A stretch of DNA of 64,000 bases, taken from the NCBI GenBank assembly GCA_029264955.1, contig JARHYC010000007.1, forward strand, positions 11,668-75,667. Reading direction: 5' to 3'. The notes beneath the pieces are model-generated. The model saw only the letters and a program-made list of their open reading frames with translations. It searched no databases and was not told the origin of the DNA. A program made the translations under genes and the position numbers. This DNA comes from Faecalibacterium sp. Its GTDB lineage: Bacteria > Bacillota > Clostridia > Oscillospirales > Ruminococcaceae. Shown piece by piece: positions 1 through 64,000 of this stretch. Within the stretch, counting starts at the first letter, position 1. The number at the start of each line of letters is the position of its first letter.

Positions 1-5
1 AAGGC

Positions 6-923
6 ATGGTCATTCGCGAACTGATTCCCATGTATCAGATGCTGTCCCAGTCTGGCACGATGAAACTGGATATCCTGCTGTATGTAGCACCGGATTCTTA
101 TGAGGATGTTAAGAAGGCGCTGAGCGCACCCGAGATCGACCCGCATATCCATGTGGGTGGCATCAAGGTGCTGTTGGATGGCTCTCCTCAGGGGCGTACC
201 GCATGGATGCGTCAGCCGTATGAGGGCGAAGCAGAATATACCGGTTATGGTACCATGACAGACGAGGCACTGGAAAATGCGTTCCTGCTGGCAGGCAAGC
301 ATAATACCCAGCTGCTGGGCCACTGCAATGGCGATGCCGCAGCAGAACAGTATCTGCGCTGCCTGAAAAAGGCAGAAGAAAAAGAGCCTCAGCTGGCAAA
401 GCTGCGACCTGTCATTGTGCATGGTCAGCTGATGGGTCGTGACCAGCTGCCCCGTGCGGCAAAGCTGGGTGCAATGGTATCGTTCTTCGTGGCACACGTC
501 TATCACTGGGGTGATGTGCATCTGCGCAACTTTGGCGCAGAGCGTGCAAACCATATCAGCGCAGCCAAGAGCGCTTTGGAAGCTGGCGTAAAGTTCACCT
601 TCCATCAGGATGCGCCGGTTATTGAGCCGGATATGCTGGAAACCGTGTGGTGCGCTGTAAACCGCGAAACCCGCAACGGTGTAACGCTGGGCAAGGAAGA
701 CGAAGGCATTTCTACGCTGGAGGCTTTGAAGGCAATTACGGTGAACGGTGCTTACCAGTATTTCTGGGAAGATCGTATCGGCACGCTGGAACCGGGTAAG
801 AAGGCTGACATGGTCATTCTGGACCGTGACCCGCTGAAGACGGCAGATGCAGATCTGCGTGAAGTGCAGGTACTGCATACCTACAAAGAAGGCAACTGCA
901 TTTACGACCGCGATATGGAATAA
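6..923 (+). CDS. Amidohydrolase 3 family metal-dependent hydrolase (probably N-terminally truncated by the window edge)
   Basis: GGIKVLLDGSPQGRTAWM, HCNGDAA, HQDAPV and GTLEPGKKADMVILDRDP motifs typical of YtcJ-like amidohydrolases. Confidence 0.8.
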   Translation: MVIRELIPMYQMLSQSGTMKLDILLYVAPDSYEDVKKALSAPEIDPHIHVGGIKVLLDGSPQGRTAWMRQPYEGEAEYTGYGTMTDEALENAFLLAGKHNTQLLGHCNGDAAAEQYLRCLKKAEEKEPQLAKLRPVIVHGQLMGRDQLPRAAKLGAMVSFFVAHVYHWGDVHLRNFGAERANHISAAKSALEAGVKFTFHQDAPVIEPDMLETVWCAVNRETRNGVTLGKEDEGISTLEALKAITVNGAYQYFWEDRIGTLEPGKKADMVILDRDPLKTADADLREVQVLHTYKEGNCIYDRDME

Positions 924-932
924 ACAGAATAA

Positions 933-971
933 AAAAGAGAGGAGCCTGGATCACAGGTTCCTCTCTTTCTT
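933..971. terminator. Bidirectional intrinsic terminator
   Basis: AGAGAGGAGCCTG / CAGGTTCCTCTCT stem between convergent genes. Confidence 0.75.
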
Positions 972-982
972 ATTGCAAGAAA

Positions 983-1675
983 TTATATAGAAGTCACTTC
1001 GGCGGGTTGGGGTGATTTCTGCTTCATAAAGCTGAAGTAGTAAGCGATGACGCAAACCGGAATTGCAGCCAAAATGTCGATGATAGAGTGCTGCTTCAAA
1101 AATACAGTGGAAATACTGATGAGGAATGCGCTCAAGCCAAATGAAAATTTCCAACCCGGTGTACGAAAACGATCAACGTGCCAGGATGCGCACAGAACGG
1201 CTACAGAGCCGATTACATGAATGGAAGGACATACATTGGTGGAAGTGTCAAATGCATACAAACTGGCAACCATGCGCGTTAAAATGTTGTCTCGTTCAAA
1301 GCTGACTGGGCGCAGTTGCTGGCAGGTGGGGAAAATCAGATAAATTACAATAGCGATGGTGTAGGAAATGATGATAAACTTCATCAAGCCGCGGAACGCA
1401 TCAATATCATACAGCAGGGTATAAAGGTGCATCCCGATGAGGTAGAGAAACCAGAACCAGTATGGAATCAGGAATAACTCACAAAAAGGAATCAAATCAT
1501 CCAAGGTGCTGTAAACCGGAAAGTAATATTTGATGGGAGACAGACGCTCTACAAATAAAAAGGCAAGTCCGTAAAGAGGCCAGTATAAAAGCATCCACAA
1601 ATGGGAAAATTCAGGGGAATTGAGGTTAGAAAAACGCAGCTTGCGGTAATCCACAACAGGTTTTAGCTTATTCAT
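983..1675 (-). CDS. PAP2 superfamily membrane phosphatase/phosphotransferase (Aur1/PAP2_3-like)
   Basis: Multiple TM helices; TNVCPSIHV and KQHSIID motifs; start ATG at 1675 overlaps the upstream stop (ATGAATAA). Confidence 0.75.
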   Translation of the reverse strand: MNKLKPVVDYRKLRFSNLNSPEFSHLWMLLYWPLYGLAFLFVERLSPIKYYFPVYSTLDDLIPFCELFLIPYWFWFLYLIGMHLYTLLYDIDAFRGLMKFIIISYTIAIVIYLIFPTCQQLRPVSFERDNILTRMVASLYAFDTSTNVCPSIHVIGSVAVLCASWHVDRFRTPGWKFSFGLSAFLISISTVFLKQHSIIDILAAIPVCVIAYYFSFMKQKSPQPAEVTSI

Positions 1676-2813
1676 GCGCAGGGGTCTCCTTTCGGGCGCA
1701 ATTTGAATCAATCAGAGATTGCACAACTTGCTCGGTGGTATTGGTGGGAAAATACTGCGCCTGTGCGGCAGACATTTTTGCCAGCTTGTCCGAATCACAT
1801 AACAGCGAAATGGTCAGCTGAACCAGCTCCGGCAGTGCTTCTGCAGTGGCTGCCATGCCGCGCTCAGTAAAGAATTTTTTGTTGTAGGCTTCGCAGCCTT
1901 CTACTGCATTAACAAAAACCATCGGCAAGCGTTTGTGGGATGCTTCGGTAACACTCAGTCCGCCGGGTTTGGTCAGATATAAATCGGCGCTGTCCATCAT
2001 AGTGGAAATATCTTTGACATAGGCATAGATGCGAACACGATCATCTGTATTGAAGGTGTCGGTTAATTTGCGGTAAAGATGCAGATTGGTGCCACAGATA
2101 ATAGAAACAATACAGTTGTCCGGTAGATTCTGACTGAGCAGATTAGCGATTTTTCGAATTGGACCGCAGCCCATACTGCCGCACATTACCATCAGATGGT
2201 GGCAATTCTGTGGCAGATTTAGTTTGCAGCGTGCCTCTTCCTTTGCCATCTTCTGATAAAAATCCAGACGGATGGGTAAACCGGTTGCAGCCAGCTTTTC
2301 CTTCGGGATACCGCGTGCAATAAAATCAGGTGCCAAATCTGCCGCAGGGATAAAGAAGGTATCCGTACAGCAATATTCCGTGCCGGGATAGCAGGTGTAG
2401 TCAGTGGGGAAAAAGCTGGTATACGCAGAGAAATCAGGGTAGCGATGCTTAATGTCACTGATCATCAATGCAGCAAAAATATGAGTACAGACAATGGTGT
2501 CATAGCCGTTTTCAGAAATGTAGCGGTACAGCCGGTCAGTACGCAGATTGAGCATTTTATAAATGCCGGAATGGGAACCGAACATACGGGAATGCTTTTC
2601 CGTGTAATTGTAACCAAAGCGGAACAGCTTTGGGCAATGACGATAAATGCGGATGAAACCGCTGGAAATAATATTCGAAATCCCTTTGGACAGAAAGCGG
2701 AATGCGTCATCCATGTCGCAAGAGATACCCTGCTTTACAAAACACTCTTGAATGGCTCTGCCACAGGCATTGTGCCCCTCACCTGTATTACAGCTTAGAA
2801 CAAGAACTCGCAT
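1668..2813 (-). CDS. GT28 MGDG-synthase/UgtP-like diacylglycerol glycosyltransferase
   Basis: SCNTGEGHNACGRA, CTHIF, PTDY, GLPIR, MCGSMG and TKPGGLSVTEA motifs. Confidence 0.85.
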   Translation of the reverse strand: MRVLVLSCNTGEGHNACGRAIQECFVKQGISCDMDDAFRFLSKGISNIISSGFIRIYRHCPKLFRFGYNYTEKHSRMFGSHSGIYKMLNLRTDRLYRYISENGYDTIVCTHIFAALMISDIKHRYPDFSAYTSFFPTDYTCYPGTEYCCTDTFFIPAADLAPDFIARGIPKEKLAATGLPIRLDFYQKMAKEEARCKLNLPQNCHHLMVMCGSMGCGPIRKIANLLSQNLPDNCIVSIICGTNLHLYRKLTDTFNTDDRVRIYAYVKDISTMMDSADLYLTKPGGLSVTEASHKRLPMVFVNAVEGCEAYNKKFFTERGMAATAEALPELVQLTISLLCDSDKLAKMSAAQAQYFPTNTTEQVVQSLIDSNCARKETPAHE

Positions 2814-3285
2814 AGGAGACCTCCTTTACCCGGTGCCTGTGCGAGACGATACCCATAAGATGCAGCAGACGGGGACGATTATATCGTTGGATTACTACAA
2901 AGGCCAGGTTTCCCGCTGTATTGAGAAATGCGACGAAAATGCCGCCAATCCCTGACCACAGCCGAATGCACCAAAGCCCGGAAATACATAACAGAAGATG
3001 AATAAATTCCGCGACGCAGGTTTCCTGTACCATGCGGGGCAGGATCTGCATATTTGCGCTATCGATTTGTTTGCGGGGCATCAGGCTCGGGAAAATTTTA
3101 CTCATATCCGGCACTTTGTTCTGCCAGGCTTTGATATGAATGCGTTCGTAAATGTGACCGCCATTTTCCCACGAAAAGCACTGATAGGGGAAACGGTCCG
3201 GACAAAACCAGCTTTTCGGCAGGATGCGCCCTAAAAGGAAAGAAAGGATTCCGGTAAAAGCCAGATAAAAAATACAAGAAAACAT
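2788..3285 (-). CDS. CrtO-like (glycosyl-4,4'-diaponeurosporenoate acyltransferase family) membrane protein
   Basis: ENGGHIYERIHIKAWQNKVPD, ETCVAEFIH and C-terminal VVIQRYNRPRL motifs. Confidence 0.7.
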   Translation of the reverse strand: MFSCIFYLAFTGILSFLLGRILPKSWFCPDRFPYQCFSWENGGHIYERIHIKAWQNKVPDMSKIFPSLMPRKQIDSANMQILPRMVQETCVAEFIHLLLCISGLWCIRLWSGIGGIFVAFLNTAGNLAFVVIQRYNRPRLLHLMGIVSHRHRVKEVSYASSCSKL

Positions 3286-3338
3286 AAAATCAGCTCACGA
3301 CCTTACTCTATATATTGAAATCTGCGCATGCGGATGGA

Positions 3339-4181
3339 TTATGTGGCGTGCAGATAATGAATGCCCAAACAGTTGGGGCCAAACTGACAAGCAGAAGCAC
3401 ACCCGGCGGAGGTTATGATGAGCTCATCAAAAGGCTGCAAGGTGCAGATCAAATCTACCGCTTTTTGCAGCAGTCCTGGGGTGAGGCCGGTGTGAGTCAG
3501 AAAAAGGCGGTCATGTTGAATGTTGGATTTGTTTTCCAGTTGATTGCGCAGATAAGCCGGAATGGTATCCTCCCAACTCCCCCGAAAACGCGCTCCGGCA
3601 GAAATCTTTCCGTGCTGCACCTGAATGGAACGGTTTTGCTGTAAGAAAGCTGCGCTGCGCAAGGCCAGATTGGCGCGCAATCCGATTTTCGGCAGATGCT
3701 GGGGGCTGCTGGGCAGAAAACTAGTGTCAAGCTGCTGCTTGATATCTTCCAGTGCATCCGCAATCTCAGCGCCATCCAATCCGGCGTGAGAAAGCTCCAC
3801 CCCGAGAATTGCTAAATGCCCAGCGCTGGAGGAAAGTGTACAACTGTCAATGACCAACACATCGGAAAGCCTGTCGGCGGCAGCCTTTGCGTTTTGAAAG
3901 GCTTGCGAACCGGCAACAGAGGTGCTGATATGTATCACCTGAAACCCATGCGCAGTGAATTGTAAAAAGAATTGCTTGTATTCTTCAGTTGATGGAGCAA
4001 ATGTAAGGGGTGGACTGACGCTTTGTTTTTCGCGTGTGTAAAGGGTGTCGCAGTCCAGCTGATCCGGAAAACGAGTATTGCCCAACTGGATATACATAGG
4101 AATATAGGTAATGTCGTACCGCTGATAGAGCTGCGCTGTAAGATCGCAGGAAGAATCACAAGTCACTTTGACTGGTTTCAT
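3339..4181 (-). CDS. DegV/FakB family fatty-acid-binding protein (divergent)
   Basis: DSSCDL, VIHISTSVAGS, VIDSCTLS and HFGP-like QFGPNCLGI; start reassigned to 4181 after the AAAGGAGG RBS. Confidence 0.8.
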   Translation of the reverse strand: MKPVKVTCDSSCDLTAQLYQRYDITYIPMYIQLGNTRFPDQLDCDTLYTREKQSVSPPLTFAPSTEEYKQFFLQFTAHGFQVIHISTSVAGSQAFQNAKAAADRLSDVLVIDSCTLSSSAGHLAILGVELSHAGLDGAEIADALEDIKQQLDTSFLPSSPQHLPKIGLRANLALRSAAFLQQNRSIQVQHGKISAGARFRGSWEDTIPAYLRNQLENKSNIQHDRLFLTHTGLTPGLLQKAVDLICTLQPFDELIITSAGCASACQFGPNCLGIHYLHAT

Positions 4182-4284
4182 AAAAGCACCTCCTTTTTCA
4201 GTATTCTGCAAGGTGCTTTCTATTGTACAGAACAAACATCAACTAAAGGTCAACCGATTGTCAACGATTGTTGAGAATTTACGA

Positions 4285-5319
4285 TTATCGGGGCAAATGC
4301 ACCACAATGCGGCATCCGCCCTCAGGAATATTTTCGGCACGGATGTCGCCGTGATAGGTGGTTAGAATTTGTTTGACCAGTGCAAGCCCCAAACCGTTGC
4401 CCTCTGCTTTGTGGGAAGAATCCCCTTGATAGAATTTATCAAACATATGGTGCTGGACGGATTCGTCAATGCCGGGCCCCTGATCCTCGATAGTGAATTC
4501 GATGTTTTGGGGTGTCTCTTTCAGGCGGAGAACAATCGTACCGTTTTGTGGACTAAACTTGATTGCGTTGCTAAGCAGGTTGGACCAGATGTGGGTGAGC
4601 ATACCTTCATTACAGGTATACTTGAGCTTGTCCATATTTACGTCAAAGTCCAATTCTTTTTTGTCCCACTCCGGCTCCAGCATTACGATGGACTGCCGAA
4701 TTTGTTCATCCAGACGAAAGGTGGTCTGGTTGGATAGAATTGCCTGATTGTCCACTTTGGATAACAGCAGAATGTTATAGACAAGGTGGGACAGACGTTG
4801 GGTGTTGAACAGAATTTTCTCTACATATTGTTCTCGCTCCTGCGGGGAGTTGTCGCTGTCGTTTTGTAAAAGGGTAGCGTAGCCCTCGATGGCACTGATG
4901 GGCGTTTTGAACTCATGGGAAACATTGGATACAAAATCTGTCTGTAAAATTTCCGTGGCGCTCAATTCCTCGACCATCAGATTGAAGTTTGCATAAATAT
5001 CCCGGAACTCTTTCAACGGATGGCGGGTTTCCAGCCGAACGCTGAAATCACCTTCAGCAACCTTGCTCATTGCTTTCCCCAGTTTTGTCATAGGCGCAAA
5101 GAACTGCTGACCGAGAAAAGAAGTAATCGCACCCCCAACAACCAGACTAATAACAAGCAACCATAAAATAGACGGCACGTTCAGTGTGATTTTGAAGAGA
5201 TGATGGACTACTTCCGAAATAAGCCAGGAAAGAACCACCACCACCAAAAGCTCCACCATAACGAGAATCGTAAAGAGCAAACGAATACTAATGCGAACTG
5301 GTTTTTTGTTGCGTATCAT
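4285..5319 (-). CDS. Sensor histidine kinase (2 TM, short external loop, HAMP, HisKA, HATPase)
   Basis: SNVSHEFKTP H-box, NLLSNAIKF, DQGPGI and GNGLGL. Confidence 0.95.
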   Translation of the reverse strand: MIRNKKPVRISIRLLFTILVMVELLVVVVLSWLISEVVHHLFKITLNVPSILWLLVISLVVGGAITSFLGQQFFAPMTKLGKAMSKVAEGDFSVRLETRHPLKEFRDIYANFNLMVEELSATEILQTDFVSNVSHEFKTPISAIEGYATLLQNDSDNSPQEREQYVEKILFNTQRLSHLVYNILLLSKVDNQAILSNQTTFRLDEQIRQSIVMLEPEWDKKELDFDVNMDKLKYTCNEGMLTHIWSNLLSNAIKFSPQNGTIVLRLKETPQNIEFTIEDQGPGIDESVQHHMFDKFYQGDSSHKAEGNGLGLALVKQILTTYHGDIRAENIPEGGCRIVVHLPR

Positions 5320-5987
5320 AGCTTTTCCACCTTATATCCCACACCACGGATGGTGACGATTTTGAAATCAGGATTATCGCGGAACCGCTCGCGCAGACGA
5401 CCGATATGTACATCGACGGTGTGCGTGTCGGTTTCGGAATCATAACCCCAAATGTCATCCATGAGCTGTTGGCGGGTGAAAATCTTTCCGGGGAAAGCTG
5501 CCATCTTGTACAGAAGCATAAACTCTTTCTGTGGCAGGAACATACTGCTTCCGTTGGTGGTGACGGTCAGCGAATCGCATTCCAGAACCGTGCTGCCGAT
5601 GACCTGTCTGCGATCATTGATCATCTGTGCGCGGCGCAAAAGCGCGCCCACGCGCAGTACCATTTCGTTCACGTTGATAGGTTTGACCATGTAATCGTCG
5701 ATACCGGATTGAAAACCGGTTCGCATATCGTCAAACGAATCCTTGGCGGTAATCATTAAAACCGGGATGCGGTCACCACTATCCCGTAAAGTGCGTACCA
5801 GCTGGTAGCCATCCATTACGGGCATCATAATGTCGGAGATAATCAGGTCGCAGTAATCCTGGGCAAGTGCATCCAGCGCTTCCTGCCCATTGGATACGCC
5901 CTTTACCGAATAACCGTTTTTTGTCAATACATGCTGAAAGAGCTGACGCAGTTCGCCGTCGTCTTCTGCAATGAGAATCTTAAACAT
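5316..5987 (-). CDS. OmpR-family response regulator
   Basis: ILIAEDD, DIMMPVMDG, DYMVKP and winged-helix TIRGVGYK; start at 5987 after GGAGG. Confidence 0.95.
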   Translation of the reverse strand: MFKILIAEDDGELRQLFQHVLTKNGYSVKGVSNGQEALDALAQDYCDLIISDIMMPVMDGYQLVRTLRDSGDRIPVLMITAKDSFDDMRTGFQSGIDDYMVKPINVNEMVLRVGALLRRAQMINDRRQVIGSTVLECDSLTVTTNGSSMFLPQKEFMLLYKMAAFPGKIFTRQQLMDDIWGYDSETDTHTVDVHIGRLRERFRDNPDFKIVTIRGVGYKVEKL

Positions 5988-6222
5988 AGTAGGACCTCCT
6001 TGAATCAAAACACAAGTTAGGTTGTGCGAATAGATAAAATATGCAATACTTCTATTATACAATACTTCGGCGTGGATACGAGAAGAAATCAAGGGTTTAC
6101 TGTAAAAAATGACCGATTTATTCCAAAATGTTATAAAAAAGAAAAAGATGCCAGACCATTCTTCACACGAATGATACGGCATCTTGTAAAAAGCAAATCA
6201 TACTATACAAATTGCAATTGGC

Positions 6223-7566
6223 TTAGGCAGCTTGCTTTGCCTGTCGGCGGGACAAAATATACATATAAGCAACACCGAAAATATCAGCCAAGATCCAGCC
6301 AATGGGAATGGAACACCAAATACCGGCAACGCCGATGGCGGGGATGGGCGAAAGAATATAAGCCAGCAGGACACGGGTGCCCAGAGAAATGATAGTCAGC
6401 ACCAGCGACATGGACGGAATTCCAATGCCACGATAATAACCATACAGCAAAAACAGCAGACCGATACCGCAGTAGAATATACCTTCAATGCGCAGATAAG
6501 ACACACCAATCGCAATAATATCTACCTTGTCCGCATCGATGAAGAACTGCATCAGCCAAGGAGCTGCCAGCGCTACAAAAATAGAAATAATCAAACAGAA
6601 GCACAGCGATACAACCACGGCGCTTTTGGTACCACGGCGGACACGCTCCCGATTGCCGGCACCGTGGTTCTGAGAGATAAACAAGGAATAGGCGTTGGCA
6701 AATTCCTGTGCGGGCATATAAGCAATGGAATCAATCTTGACCGCAGCAGCAAAAGCAGCCATGACAGCGGTACCAAAACTGTTTACCAGCCCCTGAATCA
6801 TCAGAATGCCGAAGTTCATCACAGATTGCTGAATGCAAGAGGCAGTTGAAAAATGCAGGATCTGCTGGAACGTATCGCTTTGCTTGCCAAGGCGAATCCA
6901 GTGGGGGCGCAGGGATGGCTCTTTGATCCAAGTGTAAAGCCACAAACCAATGCCAGATACAGCCTGCGCCAGAATCGTAGCAAAAGCGGCACCACGGATG
7001 CCCCAATGCAGGACGGCTACGAACAACAAATCCAGACCGATATTCAAGAAGGCAGCCACAGCCAAAAAACACAGGGGGATAAAAGAGTTACCCTGCGCGC
7101 GCAGCAAAAAAGAAAAGTAGTTGTATAGGAACACGAAAATCAAACCCAGGAAAATAACCTGCACATAATCCCGCATGATGCCGTAAATATCAGCCGGAGC
7201 CTGCAACAGATGCAGAATTGGGTCGGTAAAGACAATGACAATTGAGTTGATCACCAGCGTGACCCCGCCAATCAAAAAGAAGGCAGTGGAAATACTGTCC
7301 TTCAATTTTTGGTTGTCTTTTGCACCGATACAGCAGGAAAACACAGCGCCGCTGCCCATGCAAAGACCAATCAAAATAGACGTAATAAAGGTCATCAGGG
7401 TATAGGTGGAGCCAACAGCAGCCAATGCGTCTACGCCGATATAACGACCTACAATCAAAGTATCTGCAATGTTGTAACACTGCTGGAGCAGATTTCCTGC
7501 AATCATGGGGAAGGCAAAGCGCAGCATGGTTTTGGTAACGCTGCCCTGTGTCAAATCATTTTTCAT
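6223..7566 (-). CDS. MATE family efflux transporter
   Basis: FAFPMIAGNLLQQCYNIADTLIVG and NIGLDLLFV; about 12 TM; start at 7566. Confidence 0.9.
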   Translation of the reverse strand: MKNDLTQGSVTKTMLRFAFPMIAGNLLQQCYNIADTLIVGRYIGVDALAAVGSTYTLMTFITSILIGLCMGSGAVFSCCIGAKDNQKLKDSISTAFFLIGGVTLVINSIVIVFTDPILHLLQAPADIYGIMRDYVQVIFLGLIFVFLYNYFSFLLRAQGNSFIPLCFLAVAAFLNIGLDLLFVAVLHWGIRGAAFATILAQAVSGIGLWLYTWIKEPSLRPHWIRLGKQSDTFQQILHFSTASCIQQSVMNFGILMIQGLVNSFGTAVMAAFAAAVKIDSIAYMPAQEFANAYSLFISQNHGAGNRERVRRGTKSAVVVSLCFCLIISIFVALAAPWLMQFFIDADKVDIIAIGVSYLRIEGIFYCGIGLLFLLYGYYRGIGIPSMSLVLTIISLGTRVLLAYILSPIPAIGVAGIWCSIPIGWILADIFGVAYMYILSRRQAKQAA

Positions 7567-7670
7567 ATGGTACCTCGTATTGGTTTGTTTTGCGTTGCTA
7601 TCATACACCAAAGTGGGAAAAGACGCAAGAAAACGGTCCCTGTAAAAGAACAGAGACCGTTAAAAATCGA

Positions 7671-9005
7671 TTATTTCAACACATCGACCGTCTGGACACC
7701 GTAGTGTGCAAACAATTCCAGCGCTTCCGGACCGATGCGCTCACCGGATACTGCAATCGGGATAGCCGGCGGACAAGCCACTGTAGGGGCACCACAAATT
7801 CGCCCCAGCGATTGGCTAGCTGCAATGCATTCATGGGGGGCAAATAGTGCCTGCCGAATGGAAAGTATAGATTCTCCCTGCGCTAAAGGCAGGGAAATGT
7901 ACGATGTGGTTTCAGCAGTGTTTTTGCCCAAGACTGCTATCAGATGCAGGAAATCCTGCGGGTCGTTTTCTGGCGTGAGCATTAAAACAAGAAATTCAGG
8001 ATCGGCGTATTCACATTCGATATGATTTTCTCGCAGTAATTGCGCTAATGTAATGCCATTATGATGTGCCCCTGCCAAAATAGTCAGGCGAAGCGGATCG
8101 GTATGCTCGGTTTGCCAGCCATTTTCTGCCAGTGTACGCCGAACAGATTCCAAGGCAGCACAGGTTTCCGCCAGTCGGCGGGGAAAGCCTTCTGCCAGAT
8201 ATGCATTGCAGCGATCCAGCGAGGACAAAATCAGGTAAGATGGGCTGGTAGAACCAAACAGAACCATAGCATTTTTTGCGTCTTCCCGTAAGGAAAGGGG
8301 GGTTCCTTTGCTCATATGCAGATACGCACCGCCGGTCAGAACAGGCAAGGTTTTGTGTGCCGAATCACAGCACAGATCTGCGCCTAGATCCATGGGATGC
8401 TGGGACGGTGTGAGAAAACGCAGATACGCACCGTGTGCATTATCGACCAAAAGCCGTGTGCCGTGTGCGTGACATACCTTTGCCAGCGCAGCAACATCTG
8501 CGATATCGCCCAAATAGTCGGGGCTGGTGATATAAACCGCAGCAGGCAGCTGGGGGAGCGCATCCAATGCGCGCTCCAGCGTTTCTGCGGAAATCGGACA
8601 GCCGCAAAGTGAGCGGCTGTCGCCATCCGGCCAAAGCCATTCCACTTGGAAATCCAGCAAAGCTGCAGCAAATACAAAGGCCTTGTGCGCGTTGCGTGCT
8701 GCCAGAATCAGCGGAGCAGCACCCTTAGGGCGGTGAGTCAGTGCCAGATATAGCATCGCACGGATACATTGGCTGGAGCCCTCGGTGGAATACACCGTAC
8801 GACCTGTTCCAAACAGTTGGCTGGCATTGGCTTCACTTTGCGCAATGATGCCGTCTGCTTCATACAGTGCATCTGCACCGTTGACCTCGGTAATGTCATA
8901 AGGCTCACAGCCTAGGAAAGCAGCACCCTTATGCCCCGGCATATGAAAACGTGCCGGACCGTTTTCGGCATAATGCTTTACAAAATCCCAGATCGGTGTC
9001 TGCAT
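7671..9005 (-). CDS. Orn/Lys/Arg PLP-dependent decarboxylase (class I, no wing domain)
   Basis: FHMPGHKG, DNAHGA, DSAHKTLP (PLP lysine), STSPSY and ACPPAIP. Confidence 0.9.
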   Translation of the reverse strand: MQTPIWDFVKHYAENGPARFHMPGHKGAAFLGCEPYDITEVNGADALYEADGIIAQSEANASQLFGTGRTVYSTEGSSQCIRAMLYLALTHRPKGAAPLILAARNAHKAFVFAAALLDFQVEWLWPDGDSRSLCGCPISAETLERALDALPQLPAAVYITSPDYLGDIADVAALAKVCHAHGTRLLVDNAHGAYLRFLTPSQHPMDLGADLCCDSAHKTLPVLTGGAYLHMSKGTPLSLREDAKNAMVLFGSTSPSYLILSSLDRCNAYLAEGFPRRLAETCAALESVRRTLAENGWQTEHTDPLRLTILAGAHHNGITLAQLLRENHIECEYADPEFLVLMLTPENDPQDFLHLIAVLGKNTAETTSYISLPLAQGESILSIRQALFAPHECIAASQSLGRICGAPTVACPPAIPIAVSGERIGPEALELFAHYGVQTVDVLK

Positions 9006-9008
9006 GGA

Positions 9009-10409
9009 TCAGTCCTTCTTAGCAGCGTCTTTTTCAGCTTCTTCGGCGACCTTCATCATGACGGCGCACTCGATGCGCTTACGGAAAAGCTCACAGCCGG
9101 GCTCATATACGCCACGGATGGTGCCGGTTGCGTGGAATGCATTTGCAGCACAGCCGCCAGAGCAGTACAGCTTTGCCCAGCAATCAGCACACTCAGGACG
9201 GGCGTAAGCGTTGCAGCTGCGGAACTCTTCTCGGATGGGGTCGTTGGTCACGCCGTTCCAAACATCACCCAGCTTGTAGGCTTCTTCGCCAACGAACTGG
9301 TGGCAGGGGTACAAATCACCCCAAGGGGTAACAGCCATGTACTCGGTTCCGGAACCACAGCCGGAAATACGCTTGTAAACACAGGGACCGCCAGTCAGGT
9401 CCAGCATATAGTGATAGAAGGTAATGGGGTGCCCCTCCTTCTTGCGGCGCAGCATATCCTTTGCCAGAATCTCGTACTGCTCCTTGACGATTTCCATATC
9501 CTCTTCGGTCAGGCGAGCGGGATCGTCAGGACCGCAAACCACAGGTTCCATGCTCAGCTTGTCGAAACCCAAATCATCTGCCATGTGGAACAGATCCTTG
9601 GTGAAGTCCGGGTTTGCGTGGGTGAAGGTGCCGCGCATATAATATTCCTTGTCGCCGCGTGCAGCAACCAGCTTCTGGAACTTGGGCACGATGCGCTCAT
9701 AGCTGCCGTGACCAGCATAGTCTACACGGGTACGGTCGTGGATTTCCTTGCGGCCGTCCAGAGACAGAACCACGTTGCTCATTTCACGGTTTGCAAAGTC
9801 AATGACATCATCATCAATCAGCATACCATTGGTGGTCAAGGTGAAGCGGAAGTTTTTGCCGCGCTCCTTTTCTACGCTGCGCGCATAGGCAACCAACTGT
9901 TTGACAACATCCCAGTTCATCAGGGGTTCGCCGCCGAAGAAGTCAACTTCCAGATTGCGGCGGGTGCCGGAGTGATCCATCAGGAAGTCCAGAGCTTGCT
10001 TACCCACCTCAAAGCTCATGATTGCACGCTCGCCGTGATACTTGCCCTGGCTTGCGAAGCAGTAAGAACAGTTTAGGTTGCAGGTGTGTGCAACGTGCAG
10101 GCACAGAGCCTTGACAACGTTGCCGGAGCGCTCCTTAAAAGTGCCAGCCATTTCAGCAAAGGTGTCTGGGGTGAACAGCTTGCCAGCGTTCTTCAGGGCT
10201 TCCACGTCTTCGATGCAAGCACGGATTTCGTCCTCGTTTACGTCGGGGCGGTCGCCGTACTTTGCCAGCATAGCCTCGACGATCTGGTCAGGGGTGTGGT
10301 CCTGATACATAGCGATGATGTCGTAAGCGACTTCATCTACAGAATGAATCGAGCCGGAGCAAGAGTCCAGCACGATGTTGTAGCCGTTGAGTTGATACTG
10401 ATGTACCAT
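9009..10409 (-). CDS. scfB: SCIFF radical SAM thioether-forming maturase with SPASM domain
   Basis: CNLNCSYC radical SAM motif, FFGGEPLMN, GCGSGTEY, PCHQF and CxxC...CSGGCAAN. Confidence 0.95.
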   Translation of the reverse strand: MVHQYQLNGYNIVLDSCSGSIHSVDEVAYDIIAMYQDHTPDQIVEAMLAKYGDRPDVNEDEIRACIEDVEALKNAGKLFTPDTFAEMAGTFKERSGNVVKALCLHVAHTCNLNCSYCFASQGKYHGERAIMSFEVGKQALDFLMDHSGTRRNLEVDFFGGEPLMNWDVVKQLVAYARSVEKERGKNFRFTLTTNGMLIDDDVIDFANREMSNVVLSLDGRKEIHDRTRVDYAGHGSYERIVPKFQKLVAARGDKEYYMRGTFTHANPDFTKDLFHMADDLGFDKLSMEPVVCGPDDPARLTEEDMEIVKEQYEILAKDMLRRKKEGHPITFYHYMLDLTGGPCVYKRISGCGSGTEYMAVTPWGDLYPCHQFVGEEAYKLGDVWNGVTNDPIREEFRSCNAYARPECADCWAKLYCSGGCAANAFHATGTIRGVYEPGCELFRKRIECAVMMKVAEEAEKDAAKKD

Positions 10410-10452
10410 AAAAAGGTTCCTCCGTTATTTGGGATAATGAGAATATAGACAG

Positions 10453-10486
10453 AAAAAGGTGCCGCCTGAAACGGCGGCACCTTTTT
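10453..10486. terminator. Intrinsic terminator/stability hairpin between scfA and scfB
   Basis: AAAAAGGTGCCGCC / GGCGGCACCTTTTT perfect stem. Confidence 0.8.
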
Positions 10487-10499
10487 GATAGAAAACGGA

Positions 10500-10646
10500 T
10501 TACTTATCAGCGTTCTCGCACTTCTGGTTAGCAACACCGCAGCTGGTCTTGCAAGCAGACTGGCAAGAAGTCTGGCACTCGCCGCAGCCGCCGTTCTTTG
10601 CGCTCTCGCACAGGTTACGGGTCTCAAGAGTCTTGATTCTTTCCAT
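10500..10646 (-). CDS. scfA: SCIFF (six-cysteines-in-forty-five) ranthipeptide precursor, 48 aa
   Basis: MERIKTL...GGCGECQTSCQSACKTSCGVANQKCE; start reassigned to 10646. Confidence 0.95.
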   Translation of the reverse strand: MERIKTLETRNLCESAKNGGCGECQTSCQSACKTSCGVANQKCENADK

Positions 10647-10907
10647 AATACAAATCTCCCATCTCGCCGCGTTGCACGGATTTTTGACAAATCCGGCAAT
10701 GCGAAAATTTAATTCACTGTTTAGAAATGCTAACATAAAATAGCAGAAAAGTCAAGCGTTTTCACCCCTGCAAGGCGAAAAGTATGGAATAAAGCGTTCC
10801 TATATATAAAGGAAAAAGAGCAAACTATACTAAGCAAAAGCAGCCATCTCCCTAAAAGGGAAACAGCTGCTCTTGCAATGGTATGAAAAAGTAAAAGGAA
10901 GGCAGAA

Positions 10908-12125
10908 TTAGAAGTCAACGTCCAGATCGTAGTAGCAGCACTTCAGCAGCTTCTCCATCTCCTCCTGAGAGGGCTGACGGGGGTTAGAGCCGGTGCAAGC
11001 ATCTGCGATGGCGTTCTTGGCGATATCAGGCAGGCGCTCCAGGAAGATATCTTCCGGAACGAAGCCCTGCTCGCAGGGATAAGAATCTGCACCGTAGTTC
11101 TTGATGCAGTGGGGGATATTCAGCTCGTCGTTCATGCCGCGAACGAACTTGATCAGCAGTTGGACCTTTTCGTCATCATTGCTGCCGCCCAGATTCATGT
11201 AATCGGCAATCACGCCGTAACGCTTCTTAGCGGTCTCGTCTTTAGCGTTGAACGCAATGACTTTAGGCAGGTACATTGCGTTTGCAGCACCGTGGATGAT
11301 GTGTGCGCCATAATCCTGGAAGATTGCGCCGGTCTTGTGAGCCATAGAATGGACAATACCCAGCAGAGCGTTAGAGAATGCCATACCAGCCAGACACTGT
11401 GCGTTGTGCATGCTGTCGCGCTTTTCCATGTCGCCGTTATAAGAACCGATCAGGTCGCGCTGAATCATCTTGATAGCGTGCAGCGCCAGAGCATCGGTGT
11501 AATCGCAGTTTGCGGTAGAAACGTAAGCTTCGATTGCGTGGGTCAGTGCGTCCATACCGGTGTGAGCAACCAGCTTCTTGGGCATGGTCTCAGCCAGATC
11601 GGGATCAACGATAGCGACGTCGGGAGTAATCTCGAAGTCGGCAATCGGGTACTTGATGCCATTCTTGTAGTCGGTGATGATGGAAAATGCGGTAACCTCG
11701 GTAGCAGTACCAGAGGTAGAAGGAATTGCAACGAAGTGTGCCTTCTGGCGCAGTTCAGGGATACCGAACACCTTGCACATCTCGGGGAAGGTGATCTCGG
11801 GGTACTCGTACTTAATCCACATAGCCTTAGCTGCATCGATGGGAGAACCGCCGCCCATAGCGACGATCCAATCAGGACCGAATTCCGTCATAGCAGCTGC
11901 GCCCTTCATAACGGTATCAACAGAGGGATCAGATTCGATACCCTCAAACAGCTGAACTTCCATGCCAGCTTGCTTCAGGTAATCCACAGCACGGTCCAAG
12001 AAGCCATTGCGCTTCATAGAACCGCCGCCAACACAGACGATTGCCTTTTTGCCTTTCAGATTTTTCAGCTCTTCCAGAGCGCCCTTGCCGTGGTATACGT
12101 CACGGGGGAGAGTAAATCTTGCCAT
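10908..12125 (-). CDS. Iron-containing alcohol dehydrogenase (NADPH-dependent butanol dehydrogenase type)
   Basis: GGGSPIDAAK, PSTSGTATEVT, GMDALTHAIEAY, HSMAHK and HGAANA. Confidence 0.92.
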   Translation of the reverse strand: MARFTLPRDVYHGKGALEELKNLKGKKAIVCVGGGSMKRNGFLDRAVDYLKQAGMEVQLFEGIESDPSVDTVMKGAAAMTEFGPDWIVAMGGGSPIDAAKAMWIKYEYPEITFPEMCKVFGIPELRQKAHFVAIPSTSGTATEVTAFSIITDYKNGIKYPIADFEITPDVAIVDPDLAETMPKKLVAHTGMDALTHAIEAYVSTANCDYTDALALHAIKMIQRDLIGSYNGDMEKRDSMHNAQCLAGMAFSNALLGIVHSMAHKTGAIFQDYGAHIIHGAANAMYLPKVIAFNAKDETAKKRYGVIADYMNLGGSNDDEKVQLLIKFVRGMNDELNIPHCIKNYGADSYPCEQGFVPEDIFLERLPDIAKNAIADACTGSNPRQPSQEEMEKLLKCCYYDLDVDF

Positions 12126-12220
12126 AATCTATATCCTCCAAACAATAAAATACAATCCAATTAGTTTGATAAAATGATAACGAACTCGGCGACACCCAAT
12201 ATACCACATAAAGAAAAGAA

Positions 12221-12238
12221 ATGTCAAGCATTTAACAA
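12221..12238 (-). promoter_or_regulatory. Rex-like operator overlapping the TTGACA -35 of the ADH promoter
   Basis: Minus strand TTGTTAA-ATGC-TTGACAT versus clostridial Rex consensus TTGTTAA-N4-TTAACAA. Confidence 0.6.
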
Positions 12239-12330
12239 AAAGAAAAATGACGAAAAAATCGTGATTTTTTCCTATATAAAAGGGAAGAAAAAAATCGTGT
12301 CAAAAAAATTAAAAAAAGTTGTATAAACTA

Positions 12331-12359
12331 TTGCATTGTTCAGAAAATGATGCTATAAT
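12331..12359 (+). promoter_or_regulatory. SigA promoter of tRNA-Asn
   Basis: TTGCAT-17 bp-TATAAT with extended TG and an A-rich UP region. Confidence 0.8.
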
Positions 12360-12384
12360 TCGTGGCGTAGTCCAGCGCAGATAT

Positions 12385-12461
12385 GCCTTTTTAGCTCAGT
12401 CGGTTAGAGCATCTGACTGTTAATCAGAGGGTCGCCTGTTCGAGTCAGGCAAAAGGCGCCA
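12385..12461 (+). tRNA. tRNA-Asn(GTT)
   Basis: Full cloverleaf: GCCTTTT/AAAAGGC acceptor, TCTGA-CTGTTAA-TCAGA anticodon arm, GTTCGA T-loop, G73, encoded CCA. Confidence 0.97.
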
Positions 12462-12462
12462 T

Positions 12463-12495
12463 AAAGCAGAACCGAGAGGTTCTGCTTTTTTTTTC
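12463..12495 (+). terminator. Intrinsic terminator after tRNA-Asn
   Basis: AAAGCAGAACC / GGTTCTGCTTT plus T-tract. Confidence 0.85.
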
Positions 12496-12618
12496 AGATT
12501 TGGAAAAGGGATGGGCTTTTCTTTGCTGCGGCATTTTGCTGAAATCGGCAAAATACGGGGGCGCGAGGGTCTGTTCCGGGAAAATTCGGGACCAAGCGGG
12601 TCCGGAGGTGTGAAGAAA

Positions 12619-13947
12619 ATGAAGAAAAAGCTGAAACAACTTTCGTCAGCGCAAGTCATTATTATCGGATTTGCCGCTGTCATCTTGTTCGGCGCATTGC
12701 TGCTTACCTTGCCAATCGCAACACAAGATGGTCAGGGTGCGACTTTTGCGGATGGCTTGTTCACTGCGACATCGGCCGTATGTGTTACAGGTTTGATCGT
12801 AAGAGATACCGCAACCTACTGGTCGACCTTTGGTCAGATGATTATCCTGATGCTGATTCAGATCGGCGGTATGGGTGTTGTCACCATTGCGGTTGCGCTG
12901 GCTGTTTTGTCTGGCCGCAGAATTGGTTTGCGCCAGCGCAGCCTGATGCAGGAGTCGATTTCGGCGCCTAAAATGGGCGGTATCGTCCGACTGACCGGAT
13001 TTATCATCAGAATGACATTTATCTTTGAGTTGATTGGTGCCAGTATCATGGCACCGGTGTTCTGCAAAGAAATGGGTTTTTTGAAGGGTATCTGGTATAG
13101 CGTGTTCCATTCGATTTCAGCATTCTGCAATGCGGGCTTTGACCTGATGGGCACCAGACAACAGTATTCATCGCTGACGTATTACATTACAAACCCGGTA
13201 ATCAATATCGCCATCATGAGCCTGATCATTATCGGTGGTATTGGTTTTTCTACTTGGGAAGATTTTACAACCCATAAGCTGCACTTCAAACGATTCCGGA
13301 TGCAGAGCAAAATTATTCTGGTTGCAACGGCGTTACTGATCAGCTTGCCAACCGTTTATTTCTTCTTTTTTGAATTCGGCAGTATGCCGCTGGGCCAGCG
13401 AATTTGGGCATCCTTGTTCCAGGCGGTTACCCCCCGTACGGCAGGCTTTAATACCGCAGATTTGACTCTTTTGAGCGAAACTGGTGTATTTATCATGATT
13501 ATCCTGATGCTGGTTGGTGGTGCACCTGCATCTACCGCAGGCGGTATGAAAAACACAACGCTGGCAGTTATGCTGTCAACGGCAATGTCGGTATTCTCGC
13601 GTAAAGAACATACACAGTTTTTCGGCCGTCGTATCGATCACGAAACCGTCCGTACGGCAGGCACTATCGTAACGATGTACATTACGCTGTTTGTAACGGG
13701 TGGCTTGATTATCAGTAGCGTGGAAGGGCTGCCGCTGCTGACCTGCTTGTTTGAAACGGCTTCCGCCGTTGGTACAGTTGGCCTGACACTGGGTATTACA
13801 CCAGAGTTGAGCATGATCTCCAGAACGATTTTGATTATTCTGATGTATTTGGGTCGTGTAGGTGGTCTGACACTGATATTTGCAACATTGTCTGGAAATA
13901 AGAACGTAACGGCAAGATTGCCGCAGGAAAAACTGACTGTGGGTTAA
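12619..13947 (+). CDS. ktrB: TrkH/KtrB potassium uptake membrane subunit
   Basis: TATSAVCVTGL, SAFCNAGF, TPRTAGF and SAVGTVGL pore loops; start at 12619 after GGAGGTG. Confidence 0.92.
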   Translation: MKKKLKQLSSAQVIIIGFAAVILFGALLLTLPIATQDGQGATFADGLFTATSAVCVTGLIVRDTATYWSTFGQMIILMLIQIGGMGVVTIAVALAVLSGRRIGLRQRSLMQESISAPKMGGIVRLTGFIIRMTFIFELIGASIMAPVFCKEMGFLKGIWYSVFHSISAFCNAGFDLMGTRQQYSSLTYYITNPVINIAIMSLIIIGGIGFSTWEDFTTHKLHFKRFRMQSKIILVATALLISLPTVYFFFFEFGSMPLGQRIWASLFQAVTPRTAGFNTADLTLLSETGVFIMIILMLVGGAPASTAGGMKNTTLAVMLSTAMSVFSRKEHTQFFGRRIDHETVRTAGTIVTMYITLFVTGGLIISSVEGLPLLTCLFETASAVGTVGLTLGITPELSMISRTILIILMYLGRVGGLTLIFATLSGNKNVTARLPQEKLTVG

Positions 13948-13963
13948 TAAAAGGAGAAGAAAA

Positions 13964-14611
13964 ATGAAATCTATTTTGTTGATTGGTCTTGGCAGATTTG
14001 GCCGACACATTGCAATGAAGCTGTATGATATGGGACACGAAATTCTGGCGATTGACATTGACGAAGAGCGTGTCAACTCTGCACTGTCCTTTGTTACCAA
14101 CGCACAGATTGGTGACAGCACTAATGAGGACTTCTTGTCCTCTCTGGGTATCCGCAACTTCGATGTGTGTATCGTCACGATTGGTGATAACTTCCAGAAC
14201 TCTCTGGAAACTGCATCTCTGCTGAAAGAGTACGGCGCACGCAAAGTCATTGCGCGTGCAGCTACCGGTGTACAGGAGAAGTTCCTTCTGCGCAACGGTG
14301 CAGATGAGGTTGTCTATCCCGAAAAGCAGTTGGCAACTTGGACGGCAATTCGCTGCGCTTCTGATCACGTTTTGGATTACATTGAACTGGATCACGATTA
14401 CGCAATCTTTGAACTGGACATTCCTGAAAATTGGGTTGGCAAGACCGTTGTGGAGTTGGATATCCGCAAGAAGTATGGCATCAATATCCTGGGCATCAAA
14501 GAGAAGGGTAAGTGGGATATGAGCGTCAGCGCAGACACGGTTCTGGATGCGGAAAAGAGCATTCTGGTGCTGGGGCACGAAAAGGAAATTCAGCAGTATT
14601 TCCACATTTGA
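13964..14611 (+). CDS. ktrA: TrkA/KtrA RCK regulatory subunit
   Basis: IGLGRFG Rossmann motif, GADEVVYPE and TrkA-C domain. Confidence 0.92.
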   Translation: MKSILLIGLGRFGRHIAMKLYDMGHEILAIDIDEERVNSALSFVTNAQIGDSTNEDFLSSLGIRNFDVCIVTIGDNFQNSLETASLLKEYGARKVIARAATGVQEKFLLRNGADEVVYPEKQLATWTAIRCASDHVLDYIELDHDYAIFELDIPENWVGKTVVELDIRKKYGINILGIKEKGKWDMSVSADTVLDAEKSILVLGHEKEIQQYFHI

Positions 14612-14685
14612 GGCTTTGCATACCAGTGTACATGAGCCTGTAAAGAGAATACAAACACTGATAAACTAGGTGCTATACCCATTTT

Positions 14686-15110
14686 TGCAGTGCGCCAAAA
14701 AGTTAGATAATATTTTCAAATCAATACGATTCAAGAGAACGAAGGGGTTTGTTGTCTGTGGAAGACAGACGGCAAACCCCTTCGTTTTGCCTTGATGTGT
14801 TTGTTATGGGAATCTAAATGTGCAATCACTCTGCTTTGAAGTGCCCATAGACTTCAATTCTTGGACGAAGTGGGGTGTTTTTCGGCAGGCTGAAGAAGTT
14901 CTCAATGATAGCATTGTCCAAGCAGTTTCGCTTACGGCGCGTGCTCGGCCGGATACACTTGCTTGTGCGCAGTTGTCGGTGTTGTTTGTGCTGGTAATGC
15001 AATCCTTGGTTTGAGGAAAGAACTAAATTGTTTACGGGCGGTCTTTGTTCAAATGCCTCTCCCAGCATGGAAACAGTTTGCAAGGAAGTCTGTTTATAAG
15101 GTGTGGTGCA
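14686..15110 (-). mobile_element. Decayed IS3-family (IS150-like) element: 3' half of the transposase plus right terminal repeat
   Basis: LVLSSNQGLHYQ...RKRNCLDNAIIENFF (HSDQG..Y / GNCLDNA..ENFF-like), continuing with frameshifts to HFKAE..KAK..GLP..HRQQ; IR-like TGCAGTGCGCCAAAAAGTTAGATAAT at 14686-14711. Confidence 0.8.
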
Positions 15111-15134
15111 TATCTTTTCCGTGGGGGTGTAGCA

Positions 15135-16958
15135 ATGGAGTATCTGGTGCGCGCAGTAGTGGAACGTACCTTGCGAGACAGGGTACGGCTGCTATCCTGC
15201 CTTTTAGTTGTTGTGATTTTTGGCGGTCTGGTAATGCGCCTATATCATTTGCAGATTGTACAAGGACTTTGGTATGCGCAGCGTGCAGCAGGCCAGCAGT
15301 TGCGAGATACAGTAGTCCCGGCAGCAAGAGGTGAAATTTACAGTGCAGATGGTGCGTTGCTTGCAACCAGTGCAACGTGTTGGACCATTCGTGCATCACC
15401 GCGCGAAATCGCAGATGAAGATGTGGAAACGGCGGCAACAGGTTTGGCAGAAATTTTGGAATTGGACCCCGAAAAGGTAAGAAAAAAATTGAATGAGCGA
15501 AAATCCAATGATTGCTTGCTCCAATATCGTGTTGACAGGGAAACAGCGGATGCAGTACGTTCCTTTTGCAGTGAGCATCAAATTTCCGGTATTTTTATCA
15601 ATCAGGATACCAAACGGTATTATCCGCAAGGAGAAATTTTGGCTTCTGTGCTGGGCTTTACCAATGTGGACAATGCAGGAATGGCTGGGCTGGAGTTGGA
15701 ATATGACAGTACGCTGACGGGAGAAAAAGGAACTGTGCTGACAGCGGCGAATGCGTGGGGCTATACATTGGAACAAAGTTATGCAACCTTGCAGCCGCCG
15801 GTAGAAGGGAATAGTCTGATACTAACCATTGAACTGCCCATTCAGCGTACGTTGGAAAATGCACTCCGATATGCCGTAACGGAACATCATGTGGATCAGC
15901 GTGCAGTAGGAATCGTGATGGATGTGGATACAGGTGCGGTACTGGGAATGTGTACGACGCCGGCATTCGATCCAAACAAGCCCCGTGTGATTTATGACCC
16001 GGATATACGTGCACAAGTCGATGCGTTGACAGGCGAGGAGCGCAGCAAGGCATTACAGCTGGCGCAGCAAACCCAATGGCGAAACAAAGCGGTGAGTGAT
16101 TTGTATGAGCCAGGCAGTGTATTCAAACTGATTACCTGTGCAGCTGCATTGGATGCGGGAGTAGTGACACCGAATACCGGCTTTTTCTGCGGAAAATCTA
16201 TCAGTGTGGCGGGCACACACTTTCACTGTGCAAATTTCAAGCGGCATGGCGCACAGACTTTAACGCAGGCGCTCATGAACAGCTGCAATCAAAGTTTTAT
16301 TCAGGTAGGACAGCGACTGGGGAAAGAAGCGTTCTGTGATTATTTCGCAAATTTTGGTTTGTGCAGCGCAACTGGAATTGATTTGCCTGCTGAACCCAAG
16401 AAGAGTGAATATTATACAGCAGAGCGGATGGGGCCGGTAGAGCTTGCCAGCTGTTCCTTTGGGCAAAGCAGCAAAATCAGTTATATTCAAATGGCTACCG
16501 CAGTTTGTGCTGTGGTCAATGGAGGAAAGCTGATGAAGCCGTATGTGGTAAGTGAAATCTATGATGCGGATGGAAAACTGGTAAAAGAGGTGGAACCCAC
16601 GGTGGTGCGGCAGGTCATCAAGCCAGAAGCCAGCGCAGCTATGTGTGCAATGATGGAGCAGGTCGTAAAAGGAGGTACCGGACATAATGCGCAGGTGAAG
16701 GGGTATCGAATCGGTGGAAAAAGCGGAACCAGCCAAAAGCTGGACAGCGAAAATGAGAAAGCCCGTATTGCAAGCTTTGTTGCAGTTGCCCCGGCGGATC
16801 ATCCCAAATATTTGGTAATGATTTGTATTGATGAACCACACAGCTGGTCCAATGGCGGCGGCGCACTATCGGCGCCAGTATGCGGGCAGGTTCTGGAAGA
16901 AATCCTGACGCTAAAGGGCTATCCCAGAACAGAGCCCAGCGAAGAACCGGAGGCATAA
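15135..16958 (+). CDS. Class B penicillin-binding protein (SpoVD/FtsI-like)
   Basis: N-terminal TM, RGEIY, KRYYP, EPGSVFK (SxxK), SCN (SxN) and KSGT motifs; start 15135 because the upstream in-frame extension is IS remnant. Confidence 0.9.
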   Translation: MEYLVRAVVERTLRDRVRLLSCLLVVVIFGGLVMRLYHLQIVQGLWYAQRAAGQQLRDTVVPAARGEIYSADGALLATSATCWTIRASPREIADEDVETAATGLAEILELDPEKVRKKLNERKSNDCLLQYRVDRETADAVRSFCSEHQISGIFINQDTKRYYPQGEILASVLGFTNVDNAGMAGLELEYDSTLTGEKGTVLTAANAWGYTLEQSYATLQPPVEGNSLILTIELPIQRTLENALRYAVTEHHVDQRAVGIVMDVDTGAVLGMCTTPAFDPNKPRVIYDPDIRAQVDALTGEERSKALQLAQQTQWRNKAVSDLYEPGSVFKLITCAAALDAGVVTPNTGFFCGKSISVAGTHFHCANFKRHGAQTLTQALMNSCNQSFIQVGQRLGKEAFCDYFANFGLCSATGIDLPAEPKKSEYYTAERMGPVELASCSFGQSSKISYIQMATAVCAVVNGGKLMKPYVVSEIYDADGKLVKEVEPTVVRQVIKPEASAAMCAMMEQVVKGGTGHNAQVKGYRIGGKSGTSQKLDSENEKARIASFVAVAPADHPKYLVMICIDEPHSWSNGGGALSAPVCGQVLEEILTLKGYPRTEPSEEPEA

Positions 16959-16959
16959 G

Positions 16960-17063
16960 AAAAGCAGGAACGCAAATCGTTCCTGCTTTTTTGCTTGGTG
17001 GAGATTCCTAACAAAAGAAAACTTCCGTAGTTTCTCTTGTTGGAGAGAAACCACGGAAGTTTT
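16960..17063. terminator. Two tandem hairpins between the convergent PBP and rluA genes
   Basis: AAAAGCAGGAACG/CGTTCCTGCTTTT and AAAACTTCCGTAGTTTCTCT/AGAGAAACCACGGAAGTTTT. Confidence 0.75.
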
Positions 17064-17184
17064 ATGTTATGAAGCGAGATTCATTATATATGGAGTAAAG
17101 CGTTAGCGAAATGCTATACAGTTCATGAGCGCCTGCGGAGGCTATTGGTATATCAATTAAATGCAGTAAAAATGTTGTTGGAAA

Positions 17185-18183
17185 TTACGGAGTATTTTTA
17201 TCCAGTGCGGCAAACTGCTGCAAAATAGCCGGGTCCTTCAGTTTAATGACTTTGCCAGAAAGATAGTGTAGGGTGTTCTCTTTGGGAATATCCAAAAAGC
17301 TGACGCGTACTGCACACAGTGCTTGGGTTTTCGTACCGGTGCGTTCATTCATTTTACGATTGCCGTATTTAATGTCACCCAGAACAGGGCGACCCAGAAA
17401 AGCCAGATGCGCACGGATTTGATGGGTGCGCCCTGTAATCAGACCGATTTTGCACAGTGCGAACGGTCCGACAGCTTTCAGGACATCCACGTCCGTGATG
17501 ATTTTTTTATAATTGCCTGCGGCATCCTCATGTGCATGAATACGCACTTTGTTGAGCTTGTCGTCATGTTCCCACCAAGCGGTAAAGCGACCGGATTTGG
17601 GGATACCGACGGTGATGGTATAGTATTCTTTTTTAAGCAGATCCGTGCGGATGATCTCGTTCATGTCACGCAGCGCGGCGTAGTTTTTTGCAGCAATGAC
17701 CAATCCTTCAGTGCCGCGGTCCAGCCGGTTGCAGATTGCCGGATGAAAGCGATTTTCTCCGGCGGGGTCATATTCGCCCTTTTCGGTCAGATAGGCGGTA
17801 AAGGCGTCTACCAGATTTGCGTCACCGGTGCGATCACTGTGGCACAGCAGATGGGTGGGTTTGTACAGCACCGCAATGTTTTCGTCCTCATAAATGACCT
17901 GAACTTTCGGCTGGTGTGCGGCAGGCTTTTTCGCCTTGGTGGGAGCAGATTTTGCCGGAGCAGCAGGGAAGAATTCATCGATGATGTACAGCTCAATGAT
18001 GTCGCCCTCATTCAGTCGATCGTCAGGCTGGGCGCGTTTGCCGTTTACTTTGATGCGCTTGTTGCGGAAACTTTTATATAATAGACTGTTGGGCAGGTCC
18101 TTGGTTACGCTTTGTACAAAGCGGGAAAGGCGCACGCCTGCATCATTTGGACCGGCAGTAAATTGTTTCATAGCAGAGCTCAC
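17185..18183 (-). CDS. RluA-family pseudouridine synthase with S4 domain
   Basis: S4 domain, NRLDRGTEG catalytic motif, TGRTHQIRAH and GDIKYG; start at 18183 (GTG) or 18171 (ATG). Confidence 0.92.
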   Translation of the reverse strand: MSSAMKQFTAGPNDAGVRLSRFVQSVTKDLPNSLLYKSFRNKRIKVNGKRAQPDDRLNEGDIIELYIIDEFFPAAPAKSAPTKAKKPAAHQPKVQVIYEDENIAVLYKPTHLLCHSDRTGDANLVDAFTAYLTEKGEYDPAGENRFHPAICNRLDRGTEGLVIAAKNYAALRDMNEIIRTDLLKKEYYTITVGIPKSGRFTAWWEHDDKLNKVRIHAHEDAAGNYKKIITDVDVLKAVGPFALCKIGLITGRTHQIRAHLAFLGRPVLGDIKYGNRKMNERTGTKTQALCAVRVSFLDIPKENTLHYLSGKVIKLKDPAILQQFAALDKNTP

Positions 18184-18265
18184 TTTCTTTTACTTTTCAT
18201 ATGTTCCAAATTAGTATATAATAAATGCTGACCCGCGTAAAGTAAAATCAACAGGAGGTTTATCT

Positions 18266-18985
18266 GTGGACACGCAGCCCAAACAACCCAAACGCAAAAA
18301 GCCGGTTCACGAAGACCACCGAAGCCGTATGCGTGCCAAAGTCAAAGAGTACGGCTTGGCAAGTTTTGCAGAACATGAAGCACTGGAGTATGTGTTGTTC
18401 TTTGCAATACCAAGACAAAACACAAACCCTATTGCCCATGCGTTGCTGGACAGGTTCGGCAGTTTTGCAGATGTGCTGGAGGCAGACGAAAAAGAGCTTG
18501 TCACCGTACCCGGTGTTGGTCCGGCAACAGCGCATTTTTTACATACGCTTACCGAGATTGATCGGTATTATCTTACCAGCAGAAGCAAAGTGCGGCGCAG
18601 ACTTTCCAGTACAGTAGACATTGTCAATTACCTGGTGCCGCTGTTTCGCGGGGCAAAGCAGGAAAAGCTGCTTATGCTTGCTTTGGATGACAGACGACAG
18701 CTGCTGCGCACGATTTGGTTGGAAGAAGGCTCTGCCAGTGGTGTGGATATGAGTGTGCGCCGGATTGCGGCTGAGGCGGTGCGGGCTGGTGCAGCATATG
18801 TGGTGCTGGCACATAACCACCCGGACGGCAATGTTTTGCCCAGCAGGCAGGATCTGTTCAGTACGAATGAAGCGGCGCGTGCGCTGGCACTTTTGCAGGT
18901 TCGGCTGCTGGATCATATCATCCTGGCGGGGGATGAGACGCTTTCCTTAAATGAAACCGGCAGGATGCCGCCTGTGCGCTATTGA
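18266..18985 (+). CDS. radC: RadC/JAB-domain protein
   Basis: HRSRMR, EHEALE..L, VPGVG HhH, AHNHPDG and LLDHII; GGAGG RBS. Confidence 0.92.
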   Translation: MDTQPKQPKRKKPVHEDHRSRMRAKVKEYGLASFAEHEALEYVLFFAIPRQNTNPIAHALLDRFGSFADVLEADEKELVTVPGVGPATAHFLHTLTEIDRYYLTSRSKVRRRLSSTVDIVNYLVPLFRGAKQEKLLMLALDDRRQLLRTIWLEEGSASGVDMSVRRIAAEAVRAGAAYVVLAHNHPDGNVLPSRQDLFSTNEAARALALLQVRLLDHIILAGDETLSLNETGRMPPVRY

Positions 18986-18995
18986 AAAAATAGTG

Positions 18996-19024
18996 CTGAC
19001 AAGTAGCGCAAAACATGTTATACT
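18996..19024 (+). promoter_or_regulatory. SigA promoter of pncB
   Basis: CTGACA-17 bp-TATACT. Confidence 0.65.
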
Positions 19025-19040
19025 GACAGTTAAATGTGGG

Positions 19041-19092
19041 CTGTCAAGACAGGTGTCCGAAAGAATCTGTATACCATGACAGTAAAAGGAGA
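19041..19092 (+). ncRNA. Candidate NAD+-II-type (pnuC motif-like) riboswitch
   Basis: CTGTCA/TGACAG and GGTGT/ATACC stems enclosing CCGAAAG, ending in AAAAGGAGA SD, directly before pncB. Confidence 0.55.
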
Positions 19093-19098
19093 ATGATC

Positions 19099-20631
19099 AT
19101 GTCCAATTATAAAGTAGAACCTTACATTCCGGATGAAGATTATGATAACCCGGCGATGGTGACTGACTTTTATGAGTTCACTATGGCAAACTGCTTGTTC
19201 CTGCATGGATTTAAGGACAAACGGCTTGTATTTGATATGTTCTTCCGCAAGAATCCCGGCGGAAGCGGCTATTCTATCAGCTGTGGTCAGCGCAAACTGA
19301 CTCGTTTTCTGCTCAACTATCACTTTAATGAGCAGGATATTCAGTGGCTGCGCACCAAAGGTATGAGTGAAGAATTCTGCGATTACCTGCGCGATTACCG
19401 CTGGAAGGGCGATATGTATGCACTGCGCGAAGGCTGCGTTTGCTATCCCAATGTACAGATGGTGCGCATTGAGTGCGACATGGTTGGCGCTATTTTGATT
19501 GAGACCTACTTGTTGCAAACGATGAATTTCCACAGCCTGATTGCCACCAAGGCAACGAAGATTACTGGGTTAGGGACCACGCAGTCCCGCAAGGTTATGG
19601 AATTCGGTACCCGTCGTGCACAGGGAGAATCTGCCGGTAATGACGGTGCATATGCTGCAATTTTGGGCGGTTGTGTTGGCACGGCAAACTGTCTGGCAGA
19701 AATGCGCTTTGGCAGCGATGTAAAGGCTTGCGGTACCGTTGCACACAGTTTTATCGAGTTCTTCCCCAGTGAATTTGAAGCCTTTAAGGCTTTTGCGGAC
19801 ACCTACCCGGATTCAGTCAGTTTACTATTGGACACCTACAGTATTTTTGGTAGCGGTCTGCCCAATCTGATCAAGCTGGATGACTATTTGATTGAAAAGT
19901 ATCCCAATGACCCCAGCAAGCGTGTCAAGAGTGCTCGTATCGACTCCGGCGACTTGGCACGCGGCTCCAAGCGTCTGCGCAAGGCACTGGATGCTGTGGG
20001 CAAGGATTACATCCAGATTGTTGCATCCAATGGCTTGGATGAACAGAAGATGCTGGCAATGGAAGTTTACGAAGGTGCAAAGATCAATACCTACGGCGTT
20101 GGTGAAAACCTGATCACCTCCGCATCGGACCCTGTTTTTGGCGGTGTGTACAAGCTGGTTGCAATTCGGAATGAGGACGGAACCTATACGCCTAAGATGA
20201 AGTGCTCTGATACCGCAGCAAAGGCAATCATCCCCGGCAAGAAGATGGCATGGCGTGTTTATGATGAAGATGGCAAGGGGCAGGCTGATATCGTTGCAAT
20301 GGATGATGAGGTAATCGAGGCAGGCAAGCCGATTCAGGTTATGAACCTAAATCCGGAAGCTACCGAGCGCTGTGTGACTTTGGTTCCTGCTAAGGTAGAA
20401 AAGCTGCTGATCCCGTATATTGTCAACGGTGAACTGGTTGCAGAGCTGCCTACCGTTGCAGAAAAGAAGGCATATGTGGCAGATCAGTTGGAGAACAAGG
20501 TATGGGAAAGCGAACTGCGTCCCGAGTACCCGCACCAACACTATGTGGATATGACCATGACTGTAGCAGAATGCCGCAGCCGTATGTATGAAAAGTTTCA
20601 TGCAAGTCTGGAGCATCACAGCGAAATTTAA
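19099..20631 (+). CDS. pncB: Nicotinate phosphoribosyltransferase
   Basis: TDFYEFTM, EFGTRRAQG, GTVAHSF, LLDTY, RIDSGD, YGVGENLIT and VYKLV. Confidence 0.93.
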   Translation: MSNYKVEPYIPDEDYDNPAMVTDFYEFTMANCLFLHGFKDKRLVFDMFFRKNPGGSGYSISCGQRKLTRFLLNYHFNEQDIQWLRTKGMSEEFCDYLRDYRWKGDMYALREGCVCYPNVQMVRIECDMVGAILIETYLLQTMNFHSLIATKATKITGLGTTQSRKVMEFGTRRAQGESAGNDGAYAAILGGCVGTANCLAEMRFGSDVKACGTVAHSFIEFFPSEFEAFKAFADTYPDSVSLLLDTYSIFGSGLPNLIKLDDYLIEKYPNDPSKRVKSARIDSGDLARGSKRLRKALDAVGKDYIQIVASNGLDEQKMLAMEVYEGAKINTYGVGENLITSASDPVFGGVYKLVAIRNEDGTYTPKMKCSDTAAKAIIPGKKMAWRVYDEDGKGQADIVAMDDEVIEAGKPIQVMNLNPEATERCVTLVPAKVEKLLIPYIVNGELVAELPTVAEKKAYVADQLENKVWESELRPEYPHQHYVDMTMTVAECRSRMYEKFHASLEHHSEI

Positions 20632-20640
20632 GTAAATAGA

Positions 20641-20680
20641 AACAGGCGGCAAACCAATCGGTTTGCCGCCTGTTTGTTTT
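20641..20680. terminator. Bidirectional terminator
   Basis: AACAGGCGGCAAACC / GGTTTGCCGCCTGTT. Confidence 0.85.
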
Positions 20681-20691
20681 GCAAAGTAAAA

Positions 20692-22062
20692 TTACTGCTG
20701 TGCGATGCAGCGTGCAACGTGAACGCCGCTTGCAGAAGCGTGGGACAGAGAGTGGGTAATACCACTGCCGTCGCCAATAATGTACAGCCCATCGTACTGA
20801 GACTGCAGGTGCTCATCCACGGCAACTTCCATGTTGTAGAATTTAACCTCGACACCATACAGCAGGGTGTCGTCGTTTGCAGTACCCGGAGCAATCTTGT
20901 CCAGCGCATAAACCATCTCGATGATGCCGTCCAAAATACGCTTGGGCAGAACCAGACTCAGATCGCCGGGGGTTGCGTGCAGGGTCGGCGTAGTGAAGGA
21001 TTCATCGATACGCTTCTGGGTGCTGCGCTGACCACGGATCAAATCGCCAAAGCGCTGTACGATAACGCCGCCGCCCAGCATATTGCTCAGGCGTGCGATG
21101 CTCTCGCCGTATCCGTTGGAATCATGGAAAGGCTCGGAGAAGTGCTTTGCAACCAGCAGCGCAAAGTTGGTGTTTTCGGTCTGTTTTTCGGGGTCCTCGT
21201 AGCTATGACCGTTAACGGTTACAATGCCGTTGGTGTTCTCGTTAACAACTGCACCCTTGGGGTTCATGCAGAAGGTACGAACCAGATCGCCGTACTTGGG
21301 CGTGCGATACACGATTTTGCTCTCGTACAGCTCGTCGGTCAAGTGGGAGAATACTTCAGCGGGCAGTTCGACGCGCACACCCAGGTCAACACGGTTGGAC
21401 TTGGTCTGAATCTTCAGATCGCGGCAAACCTGCTCCATCCACTTGGAACCGCTGCGGCCAACAGAGATGACGCACTTCTTGCACTCGTAGGTAGCATCGC
21501 CGCAGTGAATCTGATAGGTGCCATCTTCCAGAACAGAAACAGAATCCACCGGCGTATCAAAGTAGAACTCAGCGCGATCCTTCAGATACTGGTACATATT
21601 CTCCAGCACAACATAATTGATGTCGGTGCCAAGGTGACGTACAGAAGCGTTTAGCAGATGCAGGTCGTTCTGCATACACAGTTTGCGGAACTTGGTGCCG
21701 GCAGTGCTGTACAGCTTGGTGCCTTCGCCGCCGTATGCCATATTGATATCGTCAACATAGCGCATCAGCTCCAGAGCCTTCTGCTTGCCGATGTACTCGT
21801 ACAGGGTGCCGCCGAAGTCGTTGGTGATGTTATATTTACCGTCAGAGAAAGCGCCTGCACCACCAAAACCACTCATGATAGAACAGCTCTTGCAGTTGAT
21901 GCAGGACTTGATCTTGTCACCGTCAATGGGACAACGGCGATTTTCCAGAGAGTGGCCTGCTTCAAACACAGCGACCTTCAGGTCGGGGTTCAGTTTGGTC
22001 AGCTCGTAGGTGGAGAAGATGCCGCCAGGACCGGCACCGATCACGATCACGTCATAAACCAT
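20692..22062 (-). CDS. Conserved FAD-dependent oxidoreductase (COG2509-like)
   Basis: VIGAGPGG, GFGGAGAFSDGK, RTFCMNP, TNFAL, YGVEVKFY and GDGSGIT. Confidence 0.85.
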   Translation of the reverse strand: MVYDVIVIGAGPGGIFSTYELTKLNPDLKVAVFEAGHSLENRRCPIDGDKIKSCINCKSCSIMSGFGGAGAFSDGKYNITNDFGGTLYEYIGKQKALELMRYVDDINMAYGGEGTKLYSTAGTKFRKLCMQNDLHLLNASVRHLGTDINYVVLENMYQYLKDRAEFYFDTPVDSVSVLEDGTYQIHCGDATYECKKCVISVGRSGSKWMEQVCRDLKIQTKSNRVDLGVRVELPAEVFSHLTDELYESKIVYRTPKYGDLVRTFCMNPKGAVVNENTNGIVTVNGHSYEDPEKQTENTNFALLVAKHFSEPFHDSNGYGESIARLSNMLGGGVIVQRFGDLIRGQRSTQKRIDESFTTPTLHATPGDLSLVLPKRILDGIIEMVYALDKIAPGTANDDTLLYGVEVKFYNMEVAVDEHLQSQYDGLYIIGDGSGITHSLSHASASGVHVARCIAQQ

Positions 22063-22331
22063 AGTAAAATCCTCCTCAGGGCAGCAAAATAGCTGCTACA
22101 AAAAAATCGAGAAATGCAGCAGCTACTTATGACAAGGTGTCGAATACTCATACTTTTCTACTATAGCACAAAGAAAACACGATGACAAGTAGTCTATGGA
22201 AGAATTTACAGATACAAGATAGAGATTGTCTGCAGGAATTTTATTCCATTGTGTCAGTTGCAATCGAATTTGCGGCATGATATAATAAAACAAATGTAAC
22301 AACATTAAGTTGTTTTTTGTGAGGTGCAAAG

Positions 22332-24392
22332 ATGTCGGAAAAAGCTGATTTTCATTTGGTTGCGCCCTTTTCTCCTACGGGCGACCAACCGCAGGCAATC
22401 GATGCGCTGGTAGCCGGTGTGGAGGCAGGGGATCGCTTTCAGACCCTTCTGGGTGTGACAGGCTCCGGTAAGACCTTTACGATGGCAAATGTGATTGCCC
22501 GAACGGGTCGCCCGACCTTGATTCTGGAACCAAACAAGACACTGGCAGCCCAGTTGTGCACTGAAATGCGCGCATTTTTTCCAGATTCGGCGGTAGAATA
22601 CTTTGTTTCTTACTACGATTACTACCAGCCGGAAGCCTACATCCCCAGCACGGATACCTATATTGAAAAAGATAGCGCAATCAATGATGAAATTGATCGG
22701 CTGCGCCATTCGGCAACCGCGGCGCTGTCAGAACGGCGAGATGTCATTATTGTAGCGTCGGTATCCTGCATTTACTCGCTGGGCGACCCCATCGACTACC
22801 GCAGCATGGTAATCAGTCTGCGCCCCGGTATGGAAATCAGCCGAGATGAACTGTGTGAAAAGCTAGTTACTCTACAATATGAGCGCAACGACATGAACTT
22901 TGTGCGCAACAAGTTCCGCGTCAAAGGCGATACGGTAGATATCTATCTGGCATATATGGCAGATACCGCCATTCGAGTGGAGTTTTTTGGCGATGAAGTG
23001 GATCGCATCGTGGAATTTCAGCCGCTGACCGGTGCTAAGCAGAACGTGGTCAAACACGTTGCAATTTTCCCGGCCAGCCACTACCTGGTCAGCTCGGAAA
23101 AGAAAATTGCAGGTATCCAGCGTATCCGAGAAGAATGTGATGAGCAGGTTCGTAAATTTAATGCGGAAGGAAAGCTCATCGAAGCACAGCGCATCCAGCA
23201 GCGTACCAACTATGACATCGAAATGCTGCAGGAGGTGGGCGTGTGCAAAGGCATCGAGAATTATTCAGCTGTTTTGGCAGGCCGTGCCCCCGGCAGTATG
23301 CCGACAACCTTGATGGATTACTTTCCGGACGACTGGCTTTTGATGGTAGATGAAAGCCATGTTATGCTGCCGCAGATGCGCGCCATGTATGGTGGTGACT
23401 ATGGACGGAAAAAATCATTGGTAGAGTTCGGATTCCGTCTGCCCAGTGCATTTGATAATCGCCCCCTACGTTTCGAGGAGGTGGAGCAGAAACTGAACCA
23501 GACGATTTTTGTTTCTGCAACGCCCGGCCCCTATGAAAAAGAACACAGTACCCGCGTAGCGCAGCAGGTGATTCGTCCCACAGGTTTGCTGGACCCGGAA
23601 ATTCAGGTGCGCCCGGTAGAGGGGCAAATCGAGGATCTTCTGGGTGAAATCAATCTGCGTATTGCAAAGAAAGAGCGTACACTGGTGACCACGCTGACCA
23701 AAGCTATGGCAGAGGATTTGACGGAATATCTCACTGACCATGGGGTAAAAGTTAAGTATATGCACCACGAGGTAGATACCTTTGAGCGTATGGAAATCAT
23801 CAAAGATTTGCGTACCGGAGCCATTGACGTGGTGGTTGGTATTAACCTGCTGCGTGAAGGCTTGGACCTGCCGGAAGTAAGCTTAGTTGCCATTCTGGAT
23901 GCGGATAAAGAAGGCTTCCTGCGCAGCGAAACCAGTTTGATTCAGACGATTGGTCGTGCAGCGCGTAATGCGCAGGGGCTGGTCATTATGTATGCGGATG
24001 AAGTAACCCCCAGCATGGAGCGTGCGATTACAGAAACTGAACGACGTCGCAGCATCCAGACCGCGTACAATGAAGAACACGGCATTGTGCCTCAGACCAT
24101 TATTAAAGAAATCCGGGGCTCGATCGAAATCAGCGATAAGGAAGAGACCAACAGAATGCTGACCCGCCGTATGGGCAAGATGGAGCGTCAGGCAGAAATC
24201 GAACGTCTGACCCGTGAAATGAAAGAAGCGGCAAAGATTCTGGAATTTGAGCACGCGGCATTCCTGCGCGACCAAATTGAACGCCTGAAAAACGGCGAGG
24301 ACCCGACCGTGGATTCTTCGGCAGAGCAGGACCGCCGTGCCGGAAAACGGAAACCAACCAGTAAGAAGGGAAAATATTTTGGCAAACGATAA
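22332..24392 (+). CDS. uvrB: Excinuclease ABC subunit B
   Basis: [34 protein letters not shown] and UVR domain. Confidence 0.98.
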
Positions 24393-27288
24393 AATTACCA
24401 TCAAGGGTGCCAGAGAGCACAACCTGAAAAATATCAATCTGACCATTCCCCGTAACAAGCTCGTTGTAATGACAGGTCTGTCGGGTTCCGGTAAGTCCAG
24501 CCTGGCATTTGACACGCTGTATGCGGACGGTCAGCGTCGCTATGTGGAAAGCTTGTCCAGCTATGCACGGATGTTTTTGGGCCGCATGGACAAGCCGGAT
24601 GTGGATGAAATCACTGGACTTTCCCCAGCAATTTCCATCGACCAGAAAACTACCAGCCACAACCCACGCTCTACCGTGGGTACGGTAACGGAAATTTATG
24701 ACTATCTGCGCCTGCTGTATGCCAATATCGGTGTACCACACTGCCCGGTTTGCGGCAAGGAAATCAAACAGCAGACTGTGGACGAAATGGTGGATGCAGT
24801 ACTGAAAATCCCGGAGGGAACACGTTTTCAGATTTTGGCACCGGTTGTGCGTGGCCGCAAAGGTACGCAGGTGAAAGAACTGGACAATGCGCGTCGTGCA
24901 GGATTTACCCGTGTGCGTGTGGACGGCAACCTATACGATTTGGATGAAGAAATCGTTTTGGAAAAGAACATCAAGCATACGGTGGAAGTCGTGGTGGACC
25001 GTCTGGTCATGAAAGATGGTATCCGCAGCCGCTTGGCAGACAGTCTGGAAACGGCTTTGAATTTGACCGACGGTCTGGCAGAGGTGGATGTGATTGGCGG
25101 GGAAATGCTGACCTTCAGTCAGCATTTTGCCTGCCCGGATCACGGTGTATCCATCAGCGAGATCAGCCCGCGTATGTTCTCCTTTAATAATCCGTTTGGT
25201 GCCTGTGAGACCTGTACTGGTCTGGGTACTTTCATGAAAGTGGACCCGGATTTAATTTTGCCCAATAAGGATTTGTCCATTCGGCAAAGTGCCATCAAAG
25301 CCAGTGGCTGGTATTATGCTGAGGGTTCGCTCAGCGAAATGTACTATGAGGCACTGGGCAAGAAATACGGCTTTACACTGGATACACCCATCAAGGATTT
25401 TTCCGAAGAAGCACTCCATGCACTGCTGTATGGTACGGGTACCGAGCGCTTAGAAATGCGCCGTACCAACGAGTTCGGCAGCGGTGAATATCGCAATGTC
25501 TTTGAAGGTCTGATCCCCAATCTGGAGCGTCGTTTCCGGGAAACTAACAGTGAATGGATGAAGGAAGAAATCTCTCACACCATGAATGCTTTGCCTTGCC
25601 CAGATTGCCATGGACACCGACTGAAACCAGCATTACTGGCAGTAACCATTGGCGGCAAAAATATCATGGAGTTCTGTGAGATGTCCATTCAGGAAGAAAT
25701 CGATTTCATCGAGCAGGTGGAACCGACTCTGACAGAGAAAGAACACCAGATCGGTGATCAGATTTTTAAGGAAGTCAAGGCGCGTTTGGGCTTTTTGCAG
25801 AGCGTTGGCTTGAGTTATCTTACTTTGGCGCGTTCGGCAGGTACCCTGTCCGGTGGTGAAAGTCAGCGTATCCGTCTGGCTACCCAGATCGGCAGTGCTT
25901 TAACGGGTGTTCTGTATGTTTTGGACGAGCCGAGCATTGGTCTGCATCAGCGAGATAATGATAAGCTAATTGCAACCTTGCAGCGTCTGCGGGATTTGGG
26001 CAATACTGTGGTAGTTGTTGAGCATGACGAAGATACCATGCGCGCCGCAGATTTTATTGTGGATGTGGGCCCCGGTGCGGGTGTGCATGGCGGCGAAATT
26101 GTAGCAGCAGGTAAGCTGGAAGATATCTGCAAAGCAAAGCGGAGTATCACGGGAGCATATTTGTCTGGACGAAAGCGCATTATGCCACCGGAAACCCGCC
26201 GCAAGGGCAATGGTCACAGTTTGCGTGTGGTAAAGGCAAAAGAAAATAATCTGCGTAATATTACAGTGGATTTTCCGCTGGGCGAGCTGATTTGTGTTAC
26301 GGGTATTTCCGGTTCCGGTAAGTCCAGTTTGGTGAACGAAGTTCTGTACAATACACTGGCCAACCAGCTGAATCATGCAAAACATCGTGCCGGTAAATGC
26401 AAAGAAATCCAAGGCCTGGAATGGGTCGATAAGGTCATCGGTATCGACCAGCAGCCCATTGGTCGTACCCCTCGCTCCAATCCGGCAACATATACGGGCA
26501 TTTTTACAGATATTCGCAATGTTTTTGCCCAGACGCAGGATGCAAAAATGCGCGGTTATGGTCCCGGACGATTTAGCTTTAATGTGAAGGGCGGCCGCTG
26601 CGAAGCCTGTGAGGGCGACGGTATTTTGAAAATTGAAATGCACTTTTTGCCGGATGTATATGTGCCATGCGAGGTTTGCAAGGGCAGCCGTTATAACCGG
26701 GAGACGTTGGAGGTCAAATATAAGGATAAGACTATCGCGGATGTATTAAACATGACGGTGGAAGAGGCCTGCCTGTTCTTTGCAAATCAGCCCAAGATTG
26801 CCCGCAAACTGCAAACTTTGCTGGATGTGGGCTTGGGATATGTTACGCTGGGGCAGAGTGCAACAACCCTTTCCGGCGGTGAAGCGCAGCGTGTAAAACT
26901 GGCAAATGAACTGGTCAAGCGGGGAACCGGTAAGACAGTTTATATTTTGGATGAGCCGACCACAGGTCTGCATATTGCAGACGTGCATAAGCTGGTGGAA
27001 GTGCTGCAAACGCTGGTGGATGCCGGAAACACGGTAATTGTCATTGAGCACAATCTGGATTTGATTAAGTGCGCAGACCATATTATTGATTTGGGTCCGG
27101 AGGGCGGCAGCAATGGCGGTTTGGTTATTGCACAGGGTACGCCCGAAGAAGTAGCTGCCTGTGAGGCAAGCTTTACCGGTCAGTATCTGAAGCCGATTCT
27201 GGAGCGGGATCGGCAGGCACGTCTGGCACAAAATGAGGAGCAGGCAAAGGCGAAGCCTGCAAAAAAACGAACCCAAAAGATGCAATGA
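24379..27288 (+). CDS. uvrA: Excinuclease ABC subunit A
   Basis: GAREHNLKN, two Walker A motifs ([16 protein letters not shown]), zinc fingers and LSGGEAQR; probable TTG start at 24379. Confidence 0.98.
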
Positions 27289-27299
27289 ATCTATGATAG

Positions 27300-27336
27300 A
27301 AAAACACGCTTTGCAAAAATGCAAAGCGTGTTTTTC
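27300..27336 (+). terminator. Terminator after uvrA
   Basis: AAAACACGCTTTGCA / TGCAAAGCGTGTTTT. Confidence 0.85.
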
Positions 27337-27591
27337 TATTGTTTTGAAAGTAGAAATCAAAAAGCACAGCAAAGAAATGATTGTGAGATTACGACAAAAG
27401 TGGCTATTAAATGCGTGAATGTATGATTAAGTCAAGTAATATAGCACAAAGAAAGCGCATTGAAAGAAAAGAAAACATGGTTAAACTGTTGACAAAATAA
27501 AAACGAGTGTTAAAATGTGGTTAAAGAATGTTTGACACAATTTTCACGTATTGGAGAAATTGGTCAAGAAAATGGTAAAAGGAGAAGAACT

Positions 27592-29520
27592 ATGAAAAGG
27601 TTATTTAGCGCATTCCTGAGTGTTGTGCTGGTAGCTGCATTGCTGGTAGGCTGCACCAATGGTGCAGATTCTGCTGCAAACGCAAATGCTGCCAACGAAA
27701 AGTGGGATCGAGAAACAGACTTTCTGATTGTTGGCTACGGCTTGGCCGGTGAAGCTGCTGCTCTGGAAGCAAGCGACATCGATCCGAACGCAAACATTTT
27801 GGTTCTGGAAAAGATGCCTGAAAACCTGGCAGGCGGCAACAGCATTGCTTCCGGTCAGACTTTCATCGTTCCTTCTGAAGACGGCGTCGAGGGCTTTAAG
27901 GAGTACATTCGTAACTGCAACGAGCCCAACCCCATCCCGGAAGAATATCTGGACTTTATGGCAAAGGCTTTTGCAGACCAGATCAAGTGGGTGCAGGGCA
28001 CCATGAACAATGCCGGCTACGAAGTTGGCTATGTTGGCGGTGGCCCGCTGCGTTGGGGCAGCCTGGTTGTGGAATTCGCAGAGTTCCCTGGTGCAGGTTT
28101 TGAAGGCACCAGCGCTCACTGCCGTAAGGCAAATTCCGGCACGTTCGAAAACGGCGGCGTATGGCACGGTTTTGACGAGGCTGTAAAGCTGCGTAAAAAT
28201 ATCGAAGTTGCTTACTCTACTCCCGCCTTGGATCTGATTCAGGACCCTGTCACCAAGGAAGTAAAGGGTGTTCTGGCTCGTGACCCTGATGGCAAGGAAA
28301 TTCGTATCAAGGCAAGCAAGGGCGTTCTGCTGGCTTGCGGCGGTTTTGAAAACAACTTGGAGATGCAGCGCAACTACCACGGCATGGATGAAGTTTATAC
28401 TGCAGGTACTCCCGGCAATACCGGTGACGGTATCAAGATGCTGTCTAAGGCTGGCGCAAAGATGTGGCACATGAACAACCAGACGCAGTCTGGTGGTTTC
28501 TGGCTGGGTATCAAGACCGACGATTACGATTCTACCTTCATGCGTAACATGACCTTCAAGTCCGGTTCTTGGATTGAGGTTGCTTGTGATAACAACCGTT
28601 TCTATAACGAGTCCAAGGATTATCACCGCCAGCACATGAAGTATAAGGAATTTGACCGCTATACTGACCTGAAGCACGAAAAGGCTCTGCCTGTTCATCT
28701 GATTTTCGATGAAAAGTTGAGAACTACCGATTCCGTTGCCAGCCAGTGGCTGTCCTGGCCTATCACCACCGAGGGCTATCAGTGGTCTGCTGATAACTCC
28801 GCTGAAATCGAAAAGGGCTGGATCGTCAAGGCTGATACCATTGAAGAGCTGGCTGAAAAGATCGACCGTGATCCTGCAGAACTGAAGGCAACCATCGATC
28901 GTTACAACCAGATGTGCGATGAGGGCGTGGATAAGGACTTTGGTCGTGATCCCGCAACTATGGAGAAAATCGATACTGCTCCTTACTACGCAGTTAAGTT
29001 GGTTCCCACTCTGGTAGCTACCACTGGCGGCGCAGAGCGTAATACCAATTCTCAGGTTCTGGACTGGGACGGCAACCCCATCCCCAACCTGTACGAAGCG
29101 GGCGAGCTGGGCAGCTATGTTTCCAACCTGTACCAAAACGGTGTGTTCCTGTCTGAAGCTATCGCATCCGGTCGTGCAGCAGCACAGCACGCATTTGGTG
29201 GTGTTAGCTCCGTTACCAGTGTTGTGAATGCAGACGGCGAAGAGCCGGCAGCACCCGCAGCGGTTAAGGACGGCACCTACGAAGTTCCTTATAAGAATGA
29301 CCACGGCGAAGTAAAGCTGTCTGTCACCATCAAGGACGGCAAGTTTACTGCAATCGAAGTGGTTGAGGGCAAGGATGCTCTGTTCATGGATGATGAGCAG
29401 TTCAAGACCTTTGTAGATAGTATTCTGGCAGCAGACAGCTCCGAGGTTGATGCCGTTGCAGGCGCAACACTTGACTGCCAGGGCATTAGCCACGCAATCA
29501 ACGAAGTAACCCACAAGTAA
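27592..29520 (+). CDS. Lipoprotein flavocytochrome c/fumarate-reductase-superfamily flavoprotein with C-terminal FMN-binding domain
   Basis: Lipobox LVGC; IVGYGLAG, GGNS, LLACGGFE, NTGDG, TTGG and YEAGE; C-terminal DGTY...TIKDGK...DAVAGAT. Confidence 0.85.
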   Translation: MKRLFSAFLSVVLVAALLVGCTNGADSAANANAANEKWDRETDFLIVGYGLAGEAAALEASDIDPNANILVLEKMPENLAGGNSIASGQTFIVPSEDGVEGFKEYIRNCNEPNPIPEEYLDFMAKAFADQIKWVQGTMNNAGYEVGYVGGGPLRWGSLVVEFAEFPGAGFEGTSAHCRKANSGTFENGGVWHGFDEAVKLRKNIEVAYSTPALDLIQDPVTKEVKGVLARDPDGKEIRIKASKGVLLACGGFENNLEMQRNYHGMDEVYTAGTPGNTGDGIKMLSKAGAKMWHMNNQTQSGGFWLGIKTDDYDSTFMRNMTFKSGSWIEVACDNNRFYNESKDYHRQHMKYKEFDRYTDLKHEKALPVHLIFDEKLRTTDSVASQWLSWPITTEGYQWSADNSAEIEKGWIVKADTIEELAEKIDRDPAELKATIDRYNQMCDEGVDKDFGRDPATMEKIDTAPYYAVKLVPTLVATTGGAERNTNSQVLDWDGNPIPNLYEAGELGSYVSNLYQNGVFLSEAIASGRAAAQHAFGGVSSVTSVVNADGEEPAAPAAVKDGTYEVPYKNDHGEVKLSVTIKDGKFTAIEVVEGKDALFMDDEQFKTFVDSILAADSSEVDAVAGATLDCQGISHAINEVTHK

Positions 29521-29543
29521 TTTGGTTTAAGTAAATATGCAGC

Positions 29544-29581
29544 AAAAGGCGCGGGAACGAGAAATCTTCCCGCGCCTTTTG
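29544..29581 (+). terminator. Terminator after the flavoprotein gene
   Basis: AAAAGGCGCGGGAA / TTCCCGCGCCTTTT. Confidence 0.85.
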
Positions 29582-29589
29582 TTGCTCTA

Positions 29590-29898
29590 GCTGGAAGGAT
29601 GAAAAGGGGGCAACACGAATTCTTTGCAATATGGGACAGGAAAAGCAAGTGATTTCAGTTAGCGCTGAAGACTTGGTGTTTGTGACCCTAGGTTCCGATA
29701 CAGGGTAGAGCGTATTTGAGCGCATTCTGCGAGCTTTGGGAGAATATCGCAGCGTTTAGTAAGCACCATATGTTAAAGGGCAGAAAGATTATCGATATGG
29801 CTTTGCCGTTCCTGCAGAAATTTGCGCGCAAACAGGTCTTGAAGAAAATCGAGGGCACAACGATTTATGATATGCTGGTTAAGAACAAACTAATTTGA
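29590..29898 (+). pseudogene. Collapsed oleate hydratase (MCRA family) remnant
   Basis: Stitched fragments GQEKQVISVSAEDLVFVTLGS, ELWENIAA and C-terminal LKKIEGTTIYDMLVKNKLI. Confidence 0.65.
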
Positions 29899-29931
29899 GC
29901 AATGCTGACGCGGTAAAAGAAATCCTGCAAT

Positions 29932-29970
29932 AAAAACAGAGGGTATCGAACTTCGATACCCTCTGTTTTT
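29932..29970. terminator. Bidirectional terminator downstream of the 7-alpha-HSDH gene
   Basis: AAAAACAGAGGGTATCGAA / TTCGATACCCTCTGTTTTT perfect stem. Confidence 0.88.
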
Positions 29971-30010
29971 ATAGTATATAAGAAAATCCGTGTTGGTAGA
30001 AATTGTGCAA

Positions 30011-30808
30011 TTAGCGACGATTCTTCATCTCAATCATGTCGCCATAGACGGGGGTGGGCATACCGAAACCGCCGGAAACAGCCAGGATCTGACCGGTGGT
30101 GTATGCGGAATCGTCACTCGCAAAGTAAACGACAGCTGTACCGATTTCTTCCGGTGTTCCCATGCGCTTAATGGGTGTGTGCTTCAGGAAGAAGTCGCGG
30201 AATTCGGGGGACAGATTTTCATTGACTGCGTCGGTTGCCGTCATACCGGGCAGAACGGCATTGCAGCGAATGTTGTTGCGTGCCTCTTGCACTGCAATCA
30301 GCTTGGTCATGTAGTTGATGGCTGCCTTGCTGGTTGCGTAAGAAGTCTGAGAAATGTCGGGAATGATACCGCCGACAGAAGAAATGTTGATGATGCTGCC
30401 GCCGCCGTTCTGAATCATGTGGGGGATTGCTGCCTGAGAGGACAGGAACACACTGGCAAGATTTGCCTCCAGCGTGCCGATGAAATCAGAAAAATCGGTG
30501 TGCTCAATGTCCAAATCGACCTTCGGGTTGGAAGTACCGAAGTTGTTGACCAGTACGTCGATTTTGCCTTCGTTCTTGACCACTTCTGCTATCATGCTCT
30601 GATAGGTTTCGTGCTTGGTAGCATCGTTATAAACGGTCTTGACGGTGTAACCCTGTTCGTTCAGTTCTTTTGCACGCTCAGCTGCACGTTCCATGTTGCG
30701 CGCGCCCATGTATACGATAGCGCCTTCCTTTGCACAAGCCTTTACGGTAGCCAGACCAATACCACGAGTAGATGCGGTCACCAAAACAACTTTACCTTGC
30801 AATCTCAT
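30011..30808 (-). CDS. hdhA: Bile acid 7-alpha-hydroxysteroid dehydrogenase (SDR)
   Basis: VTASTRGIG, NNFGTSNP, PDISQTSYATSKAAINY and RCNAVLPGMTATDAV; closely resembles clostridial NADP-dependent 7a-HSDH as recalled; start 30808. Confidence 0.85.
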   Translation of the reverse strand: MRLQGKVVLVTASTRGIGLATVKACAKEGAIVYMGARNMERAAERAKELNEQGYTVKTVYNDATKHETYQSMIAEVVKNEGKIDVLVNNFGTSNPKVDLDIEHTDFSDFIGTLEANLASVFLSSQAAIPHMIQNGGGSIINISSVGGIIPDISQTSYATSKAAINYMTKLIAVQEARNNIRCNAVLPGMTATDAVNENLSPEFRDFFLKHTPIKRMGTPEEIGTAVVYFASDDSAYTTGQILAVSGGFGMPTPVYGDMIEMKNRR

Positions 30809-30948
30809 AATACACACTCCTTTAGTAGGAAAATATAAGTTGAGAATATTTCTAGCAGAATTCTGAATTTTTGTCAATGCATCGTTAAAAATATAATAAT
30901 TGGACTGTGCGGTGTTAAATCAGGAAAAACACAAAGCATCGGCAGAAA

Positions 30949-31430
30949 TGAAATCCATTTGATGGACAATATTTTGAAATAAAAATGAGCTAAGCAGCCG
31001 AAAGAGCTTGCAAAGCAGTGGCAAGCTCTTTAATTTTGTCTAGATGCAGTTGTATTAATCGGAATACTCGATCAACTCTGCCCGGAAGTGTTCTATGGAG
31101 TTGAAGTTTGCAGGTAGGAAAATTCGATTTTCTGTAGCCCAAAGAAAGTTTTAATTACAGCATTGTCCAGACGATTTCTCTTGCGGCGCATACACTGCAG
31201 GATACCTTTATTCTGAGTTTTGTTGGTACTGTTTGTTCTGCTAGTGCCAGCCTTGGGCTGATTGAAGAATTAAATTCGGACCATCTGGTATTTGTGCAAA
31301 GGCTTTGCCCAGCATGGAAGGCACCATGCTGAGGACAGGTTTGTCTGAGATTGTGTAGCTGACCCGATCACTGCTGCATAAATCAAGAATCGGTAAAAGA
31401 TGCAGCTTTTCTCCAAACAGACTGGTATGG
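30949..31430 (-). mobile_element. Second decayed IS3/IS150-like 3' fragment
   Basis: Minus strand FGEKLHLLPILDL..VSYTISDKPVLSMV..MLGKAF..LILQSAQGWH, RLDNAVIKTFFGL, IEHFRAELIEY; eroded right IR near 30949-30975. Confidence 0.8.
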
Positions 31431-31486
31431 ATCGGGCTTTTTATGATTGTGTTATCTTACGGACACTGAGGAAGGAGCGTGCAGTA

Positions 31487-32230
31487 TCAGTACAAAACAC
31501 GACCTAAAAATTCTTTAGTGCGAGGGTTTTGCGGATGATTAAAGACTTCGTCGGGGGTTCCCTTCTCGGCGATGATTCCACCATCCATAAAAAAGATCCG
31601 ATCAGAAACTTCCTTTGCAAAACCCATTTCGTGTGTGACGATAACGGTGGTCATGCCGGTTTTAACGAGCTCTTTAATGACCTGCAATACCTCGCCAACC
31701 ATTTCCGGGTCCAGTGCAGAGGTTGGCTCGTCGAACAGCATGACTTCCGGCTCCATGGCTAAAGCACGGACGATTGCCAGACGCTGTTTTTGTCCACCGG
31801 ACAAGGTGCTGGGACGTGCGTCGATTTTGCTCAGCAGGCCGACACGATCCAGAAGCTCTTTTGCTGTTTCGGCTGCCTCTGCCTTGGACTTTTTCTTCAG
31901 CATCATCGGTGCCATCATTACATTTTCACCGACGGTCATATTCGGAAATACGTTAAAGTGCTGGAAAACCATGCCCATCTTCTGGCGATGCAGATTGATA
32001 TCCACGTGCTTGTCTGTAATGTCTACGCCTTCAAAGTAGACGTGACCGGAGGACGGCGTTTCTAAAAGATTCAGGCAGCGAAGAAAAGTGCTTTTTCCGC
32101 CGCCAGAAGGGCCAATCATCGAAACGACCTCGCCTTTGTGAATCTGTTCGGTAACACCCTTTAAGACATGTAGATGACCGAACGATTTGTTCAGATCTTC
32201 CACCCGGATAATATCTCGATTGTTATTCAC
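31487..32230 (-). CDS. Polar amino-acid ABC transporter ATP-binding protein (GlnQ/ArtP-like)
   Basis: [26 protein letters not shown] and VTHEMGFA. Confidence 0.95.
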
Positions 32231-32912
32231 CTGCGTTCAATCTCCTCTCCAGTACAGAAATCAGCTTGGACAGTACAAATGTCAAAATGAAGTAGATTAA
32301 GCCAACAATGGTCAGCGGTTCCAATACGCGGAAGGTAATGCCGTTGATGGTCTTAAACTGGGTCATCAGTTCTCCAATAAAGAAGGTGGAGGCCAGCGAG
32401 GTCTCTTTTACGACGGCAATAAATTCATTGCAAAGGGCGGGCAGAATATTTTTTACAGCCTGTGGCAGAATGACTTTTCGCAATGCTTGCCCGGAACTTA
32501 AACCAAGTGAACGAGCGGCTTCGTTTTGCCCGGGGTCAACAGCTTGAATGCCGGCACGGACGATTTCGCAAACATAAGCGGTGGAGTTGACACAGCAGGC
32601 GACCAACACGCAGGTAAACTCGTCCAACTCTAAAAATGGTAAAAACTGGGGCAGCATAAAGTAGAAAAAGTACAGCTGCAGAAGGATAGGTGTTCCGCGA
32701 ATGATTTCTACATAAACCGCAGCGAGCATCCGAAGCGGTTTGATAGGGCCGATGCCCCAGTTGCTCCGTCTCAGCATTGCCATAATGGAACCAAACACGG
32801 TACTGATCATAACGGTCAGAAGACCCATCCAAATCGTCATGCCAAGTCCATGCAGGAATAGCGCTTTGTATTCGCTCCAGATACCTGCTGTGACTACAAA
32901 AAAGTCTCTCAT
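32223..32912 (-). CDS. Polar amino-acid ABC transporter permease
   Basis: [26 protein letters not shown] and KETSL. Confidence 0.95.
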
Positions 32913-32977
32913 AGTTTTCGATTCCTCTCATCCAATGAATGGTGCGCTTTCTTTTAGCAAAAGTACAGCCGGCGTGG

Positions 32978-33865
32978 TTATTCTCCCATCTGGATACCCA
33001 GAGAATCTGCCAGCTCGGTAGCTTCTTTTGTCCACTGATCGTACAGACCTTGTTCGTTAACTTCTGCAATAGCGGCATTTACAGCCTCCAGCAGCTCGGT
33101 TTCACCCTTCTTGATGCCGGCAACATTGCCCTCGCTGCCGTATGCAAACTGGAATTCAGCCATTTCAGCATCGGGATAGTTCTTCAGCATACTCTTAGCG
33201 TTATCGCTGTCTACAGCAAGGGCATCGGCTTTACCGGTAAGAACCATCATAACGCCATCAGAAATAGAAGAAACAGGCTGGAACTTTACATCCGCTGGCA
33301 GCTGTTCATTTACCAGTGTCTGCTGGATGGATGCGTTCTGTGCAACGATTTTCTTGCCGGCAAAGGATTCTGCGGTGTTATAGCTTGCACCCTGACCCTT
33401 TGGTACCAGCAGACCCTGATAACCATCTTCGGTGGTAGTATTGAATTTGTCGCTCAGTTCCATCGCTTCTGCACGCTTTTCGGTGTAAGCAAAACCGGCG
33501 ATGCCGATATCAATGGTGCCGGACTGAATTGCCTGCTGGATTGCGGAGAATTCCATGGCTTTAACTTCCAGCTCAACACCAAGGGACTCTGCAATGTACT
33601 TGCCTAGCTCAATATCAGAGCCAACGTAGACGGCTTCTCCGGAGCTGTTGTCGATAAATTCGGATGGGGCAAAGTCGGGGGAAGTGCCCATGACCAGCTT
33701 GCCGGATGCCTTGATTTTGTCCAGACGAGATTCAGAGGTGGTGCCTGCCGAAGCACCGGAACGATTGGAAGAATCGGAGTTCGACGTTGTCGGGCTGTTC
33801 TGACAGCCTGTCAATACACAAGTGAACATCGTAGCGGCTAATGCTATCGCAAGAAACTTTTTCAT
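32978..33865 (-). CDS. Polar amino-acid ABC substrate-binding lipoprotein (family 3)
   Basis: Lipobox LTGC, GTSPDFAPSEF, GSDIEL and TEKRAEAM. Confidence 0.92.
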   Translation of the reverse strand: MKKFLAIALAATMFTCVLTGCQNSPTTSNSDSSNRSGASAGTTSESRLDKIKASGKLVMGTSPDFAPSEFIDNSSGEAVYVGSDIELGKYIAESLGVELEVKAMEFSAIQQAIQSGTIDIGIAGFAYTEKRAEAMELSDKFNTTTEDGYQGLLVPKGQGASYNTAESFAGKKIVAQNASIQQTLVNEQLPADVKFQPVSSISDGVMMVLTGKADALAVDSDNAKSMLKNYPDAEMAEFQFAYGSEGNVAGIKKGETELLEAVNAAIAEVNEQGLYDQWTKEATELADSLGIQMGE

Positions 33866-33935
33866 AATGATCTCTCCTCAAATATCCCTCAAGTTTTAGA
33901 TCGCGCTTCATCCGTGGCGATGGCTGTATTATATC

Positions 33936-33977
33936 GCATAAATATTCGCTAGTAAATAGTTATACGAATATTTATGC
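33936..33977. promoter_or_regulatory. Pair of ARG-box-like operators over the ABC promoter
   Basis: GCATAAATATTCG (33936-33948) and its exact reverse complement (33965-33977); minus-strand TATAAT at 33927-33932. Confidence 0.55.
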
Positions 33978-34424
33978 AATATTGTGAAAAGGCATAAGTG
34001 AAGGGATGAAAAAACATGCATTCCTGAGCAAAAGATACAGAGTTATACATGAATATTGAAGTAATATGCAAATACTGCGGTGAAACAATGTATACAAAAT
34101 GAAAATATACGGTGCATATACTAGGGCAATTATACGGTCATTACGAGGATGAAAGGAAGAATTCACAGGTGAGTGCAGAAAGAAAATGTGTATATTTTTG
34201 CATAAATGCAAGAATATAAGAAGTGATACCTAAAAGGTGTGCCTCACGCCAGGAAAAGAGACGAACGACGAAATTTGGAACATAGGAACTTAGCTTTCAT
34301 ATCGTAGTAGGATACGCACTATACAATATAAATGTTTCTCATAAACAAAGGCGGAATATATAAAAATACCGATATTCCACTCCACTCAAGGAGAAGGAAA
34401 TATCGGCATGTTTGGGTCTAAAGA

Positions 34425-35651
34425 TTATTTGAAATCAAATTTGAAAACGGCAGTGGGATCATTGTAGTTTTCGTTGGATACCCAGAGCATAGATTTGTCG
34501 GTCAGGTTATAAACAGCGCTGTGTACAGTAGAACCATTGCGGTCGTCATTGTCCCAGCTGCGGCGACCAACAATGCCCAGAATGTTCATGGCTGCTTTTT
34601 CATCGGCTACAATGCCATTGGTTTGCGTCAATTCATCCCAAAGGCAGATGTAGCGATCAAATCCCTTTTTATCGTCCGCAGGGGAACCTTCGTAATAGCC
34701 GGGCTGAAGAATAAAGTTTGTGATGACCTGATGGTTGGATTCTGCTTCAAAGTTGCCGATGTGTGCATCGGCATCGTTATATGTCACAACCAGTTTGCGT
34801 GCGTTGCCGTCGTTGTCCGTACTGTCGGTATTGGCTACCCATTCCAGAATGGCGCTTTTGCCAGTGGAGTCCGCTACCATGTAATGATAGGAGGTTTTGG
34901 CAGAATCGTGCAGATCATACATAGAAGCAATCTGGACGGCTTGCTCCACATTGTCAGCATAATCCAGAATCAAACGCAGCAGAGTGGTAGAGGTCAAATC
35001 CGGCTTTTCCGTGTTTTGATCGGTGGGGATGGTTTTCTCACCACCCTGATAGGTCATATAAATACCGCAGCTGACGCCGGCGTCGTTGATACCGTCCAGT
35101 GGAGCGTAAGGAGCGGCGAGAGAAACAATTTTGTCTATCATACGGTTCATATTGTTCTCCGGGTCAATACCCAGGAACTGCAAGTCTACGGTAGAGATGG
35201 TCGCATGACGATCCTTTTTTGCCTTGGTAAAGACCAGACAAGTGTTGGTCTTGGAGAAATCGTAGTTTCGGGCAAACAGCATATCGTCGTCTGCCGTGTG
35301 TGCCGTAAAGGAAGAACAGCCGATTTCGGGATCCGCAATGTTGATTTTCAGCAGACCCTTGGTAAGGTGCTTGGTGACAAAATCAATCAGTTCGCTGTCG
35401 CTGGATACACCGCCTTGCTCGATAAAGTCATCCAGATAATAGTCGCCATGTACCTGCATAGAATAAACAGCGCCGTCGCCGTGGGCGTCGTTGCGGTCGC
35501 GCAGAAGTTGGATGCTGGATAAGGTGAAAAGCTCATTGTGCCAGACTGCAAATACAAGAATGGCAGCCAATAGAAGTAAGCTGAGCAGCACCGCGAGGAT
35601 GTGTGTCAGGACTTTTTTACCAGTAGATTTTGTTTTATAGGTTGCTTTCAT
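34425..35651 (-). CDS. Membrane-anchored Ntn hydrolase (peptidase C45/linear amide C-N hydrolase family)
   Basis: N-terminal TM, GCSSF nucleophile followed by FARNYD, LDGINDAG, YHYMVAD and TNF. Confidence 0.8.
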   Translation of the reverse strand: MKATYKTKSTGKKVLTHILAVLLSLLLLAAILVFAVWHNELFTLSSIQLLRDRNDAHGDGAVYSMQVHGDYYLDDFIEQGGVSSDSELIDFVTKHLTKGLLKINIADPEIGCSSFTAHTADDDMLFARNYDFSKTNTCLVFTKAKKDRHATISTVDLQFLGIDPENNMNRMIDKIVSLAAPYAPLDGINDAGVSCGIYMTYQGGEKTIPTDQNTEKPDLTSTTLLRLILDYADNVEQAVQIASMYDLHDSAKTSYHYMVADSTGKSAILEWVANTDSTDNDGNARKLVVTYNDADAHIGNFEAESNHQVITNFILQPGYYEGSPADDKKGFDRYICLWDELTQTNGIVADEKAAMNILGIVGRRSWDNDDRNGSTVHSAVYNLTDKSMLWVSNENYNDPTAVFKFDFK

Positions 35652-35851
35652 AGCAAATACCCCTTTCTGGTTATTTTGCAACAGCAAAAGGAATGTGAAT
35701 GGAACATGATAGGAAACTGAAAAGCCTTATAAAGGTTTTTCAAAAACCGAAAAGAAGGTTATCACATACGCAGAAGCCTGTCAAGGGTTGTTCGAAAGCC
35801 TGTTATGGGTTTTCGTTGACAATTTTACAGATTGTCAGTATAATTTGATTC

Positions 35852-36409
35852 ATGGATAAAAAAATAGAACAGGCACTGGCAGATTCGATTCGCGGTTTTC
35901 GTCTGCCCAGATATGCCGAGCTGCCAACAGGTGGGCTCTACTTAAAACAAACCGAAAAATACATCAATCAATGTCTGGCTCGCCTTGGCAATATTGAGAT
36001 TACCAGTTCGATGATTCGCAATTATGTCAAGCAGGGTCTTGTGGATAATCCGGTGCAGAAGCTGTACTATGCCGATCAGATTGGATATTTGATTTGCATT
36101 GCCATTTTGAAGCACGCAGCTCCACTAGAGTGTGTGCAGCGGCTGTTTGCACGGCAGAAGGACACCTATACCAACGAAACAGCCTACAACTATTTTTGCA
36201 TGGAAATGGAGAATGTGCTGTATCATCGCTTTGGATTGAAGACACAAATCGAAAATTTGGGTGTCACATCATCTCTGGAGAAGGAAATGCTGCGAAGCGC
36301 GGTAACAGCGGTATCGCATATGATTTATTTGGATGCTTGTTTCCGTCTCGTGCAGGAACAAGATGATGCGGAGGATGCAAAATCTTCAGGGAATTATAAA
36401 AATTTATAG
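35852..36409 (+). CDS. DUF1836-family putative HTH regulator
   Basis: LPRYAELP.GGLY..Q, ITSSMIRNYVKQGL..P..K.Y. Confidence 0.8.
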   Translation: MDKKIEQALADSIRGFRLPRYAELPTGGLYLKQTEKYINQCLARLGNIEITSSMIRNYVKQGLVDNPVQKLYYADQIGYLICIAILKHAAPLECVQRLFARQKDTYTNETAYNYFCMEMENVLYHRFGLKTQIENLGVTSSLEKEMLRSAVTAVSHMIYLDACFRLVQEQDDAEDAKSSGNYKNL

Positions 36410-36417
36410 TCTAAATC

Positions 36418-36458
36418 AAATGAGGGTAGGAACAAATGCTTGGTTCCTACCCTCATTT
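36418..36458 (+). terminator. Terminator after the DUF1836 gene
   Basis: AAATGAGGGTAGGAAC / GTTCCTACCCTCATTT. Confidence 0.85.
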
Positions 36459-36688
36459 TGTATCTTATAAATTACAGAAAATAGAAATTGTGTTGTTAAG
36501 ACAAGGACAAAAAGTGTGACTTTTTTGAAGTTTGTTTTAGAAATATTGCCGACATGCGCAGAAGTAACACAAATGCTTGAAAAAATAAATGAATATTATA
36601 TAATAGGGCGAAAAGGTGCGGATTTTTTCATGGAAGTACAAGACAATGCCCAAAAGAAAAATCATTGCCTTAAAAAACGAAGAGGAGA

Positions 36689-39600
36689 ATGTGTGTGAAA
36701 TTAAGGAAGGCTTTGGCAACCCTGTTAGCGGCGGTAATGCTGATGGGTGTGTTGCCAGTAAATGTTTTGGCGGCAGAAGGCGAAATTAAACCTTTTGCAG
36801 AAGAATCCAAGAGCGAAGTGAGTGTAGGGGAGCTGGAAACGGAACCTACTGCGGAAGACACAGAACTCGAAATTGGTACAGAAAATGCTGATTTGGACGT
36901 GACTGCAGAAGAACCTGTGGTCACTCCGTCTGTTGAGGAGGCAGAGGAGGAAGCTGTCGCAGACGAATCGGAGATTGAAACGTACGCTGCTGTAGACATG
37001 GGGGATGCCTCCCATGATATCCCGGTGGAGGGAATCAAAGTTACCGCAGGCGATTCGCAGTCTGGTGAAGGTCCAGAGAAAGTTTTGGATGGTCAGGATG
37101 CCATGTGGCATACAAATTGGAATGGTTCGCCGTCGGAAAAGCACTGGATTCTGTTTGATTTGGGCAAGGATTATGCAGTAAGCGGTTTGCGTTATCTGCC
37201 CCGTCAGTCTCAGCAGAACGGTATCATTACCAAATACGAGATTTGGGGCAGTGTAGACGGTAAGACGTTCTCTAAGGTTGCAACTGGTGACTGGGCAGCG
37301 GACACAGCGTGGAAAACGGCATCGTTTGGCCCTTATGCGGCACGCTATATCGCACTCAAGTCGGTGCAGGGCATTGGCGGGTTTGCATCTGCTGCAGAGA
37401 TTCGTATTACGCAGGTAGAAGATGAAAATGCCTATGAGGTTGCCAGCTTCACGCAGGAAGCACACGGCGGCTGGCAGATTGCTCCTGGTTCTGGTACTGG
37501 TACAATGACCTTTGCAGAAAACCAGATGGAACTGTTTGCGAAAGGTGATACTGGAAATACGGCATACTGGGATGCAAATTCTCCGATGCTGGAAGCAGGT
37601 TTTGTAGAAGCGGTCATTACGCCGGTTGCTACGGATCGTTTTGCACTGCTGTATCGCTATACGGATAAGGACCATTACACCGGCGTCAGCTATGACGCTG
37701 GCAATTGGGGTTGGTGCGGTAATAATGGCAACAAATGGGGCAATCTGACCCAGGATGCAAGCTATGCACCAAAGGCAGGCGAAGCATTTACGCTGCGTGT
37801 TGCGTTTGAAGGTGCCAACGTGACTGTTTTTGCAAATGGCACACAGGTTGCACATGGTGCGATCAACGACGGCGCAATCAATCAGACGAAGGGTCACGTT
37901 GGTTTCCGTGTGTGGGGCGATGGCAGCGAGGCTACGCGTGGTCACATTAAGGTCAGCAGTGTAAAGATGGGCACGGTCAGCGCACAGCCATTGCCCAAGC
38001 CGGAAAAGCCGGTAGACCCTGTTGACGAAACCGATAAAGATGGTAACTACTTGATTACCTTTACGGATGCCGCACGCCGCGGCGGTCTGCATTTGCTGTC
38101 TGGTGATGGTACGGTCACTTTCCAGGATGGCGAAGGCGATAACGGTTATGCTGTTGTAGCAAAGCAGGACGAAGCTACCACGAAGGCAGTTTTTGTGGCA
38201 GATCGTGCTCCGGTTACGGAGAATGGTTTCCTGGAAGCGGATGTGACGAACCAGTCTGGCGGACGTTTGGGTTTGTTGCTGCGTATACAGGATAACGGAA
38301 ACTATGTTGGCGTTACATATGACGTTGGCAAGTGGGCAATTACCAAGAACGGCAGCAATATCACAGAGTTTGACGCGGGTGGCTGGGGTAAAGGCCAGAA
38401 AAAGCACATCCGTGTGGATTTTGCCGGCAATAAGATCACGGTGACGATAGATGGTTCACAGGTGTTCTCTCAGGAACTGCCGCAGCTGGCAGGTACTGGT
38501 GCTGGTAAGGTCGGTGCTGTTGTCTGGGGTTACTCCAATGGCGATAACCAAGGTAAGGCAAAGATCGATAATGTGGTTGTCGGAAAGCGTGTTGCCGTGG
38601 ATGTCAGCCCAAAAGAATATTCCCTTACTTATAAAGAAGCGGGCAAAACGGCGCTGAAGTTTGTTCTGGGGGAGACCTTGGCAAACAATGCGCTGACTAC
38701 CGTTAAGATTGGCAATCAGGAACTGGTAAAGGGTACGGATTATACGCTGACTGGCAACAGCCTGCGTCTGGAAGGCAGCCTGATTACTGAAGAAATGAAG
38801 CAGGCCGGCGGCACCAAAATCACTATGCTTTTTGCTGACGGTTTTGAGACTACGGTCAATGTGTTGATTCAGGCACAAGCACAGAAAACACAGATCAACT
38901 ACGTTCGCGACTTTACCACGGATCCCACCAAGGGTGAAAACCCGATGAAGCTGGCTTCCGGTAGTGCGAAGGTTGCTTATGATGCACAAAAACAAGCACT
39001 GGTGATCACGGGTGCAAATAGCGCAATGCTGGTGGATCAGGCAGCGCCGAAGCTGAAGAACTACGATGTGGAAATGACCTTTAATCTGCGTACCGATTCC
39101 GGTACATTTGCCGTCGTCGGTCGTCAGGAAGGTGCTGACTATGTAGCAGCAGGTCCCCATAACAGCGGCGGAATTGGCTGGCGTGTATTTTCCAATACGG
39201 GCGCAATCGATGTGCCTAACTATGAGGATGGCAACCAGATGTTTGGCAACCGTACCGTGCCATACAAGGTGCGTGTACGCTTCTTGGAGAAGAACGTAAT
39301 CATCTGGGTGGATGATTACGAAATGTGGTCTGGTACTGCAGATTGTTTGACTGGCGGCAATGGTTTACCCGGCCTGATGGTCAATGGCGCAGAACTGGAA
39401 CTGCTGGATTTCCGTGTCACCTCTGTGAACCTGCCGGAAGCGGAGGAAACCACCGGGGCAGAGCACCAGATTCATTCTGATAAGCTCACCGTAACGATGG
39501 ATGAATCCTTCCCGCGGGTCATCCGTTATACCATGGATGGTAAGACCCTGCAGGGTCAGGAAATTCCTTACTATGTGATCGAACTCAACAATAAGGAATA

Positions 39601-42600
39601 CCGCCCGCAGGTTACAGCAGAATTTACGCAGGATAGTGCAACCTATCATCTGAATGTAGAGGTTGCTCCGGAAAAGAATGTTTCTCTGGATGCTGTTTTT
39701 ACCGTGGCAGACAACGTCCTGCAGATGAAGCTCAAGAATATTCAGGACGAGGCTTACCCGCTGTACAATATCAACTTCCCGGTGCAGAGTCTGGTTTCAG
39801 TTTCTTCTGAGCAGGCTGGCGCAGAGCTGCGTGCGGCTAACTACACAACGTCGGAGCAGCGTTTGGATCTGACTACACGCCCGGCGGGTGATATGTACGA
39901 GTCTGCATCTATCGTTGTGCTTTCCAACAACGAGCTGGGTGCAGCAATCAACAACGAATCCTATAACGGTCACCGTGGCATTTCCTATCAGACCATGCGT
40001 ATTGGTGAGCGCACGACGACTGGTGTGTGGAGCACGGGTTTCCCGTATCGCGGTCTGGATAAAAAGGTCATGTTCGCTGAGCCTTGGGTAAAGGTTGCCA
40101 TTACCGGTGACCGCAATGAAGATGGCAAGGTGGATTTCCAGGATGCAGCAATCGCTCGCCGTGACGACTGCCAGAAGGACGGCTGCAAGGCAGATGCTTT
40201 TGGGTATGAAACGGTCATGGGCAGCTATAACACCATCGCAATGAACGTAGGCAGCGCAGCACAGTATCCCTTCCTGCGCATCCTTGATAACGTGAAGAAA
40301 ATGTCCCTGGGTCTGGATGATTTCCCGCAGACGGTTATTATCAAGGGCTATAATGGCCAGGGACATGACTCCAATAACAACGATTTTGCAAACTACAATC
40401 AGGCAGCCGGCGGCCTGAAAGACTTTAAGGCATTGCTGGCAGAATCCGAAAAGTATAACACAAAGGTCGGTATTCATATCAATGAAACCGAAACCTACCC
40501 CGAAAGTACTACCTACGGTAGACTGCATACTGCTTTCGGCGGATGGCCCTGGTACGACGTGGCACGTCTGATTCACCATGATAATGACTCTCTGGATGCT
40601 ACGGCGGATGGTCTGCAGGGGCGTTTGGACAAGCTGAACGAAGATACTGATCATATGCTGGATCTCATTTATGTGGACGTTTACCACAAGACCCGCTGGC
40701 CGATGTACACGTTGGTTTCCAAAATCAATGGCATGGGTATGGCTATGGCAACTGAGTACCCCAGCGCTGTAGATAAGCAGAGCGTTTGGGCACACCATAT
40801 TGGCGGCCATATCACGCAGGATAATCTGGCAGGCAACCTGACTCGTTTTGTCAACAACCAGTATCAGGATATCTTTGGTATGAGCGGTCTGTTCCGTGGC
40901 ACCAGCCGTGTGGCGGGTATCAATGGCTGGCAGAACGCATCGGACTACTACGCAGCACAAAAGCACTTTTTCACCAGTGTGCTGCCGAACCGCTTCCTGA
41001 CGCAGTATCCGATTATGCGCTGGGAAAATGCAAATGAAGTTGTCTTGGGTCAGAACATGAATGTTGTGACTAAGATGGAAGGCAACACCAATGTTATCAC
41101 GCTGGACGGCCGTGAGGTTGCCCGCGGTGACAAGATTTTTATCCCGTATACCGTAGACGGCGTGGAGAAGATTTACCACTGGAACCCTGCAAAGGGCGAA
41201 ACCACTTGGACCCTGCCGGTTTGCTTTGATGGGCAGACCTCTGTCAAGGTATTCAAGCTAACCGATATGGGACGTACAGAAATGCGTGAAATTGCTGTTG
41301 AAGGTGGAAAGGTAACCATTCCTGCTGAGGCAAACACGGCATACGTCATCTACAAGGGCGATGCAAAGGTGGAGAACACCGGCAGCCTGACTGGTTATGA
41401 CTGGGGTCAGGGCGGCTTTGTAAAGGATGCTGGCTTCGACAGTCACACGGAAGGCTACGGCTGGACTGCTACGAATGGTACGTTTGAGAATAACAACCAT
41501 GGCAACACCTATCTGGTTATGCGCGGTGCGCAGGATGGCTCTGCAGAGCAGATCATTTCCGGTCTGACACCCGGTAAGAGCTATCAGGCTTCTGTTTGGG
41601 CAGAGGTAAACGGAAAGACTGCAACCATCGCGGTACGCGATGGCGAAACCGAGCTGGCAAGCAACCATATGGAACGCAGCAATGTGCAGTATGGTATTCA
41701 TCACACCGATAAATACAAGCGCAATTTACAGCGTATCTGGGTTGAGTTCACCGCTCCGGCTTCCGGTAGTGTAACTCTGGCACTGACCGGCACGCAGGCA
41801 ACCGGTGAAAAATCCTATGTAAACTGGGATGACGTGCGTGTTGTGGAGCACACCCCGTCTGACACCAAGGGACATGACTTCTATGAAGACTTTGAGGCAG
41901 TAACCGAGGGCTATGGTCCGTTCGTTTCTACCGAGTCCGATACCAGCCACCTGTCCGAAACCAACAAACCGCACACATTCGATACGATCAATGGTCGCTT
42001 CTCGCTGAAGACTCGTGCAGGCGATTATATGCGCACTCTGCCGCATACCCTCCGCCTGAAGCCCAATACGGACTATACATTGGGTTTGCAGTATATTGCA
42101 GGAGGTGCAGGTCAGGTCTTTACTGTTTCGGTGAAATCGGATTTGGCAGCGGAAGCTGGCGCAAAAGATGCGGTGGCTGCCTCTCAGGTATGTACCGCTG
42201 TAAAAGACTGGGGCAAGAACCAGCCGCTCAAGCTGAACTTTACCACTGGTGACTATAATGACTACTATGTAGAAATCAAGTGCAACGGTGGCATTAAAGA
42301 ATACGCTGTGGACGATTTCTATGTGGATGAAGTCACGATTGCTACAAAGGAAAGCTTGAAGGCACTTTATGATGCGTGCGCGGCATTGCAGCAGGATGCT
42401 TACACGCCGGAAAGCTGGAGCCAGCTGACCGAAAAGATGGAGGCAGCAAAGGTTGTTCTGGACAAGGAAGATGCAGTACAGGAAGAAATTCAGGCAGCAC
42501 AGGATGCTTTGCAGGCGGCAATGGATGCTTTGGTCGCTTACGCAACGGCAGATGATATTGCACGTTTGAATGCTGTGATTGCACAGATGCAGGATGTTCC

Positions 42601-43975
42601 CGCTGACCAATATGCACAGGATGCACAGTGGGATGCGTTCCAGAAGCAGATTGCTGAAGCACAGAAGCTGGCTGGTACCGACAAGGTAACCGTTCAGCAG
42701 GTGGATGAAATGATCCATGCGCTGGAAAACGCAAAGAATGCACTGCATAGTCTGATCAATAAGGATGAACTGAAGAAACTGTATGATTTCTGCGAAGAGA
42801 TTCCTGCAAATGATCTTATGGATGGCAACGAGGCGGTAGAGTTCCTGCGTGCGCGTTCTGCGGCAGAAAAGATCCTGAAGGATGAGAATGCAAAGCAGAG
42901 CGATGTGGATAAGGCAGGCAAAGATTTGACTGAAGCCTACAATAAGATTGTTCCCAAGCGCACGACCAACGAAGGTCATGTAGATGCCGCTATCGTAACA
43001 GAGTTGGCACAGAAGCTGGCAATTGCCAAGCAGGTAAAGAATTCCGGCAAGGCATTGAAGAAGGCAATCGCAAAGGCCGAAAAGGCAAGTGAACCGCTGG
43101 CAACTTGGAAGTCTGTTGTAGAAGCACTGGATGCACTGGATGCAAATGTCGCAACCTTGACCGTTATCACAGAGGGCGAACAGACAGTAATTTATGTCGC
43201 AGTAGATGAGAAGCTGGGCGCAGCCCTGCCGAAAGATCCTGTAAAGGATGGATTTACCTTCACGGGCTGGCAGGACGAAAATGGTGAGCCGGTTACCGCT
43301 AAGACAAAGGTTCAAGGCGATATGACCATTATGGCAACATGGGAGCCGGCAGCAGGTATTAAGTATGTGGTAAACCATGTACAGGCTAATATCGGCGATC
43401 CTGATAATGGTACGATTGTGGCACAGGAAACCCTGTCTGGCATCAGCGGTGAGCTGACTAAGGCAGTTGCTAAGAGCTACGAGGGATTTACTGCTCGCGA
43501 AATTGAGCAAAAGACCATTGCAGCAGATGGCAGCACCGTAGTCACCGTTTGGTATGCACGCAATGTATACACCGTGATAATCGACGGCGTACAGCATGAA
43601 GTCGAATATGATGCACCTTTGGGCAATACGCTGCCCGAAAACCCGAAGAAGGATGGCTTTACCTTTGATGGATGGAAGGACCAAAACGGCAATGCAATCA
43701 CTGCGGAAAGCAAAGTGCAGGGTAATCTGGTGCTTATCGCACAGTGGAAGGCAGTGAATGTACCGGATACGCCGGATCAGCCGGATGTCACTCCGAGTGA
43801 AAAGCCAACGAATCCGACAGATCCATCTGATAAACCTGAAGAAAAGCCCGCCGCGCCTTCCGCAGCACCACAGGCATCGGCTACAGGCGATACTTTCCCC
43901 ATGACGCTGGTTGTGGCTTTGATGCTGGCTTCTTTGGCTGGTATGGCGATCATCATTAAAAAGAAACGTTCCTGA
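36689..43975 (+). CDS. Cell-wall-anchored endo-alpha-N-acetylgalactosaminidase (GH101), 2428 aa
   Basis: Signal peptide, CBM32, beta-sandwich modules, GH101 motifs DFQDAAIA, AQYPFL, KGY..QGHDS, HINETETYPE, WPW, YVDV, ATEY; FIVAR, InlB-type repeats, TG sorting motif plus TM plus KKKR. Confidence 0.92.
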   Translation: MCVKLRKALATLLAAVMLMGVLPVNVLAAEGEIKPFAEESKSEVSVGELETEPTAEDTELEIGTENADLDVTAEEPVVTPSVEEAEEEAVADESEIETYAAVDMGDASHDIPVEGIKVTAGDSQSGEGPEKVLDGQDAMWHTNWNGSPSEKHWILFDLGKDYAVSGLRYLPRQSQQNGIITKYEIWGSVDGKTFSKVATGDWAADTAWKTASFGPYAARYIALKSVQGIGGFASAAEIRITQVEDENAYEVASFTQEAHGGWQIAPGSGTGTMTFAENQMELFAKGDTGNTAYWDANSPMLEAGFVEAVITPVATDRFALLYRYTDKDHYTGVSYDAGNWGWCGNNGNKWGNLTQDASYAPKAGEAFTLRVAFEGANVTVFANGTQVAHGAINDGAINQTKGHVGFRVWGDGSEATRGHIKVSSVKMGTVSAQPLPKPEKPVDPVDETDKDGNYLITFTDAARRGGLHLLSGDGTVTFQDGEGDNGYAVVAKQDEATTKAVFVADRAPVTENGFLEADVTNQSGGRLGLLLRIQDNGNYVGVTYDVGKWAITKNGSNITEFDAGGWGKGQKKHIRVDFAGNKITVTIDGSQVFSQELPQLAGTGAGKVGAVVWGYSNGDNQGKAKIDNVVVGKRVAVDVSPKEYSLTYKEAGKTALKFVLGETLANNALTTVKIGNQELVKGTDYTLTGNSLRLEGSLITEEMKQAGGTKITMLFADGFETTVNVLIQAQAQKTQINYVRDFTTDPTKGENPMKLASGSAKVAYDAQKQALVITGANSAMLVDQAAPKLKNYDVEMTFNLRTDSGTFAVVGRQEGADYVAAGPHNSGGIGWRVFSNTGAIDVPNYEDGNQMFGNRTVPYKVRVRFLEKNVIIWVDDYEMWSGTADCLTGGNGLPGLMVNGAELELLDFRVTSVNLPEAEETTGAEHQIHSDKLTVTMDESFPRVIRYTMDGKTLQGQEIPYYVIELNNKEYRPQVTAEFTQDSATYHLNVEVAPEKNVSLDAVFTVADNVLQMKLKNIQDEAYPLYNINFPVQSLVSVSSEQAGAELRAANYTTSEQRLDLTTRPAGDMYESASIVVLSNNELGAAINNESYNGHRGISYQTMRIGERTTTGVWSTGFPYRGLDKKVMFAEPWVKVAITGDRNEDGKVDFQDAAIARRDDCQKDGCKADAFGYETVMGSYNTIAMNVGSAAQYPFLRILDNVKKMSLGLDDFPQTVIIKGYNGQGHDSNNNDFANYNQAAGGLKDFKALLAESEKYNTKVGIHINETETYPESTTYGRLHTAFGGWPWYDVARLIHHDNDSLDATADGLQGRLDKLNEDTDHMLDLIYVDVYHKTRWPMYTLVSKINGMGMAMATEYPSAVDKQSVWAHHIGGHITQDNLAGNLTRFVNNQYQDIFGMSGLFRGTSRVAGINGWQNASDYYAAQKHFFTSVLPNRFLTQYPIMRWENANEVVLGQNMNVVTKMEGNTNVITLDGREVARGDKIFIPYTVDGVEKIYHWNPAKGETTWTLPVCFDGQTSVKVFKLTDMGRTEMREIAVEGGKVTIPAEANTAYVIYKGDAKVENTGSLTGYDWGQGGFVKDAGFDSHTEGYGWTATNGTFENNNHGNTYLVMRGAQDGSAEQIISGLTPGKSYQASVWAEVNGKTATIAVRDGETELASNHMERSNVQYGIHHTDKYKRNLQRIWVEFTAPASGSVTLALTGTQATGEKSYVNWDDVRVVEHTPSDTKGHDFYEDFEAVTEGYGPFVSTESDTSHLSETNKPHTFDTINGRFSLKTRAGDYMRTLPHTLRLKPNTDYTLGLQYIAGGAGQVFTVSVKSDLAAEAGAKDAVAASQVCTAVKDWGKNQPLKLNFTTGDYNDYYVEIKCNGGIKEYAVDDFYVDEVTIATKESLKALYDACAALQQDAYTPESWSQLTEKMEAAKVVLDKEDAVQEEIQAAQDALQAAMDALVAYATADDIARLNAVIAQMQDVPADQYAQDAQWDAFQKQIAEAQKLAGTDKVTVQQVDEMIHALENAKNALHSLINKDELKKLYDFCEEIPANDLMDGNEAVEFLRARSAAEKILKDENAKQSDVDKAGKDLTEAYNKIVPKRTTNEGHVDAAIVTELAQKLAIAKQVKNSGKALKKAIAKAEKASEPLATWKSVVEALDALDANVATLTVITEGEQTVIYVAVDEKLGAALPKDPVKDGFTFTGWQDENGEPVTAKTKVQGDMTIMATWEPAAGIKYVVNHVQANIGDPDNGTIVAQETLSGISGELTKAVAKSYEGFTAREIEQKTIAADGSTVVTVWYARNVYTVIIDGVQHEVEYDAPLGNTLPENPKKDGFTFDGWKDQNGNAITAESKVQGNLVLIAQWKAVNVPDTPDQPDVTPSEKPTNPTDPSDKPEEKPAAPSAAPQASATGDTFPMTLVVALMLASLAGMAIIIKKKRS

Positions 43976-44012
43976 GTTTAGGATTTAGGATGCTTCTGAA
44001 ATAGTTTTGTGC

Positions 44013-44045
44013 AACCCCCTCTGCCCAAAAGCAGAGGGGGTTTTT
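44013..44045 (+). terminator. Terminator after GH101
   Basis: AACCCCCTCTGC / GCAGAGGGGGTT plus Ts. Confidence 0.85.
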
Positions 44046-44291
44046 GCATGGAAAATGACCTTGGATTGTTGCGCTGTGCAAGTAACAGATGAGATGGCTA
44101 GTGTTAATGTGAGCAATAGATTTTTCTAAATGATATTTCCTGCAATAAAGTTGTTAAGCCGGAAGGATTGATTTGGATCAGATATAGAATAAAAAGTGTT
44201 TGTTTCGTTTGACAATAAATGACGATGATAGGATGATGCTTTTTGATATGCAGAAAAGGTTGAACTTTTTCGAAAAAACTTAAAAAAGGTG

Positions 44292-44320
44292 TTGACAGAA
44301 CGCTATTATATGAGTATAAT
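44292..44320 (+). promoter_or_regulatory. Consensus SigA promoter of tRNA-Pro copy 1
   Basis: TTGACA-17 bp-TATAAT. Confidence 0.9.
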
Positions 44321-44361
44321 AAATACTGTTGCTGGCGAACGGAATGTTTGCAAAGGCATGT

Positions 44362-44593
44362 ATCCGGGTGTAGCGCAGTTTTGGTAGCGCGCTTGAATGG
44401 GGTTCAAGAGGCCGTGAGTTCGATTCTCGCCACTCGGACCAAAAAGGACTGATCTTTTGATCAGTCCTTTTTTTGTTTTATCTAAGTGTTAAGCGGGTTT
44501 GCAGGGGTTGTGAGAAGCATTCTTATGTTGTGCTAAGGCTTGTCTGAGAGCAGCCAGAGACACGTCATAATGAATGCGTAATGAATGGAGCAA
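44362..44593 (+). repeat. 232-bp direct repeat, left copy (tRNA-Pro + terminator + about 120 bp)
   Basis: Matches 50412-50642 with 4 substitutions and a 1-nt T-tract indel. Confidence 0.97.
44364..44441 (+). tRNA. tRNA-Pro(GGG), copy 1
   Basis: CCGGGTG/CACTCGG acceptor, CTTGA-ATGGGGT-TCAAG anticodon arm, GTTCGA, A73, CCA. Confidence 0.96.
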
Positions 44594-44905
44594 ACTGGAT
44601 CATACGCTATCTATGGAACCTGGGAACATAGCTAAGAATACGGATTTGGAAAGTTTGCCGACTACATTTGTATTCAGATTTACAAGAATAGACAGATGGC
44701 GATCAGCGTCTGACGGGAATAAGTACATTGCTGCTGGAGGTTAGGAATAACAGCAACATATGTCTGTAAGATGGTACTTGTGCAAGATACATAAAGTATC
44801 ACACAATCTCAAGGTTGAAAACAAAAGCGTTGACGTATACACTAAAAATATATGTTGTTGATGAAGAAATACTGTTCATCTAGAGAAGAAAAAAGGAGAT
44901 GTAGT

Positions 44906-47900
44906 ATGAACAAAAGAGGCGCAGCACTGTTTTTAGCAGCGGCGATGACTTTTTCATCCATCTTACCGGGGCAGACGGCAATGGCAGCAGGAGAAAGCTA
45001 TGTAACGGATGCACAGCTTACCGCTGCGGTTGTACAAGCCCCCAAAAAGGATGAAGTTATCCCGGACGCAAATCAGTATGAGTATCAAAAACAGGAATTG
45101 GCAGCTTTCTGTCACTTCGGCCCCAATACGTTCAATGAGATTGAATGGGGCGAGAAGTACGGCAAGCGGCCTCCGGATGATATTTTCAAACTGGAAACGA
45201 ATTTCGATGCGGAGAAACTGGTATCCTCACTGAAAGAGGCTGGTTTCAAAAAGTTGATTGTCACGGCAAAGCACCATGACGGTTTCTGTATCTGGAACAG
45301 TGCCTACACGGACTATGACGTGGAGTCCACCAGCTATGCAGGCTATAATTACGATGGTATGGGCGGCGATATTCTGGCTGAAATTTCCGCTGCTTGTACC
45401 GCTCATGATATGGACATGGGTCTGTATCTGTCCCCTTGGGATATCCATGACGAAAGCTACGGCTATTATGATGCAAACCATAATCCGACGAGTAAGGAAA
45501 ACGATGTCAAGGATTATAACGAGTACTATAATAACCAGCTGCAGGAAATTCTAGGCAACCCTAAATATGGCAACAAAGGTCATTTTAAGGAAGTTTGGAT
45601 GGACGGTGCAAAAGGCAGTGGTGCCAATGCGCAGGAATACGACTTTAAAACCTGGTTCGATACCATTCAGAAGAACGAGGGCAAGAAGGCAGGCTTTGAT
45701 GCAGACTGCTTGTTGTTTGGTGCAGAATCTTACTCTACAGTAAGATGGATCGGCAACGAAAACGGTTATGCCAATGAGGAAACCTGGTCCAAGTCTAAGA
45801 TTGATCGGGCAAATAATACCATTGACAGTAATCACACCGGTGCGCAGGGCACGTTCATTGGCTTTGAAAATGGCAACCAGTGGACCGTCCCGGAAGTAGA
45901 TGCCCGCATTACTTCTGGCTGGTTCTGGGGGACTCGCAAGAATTCGCCCAAGAGCATTCTGGATTTGGGGAATATGTACTTTAACTCGGTAGGTCATAAT
46001 GCACCACTGCTGCTGAATATTCCACCAAATGATCAAGGCGGTGTAGATCAGGCAATTCTGGACCGCGTCGCAGAGTTTGGTACTAACATTTCCGAAACAT
46101 TCCGGTTGAATCTGGCGAAAGATGCAGCGGCATCGGCTAGCGAAGTGCGCGGAAATGCGCTCAGCTATAAGCCCGGTAATGTGCTGGACGGCAAGGATGA
46201 TACCTATTGGACGGTCAACGATGGTACAACTACCGGTACGCTGCAGTTGGACCTGAAGGAGCAGAAGACCTTTGACGTGGTTTCCATTGAGGAAGCAATT
46301 GAATTTGGTCAGCGCATCAAGTCTTTTAAGGTAGAGTATAGTTTGAATGGTAGCGCATGGAAGACATTCGATCAGGGTACGACTGTTGGCGCAAAGCGTC
46401 TATGCCGGAAAGCTCCGGTTAAAGCAGATAAGCTGCGTATTACAGTTACGACCACCAGCGCAGTACCCATGCTTTCCGAAGTAGGCATTTTCAAGGCAAG
46501 TCAGGGCTTTGAAAAGGCAAAGGGTGCGCCCGCAGGCATGACAGTCATCGACATCAACGATAATGGAGATGTTGGATTTAAGTTTGGTAGCAACTGGCAT
46601 CCGGAAACGGGTGACCAGTATCTAAATGGCACCAACTCGTGGGCAAATGCCGGTACAAACTTTGAAGTAAAGTTCAACGGTTCGAAGATTTATCTGGTTG
46701 GTACAAAGGATCCCAACCACGGCACGGCGAACATTCTTATCGACGGCAAGCCGGCAGGCAGTATTGATACCCGCGCAAATTCCCGCGCAGTGGGTCAGAT
46801 TATTTTTGCTTCGGAAGACCTGAAGGATGGTTCCCACACTTTGCGTCTGGAAACGACCAACAAGGCAATCGGTATCGAAGGCGCTTATGTGATCAATAAC
46901 GGCGGGAAAGGCATGGTCGGTATTGATCAGGCTTCCTATACTATGAACGAAGAATCTACTATGGATGTAAAGCTGGTTCGTGTAGGCGGCTCCACTGGTG
47001 ACATCACCGTAAACTTTGCACCCAACCCCGGTTCTGCGATTCAGGATGATTATAATACAGAGCTGAACCATAACATCACCTTTAAGAATGGTGAGACAGA
47101 GAAGCTGGCCCGTGTGGAAACCAGAAGAAATACAAAACCCACTGGTAATCAATATTTTACTGTGGCACTGTCTACCACGGATAAAGACCTGATTCTGGGC
47201 TTTAACGCGGCCGCACGCATCAATATCATTGATGCAGAAGGTCTCACGGTAGAGAAGCTGGAGACACTGCTGAACGAATGCCGTGCGCTGAACGAAGTAA
47301 ACTACCAGACAGAAAGCTGGAACAAGCTGACCGCTGCTATGCAGACAGCAGAAGAGCGTCTGGCAGCAGGGAATCTGTCCGGTGAACTGTTGCGAACCAC
47401 TTATGATGCATTGGAAAAGGCCAAGACAGCTCTGGTAGCACGTGACCACTATGCAGAAAACGACCGTTTTGTATTCCCCACAACGGCCAATACAGAAGTC
47501 ACGTTGGAAGCTGAACTGCTGGAACGTCACAACAATACGGAGGGCGACAAAAACTGGCCGCTACAGGTGACTCCTGCTGACTGGGCAAGCAACGGCAAAT
47601 TCCTGAACTGCCTGAACAGCAATGATCAGGCAAAACTGTACTACACTGCGAACAGAACTGGTACCTATTCCGCGGTTGTGACGTATCGTAGTGGTGACTC
47701 CGCAAATGCAATCTTCTGGGAAGAAGCAAATGGCAACATCACCGCAGGCAATGTGACCGCAGGTGCTTCGGATAATGCAGGCGCAACCCATACCGCAAAC
47801 TTTGCGTTCGAGGTAACCAAGCCGGGCGATGGTGTGCTGGTATTTAAGGGCGGTGAGAAGAATGCACCGCAGATCGACAAGATTGTGATTACTGCATCTC

Positions 47901-50089
47901 AGCTGGATCAGCAGGTATTCCAGGTGACCAAGAATGCAGGTGCAAATGGCGTGATTGAAGGTCCGGATACCGTGAACGAGGGCGAGAATGCTGTGTTCAC
48001 AATCACGCCTAACGAAGGTTACGCTGTGCAGGACGTAAAGGTGAATGGTGCCTCTGTGGGTGCAGTGACGACCTATACTGCAGAAAATGTGTCTGCAAAC
48101 ATTACCATTGAAGCAACCTTTGGAAAGAATGAATACAAGTACACTGTGGCAGATCCCTTTGTATTCCCCACAGAACTGAATCAGACTGCTGTTCTGGAAG
48201 CTGAGCATGCAACGCTGCATAATTCTGGTGATGATGAACAGTGGAAGCTGGAAGTTGCAGATGGCGATTGGGCAAGTAACAAGAAATTTGTGAACAGCCT
48301 GAACCGTGGCGATGAAATCACCATTCCGTATCGGGCAGCTGTGGCAGGCACCTACATGGTAACGGTAACTTTCCGCAGCGGCAGCGATAAGAATTATCTG
48401 GATTGGACAGAAGAAAGTGGCAAGATCACAGCAGGTACGACGCCTGCAGGTCATACCGATGCCAATGTAACGCAGACCAAGAGCTTTGAAATGATTGTCA
48501 ATACGGCTGGTGCAGGTGTGCTGAAGTTTGCACCGAAGACAGAAAATTCCCCGCAGATTGATAAGTTTGATATTGTGCTGAAGGAAGCTGCTGCGCCTGT
48601 AGATCCGGAAGATGCAACCAGCGATGCACTGGATTATGTGACCCAGGCAGTTACCGCAGGTGATCAGATGGACGGACACACCGCAGATGCAGTCAACGAT
48701 AAGGATGCAAATAGCTACTGGTCTACCAACTGGAACAGCAAGCCCAATGAGGAAGAACGCTCTGAGAAATTCTATATTCAGATGGATCTGGGCGAAACTA
48801 AGCCGGTAGCCGGTGTGCGTGTCCTGCCCCGTCAGGGCGACAGTATGGGCGATGGAAATGGTACGCCTACCAAATTTACAATCAAGGTCAGCAACGATGG
48901 CACAGAGTGGACGGATGTACTGACCACAGAGCGTCCTGCAAATGCAGAAGGCTGGCGCAACTGGTACATCGTACGTTTTGAAAAACCTGTAGATGCACGC
49001 TATGTTCGTTATGAAGCTGTGAATACTTACAGCGATGTAGCTGACAATATGGATCTGCATATGGCTCTGGCCGAAATCCGTGCAATCAAGCCTGCGCAGG
49101 AACCGCAGAACCCCGATCAGGTTGCAGCAGATGCTGTTATCGGTAAGATCAATAGTATTGGTAATGTTACGCTGGAATCTGAGCATGCAATTACGAATGC
49201 ACGCAATGCATATAATGCACTGACGGATACACAGAAGGCAATGGTAACGAATCTGTCTGTACTGGAAAGTGCAGAGGCAAAGCTGGCAGAGCTGAGAGAT
49301 GCAGCCGCACAGGCAGAAGCAGACAAAGTAGCAGCGGCTGAGGCGAGTGCAAAGATTGACGCCATCGGCGAAGTTACGTTGGATTCTGAGTCTAAGATTA
49401 CAGATGCCCGCAACGCTTGTGATGCACTGACAGATGCACAGAAGGCTCTGGTTGGCGATAAGATGGCTGTGCTGGAAGCAGCAGAAGCAAAACTAGCAGA
49501 ACTGAAAGATGTAGCCGCGCAGACAGAAGCAGACAAGGCCGCAGCCGCAGCGGTGAATGCAAAGATGGATGCCATCGGAGCAGTTACGCTGGATTCTGAG
49601 ACCAAGATTAACGATGCACGCAATGCGTATAATGCACTGACAGATGCACAAAAGGCTCTGGTTAAGAATCTGAATGCACTGGAAACAGCTGAGAATACCT
49701 TGAAGGCAACAAAGGCGAAGAAAGCTGAGCTGGATGCTGCAATCAAGGAAGCCGAAGGCAAAAAGTGTACGGATTATACGGACGCAAGCTGGAAGATATT
49801 TGCAGAGAAACTGGATGCAGCTAAGGCTGTCGCCGCAAAGAAGGATGTTGCATTAGCTGAGTATGAGAATGCAGCCAACGCACTGAAGATTGCTGAAGAT
49901 CAGCTGGCGGTAAAGCCCGCAGACTCTGTAAAGCCAGTTGATTCGGTGCAACCCACGAATCCCACTACACCCAAAAAGCCCAATGCAAACAGCCCTGTAA
50001 CAGGGGATAACTCGAATGTAATGTTCTGGGCAGCAATGGCTATGTTGAGTGCTGGAGCAATGGTACTGCTTAAGAAGAAAGCAAAGTAA
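44906..50089 (+). CDS. Cell-wall-anchored alpha-L-fucosidase (GH29, 1,3/1,4-type-like), about 1727 aa
   Basis: HFGPNTF, KHHDGF, YLSPWD, VWMDGA and RWIGNENG; CBM32, Calx-beta, FIVAR, two related CBM-like modules, helical repeats, PVTG sortase motif; start at 44906 after AAAGGAG. Confidence 0.93.
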   Translation: MNKRGAALFLAAAMTFSSILPGQTAMAAGESYVTDAQLTAAVVQAPKKDEVIPDANQYEYQKQELAAFCHFGPNTFNEIEWGEKYGKRPPDDIFKLETNFDAEKLVSSLKEAGFKKLIVTAKHHDGFCIWNSAYTDYDVESTSYAGYNYDGMGGDILAEISAACTAHDMDMGLYLSPWDIHDESYGYYDANHNPTSKENDVKDYNEYYNNQLQEILGNPKYGNKGHFKEVWMDGAKGSGANAQEYDFKTWFDTIQKNEGKKAGFDADCLLFGAESYSTVRWIGNENGYANEETWSKSKIDRANNTIDSNHTGAQGTFIGFENGNQWTVPEVDARITSGWFWGTRKNSPKSILDLGNMYFNSVGHNAPLLLNIPPNDQGGVDQAILDRVAEFGTNISETFRLNLAKDAAASASEVRGNALSYKPGNVLDGKDDTYWTVNDGTTTGTLQLDLKEQKTFDVVSIEEAIEFGQRIKSFKVEYSLNGSAWKTFDQGTTVGAKRLCRKAPVKADKLRITVTTTSAVPMLSEVGIFKASQGFEKAKGAPAGMTVIDINDNGDVGFKFGSNWHPETGDQYLNGTNSWANAGTNFEVKFNGSKIYLVGTKDPNHGTANILIDGKPAGSIDTRANSRAVGQIIFASEDLKDGSHTLRLETTNKAIGIEGAYVINNGGKGMVGIDQASYTMNEESTMDVKLVRVGGSTGDITVNFAPNPGSAIQDDYNTELNHNITFKNGETEKLARVETRRNTKPTGNQYFTVALSTTDKDLILGFNAAARINIIDAEGLTVEKLETLLNECRALNEVNYQTESWNKLTAAMQTAEERLAAGNLSGELLRTTYDALEKAKTALVARDHYAENDRFVFPTTANTEVTLEAELLERHNNTEGDKNWPLQVTPADWASNGKFLNCLNSNDQAKLYYTANRTGTYSAVVTYRSGDSANAIFWEEANGNITAGNVTAGASDNAGATHTANFAFEVTKPGDGVLVFKGGEKNAPQIDKIVITASQLDQQVFQVTKNAGANGVIEGPDTVNEGENAVFTITPNEGYAVQDVKVNGASVGAVTTYTAENVSANITIEATFGKNEYKYTVADPFVFPTELNQTAVLEAEHATLHNSGDDEQWKLEVADGDWASNKKFVNSLNRGDEITIPYRAAVAGTYMVTVTFRSGSDKNYLDWTEESGKITAGTTPAGHTDANVTQTKSFEMIVNTAGAGVLKFAPKTENSPQIDKFDIVLKEAAAPVDPEDATSDALDYVTQAVTAGDQMDGHTADAVNDKDANSYWSTNWNSKPNEEERSEKFYIQMDLGETKPVAGVRVLPRQGDSMGDGNGTPTKFTIKVSNDGTEWTDVLTTERPANAEGWRNWYIVRFEKPVDARYVRYEAVNTYSDVADNMDLHMALAEIRAIKPAQEPQNPDQVAADAVIGKINSIGNVTLESEHAITNARNAYNALTDTQKAMVTNLSVLESAEAKLAELRDAAAQAEADKVAAAEASAKIDAIGEVTLDSESKITDARNACDALTDAQKALVGDKMAVLEAAEAKLAELKDVAAQTEADKAAAAAVNAKMDAIGAVTLDSETKINDARNAYNALTDAQKALVKNLNALETAENTLKATKAKKAELDAAIKEAEGKKCTDYTDASWKIFAEKLDAAKAVAAKKDVALAEYENAANALKIAEDQLAVKPADSVKPVDSVQPTNPTTPKKPNANSPVTGDNSNVMFWAAMAMLSAGAMVLLKKKAK
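49118..49700 (+). repeat. Three tandem 69-70 aa helical repeats in GH29
   Basis: IGxVTLxSExxIxxARNAxxALTDxQKAxV units with periods of 207 and 210 bp. Confidence 0.9.
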
Positions 50090-50140
50090 GGTTGTGTAGA
50101 ATAACAAAGAAAGTCAATCGGTTTCTTTCTGATATAGACG

Positions 50141-50172
50141 GAAATGCCGCAGGTATATGCCTGCGGCATTTC
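50141..50172 (+). terminator. Terminator after GH29
   Basis: GAAATGCCGCAGG / CCTGCGGCATTTC. Confidence 0.85.
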
Positions 50173-50342
50173 TGTTTGTGTCGGTATCAGCATAGTTATT
50201 AGGTACCAATGGATTGTCATGGGGACTTGATATGGATGCAATTATGTTTATGTAAACTAGCACTTGATTGGAAAAAAGGGGAATCCTGTGACGAAGAATG
50301 AATATGATACGCATTTTAAGATATATATTTTTCGTCAAAGTA

Positions 50343-50371
50343 TTGACAGAATGTCCCAATGCGTGTATAAT
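50343..50371 (+). promoter_or_regulatory. Consensus SigA promoter of tRNA-Pro copy 2
   Basis: TTGACA-17 bp-TATAAT. Confidence 0.9.
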
Positions 50372-50411
50372 AACAAACGTTGTTAGTGAACGATGTGTTC
50401 ACTATAGTAAC

Positions 50412-50642
50412 ATCCGGGTGTAGCGCAGTTTTGGTAGCGCGCTTGAATGGGGTTCAAGAGGCCGTGAGTTCGATTCTCGCCACTCGGACCAAAAAGGACT
50501 GATCGTTTGATCAGTCCTTTTTTGTTTTATCTAAGTGTTAAGCGGGTTTGCAGGGGTTGTGAGAAGTATTCTTATGTTGTGCTAAGGCTTGTCTGAGAGC
50601 AGCCAGTGACACGTCATAATGAACGCGTAATGAATGGAGCAA
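50412..50642 (+). repeat. 231-bp direct repeat, right copy
   Basis: Offset 6050 bp from the left copy. Confidence 0.97.
50414..50491 (+). tRNA. tRNA-Pro(GGG), copy 2 (identical to copy 1)
   Basis: Same 78-nt sequence including CCA. Confidence 0.96.
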
Positions 50643-50824
50643 TTTCATTCATTATGCTATCGATTTGAACAGGAAATCTGGTAACAAATTTCCATATCCG
50701 ATTCATTATGCCGCAAAAAACAGAAGAAAAGGGCACAAGATTTCACTGCTGGATAAGCGTATTGTACGAAATATATTACGATAAGTGATAAAGGGATGTG
50801 CTTTATCGGAACATTGCAAAGAAT

Positions 50825-50862
50825 AAAAAGGTCGGTCTGCAGTTTGGCAGACCAACCTTTTT
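50825..50862 (-). terminator. Terminator of the ExbBD-like operon
   Basis: AAAAAGGTCGGTCTGC / GCAGACCAACCTTTTT. Confidence 0.8.
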
Positions 50863-50911
50863 ATAGCAGTGCATAGCACACAAAATAAAGTAAAAAGTTT
50901 GTAGCTGGATG

Positions 50912-51289
50912 TTATGCAATATAAGAAATGGAAAGGCTGTCAAGTACATCCAGCAGACGATTGTATGCTTTAAGCGAAGCGTTGTCATCGGTGATTTCAA
51001 CCACAAAGCCGGGTTCCATTTCAGCAAGAATTTGGGTGAGCGCATCTAATTCAATGCGTTTGTTTCCATAGGAATAATCATTATCTACGACAGAAATTGA
51101 AATGATTTTTTGGTCATTCACACTATGCTCTGATTCGGATGAAGAAACTGGGGGCTGTGTGATGCTGGAAGTGCTACTGGGCTGCGATTCTGCACCTTTT
51201 CCTGCACCAAGCCCGAATCCAAGCCCAAGGAGGGAAAGCAGGATCATCATAGCGGCGACAAGAATCAGCAGTTTCTTTGCCTTTTTCAT
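50912..51289 (-). CDS. Single-TM protein with Ser/Pro linker and ExbD/TolR-like C-terminal domain (no TM aspartate)
   Basis: IISISVVDNDYSYGNKRIELDALTQIL...VVEITDDNASLKAYNRLLDVLDSLSISYI follows the ExbD soluble-domain pattern; start 51289 or 51298. Confidence 0.5.
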   Translation of the reverse strand: MKKAKKLLILVAAMMILLSLLGLGFGLGAGKGAESQPSSTSSITQPPVSSSESEHSVNDQKIISISVVDNDYSYGNKRIELDALTQILAEMEPGFVVEITDDNASLKAYNRLLDVLDSLSISYIA

Positions 51290-51290
51290 T

Positions 51291-51845
51291 TTATTCATCC
51301 TTTCCAGTTGAAATGTCGGTTTCTGAAGCATAAAAATAAGGATATTGATGTTTTAACTGCGATAGCTCTTTTTTGATGCTTCGATAAGTTGAGGCCGTGC
51401 CCGGCTGGGAACCATCCAGGATAAAATCGCAGAAAATTGTATCGGTTGCAGAGTATCCAGATTGTGATAAGCTCTGACTGAGCAGTGCAGTAAGATTCTC
51501 TGTGGTGTGAAGTGTAGTAACTGCTTCGTCGCCGTGAAGAATGCGTATAGAGGGCGTACTGTCATTCATGTCAAGAATCAATTTTAAGTTGCAACTTCGA
51601 TTGAAATCGATCATTGCCTGAATGTTAGAGGCTCTTCCGGCATCTTCACTTTCAATTATTTCCAAGGCATCATGCAGTTGCTCTTCTTTCCTAGTCAGTT
51701 CTGCTCTGATTTTTTCATTTTGTTGGTCGAGCTTTTCTTTTTGATCGACAACCTCCATGCTGCTGAACAAAATAAAGAAAAATAAGATAATCAATGTAAT
51801 GTCGAGCAGGGGTGTAAAATCTAAAAATATCTCTTTTTTCTTCAT
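51291..51845 (-). CDS. ExbD/TolR/MotB-type stator small subunit
   Basis: LDFTPLLDITLIILFFFIL with the conserved TM Asp, then a coiled coil and soluble domain. Confidence 0.75.
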   Translation of the reverse strand: MKKKEIFLDFTPLLDITLIILFFFILFSSMEVVDQKEKLDQQNEKIRAELTRKEEQLHDALEIIESEDAGRASNIQAMIDFNRSCNLKLILDMNDSTPSIRILHGDEAVTTLHTTENLTALLSQSLSQSGYSATDTIFCDFILDGSQPGTASTYRSIKKELSQLKHQYPYFYASETDISTGKDE

Positions 51846-51846
51846 A

Positions 51847-52314
51847 TTAGCTACCAGTTACAGAAGTGTGCATGGACAGGGCTTCTTTTTCCATCTTTTC
51901 CGAAGCTGCGATTTGTTCTTCAATTTCGTTCTGAACGAATGCATGCACAATCTTGAAGAGGATGGAGAAGAGAATGCCCCAGGCGGTAGATGTCAAAGCA
52001 CCAAAAAAGTTGTACTTGATATTTTCCATGTTGCCAGCGGCTAAATTAAGACCTAATAATCCTTTTACGGTACCAAACATGCCAAGGAGAGGAAAAAGAG
52101 AAATTGCGGCAGTAAAAAGATTATAGGCTACGCTCAACTCACCGTGGATATATTTGGTGGTCGCAGCCTCAGGGTTTCGGTCCCAGTCTGCAACGTATGC
52201 CTTTATATGTTTTGCTTTTCGTTTACAAATGCATAAGCAGATCAGTGTGAGTAAAGCGGCAAATAATATATAGCTATCCGTAGTGAAGAGACTTTGAAAG
52301 AGTTTTTTCCACAT
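51847..52314 (-). CDS. MotA/TolQ/ExbB proton-channel family protein (compact, 155 aa)
   Basis: FPLLGMFGTVKGL and FFGALTSTAWGI; 3 TM; GGAGG RBS before ATG 52314. Confidence 0.85.
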   Translation of the reverse strand: MWKKLFQSLFTTDSYILFAALLTLICLCICKRKAKHIKAYVADWDRNPEAATTKYIHGELSVAYNLFTAAISLFPLLGMFGTVKGLLGLNLAAGNMENIKYNFFGALTSTAWGILFSILFKIVHAFVQNEIEEQIAASEKMEKEALSMHTSVTGS

Positions 52315-52612
52315 AATAGGTTCCTCCAATCGTATAATATGTTTATTATACAACTTTTTCCTAAATACGACAATGAAGCGTGCTATGTAAGTCATGCGGC
52401 ATTATAGCCTTGAACAAACGCCAGCATATGTGAGGGAAGAAACAAAAATTCCAATCATAACGGTATAGTTCATGAAATGTAACGGGTAAAAATGATGGAT
52501 ACTACCGGATACTTCTAACTTTAACAAGATGACAAAACTTTGGCAATTTGTTGCAATGACAACCGGATTTGCCGTTTTTGGGGAGATTCGCAAAGGAATG
52601 CGCAAAAGCATA

Positions 52613-52647
52613 AAAAATCCCAGCGGATTATATCCACTGGGATTTTT
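52613..52647 (-). terminator. Terminator after the FGGY kinase gene
   Basis: AAAAATCCCAG / CTGGGATTTTT. Confidence 0.75.
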
Positions 52648-52689
52648 AAAGAAAATCAAATGAAATGTGTTGTAGTGAAGAAGAGTGAA

Positions 52690-54231
52690 TCAAGCCAGAT
52701 CCGATAACTTATGAGCCAAATGCATAGTGGCGGGATATAGGGAATTGTACACTTCCTGATATCCTTTATAGGTAGCATGATTTTCCGGGTTAGGAATGTA
52801 CTGAATACCAGGTTTGACATACTTAGTCAGAGAGGCGTAATCGTCAAAGCCAGGCCATCCCACTCCTAAAGCGGCCATCATACAGTCACCAAAAGCAGCA
52901 CCTACGGTAACGGCAGGAACGTTGATAACTTTTCCGGTAACATCAGCAACAATCTGCATCCACAACGGATTCTTGGCGCCGCCGCCTACCGCGAAAATAC
53001 GTTCAATATCCACTTCCGGATGACTTTCCATTAGCTGGATTTGCTGATTGACCGAGTAGGCGACGCCTTCCAATGCACTATGATACAGGTGCGCACGAGT
53101 GTGCGCCAGCGTCAGGCCAAAAATCAGTCCGCGCGCCTGCGGGTCATTGATCGGTGTGCGTTCGCCTGCCAGATAAGGCAGGGTAATCAGACCTTCGCTG
53201 CCAGCAGGAATCGTATTGGCACTCTCCTGCATAGTTGCATAGGCGTTAGGGCCGCCCTGAGCCTGTTTTTCCACAGCATCTGGGTAGATGGTATCTCGGA
53301 GCCACTGGGTCATGCTGCCGGCGGTATTGGTGCCAGCGGAGATGTCACACAAACCAGGAACGATGAACTGTTCGCGCCACAGGCGTTCATCATCCACAAG
53401 AGTCCGCGTTCCCAAAATCATGTAAACAGAGGAGCCAAACTGAATAAACATCTGACCAGGAGCTACGATACCGGTACTGATTGCTTCGGCACCGGAGTCG
53501 TCAGTTCCAGTAATGACGGGTGTACCTTCGGCTAAGCCGGTTTCTGCAGAAGCCTGTCTGGTAACAGTGCCTGCGATGTCTGCGGCCTCCTGTACCTTGG
53601 CCAGTTGGTCAGGGCGACAAACGGGGGCGCACAGCTCAGGGATAGGTTCCCAAGTTTCCGGATCATACAAGGGATTAAAGCTGGCCAGACCAAGGAAACG
53701 ATCCACAACATAATTTCCGGTGAGCTTGGCGGCCAAAAAACTGGAGCCTGTCAGGAATTTGTAGGTCTTGGCATAAACTTCCGGTTCCTTGTTTTTGATC
53801 CATAAAATCTTAGGCATAACATCGCTGGAGCACAGCCCACGACCATACCAGCGGTGAATCTGCTCCTCTCCATACAGCTCCGTCAGCTGTTCAATTTCAT
53901 CCACGGCGCGGGCGTCAATGCCGTACAGGATCGCCTTGCGCAAGGGATTACAGTTTTTGTCTACCGGCAGGCAGTCAGCCCCCAAAGCAGACAGACCTAC
54001 TGCCTTGATCAAAGAAGGGTCGATACCAGTATCTTTTAGCAGACCTCGGCTGATGATGCAGAAGTCGCCCCACCAGTCTTTGTCAGCATCATGCTCGTAA
54101 TGACCTGGATGGGGATTGGTCATATGGTGCTGGGTTTCGCGCACAGCAACAATATTGCCTTGCTCATCCATCAAAACGCCTTTAGAAGAGTTTGTTCCCG
54201 TGTCGATGCCCATAAAATACGCAGTTGCCAT
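52690..54231 (-). CDS. FGGY-family carbohydrate kinase (xylulokinase-like)
   Basis: GIDTGTNSSK, GTDDSGAEA, LPYLAGERTP, EGVAY and GGGAK; start at 54231. Confidence 0.92.
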   Translation of the reverse strand: MATAYFMGIDTGTNSSKGVLMDEQGNIVAVRETQHHMTNPHPGHYEHDADKDWWGDFCIISRGLLKDTGIDPSLIKAVGLSALGADCLPVDKNCNPLRKAILYGIDARAVDEIEQLTELYGEEQIHRWYGRGLCSSDVMPKILWIKNKEPEVYAKTYKFLTGSSFLAAKLTGNYVVDRFLGLASFNPLYDPETWEPIPELCAPVCRPDQLAKVQEAADIAGTVTRQASAETGLAEGTPVITGTDDSGAEAISTGIVAPGQMFIQFGSSVYMILGTRTLVDDERLWREQFIVPGLCDISAGTNTAGSMTQWLRDTIYPDAVEKQAQGGPNAYATMQESANTIPAGSEGLITLPYLAGERTPINDPQARGLIFGLTLAHTRAHLYHSALEGVAYSVNQQIQLMESHPEVDIERIFAVGGGAKNPLWMQIVADVTGKVINVPAVTVGAAFGDCMMAALGVGWPGFDDYASLTKYVKPGIQYIPNPENHATYKGYQEVYNSLYPATMHLAHKLSDLA

Positions 54232-54515
54232 TGCGCATCCTCCTATAAAATAAATTGGTCCACAATATATTTCACGGCTTCGTAATCGTTGTCGCAAGCG
54301 CTCGCGACAGCAATGTGATAGGGGTGTTTTAACCAAGATAGCAGATGGTATATACAGTTCCGGTTGATGTTTCAGTCCGCCACAATATCAACGCAGCTAC
54401 CACCAGAAAGCGCGTGCAGATCCTGCCGCGCGCAGCACAATGATAGATGGATTGCTTCTATGATGCGGTGCTGGCTGTTATAGGGTCATCTAAATGCAAA
54501 ACCAAAAGCCATGGG

Positions 54516-55346
54516 TTACAGCTGTTTTCGTACGGCATAGACCACCTGCATGAATTCTTTGACGCGGTTGACATCTACGCGCAGATTTTCCAGTTGCTCG
54601 TTTTCCAGTTTGCCGTTTTCCTTAAAATAAGTGCCTACAACAGCAGCATCGGCACTGCACAATTTGCGGGCAATGGTATCGGGGCGACAGCCGGTATTGC
54701 AAAGAACCGCTACTTCGGGAGCAGCTTTCTTTACACTGGCAATCAGCGCATCATCCACGTCCTGCCCCGCGGCACTGGCGCTGACACACAGCCCGTCAGG
54801 GTGTGCCTTAAAGATGACCGAGCGGGCGATATTGTCTAGATTACGGGTATCCAGATTGATATCCGATTCTGGATTAATGAAGTACAGCATACGCAGCTTT
54901 TCCAGGCCAAGATCCTTCCGGCGGCGCATGAGGGTGGAGAAATCGTTGTTGTAAAAACCACCGTCACCCACATATACACCGGAGAAGGTGCCACGTACAA
55001 AATCGGCACCAACAGCCGCTGCAAGTTCGATGGTAGCACGTCCGTCTGAGATGCAGTCCACACCGAATGGAACCTGCAGATAAGGCTTGAGCCGACCTAC
55101 CACATAAGCCATGGAAGCGGGAGTGACAAAGTCCATTTTCCGCTGATAGGGCAGGCTGAATTCGTTGGAAATCAGGATGCCGTCCACGCCGCCCTCCTGC
55201 AGAGCGTGCATATCAGCCAGGGCGTGCGCAACAATTTGCTCTATGGGGGTACCGTTGATATAGCGAGGGTCACCCGGCAAAGCATCCAAATGAAGCATAG
55301 AGATGATCGGCTTTTTTACGCCGAATACTTTTTCAGTCCACAACAT
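54516..55346 (-). CDS. BtpA/SgcQ family TIM-barrel protein
   Basis: MLHLDALPGDP, GVDGILISNEFSLPY, ADAAVVGTYFK..G and RVKEFM. Confidence 0.88.
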   Translation of the reverse strand: MLWTEKVFGVKKPIISMLHLDALPGDPRYINGTPIEQIVAHALADMHALQEGGVDGILISNEFSLPYQRKMDFVTPASMAYVVGRLKPYLQVPFGVDCISDGRATIELAAAVGADFVRGTFSGVYVGDGGFYNNDFSTLMRRRKDLGLEKLRMLYFINPESDINLDTRNLDNIARSVIFKAHPDGLCVSASAAGQDVDDALIASVKKAAPEVAVLCNTGCRPDTIARKLCSADAAVVGTYFKENGKLENEQLENLRVDVNRVKEFMQVVYAVRKQL

Positions 55347-55411
55347 AGAAATTCAGCTCCTTTCCGAAAAGGCTGCTGCATATGCGCAGCGGCCAGAACA
55401 CAGGTTCGGTC

Positions 55412-56473
55412 TCAATACGCAAACTGGCGGTAGTAACGGCGAATAGACAGGGGATGCCGCAGAAAAAGTTCCATATAAGCGTCCACGCGATTGTTTACAC
55501 CATGCATGACCAAGTGGGAGATACTGCCACGGAATTCTGGGCTGATGCCTGCCAGCTCAAATTCTTTTGTGTCGATAATGGTATAGTTGCCGCAGACCTT
55601 GGGCAGAAAGTGGGCTACACGCTCAGCCAGAGGGCGCTGTTCGTCTTCACCCATAAACAAGGTGACTGGTGTGTCATGCACAATAATTTCCTGCATGCCA
55701 TGGAAAAACTCCTGACAGGAGATAGATTTGGTACGGATCCACATCTGCTCCTCCCAGTAGCACATTGCGTAGGAATAGGTTGCACCGTACTGGTTGCCGC
55801 TTCCGATGAAGTAACGAGGCAGATCGGGGTGTGCGTGCTGAAATTCCGTGCAGGCTTTTGCATAGTTATAGGCCCAGCTATCGGACTGAATTTCTACATC
55901 AGCCAGAACACGGGCCAGATGCGCTTCCATCTCCTGATTATAGCGGTCGTAATCGTTGAATTCACCGTTCTTATACATCAGATAGTTGGCAACCATATAG
56001 AATTTCAGCTGTTCATTTTTGGGATAAACCACCAGATAGTCCTGTTTGTCGGGATTGGTCAGAATACTGCCAGGGGTATCAATAAAGCTGAACACGCGAC
56101 CGCCGATTTCGTGAACACGATCCACCAGAGCAACCATTTCCTTTGTATTGCCAGAAACAGATGACAAAATCACAACAGAGCGGTTGGTGAAGCGTTTGTT
56201 GCCAGTGGTCAAAAATTCGGCTGCATTTTCTACATAGACGGGTAGTCTGCTGCGTCCGCGCATATATACTTCAACCTGCATACTGGAAGCATAGGTGCCG
56301 CCTATGCCGATGAAGTAGATACCGTCGAAGCCTTCGGTCCAGATTTTATCAATGATTGTTTCAATCTGGCTGCGCAGCGCCAGAGCACCATTGACGCTGT
56401 CCAGTGCTTCCTGTTCGTTAAAGTTACGGAGATTTGCGCCAGTATTTTCTGTCCATGCATTTGTCAAAACCAT
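55412..56473 (-). CDS. frlB: SIS-domain fructosamine/glucosamine-lysine 6-phosphate deglycase (FrlB-like)
   Basis: GIGGT, SSVSGNTKE, AMCYWEEQ.W, EFFHG and RRYYRQ; frl context. Confidence 0.8.
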   Translation of the reverse strand: MVLTNAWTENTGANLRNFNEQEALDSVNGALALRSQIETIIDKIWTEGFDGIYFIGIGGTYASSMQVEVYMRGRSRLPVYVENAAEFLTTGNKRFTNRSVVILSSVSGNTKEMVALVDRVHEIGGRVFSFIDTPGSILTNPDKQDYLVVYPKNEQLKFYMVANYLMYKNGEFNDYDRYNQEMEAHLARVLADVEIQSDSWAYNYAKACTEFQHAHPDLPRYFIGSGNQYGATYSYAMCYWEEQMWIRTKSISCQEFFHGMQEIIVHDTPVTLFMGEDEQRPLAERVAHFLPKVCGNYTIIDTKEFELAGISPEFRGSISHLVMHGVNNRVDAYMELFLRHPLSIRRYYRQFAY

Positions 56474-56492
56474 AAGAAACCTCTCCTTTTTA

Positions 56493-57290
56493 TTAAAAGA
56501 TTGGGCCGTCTAAAGGCAGTCCGCAGAAAAACTGGAATGCACGCTGAATGGCTACATCCCAGAAGGGCCATTCGTGATCGCCAGACCACTCCAAATAGGT
56601 GTGGCCGTATCCAGAAGATTGAGCTGCATCCCGAAAATGAAGATTACTTTCATATAAAAAATCCTCTGTGCCGCACAGCTGAATCAGTTTGGGGCGATTG
56701 GGGTTCGATGCAGCGTCTTGAACCAGAGTAAAAAGATCATCTGCGGGGCCGGGCATGGCAGAAGGACCATAGATGGCTGTCAGTTCTGACGGCTGCATTT
56801 CCGGCCAGGTGCCGGAATGAATTTCTTTTGCCAGCGAAACCCAGTCAGCTACACCGGAAAGCATTCCAACGGCCTGATACTGACCAAGGCGTTTTAGTGC
56901 AATTTTGACTGCTCCGTAACCGCCCATGCTTTCGCCGGCAATAAAGGTATGCTTTGGGTCGGCAGAAAGGTTGAACCATCGCGCACAGATTTGTGGCAGT
57001 TCGTCTGCTACATAGCTGAAATATCTGGGGCCGTAAGCCATATCCGTATAAAAGCTGCGCTGTACTTCCGGCATGATGATGGTAAAATTGTATTTCTTAG
57101 CATAATATTCAATCTTGGAAAAACGAGTCCACTCCTCGGCGTTGGCGGAAAGTCCATGCAGTAAATAAAGTACACGAGGCGTGCCTTGGATGACAGGGGT
57201 CACATCATTGGATTCTTCCGGAAAGATGACATTCAGCTGGGTTGTCATCTGTAAAGAAGGTGCATAAAACGAACCACGAAACAAACACAT
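56493..57290 (-). CDS. Alpha/beta-hydrolase esterase (tributyrin esterase/FrmB-like)
   Basis: LYLLHGLS, AGESMGGYG nucleophile elbow, CGTEDFL and GDHEW. Confidence 0.88.
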   Translation of the reverse strand: MCLFRGSFYAPSLQMTTQLNVIFPEESNDVTPVIQGTPRVLYLLHGLSANAEEWTRFSKIEYYAKKYNFTIIMPEVQRSFYTDMAYGPRYFSYVADELPQICARWFNLSADPKHTFIAGESMGGYGAVKIALKRLGQYQAVGMLSGVADWVSLAKEIHSGTWPEMQPSELTAIYGPSAMPGPADDLFTLVQDAASNPNRPKLIQLCGTEDFLYESNLHFRDAAQSSGYGHTYLEWSGDHEWPFWDVAIQRAFQFFCGLPLDGPIF

Positions 57291-57310
57291 GGGATTCGCC
57301 TCCTGTCGGA

Positions 57311-58033
57311 TTATTTTTCAAAGTGAACAGTAAAGTTGTACTTGTCACCGCGGGTATAGTTGCGGGAAAATTCCACCACCCGGTTCTCGGCATTGTAGCT
57401 GGTACACTCAAATAACAAAACCGCTTGTTCCGGCGGAATTTTCAGAAGGCGTGCCCCGGCGGGTTCTAATACGGCCAAATCCAGCGTTTGGCGCGCGCGG
57501 ACGGGATGCACACCGTAAAAGTGATATACTTCAGAAAGCGAAAACACCGACAAATCCATACCTTCCAGTTTAGGAACAATGTAATGGGGAATAAAGATTT
57601 CCTCCATGCTGACAGGTTCGCCGCTGGCATAGCATATGCGCTTAATGTAATAGATAGGGTCATCCGGATCGATTTGGAAAATAGCAGCGTATTTTTCGCC
57701 GGCCGGACGCATACTTTTGTTTAGGATTTTTGTGGAAGGCAGGGCGTTCTTCTCCAGCATGGTTTGGGTAAAGCCACAGAGATTATCCAGCTCTCGGTCC
57801 ATTTTGGCGCCTAGTATGGAAATTCCCTGATTGGGAATACGACGCATGCGGCCTTCGTAAATCAGTGCTTCGATAGCATTGTGTACCGTGGACAGATCGG
57901 TATTGAACTGTTTTGCAAGGTCTTCTTCTGTGGGAATAATCTGTCCGGGGGTCCAGAAGCCTTCTTCAATTTTTGACCGCAGGATTTCTCGCAGCTGTAG
58001 ATAGAGAAGTTCGTGTGTGGTGTTTTCTGTCAT
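57311..58033 (-). CDS. GntR/HutC-family regulator with UTRA domain
   Basis: LYLQLREIL, IPTEEDL and UTRA C-terminus RGDKYNF; start at 58033. Confidence 0.9.
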   Translation of the reverse strand: MTENTTHELLYLQLREILRSKIEEGFWTPGQIIPTEEDLAKQFNTDLSTVHNAIEALIYEGRMRRIPNQGISILGAKMDRELDNLCGFTQTMLEKNALPSTKILNKSMRPAGEKYAAIFQIDPDDPIYYIKRICYASGEPVSMEEIFIPHYIVPKLEGMDLSVFSLSEVYHFYGVHPVRARQTLDLAVLEPAGARLLKIPPEQAVLLFECTSYNAENRVVEFSRNYTRGDKYNFTVHFEK

Positions 58034-58053
58034 GTTAATGATGCACCTTCCGC

Positions 58054-58851
58054 TTATTCCCAGGCACCAAAGTAAGTAAGGGTCTGGGTTGAGGTGGAAG
58101 CTCCTTTCTTCATGCATTCTTCGATAGGGCACCCTTCGGTGATGGCCTGCAAGAAACCGGCGATGAAGCTGTCGCCGGCACCCATGGTGTCTACCAGATT
58201 TTCACAGGGGATGATGCCGAACTTGTGAAAGGTTTCGCCGTCATAGCAAAGGCTTCCGAGCTCACCCAGCATTGCAATTACCAGCTTTGGCCCCTGATTG
58301 CGCAGAACTTTCATCAATTCATGCAGCGTGTCGGTATCACCGTCATCCGAAGAGAAAAACAAGTAATCCGTGTAAGGGATCGCTGCGCGGCATTCCGCAT
58401 CACCGGGGCGGGTTGCACAGTCAAAAGCTGTTTTAACACCCATGGCCTGAAGTTCCTGAAAACGATTTCCACATTTGCCCCAAAGGTCACAGACAACGAC
58501 ATCGTGTTGTGCAATGAAGGCCATATCTTCATCAGACAGAGTATAATTGGCCAGCACACCTTCGTCGTAATCACCAAACACACGTTCGCCATCGATCAGT
58601 TGTACCTGCGTAACAGCGGTGTGGCCATGTTCTGTGTGAAGATGGGACACATCCACACCCTTGGCGGCGACAGCGTTGCGCATGATTTCGCCGTAGGCAT
58701 CGTTTCCAACCGGGCCAATGTAGGAGGCCTGCCCACCGTTACGCAGGGTATAAACGGCCATATTTACCGGACCGCCGCCGGGATATGCTTTGCCGCCATC
58801 GATGTTATGATAAAAGTCAATGCAATTACTGCCAATGGTTGCCAATCGCAT
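58054..58851 (-). CDS. frlD: Fructoselysine 6-kinase (PfkB family)
   Basis: LATIGSNCID, GGGPVNMAV, DGERVFGDY.EGV and VDTMGAGDSF. Confidence 0.88.
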   Translation of the reverse strand: MRLATIGSNCIDFYHNIDGGKAYPGGGPVNMAVYTLRNGGQASYIGPVGNDAYGEIMRNAVAAKGVDVSHLHTEHGHTAVTQVQLIDGERVFGDYDEGVLANYTLSDEDMAFIAQHDVVVCDLWGKCGNRFQELQAMGVKTAFDCATRPGDAECRAAIPYTDYLFFSSDDGDTDTLHELMKVLRNQGPKLVIAMLGELGSLCYDGETFHKFGIIPCENLVDTMGAGDSFIAGFLQAITEGCPIEECMKKGASTSTQTLTYFGAWE

Positions 58852-58860
58852 AAGCACACA

Positions 58861-59589
58861 CTACCTTTCTTTTTTTGTTAAAATGCTGGAAAAGCGGATT
58901 TTGTCCGCACGAATCACCTGCTTGAACAGCTCAATTGCTTGTCCGTTGGAATCATAAGAAATGCCGGACAAGAAAAAAAGCGGGGTGTCGGGTGCTATAT
59001 TTAAGATTTCGGATTCTTCTTCCGTGGCACGGGTGATATTCAAACTTTCGTGCCCATGATCGATAAAAACACCGCAGCGCGCTAACACGCTGTAAAGAGA
59101 TTCGTTGGAAAAATCAAAGGATTCGATATCGGGACACAGCCGTTTGTCAAGATAGGTGATTTCAATGCTGACGGGCTCGCCATTGATTTTCCGCAGCCGA
59201 CGCAGATAAAAGACCTCGTTGCCGGGTTCGATTCCCAATTTGGCAGCGACAGAAGGACTACAGGTCACGATTCCCATATCTAGCGGAATGGTTTGGGGGC
59301 GGCACGCACTATTGAGGATGAGTTCCGTAAAGCTTTTGGTATCCTGCAGGGTCCGTTCCAATTTGGGTGGGGCAATAAAAGTACCGGAGCCTTTGTGATT
59401 GTACAGCTTGCCCTCCACAATCAAGCGGCGAATCGCAGTACGGAGCGTTGTCCGGTTCATATCCCACATTTCACACAGGGTGCGTTCCCCGGGTAGTTTG
59501 GCATGAGGTGCCAGATGATGCTGCAAAATGTAGCATTCAATACGTTCCGTTGCCTCGTCCCGTGGACGGGTATAATGTTGCTGCAGCAT
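58861..59589 (-). CDS. GntR/HutC-family regulator with UTRA domain
   Basis: LPGERTL, NRTTLR, GSGTFI, SLYSVL and RADK. Confidence 0.9.
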   Translation of the reverse strand: MLQQHYTRPRDEATERIECYILQHHLAPHAKLPGERTLCEMWDMNRTTLRTAIRRLIVEGKLYNHKGSGTFIAPPKLERTLQDTKSFTELILNSACRPQTIPLDMGIVTCSPSVAAKLGIEPGNEVFYLRRLRKINGEPVSIEITYLDKRLCPDIESFDFSNESLYSVLARCGVFIDHGHESLNITRATEEESEILNIAPDTPLFFLSGISYDSNGQAIELFKQVIRADKIRFSSILTKKER

Positions 59590-59612
59590 AATGGTCCTTT
59601 CCGTCTAAAATA

Positions 59613-59646
59613 AGCGCCCGCGTTTTGGATCAGGGACGCGGGCGCT
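59613..59646. terminator. GC-rich hairpin between frlA and the downstream GntR gene (attenuator or stability element)
   Basis: AGCGCCCGCGT / ACGCGGGCGCT. Confidence 0.6.
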
Positions 59647-59697
59647 CGTATTGTTCCGTGTCTGATATCACTGAAAGTAAAATAAAATTCAGTTCAA

Positions 59698-61047
59698 TCA
59701 AGCAGACTTCTTATTCTGGCGCTCCATCAAGTAGTATGCCGGCAGACCGGTACCAACTGCAACAACGGCGGCGATGATGCTGGGCAGAGCAGACCAGATG
59801 AAAGTGGAGTAAATCAGGGTGGCCGTCATGGCCATAGCAATGATCGGCATGATTACGCCGCCAGGCATTTTGTAAACAGGCTTGTAGGTGGGTTTGCGGC
59901 GCAGAACAAAGATGGTGCCGAAAGTCAGGAAATTTTTCAGCAGAGCGATAACAGTGAAGTACCCCAAAAGCTCGGACAGGCTGGTAGCAAAAATCAGAAC
60001 GATGGCAACCAGACACTGAACAACGATAGAAAATGCAGGGGTCTGATACTTGGGATGTACGGTGCCAAACTGCTTAAAGAACAGACCGTCTTGGGCCATT
60101 GCGTACTCAATACGAGGCTGGAACATAATGCAACTGGATAGCGAACCAATCACAACGATGATGGCCATGATAGCAACAACAACGCCGGCGCCATTGCCGA
60201 TTACAGGGATCTTGGAGGCCAGCAGAGCGATGGGCGCATCCGAGGCAGCTAGTTCATCGATAGACAGCAGCCCGGAAGCAACGAAAGTCAGGCCAACATA
60301 CAGCCCAAGAACGATCAGCGCAGTCAGAATCAGGCCGCGGGGCATATTCTTTTCAGGGTCCTTGATTTCACCAGACATATAGCAGGCGGCGCCCATGCCA
60401 TCGAAAGACCAGGTTGTAGCAGAAATGCCAGCCAGCAGGGCAGTGATTCCGGTAGCGGTAGTGGATGCCAGATGCGTGGAGCTCAGCAGAGTGGAATTAT
60501 TCATGAAGAAAAGACCAACGCCGATGATCAGGATGAAAGGAAGGATCTTGAGAGCAGTAATGAAAGTCTGGAATTTACCGCCGCCTTCAACACTGCGTAG
60601 GTGAACAAACATGAAAATCAGAACAAATGTGGTTGCGATGAGCTTAAGGGCTAAGCCATGAACAGGGATAAAGTAAGCCAGATAGTTTACGATTGCCAGA
60701 GCCATAATAGAAATGGAAGGGGGATCAGTTGCCCAGAAACTAATCCAACCGCACAGGAAAGCCAAGGGGCGAGAGCCTGCTTCACGGAAGTAAACATATT
60801 GGCCGCCATCCTCAGGATAGGCGCTGGCCAGTTCTGCATAACAGAAGTTGGCAGGAATCTGGAGCAGGCCACCAATTAGGAAGGCCAGAACCAGGAATAA
60901 ACTGCTGCCAGCAGCATTTGCAACCTCAGATAGCGATGAGAAGATGCCGGAGCCAACGGTAGTGCCGACACCCAGAGCAATCACTGCGCTTAGACCTAGC
61001 TTACGACCGAGTTGATTTGAGCCTATGCTGTTTTCAGGTTTTGACAT
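59698..61047 (-). CDS. frlA: Fructoselysine/psicoselysine APC transporter
   Basis: GTTVGSGIF, ELASAYPEDGGQYVY, WATDPPS and TWSFDGM; start at 61047. Confidence 0.85.
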   Translation of the reverse strand: MSKPENSIGSNQLGRKLGLSAVIALGVGTTVGSGIFSSLSEVANAAGSSLFLVLAFLIGGLLQIPANFCYAELASAYPEDGGQYVYFREAGSRPLAFLCGWISFWATDPPSISIMALAIVNYLAYFIPVHGLALKLIATTFVLIFMFVHLRSVEGGGKFQTFITALKILPFILIIGVGLFFMNNSTLLSSTHLASTTATGITALLAGISATTWSFDGMGAACYMSGEIKDPEKNMPRGLILTALIVLGLYVGLTFVASGLLSIDELAASDAPIALLASKIPVIGNGAGVVVAIMAIIVVIGSLSSCIMFQPRIEYAMAQDGLFFKQFGTVHPKYQTPAFSIVVQCLVAIVLIFATSLSELLGYFTVIALLKNFLTFGTIFVLRRKPTYKPVYKMPGGVIMPIIAMAMTATLIYSTFIWSALPSIIAAVVAVGTGLPAYYLMERQNKKSA

Positions 61048-61646
61048 GATTGACACTCCTTTCAAAATGTATCAGGCGGAACAATGATGCCACCTGAATA
61101 TTAACCGAATCTAATGACACAGAGATCCGGAAATGAACATTCTTAAATACACCATTTGGGAATTGCTTCGCTTGTTTTCTGTTACTATACTATCATAATA
61201 TACAAAAAATAACAATAATGTTGACGATTTAGTGTGCTGTATTGTCAAAATTTGGCATTGTGTTACAAAGAGCATTTGACCATTTGGTGAGACGATAAAA
61301 AAAGGATAGGAAATAGAACATTGCAAAAAATCAAGTTAAACCACTTTTACAGCAATAAAGAAAGCAGGCCCCTCTTCCGCACCATGGCAACTGGAAAAAA
61401 GTGAGAAAGCGTACAAAAATACCTTCATCACAACGGCGAAGCAAGAAAAGATTCTTGAAAAAAGAAGCATTTTTTTCATAAACGAGCCTATAGGCAGCAG
61501 GAACAGATACCGTACGTGTGCTTTTGTATGGGATTAGGATTCTTGACTTTATTCCGCTTGCCGCCGTATCATTAAATGAAAATACAGAATCTTGGGTTCG
61601 ATATTGCCGTGCAATAGCTATGCATGGACGGAAGGAGAAAATCAAC

Positions 61647-62384
61647 TTGAAACAGGAATCTACGAAGCGGGTTAGTTGGACTATTCTTGCAGAGCAGCTG
61701 GAGTACGCAATCAGCAGTGGACATTTCCCAGTTGGGAGCCAACTGCCCAGTGAATATCAACTTAGTCAAGAGTGGAATTGCAACCGTGCTACGCTCCGCT
61801 GTGCCACTCGATTTCTGGTATCAACAGGACGTCTGCATCGAAAACAGAGTGGCGCACTGATCGTAGCAAAACCGGTTTTTCGACGGAATCTGACCAACTT
61901 TGAACCGCTTTGGTATTTCGCACAGCAAAAGCATCGAACATTTACTTCGCGTGTGCTTTCCTTGACAATCCAACAGGCACCGGAGCCTGTAGCTAGAATT
62001 TTGCAGCTGGATGAAGAGGGAAATGCCTATGAGCTTCGTCGTGTGCGCTATCTGGATGGTATCCCGGCTATTTGCGAAACAACATGGCTTTCGGCGACTA
62101 GGATTCGAGGACTGGAGCGGTTCGATTTTTCTAACGAAAGTCTGTTTGAGATCCTGGCTGCCGAATATAATATTTGCACTTACTCAGGAAAGCAAAGACT
62201 GGATATTGTATATGCCAATGAAAACGAAAGTCGGTTGTTGCAGGTGCCAGTGCTGGCTCCGCTGTTCTCGCTGGATGGCGTTACGAATGATGATTATGAC
62301 AGACCGGTTGAGGTGTTTCGTGCCAGTATCCGCAGCGATCAAATTGGATTTGCTTGCGAGATAGACCGAACCTCGGAACTGTAA
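61647..62384 (+). CDS. GntR/HutC-family regulator with UTRA domain
   Basis: LPSEYQL, NRATLR, SLFEIL and RSDQIGF; probable TTG start at 61647 after AAGGAG. Confidence 0.88.
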   Translation: MKQESTKRVSWTILAEQLEYAISSGHFPVGSQLPSEYQLSQEWNCNRATLRCATRFLVSTGRLHRKQSGALIVAKPVFRRNLTNFEPLWYFAQQKHRTFTSRVLSLTIQQAPEPVARILQLDEEGNAYELRRVRYLDGIPAICETTWLSATRIRGLERFDFSNESLFEILAAEYNICTYSGKQRLDIVYANENESRLLQVPVLAPLFSLDGVTNDDYDRPVEVFRASIRSDQIGFACEIDRTSEL

Positions 62385-62549
62385 AATGGTGTAATTTATG
62401 AATTCAGTGTTGTACCACTTTCTTTCTTTTTCACAAAAGAACGCGGCTTTTTTCAGTGAGGCTTGCGGTTGACCGCGATTACACCGCAAAGATATACTAA
62501 ATACAGAGATTGAGAAAAAATTGTGTCATTCCTTGACTGATAGGTCGAG

Positions 62550-62969
62550 GATTATCCTGCAGCGATTGGTGCCAACTGGATTGACGATGCAGACCAGTTG
62601 AAACAGCCTTGGTAGAAATTGCACTCTCTTGTGTGGATATTGGGGTCTAACCTGCCACAAGAGTTGGAGCTTTCTAGAGAGATATTTCTGAAAGATAGGG
62701 TGGAACATGGTATCGAGTTTGCCATCGCAATGTTTGGCGAGCCAGACCGCTTTACCTATGACGGAAAAGACTGTATGCAATGTGGGATTTTTTCAGCGAA
62801 AAATGGTAAATACGGTTGGCACAGGCGACAGTGCTGGCAGGCTCTTTGTATGGCTATTTTGATCAGCTGCCGATACAGAATAGCAAAGGGCACTGCGGTG
62901 GCAAGTGATGTAGTACGGGGGGTGAACCGTGTGAAAAAGCTCCCTGACGGAAAAATGGTATCGTAAAAT
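62550..62969 (+). pseudogene. Internally deleted frlD-like PfkB kinase remnant
   Basis: AAIGANWIDD (cf. ATIGSNCIDF), GIEFAIAMFGE..FTYDGK and VNTVGTGDS, across stops and frameshifts. Confidence 0.7.
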
Positions 62970-62990
62970 TTATTTCAGGAGGTTTTGGTC

Positions 62991-63821
62991 ATGAAGCTGG
63001 GTATGTTTACTTCTGGTTATCAGCGCAATCCTTTGGAAGATGTTTTTGCAGATGCAAAAGAATTTGGGTACGATTACATTGAATTGTGGGGAGGCAGACC
63101 CCACGCCTATGCGCCGGATCTGAAAAGTGGCGATATCAATGAGGTGCTTCGCCTGATTGATAAATATGAAATGCCGGTTCTAGGCTATACGCCTGAGCAT
63201 AATGGATATCCATTCAATTACATGATTGGCAGCGAAGCACAGCGGCAGGATGCAATAGAATATTTGAAGACAGGTTTGGATATGGCCAAAGCAATGGGCG
63301 CAGAGTATATGCTGACCAGCCCGGCGAATGGTGGGTATCTGTCCACATATGAGGAACTGTGGACCCGATTGGAAAAGAACATTCGGGAACTGGGGGATTA
63401 TGCCGCAAAAGTTGGTGTTAAGCTGACAGTTGAACCGCTGACACCCTATGAGTCAAATTTCTTTACACGCGCTAACGACTTAGTGGAATTGTTCCGCCGA
63501 ATTGATAACCCTTATGTGGTGGGAATGTGCGATGTAGTGCCACCTTTTGTACAGCATGAAAGCATTATGGCGTACTTTGATAAGTTGGGCAGCAAGATGG
63601 ATCACATGCACATTATTGATGGACAACAAGGAACAGACAGTCATATTATGCCCGGTGAGGGAGCTATACCATTGCAGGAGATGTTTTATGAGCTGAAGCG
63701 AATCCGCTACGACCGCACAGCAACGCTGGAGCTGGTTACCGGATATATCAATGAACCACGGATGTATGCGCGCCGTGCAATCAATAACGTACATGAGATG
63801 ATGAGGATTGCCGGGTTTTAA
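62991..63821 (+). CDS. frlC: Fructoselysine 3-epimerase
   Basis: GMFTSG..R.P, IELWGGRPHAY, EPLTPYESN, CDVVPP, HMHIIDG and ELVT.YINEP. Confidence 0.9.
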   Translation: MKLGMFTSGYQRNPLEDVFADAKEFGYDYIELWGGRPHAYAPDLKSGDINEVLRLIDKYEMPVLGYTPEHNGYPFNYMIGSEAQRQDAIEYLKTGLDMAKAMGAEYMLTSPANGGYLSTYEELWTRLEKNIRELGDYAAKVGVKLTVEPLTPYESNFFTRANDLVELFRRIDNPYVVGMCDVVPPFVQHESIMAYFDKLGSKMDHMHIIDGQQGTDSHIMPGEGAIPLQEMFYELKRIRYDRTATLELVTGYINEPRMYARRAINNVHEMMRIAGF

Positions 63822-64000
63822 CCAAAGAAAAGCACAGAACTGGAATGCTTGAAAAGAAATATAGAAGAGCTTTTGAATCGTTGGATTTGAGAACGGTTTC
63901 CCTATAGCCCTGCTCGCATACTGCAGGGTTATAGCACTACATCCGGCAATTAAAGAGGGCAATTAAAAGCGGATTTGACTGGGAATCTTTGCTGCTTTCC

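Follow-up and report, generated by a model that had tools for sequence, protein, structure and literature searches.

Architecture of the locus

Two identical tRNA-Pro(GGG) genes, referred to here as copies A and B, lie on either side of the gene for a GH29 alpha-L-fucosidase in the window (the whole 64,000-nucleotide stretch of Faecalibacterium sp. DNA that was analysed), and a GH101 gene precedes copy A. The features of the region are listed below in the order of their coordinates.

36689..43975, + strand: GH101 endo-alpha-N-acetylgalactosaminidase, 2428 aa, upstream of copy A (Pfam)
~44015-44046: GH101's own terminator (from the sequence)
44292..44320, + strand: copy A promoter, TTGACA-17-TATAAT, orthologous to the promoter of the genus's uvrA-linked 'type I' tRNA-Pro
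44321..44363, + strand: copy A 43-nt 5' leader, a hairpin with a GCGAAC/GTTTGC inner stem (fold -11.2 kcal/mol, z -2.2)
44364..44441, + strand: tRNA-Pro(GGG) copy A, CCA encoded (ARAGORN and Rfam)
44441..44480, + strand: copy A intrinsic terminator, 14-bp stem, TTTT loop and T-run (sequence scan)
44481..44593, + strand: 3' flank F1 of copy A, the non-coding part of the 98% tract, a putative gene-conversion patch (flank comparison)
44906..50089, + strand: GH29 alpha-L-fucosidase, 1727 aa from an ATG behind a GGAG ribosome-binding site, between the tRNA copies (Pfam)
50131-50182: GH29 terminator, an inverted repeat
50343..50371, + strand: copy B promoter, TTGACA-17-TATAAT, orthologue of the sister copy 2 promoter, with 28/29 positions identical (97%)
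50372..50413, + strand: copy B 42-nt leader, a perfect AGTGAAC/GTTCACT hairpin (fold -10.9 kcal/mol, z -3.1)
50414..50491, + strand: tRNA-Pro(GGG) copy B, identical to copy A (ARAGORN and Rfam)
50491..50529, + strand: copy B intrinsic terminator, 14-bp hairpin, GTTT loop and T-run (sequence scan)
50530..50642, + strand: 3' flank F1 of copy B, to the end of the 98% tract (flank comparison)
50643..50719, + strand: 'F1-long', an older, diverged continuation of the flank (69% to the sister copy 1 flank)

ARAGORN, Rfam and alignment bear out every detail observed in the preliminary description of the pair, namely two tRNA-Pro(GGG) genes with CCA, 6,050 bp apart, in repeats that differ by four substitutions and one indel. 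The repeat (44362-44593 and 50412-50642; start-to-start spacing 6050/6049 nt) covers the full tRNA gene and 150 nt more, is 98% identical over 232 bp with its single 1-nt indel in a T-run, contains a 93-nt perfect block and is present just twice in the 1.89-Mb genome. Each tRNA scores 58.2 bits in Rfam against a gathering score of 29, ends in ACCA and has the cloverleaf score, Pro(GGG) anticodon and encoded CCA of a functional bacterial tRNA gene. Nothing besides these two tRNAs rose above threshold when Rfam was run on 43.9-51.0 kb, with no RNA family match in the 113-nt flank. Promoter scanning and folding likewise uphold the perfect promoters and leader hairpins reported earlier: both promoters match the sigma-70 consensus at 12/12 positions, with no other perfect match in the 7.1 kb scanned, and the distance from the -10 element to the tRNA is 43 nt in copy A and 42 nt in copy B. 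With a predicted promoter and terminator of its own for each, the two copies are predicted to be functional paralogues, each an independent transcription unit.

The placement of GH29 between the copies, with GH101 just upstream, was also confirmed by Pfam. GH101 begins with a signal peptide and ends in a sorting-like tail (SATGD, a hydrophobic stretch and KKKRS). The GH29 ORF opens at 44852, so that the product is 1727-1745 aa long, and encodes a signal peptide, F5/8-C, Calx-beta and InlB-B-like repeats and a tail of SPVTGD, a hydrophobic stretch and KKKAK. Only two of 91 congeneric species, this one and its sister, carry GH29, and its nearest relatives outside the two are found in Lachnospiraceae (65-68% aa identity). 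GH29 is horizontally acquired cargo; its composition displays no GC anomaly along the gene, and its relatives in other taxa have no tRNA-Pro adjoining. The preliminary description had noted that no integrase accompanies the unit, and indeed no recombinase (integrase or transposase) domain is present in the 20 flanking ORFs scanned and the two enzymes, between 22 and 61 kb. As a positive control, the integrase of another congener (G045) scores PF00589 at 1.3e-27.

The tRNA-Pro(GGG) genes of the genus

A complete, separately promoted second tRNA had been regarded as the anomaly of this locus. Across the 91 species two full tRNA-Pro(GGG) genes are instead the norm, and most species have two that are 100% identical and lie at separate loci. 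By promoter and leader, two upstream types are distinguished across the genus, type I and type II; the former lies 100-200 nt behind uvrA in about 50 species. The type I gene is recognizable by its leader of 42/43 nt and its two-tier leader hairpin, both of which are shared by copies A and B and by all type I genes of the genus, and one congener (G013) matches window positions 44273-44443 at 80%. Since both promoters and leaders follow this design, neither is foreign; the proposal of a foreign promoter on the second copy does not hold, copy B having the native type I geometry in its TATAAT, its leader of 42-43 nt and its two-tier hairpin. We also considered whether copy B is the orthologue of the type II gene of the genus and rejected this assignment, as the leader measures 42 rather than 34 nt, the -10 element is TATAAT rather than TATACT and the leader motif is type I throughout.

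The closest relatives of this genome (G000), as judged by UvrA identity, are the sister species G086 (98%), G009 (97%) and G058 (91%), all others being at or below 84%. This genome and the sister each possess just the two local tRNA-Pro(GGG) copies and are without type II; G058 has one type I copy in a different context, with neither GH29 nor GH101, and G009 has a degenerate 3' tRNA remnant. On the basis of these four genomes, of which G009 (81%) and G058 (87%) are incomplete, we infer that type II was lost in the clade before the re-duplication. The genes that surround and follow the type II tRNA in G013 are, in this genome, scattered over several contigs.

The sister species is about 88% identical in nucleotide sequence to this genome (~12% diverged) and has the order GH101-tRNA-...-GH29-tRNA in collinear form. 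Far upstream of the tRNAs, copy A is 74% identical to sister copy 1 and copy B 78% identical to sister copy 2, as against 43% between A and B; the copy A promoter is 76% identical to that of sister copy 1, and a clade-specific GTGAAC/GTTCAC leader stem is common to copy B and both sister copies. The sister thus carries both copies with orthologous promoters, and the duplication predates the species split, which speaks against a recent integration of the circle suggested at first. Fixed synteny of both tRNAs among relatives had been named beforehand as an observation contrary to that suggestion; it is found in the sister for the tRNAs and GH29, and not for the other cargo: in the sister an S8 protease lies between the tRNAs, and GH20/GH3/GH84 follow the second tRNA.

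A bounded tract of near-identity

Within the 113-nt flank F1 past the terminator, the paralogues A and B are 97% identical, while the orthologous comparisons A-1 and B-1 give 73% and the identity to sister copy 2 is ~49%. Paralogue identity thus exceeds orthologue identity inside the tract, while the sequences outside it are orthologous copy by copy between the species, and a weaker, older homology between A and B extends past the tract on both sides. This combination, with near-identical paralogues bordered by weaker homology, points to a recent gene-conversion patch. The flank identities indicate that the tract is younger than speciation and that its near-identity would reflect gene conversion, which we infer as the mechanism, rather than the age of the duplication. 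Beyond the tract, the flank of copy B is closer to that of sister copy 1 (69%) than is the flank of copy A (56%), so that further events have to be assumed: copy A would have lost 18 nt, and sister copy 2 its flank. These identities fix neither the direction nor the number of conversion events.

Other observations concern the same process. Terminator loops are concerted within each species (TTTT/GTTT here, GAAA/GAAA in the sister), and in five congeners (G013, G020, G023, G010 and G018) the type I and type II paralogues share the tRNA, the terminator and about 65 nt at 93-100% identity, in G013 and G020 at a distance of hundreds of kilobases. A Logan contig from a second strain (99.8% identical), the only other conspecific fragment that reaches the repeat, has the copy A base within copy B at 50607, one of the four differing sites, a mosaic seen at a single site in a single strain.

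Origin and maintenance of the pair

The feature is real but fairly ordinary, and was not left by the recent insertion of a mobile circle. It is probably an old local duplicate of the tRNA-Pro(GGG) unit overlaid by a recent gene-conversion patch, and not a currently mobile element. The genus normally has its type I gene directly behind uvrBA and its type II gene elsewhere, the latter being absent from the small low-GC clade to which this genome belongs. In the proposed course of events, a unit of ~0.5 kb, comprising ~25-30 nt upstream of the -35 element, the leader, the tRNA, the terminator and ~300 nt of 3' flank, would have been duplicated locally in the last ancestor that this species shares with its sister, bringing the isoacceptor for CCC and CCU back to two copies. 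The corresponding codons, CCC and CCT, make up 7405 of 15049 Pro codons (49%) and dosage may be the selective reason for keeping two copies. Horizontally acquired GH29 would have come to lie between the two copies, and the unconstrained flanks would have diverged after the duplication. More recently, intrachromosomal gene conversion would have overwritten the tRNA, terminator and 113-nt flank of one copy and so produced the 232-bp tract of 98% identity; conversion may likewise keep the paralogue terminators alike in many congeners. The turnover of cargo (the S8 protease, GH20/GH3/GH84 and a downstream ExbBD/frl block) could be put down to commonplace indels and rearrangements, the region being a variable one.

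The duplication itself could have originated in a Campbell-type event or in a tandem duplication followed by insertion. The first of these, taken as an explanation of the whole locus, posits an ancestral circle with GH29 and the type I tRNA-Pro unit of a related strain, a single homologous crossover within the tRNA unit and a cassette that RecA could still delete or amplify. GH29 and the second tRNA copy occur in the same two of 91 species, which permits arrival in one event, and the cargo is flanked by direct repeats from the promoter to about +300 nt with no recombinase nearby. As would be expected of a Campbell product, copy B keeps a long flank continuous with the DNA downstream, but in the sister it is copy 1, and not copy 2, that has kept it. 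Measured against the G058 outgroup, the copy B leader is more derived than those of A and 1, as might be expected if the donor had diverged; however, no donor with GH29 beside tRNA-Pro was found, and the far-upstream sequence of copy B is found in G086 alone. Judged by the minimal homology lengths known for RecA, the 93-nt perfect block and 232-bp repeat are adequate, yet the 98% identity seen today arose after the event and is uninformative about it. Both copies are fixed in two species that are ~12% diverged, and a tandem tRNA duplication followed by insertion leads to the same end state.

No empty site, circle or array was observed among relatives and conspecific contigs. The empty single-tRNA allele anticipated in relatives did not materialize, the sister having both copies and G058 its single copy in a different context, and no empty site was found in conspecific sequence. 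Exact look-up of the ExbD-like protein and of a small downstream ORF returned just one 2.7-kb Logan contig each, and that of DUF1836 three contigs, all ending inside GH101; no record was returned for GH29, and a metagenome scan with a 30-nt F1 pattern gave no match. On balance we regard the circle as an improbable origin. A more elaborate form of it, in which Lachnospiraceae-derived GH29 and the second tRNA arrived together from a related strain by homologous recombination in the ~0.5-kb unit, and in which this unit is a portable, integrase-free anchor for single giant glycosidase or protease genes that conversion keeps recombination-competent, with the cassette still losable or amplifiable, is likewise improbable. 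The related suggestion of a tRNA-anchored route by which giant glycosidases accumulate is not borne out in this genome, whose other giant enzyme genes, S8 (contig C2) and GH3/GH84 (contig C29), are not tRNA-linked.

It is very unlikely that a decayed integrative element targeting tRNA-Pro(GGG) left the repeats behind as its att sites. The gene is a real integration target in the genus, as G045 (L064) carries at the same tRNA a phage-like island of 13.5 kb that encodes a tyrosine integrase and is marked by a repeat of only 52 nt of the 3' tRNA, and the degenerate 3' tRNA remnant of G009 may be read in the same way. The repeats described here, by contrast, take in the full tRNA, the 5' leader and promoter-level homology, unlike an att duplication, and the scanned ORFs hold neither an integrase nor a remnant of one. 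The 98% tract does end inside an inverted repeat, which is kept in sister copy 1; F1-long contains an inverted repeat, TAATGAAT-N11-ATTCATTA, plus another ATTCATTAYG copy. Tyrosine-recombinase cores have spacers of 6-8 nt, whereas the inverted repeat has 8-nt arms and a spacer of 11-12 nt in both species. A scan for the motif detected no cluster elsewhere in the genome, and no related elements with the same ends were found; a recombinase core site at the tract end was therefore judged unlikely.

An assembly artefact, in which one tRNA locus was mistakenly assembled twice or GH29 put in the wrong place, is scarcely credible even in a draft genome of 39 contigs where repeats are common misjoin sites, since the copies have different unique upstream sequences and five internal differences, the same order recurs in the sister genome, which was assembled independently, and the Logan contig from another sample joins the copy B flank to the same downstream genes. 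That contig stops exactly 30 nt short of the next base specific to B, where the graph of a k=31 assembler would branch if the repeat were present in that sample too.

Relation to known systems

The old duplicate with its conversion patch can be compared with four known situations. First of all, tufA and tufB of Salmonella undergo concerted evolution through gene conversion. Concerted evolution via intrachromosomal gene conversion has also been described for duplicated bacterial genes in rrn operons (PMC8022953). The present pair resembles these in that paralogues exceed orthologues in identity within a bounded tract while the unique flanks are orthologous between species, possibly in mosaic alleles among strains (here one site in one strain) and in exchange between direct or distant copies. 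It differs in that the converted unit is a single 78-nt tRNA gene with a non-coding 3' flank, that the tract runs 113 nt beyond anything obviously selected and that the copies bracket an acquired 5.2-kb gene. Second, as in a Campbell merodiploid, direct repeats of shared homology flank foreign cargo without the need for a recombinase gene and with the potential for RecA-dependent loss or amplification; here, however, both copies are fixed across speciation and the identity of the repeats would come from later conversion. Third, the locus shares with tRNA-targeted islands, in which a tyrosine integrase acts and att is a 3' segment of the tRNA, the same tRNA and variable adjoining cargo, the G045 island being a true example; here the duplication extends to the whole gene, promoter and leader included, no integrase is present and the junctions at which the cargo differs fall elsewhere than at the tRNA 3' end. 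Finally, two identical copies of a major Pro isoacceptor, each with a consensus promoter and a terminator and conserved in number across the genus, are reminiscent of multi-copy tRNAs kept for dosage, except that in this clade the uvrA-linked gene has been re-duplicated locally to give the second copy, which elsewhere in the genus is usually the type II locus.

These comparisons carry a caution, as a promoter-bearing tRNA duplicate around acquired cargo mimics a new integrase-free mobile cassette, whereas comparison reveals an old pair of paralogues with what is probably a fresh conversion patch. They also suggest selection for two copies, given that a low-GC, small-genome lineage of the Faecalibacterium-labelled genus has swapped the usual second tRNA-Pro(GGG) locus for a local re-duplicate. 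In principle the 232-bp direct repeat of 98% identity is a substrate for RecA; it makes GH29 a plausible target of RecA-dependent loss, which could affect the release of fucose from mucin at the level of strains. The locus is an integrase-free, plastic and rearrangement-prone island of giant secreted mucin enzymes, and the lineage has assembled in it the wall-anchored, mucin-type GH101 and GH29, joined in the sister by S8, GH20, GH3 and GH84.

The tRNA-Pro pair and its repeat

The preliminary description of this stretch stands as an account of the sequence, since the tRNAs, the repeat differences, the promoters, the terminators, GH29 and GH101 are all present, but its interpretation, a circle of glycosidase, foreign promoter and tRNA integrated by single crossover, is supported only in part. 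We consider it likely that an old native pair of paralogues, kept for dosage and overwritten by a recent gene-conversion tract, surrounds an acquired GH29 gene in a plastic island of mucin enzymes. The arrangement is of a known kind, of which this is a new example. The main features, with copies A and B the upstream and downstream tRNA-Pro(GGG) genes, are as follows.

22332–24392, uvrB ORF
24337–27288, uvrA ORF
44292–44320, promoter of copy A, TTGACA-17-TATAAT, 12/12
44364–44441, tRNA-Pro(GGG) copy A (ARAGORN; Rfam 58.2 bits)
50343–50371, promoter of copy B, TTGACA-17-TATAAT, 12/12
50414–50491, tRNA-Pro(GGG) copy B (ARAGORN; Rfam 58.2 bits)

The repeat (44362–44593 and 50412–50642) aligns with 4 substitutions and a 1-base indel within a T-run; its two abutting families are spaced 6050 and 6049 nt apart, its longest uninterrupted match covers 93 nt, and the genome (G000; 1.89 Mb in 39 contigs) has no copy beyond these two. 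Across the 7.1 kb scanned, the two promoters are the only perfect TTGACA-17-TATAAT matches; the −10 box lies 43 nt from the tRNA in one copy and 42 nt in the other, and A–B homology starts about 25–30 nt upstream of the −35 box. A 14-bp terminator hairpin follows each tRNA, and GH101, tRNA A, GH29 and tRNA B have separate terminators. The GH29 α-L-fucosidase between the copies and the 2428-aa GH101 upstream both carry signal peptides and sorting-like C-terminal tails. These tails, SATGD in GH101 (43900–43975) and SPVTGD in GH29 (50000–50089), each with a hydrophobic stretch and then a Lys-rich end, differ from canonical LPXTG and may represent a variant sortase signal.

A native gene pair

The genus is represented by 91 species genomes; most of them, and nearly all complete ones, carry two 100%-identical tRNA-Pro(GGG) genes, often separated by hundreds of kb. 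Their upstream regions sort into two types: type I combines TATAAT with a hairpin-containing leader of some 43 nt starting TGTCGCC, and type II combines TATACT with a leader of 34 nt starting AGCTGTGAGCG. In about 50 species the type I gene lies 100–200 nt behind uvrA, as judged from uvrA and tRNA coordinates. Since, in addition, the type I promoter region of the congener G013 gives an 80% match to 44273–44443, copy A is orthologous to the uvrA-linked type I gene and has come to lie 17 kb away from uvrA. The type II gene is absent from G000 and from the sister species G086, each of which has just two local copies, all four with type I geometry.

The hairpins described as covarying are real, and they are a mark of the genus's own design. 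Every type I leader folds as a two-tier hairpin whose inner stem varies in sequence between species, so that covariation extends across the genus. Copy B and both G086 copies have GTGAAC/GTTCAC in common, and the related species G058 has GTGAGC/GCTCAC. The second promoter, taken at first to be foreign, is native by this shared stem and by its type I geometry. A hairpin is present in all tRNA-Pro(GGG) 5′ leaders of the genus (window 44321–44363 and 50372–50413; loci L008–L053), with the type I outer helix pairing as far as the last few nucleotides ahead of the mature 5′ end. No Rfam family matches it; it may influence RNase P processing or precursor stability.

tRNA-Pro(GGG) decodes CCC and CCU, which together account for 49% of the Pro codons of long ORFs. 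Retention of two copies genus-wide, with a second copy re-created in a clade lacking type II, suggests selection for dosage. The G000 assembly has only 53 tRNA genes; tRNA-Pro(UGG), Ala(UGC) and Ile(GAU) are absent and probably belong to rRNA operons left unassembled in the draft.

Age of the duplication and probable gene conversion

UvrA identity to the window species is 98% in G086, 97% in G009, 91% in G058 and at most 84% in all others; GC content is 46–52% in this clade vs 55–66% in the other members sampled. The window is collinear with G086 over 22.4–44.0 kb (88–94% nt identity), and the order in G086 is GH101, tRNA-Pro (copy 1), an S8 protease stretch (8 kb), GH29, tRNA-Pro (copy 2), GH20, GH3 and, further on, GH84.

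Segment identities from a four-way alignment of copies A and B with sister (G086) copies 1 and 2
Far upstream: A–B 43% (background level); A–sister 1 74%; B–sister 2 78%
Promoter: A–B 69%; A–sister 1 76%; B–sister 2 97%
Leader: A–B 57%; A–sister 1 62%; B–sister 2 81%
tRNA: A–B 100%; A–sister 1 100%; A–sister 2 100%
Terminator: A–B 97%; A–sister 1 90%; A–sister 2 87%
F1 (113 nt past the terminator): A–B 97%; A–sister 1 73%; A–sister 2 49%

Because the upstream segments are orthologous copy by copy, the second copy and its own promoter were already present in the common ancestor of G000 and G086, which dismisses a recent integration. Downstream, the terminator loops are similar within species and different between them (TTTT/GTTT in the window, GAAA/GAAA in G086). 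Past 44593 and 50642 the flanks of A and B remain related to each other and to that of G086 copy 1, to which copy B is 69% and copy A, with an 18-nt deletion, 56% identical. Concerted evolution classically leaves such a pattern, a tract embedded in older homology in which paralogues are closer than orthologues, and on these identities we read the 98% tract as a gene-conversion patch.

A 2.7-kb contig from the Logan collection of public assembled contigs (SRR14857255) is 99.8% identical to 50594–53321, carries the copy A base (A, not T) at 50607, which is one site in one strain, and has its left end exactly 30 nt before 50624, the next B-specific base. An assembler with k=31 would break 30 nt from a B-specific base if the sequence to its left were repeated; from breakpoint and base together, a second strain probably also has the repeat, apparently with a mosaic allele. 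A metagenome scan with a 30-nt F1 pattern gave no match. Furthermore, type I and II paralogues are 93–100% identical over tRNA, terminator and about 65 nt in five congeners (G013, G020, G023, G010 and G018), hundreds of kb apart in G013 and G020, and homogenisation of the tRNA-terminator unit is thus recurrent; such sharing was not seen in G001 or G005.

An ATTCATTAYG/CRTAATGAAT cluster at 50615–50710 (and 44565–44593) accounts for 5 of the 16 occurrences in the genome. One of its elements is an inverted repeat, TAATGAAT-N11-ATTCATTA; the 98% tract breaks off inside the spacer. The inverted repeat is kept behind sister copy 1 with a 12-nt spacer and could be a protein-binding site.

Acquisition of GH29

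GH29 of G086 is 92% identical (aa) to that of the window. These two of the 91 species alone have an orthologue; no other GH29 in the genus exceeds 44% identity, and the closest relatives outside it (59–68% aa) are in Lachnospiraceae MAGs labelled Lachnoclostridium. GH29 was thus horizontally acquired. Near these outside relatives, no tRNA-Pro was found in the available stretches of the longer loci.

An ancestral unit of about 0.5 kb would have been duplicated before the G000/G086 split. One possible route is tandem duplication, with GH29 inserted later. A single Campbell-type event, bringing GH29 together with the tRNA unit from a related strain, is kept alive by GH29 having the same two-species distribution as the duplication, and we regard it as unlikely. 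The window ORFs scanned contain no recombinase domain. In G045, our positive control, a phage-like island of 13.5 kb occupies the same tRNA gene (L064, G045:C98:77500-92500; tRNA at 766–843) with a tyrosine integrase, an SPP1-type portal protein, terminase and DnaB helicase; its repeat (about 14354–14405) comprises only 52 nt of the tRNA 3′ end, the ordinary att case for tRNA-Pro(GGG). The 232-bp window repeat would in principle be usable by RecA.

Plasticity around the tRNAs

G000 and G086 diverge directly after each tRNA flank. The S8 protease gene, behind copy 1 in G086, has its G000 orthologue on contig C2 (80% nt), and GH3/SNF/GH84, behind copy 2 in G086, are on C29 in G000, which lacks GH20. 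In G000 neither S8 nor GH3/GH84 has a tRNA nearby, and giant enzyme genes are therefore not generally anchored to tRNAs. The S8 subtilase pair (1679 and 582 aa; G000 C2:80394-87114 vs G086 locus L027 3273–10090) is 80% identical vs a genome background of about 88–91%, has no flanking homology and seems, from this comparison, to be relocated or exchanged as one unit.

The segment from 50.6 to 64 kb encodes ExbB/ExbD-like proteins, an FGGY kinase, BtpA, a SIS-domain protein, an esterase, two GntR regulators, a PfkB kinase and an amino-acid permease. For positions 50643–64000, G086 (99% complete) offers no DNA match and other congeners hardly any; this is species-specific accessory DNA starting at the tRNA flank.

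G009 departs from the window immediately past uvrA. This MAG (81% complete) yielded no intact tRNA-Pro(GGG), only a degenerate 3′ half from the anticodon loop onward (G009:C52; L057 142–254, − strand), joined directly behind an ORF with a CxxC-rich tail, with terminator and G058-type flank kept; an old att scar or a deletion junction would have this appearance. G058 has one type I copy in a different context, without GH101 or GH29. Between uvrA and the type I tRNA-Pro, the 17 kb of the window (27289–44291) hold an FAD/FMN flavoprotein, an amino-acid ABC transporter, a CBAH-like hydrolase, a DUF1836 protein and GH101, and G058 has a different 19-kb filling; the gap is a clade-specific hotspot of gene gain.
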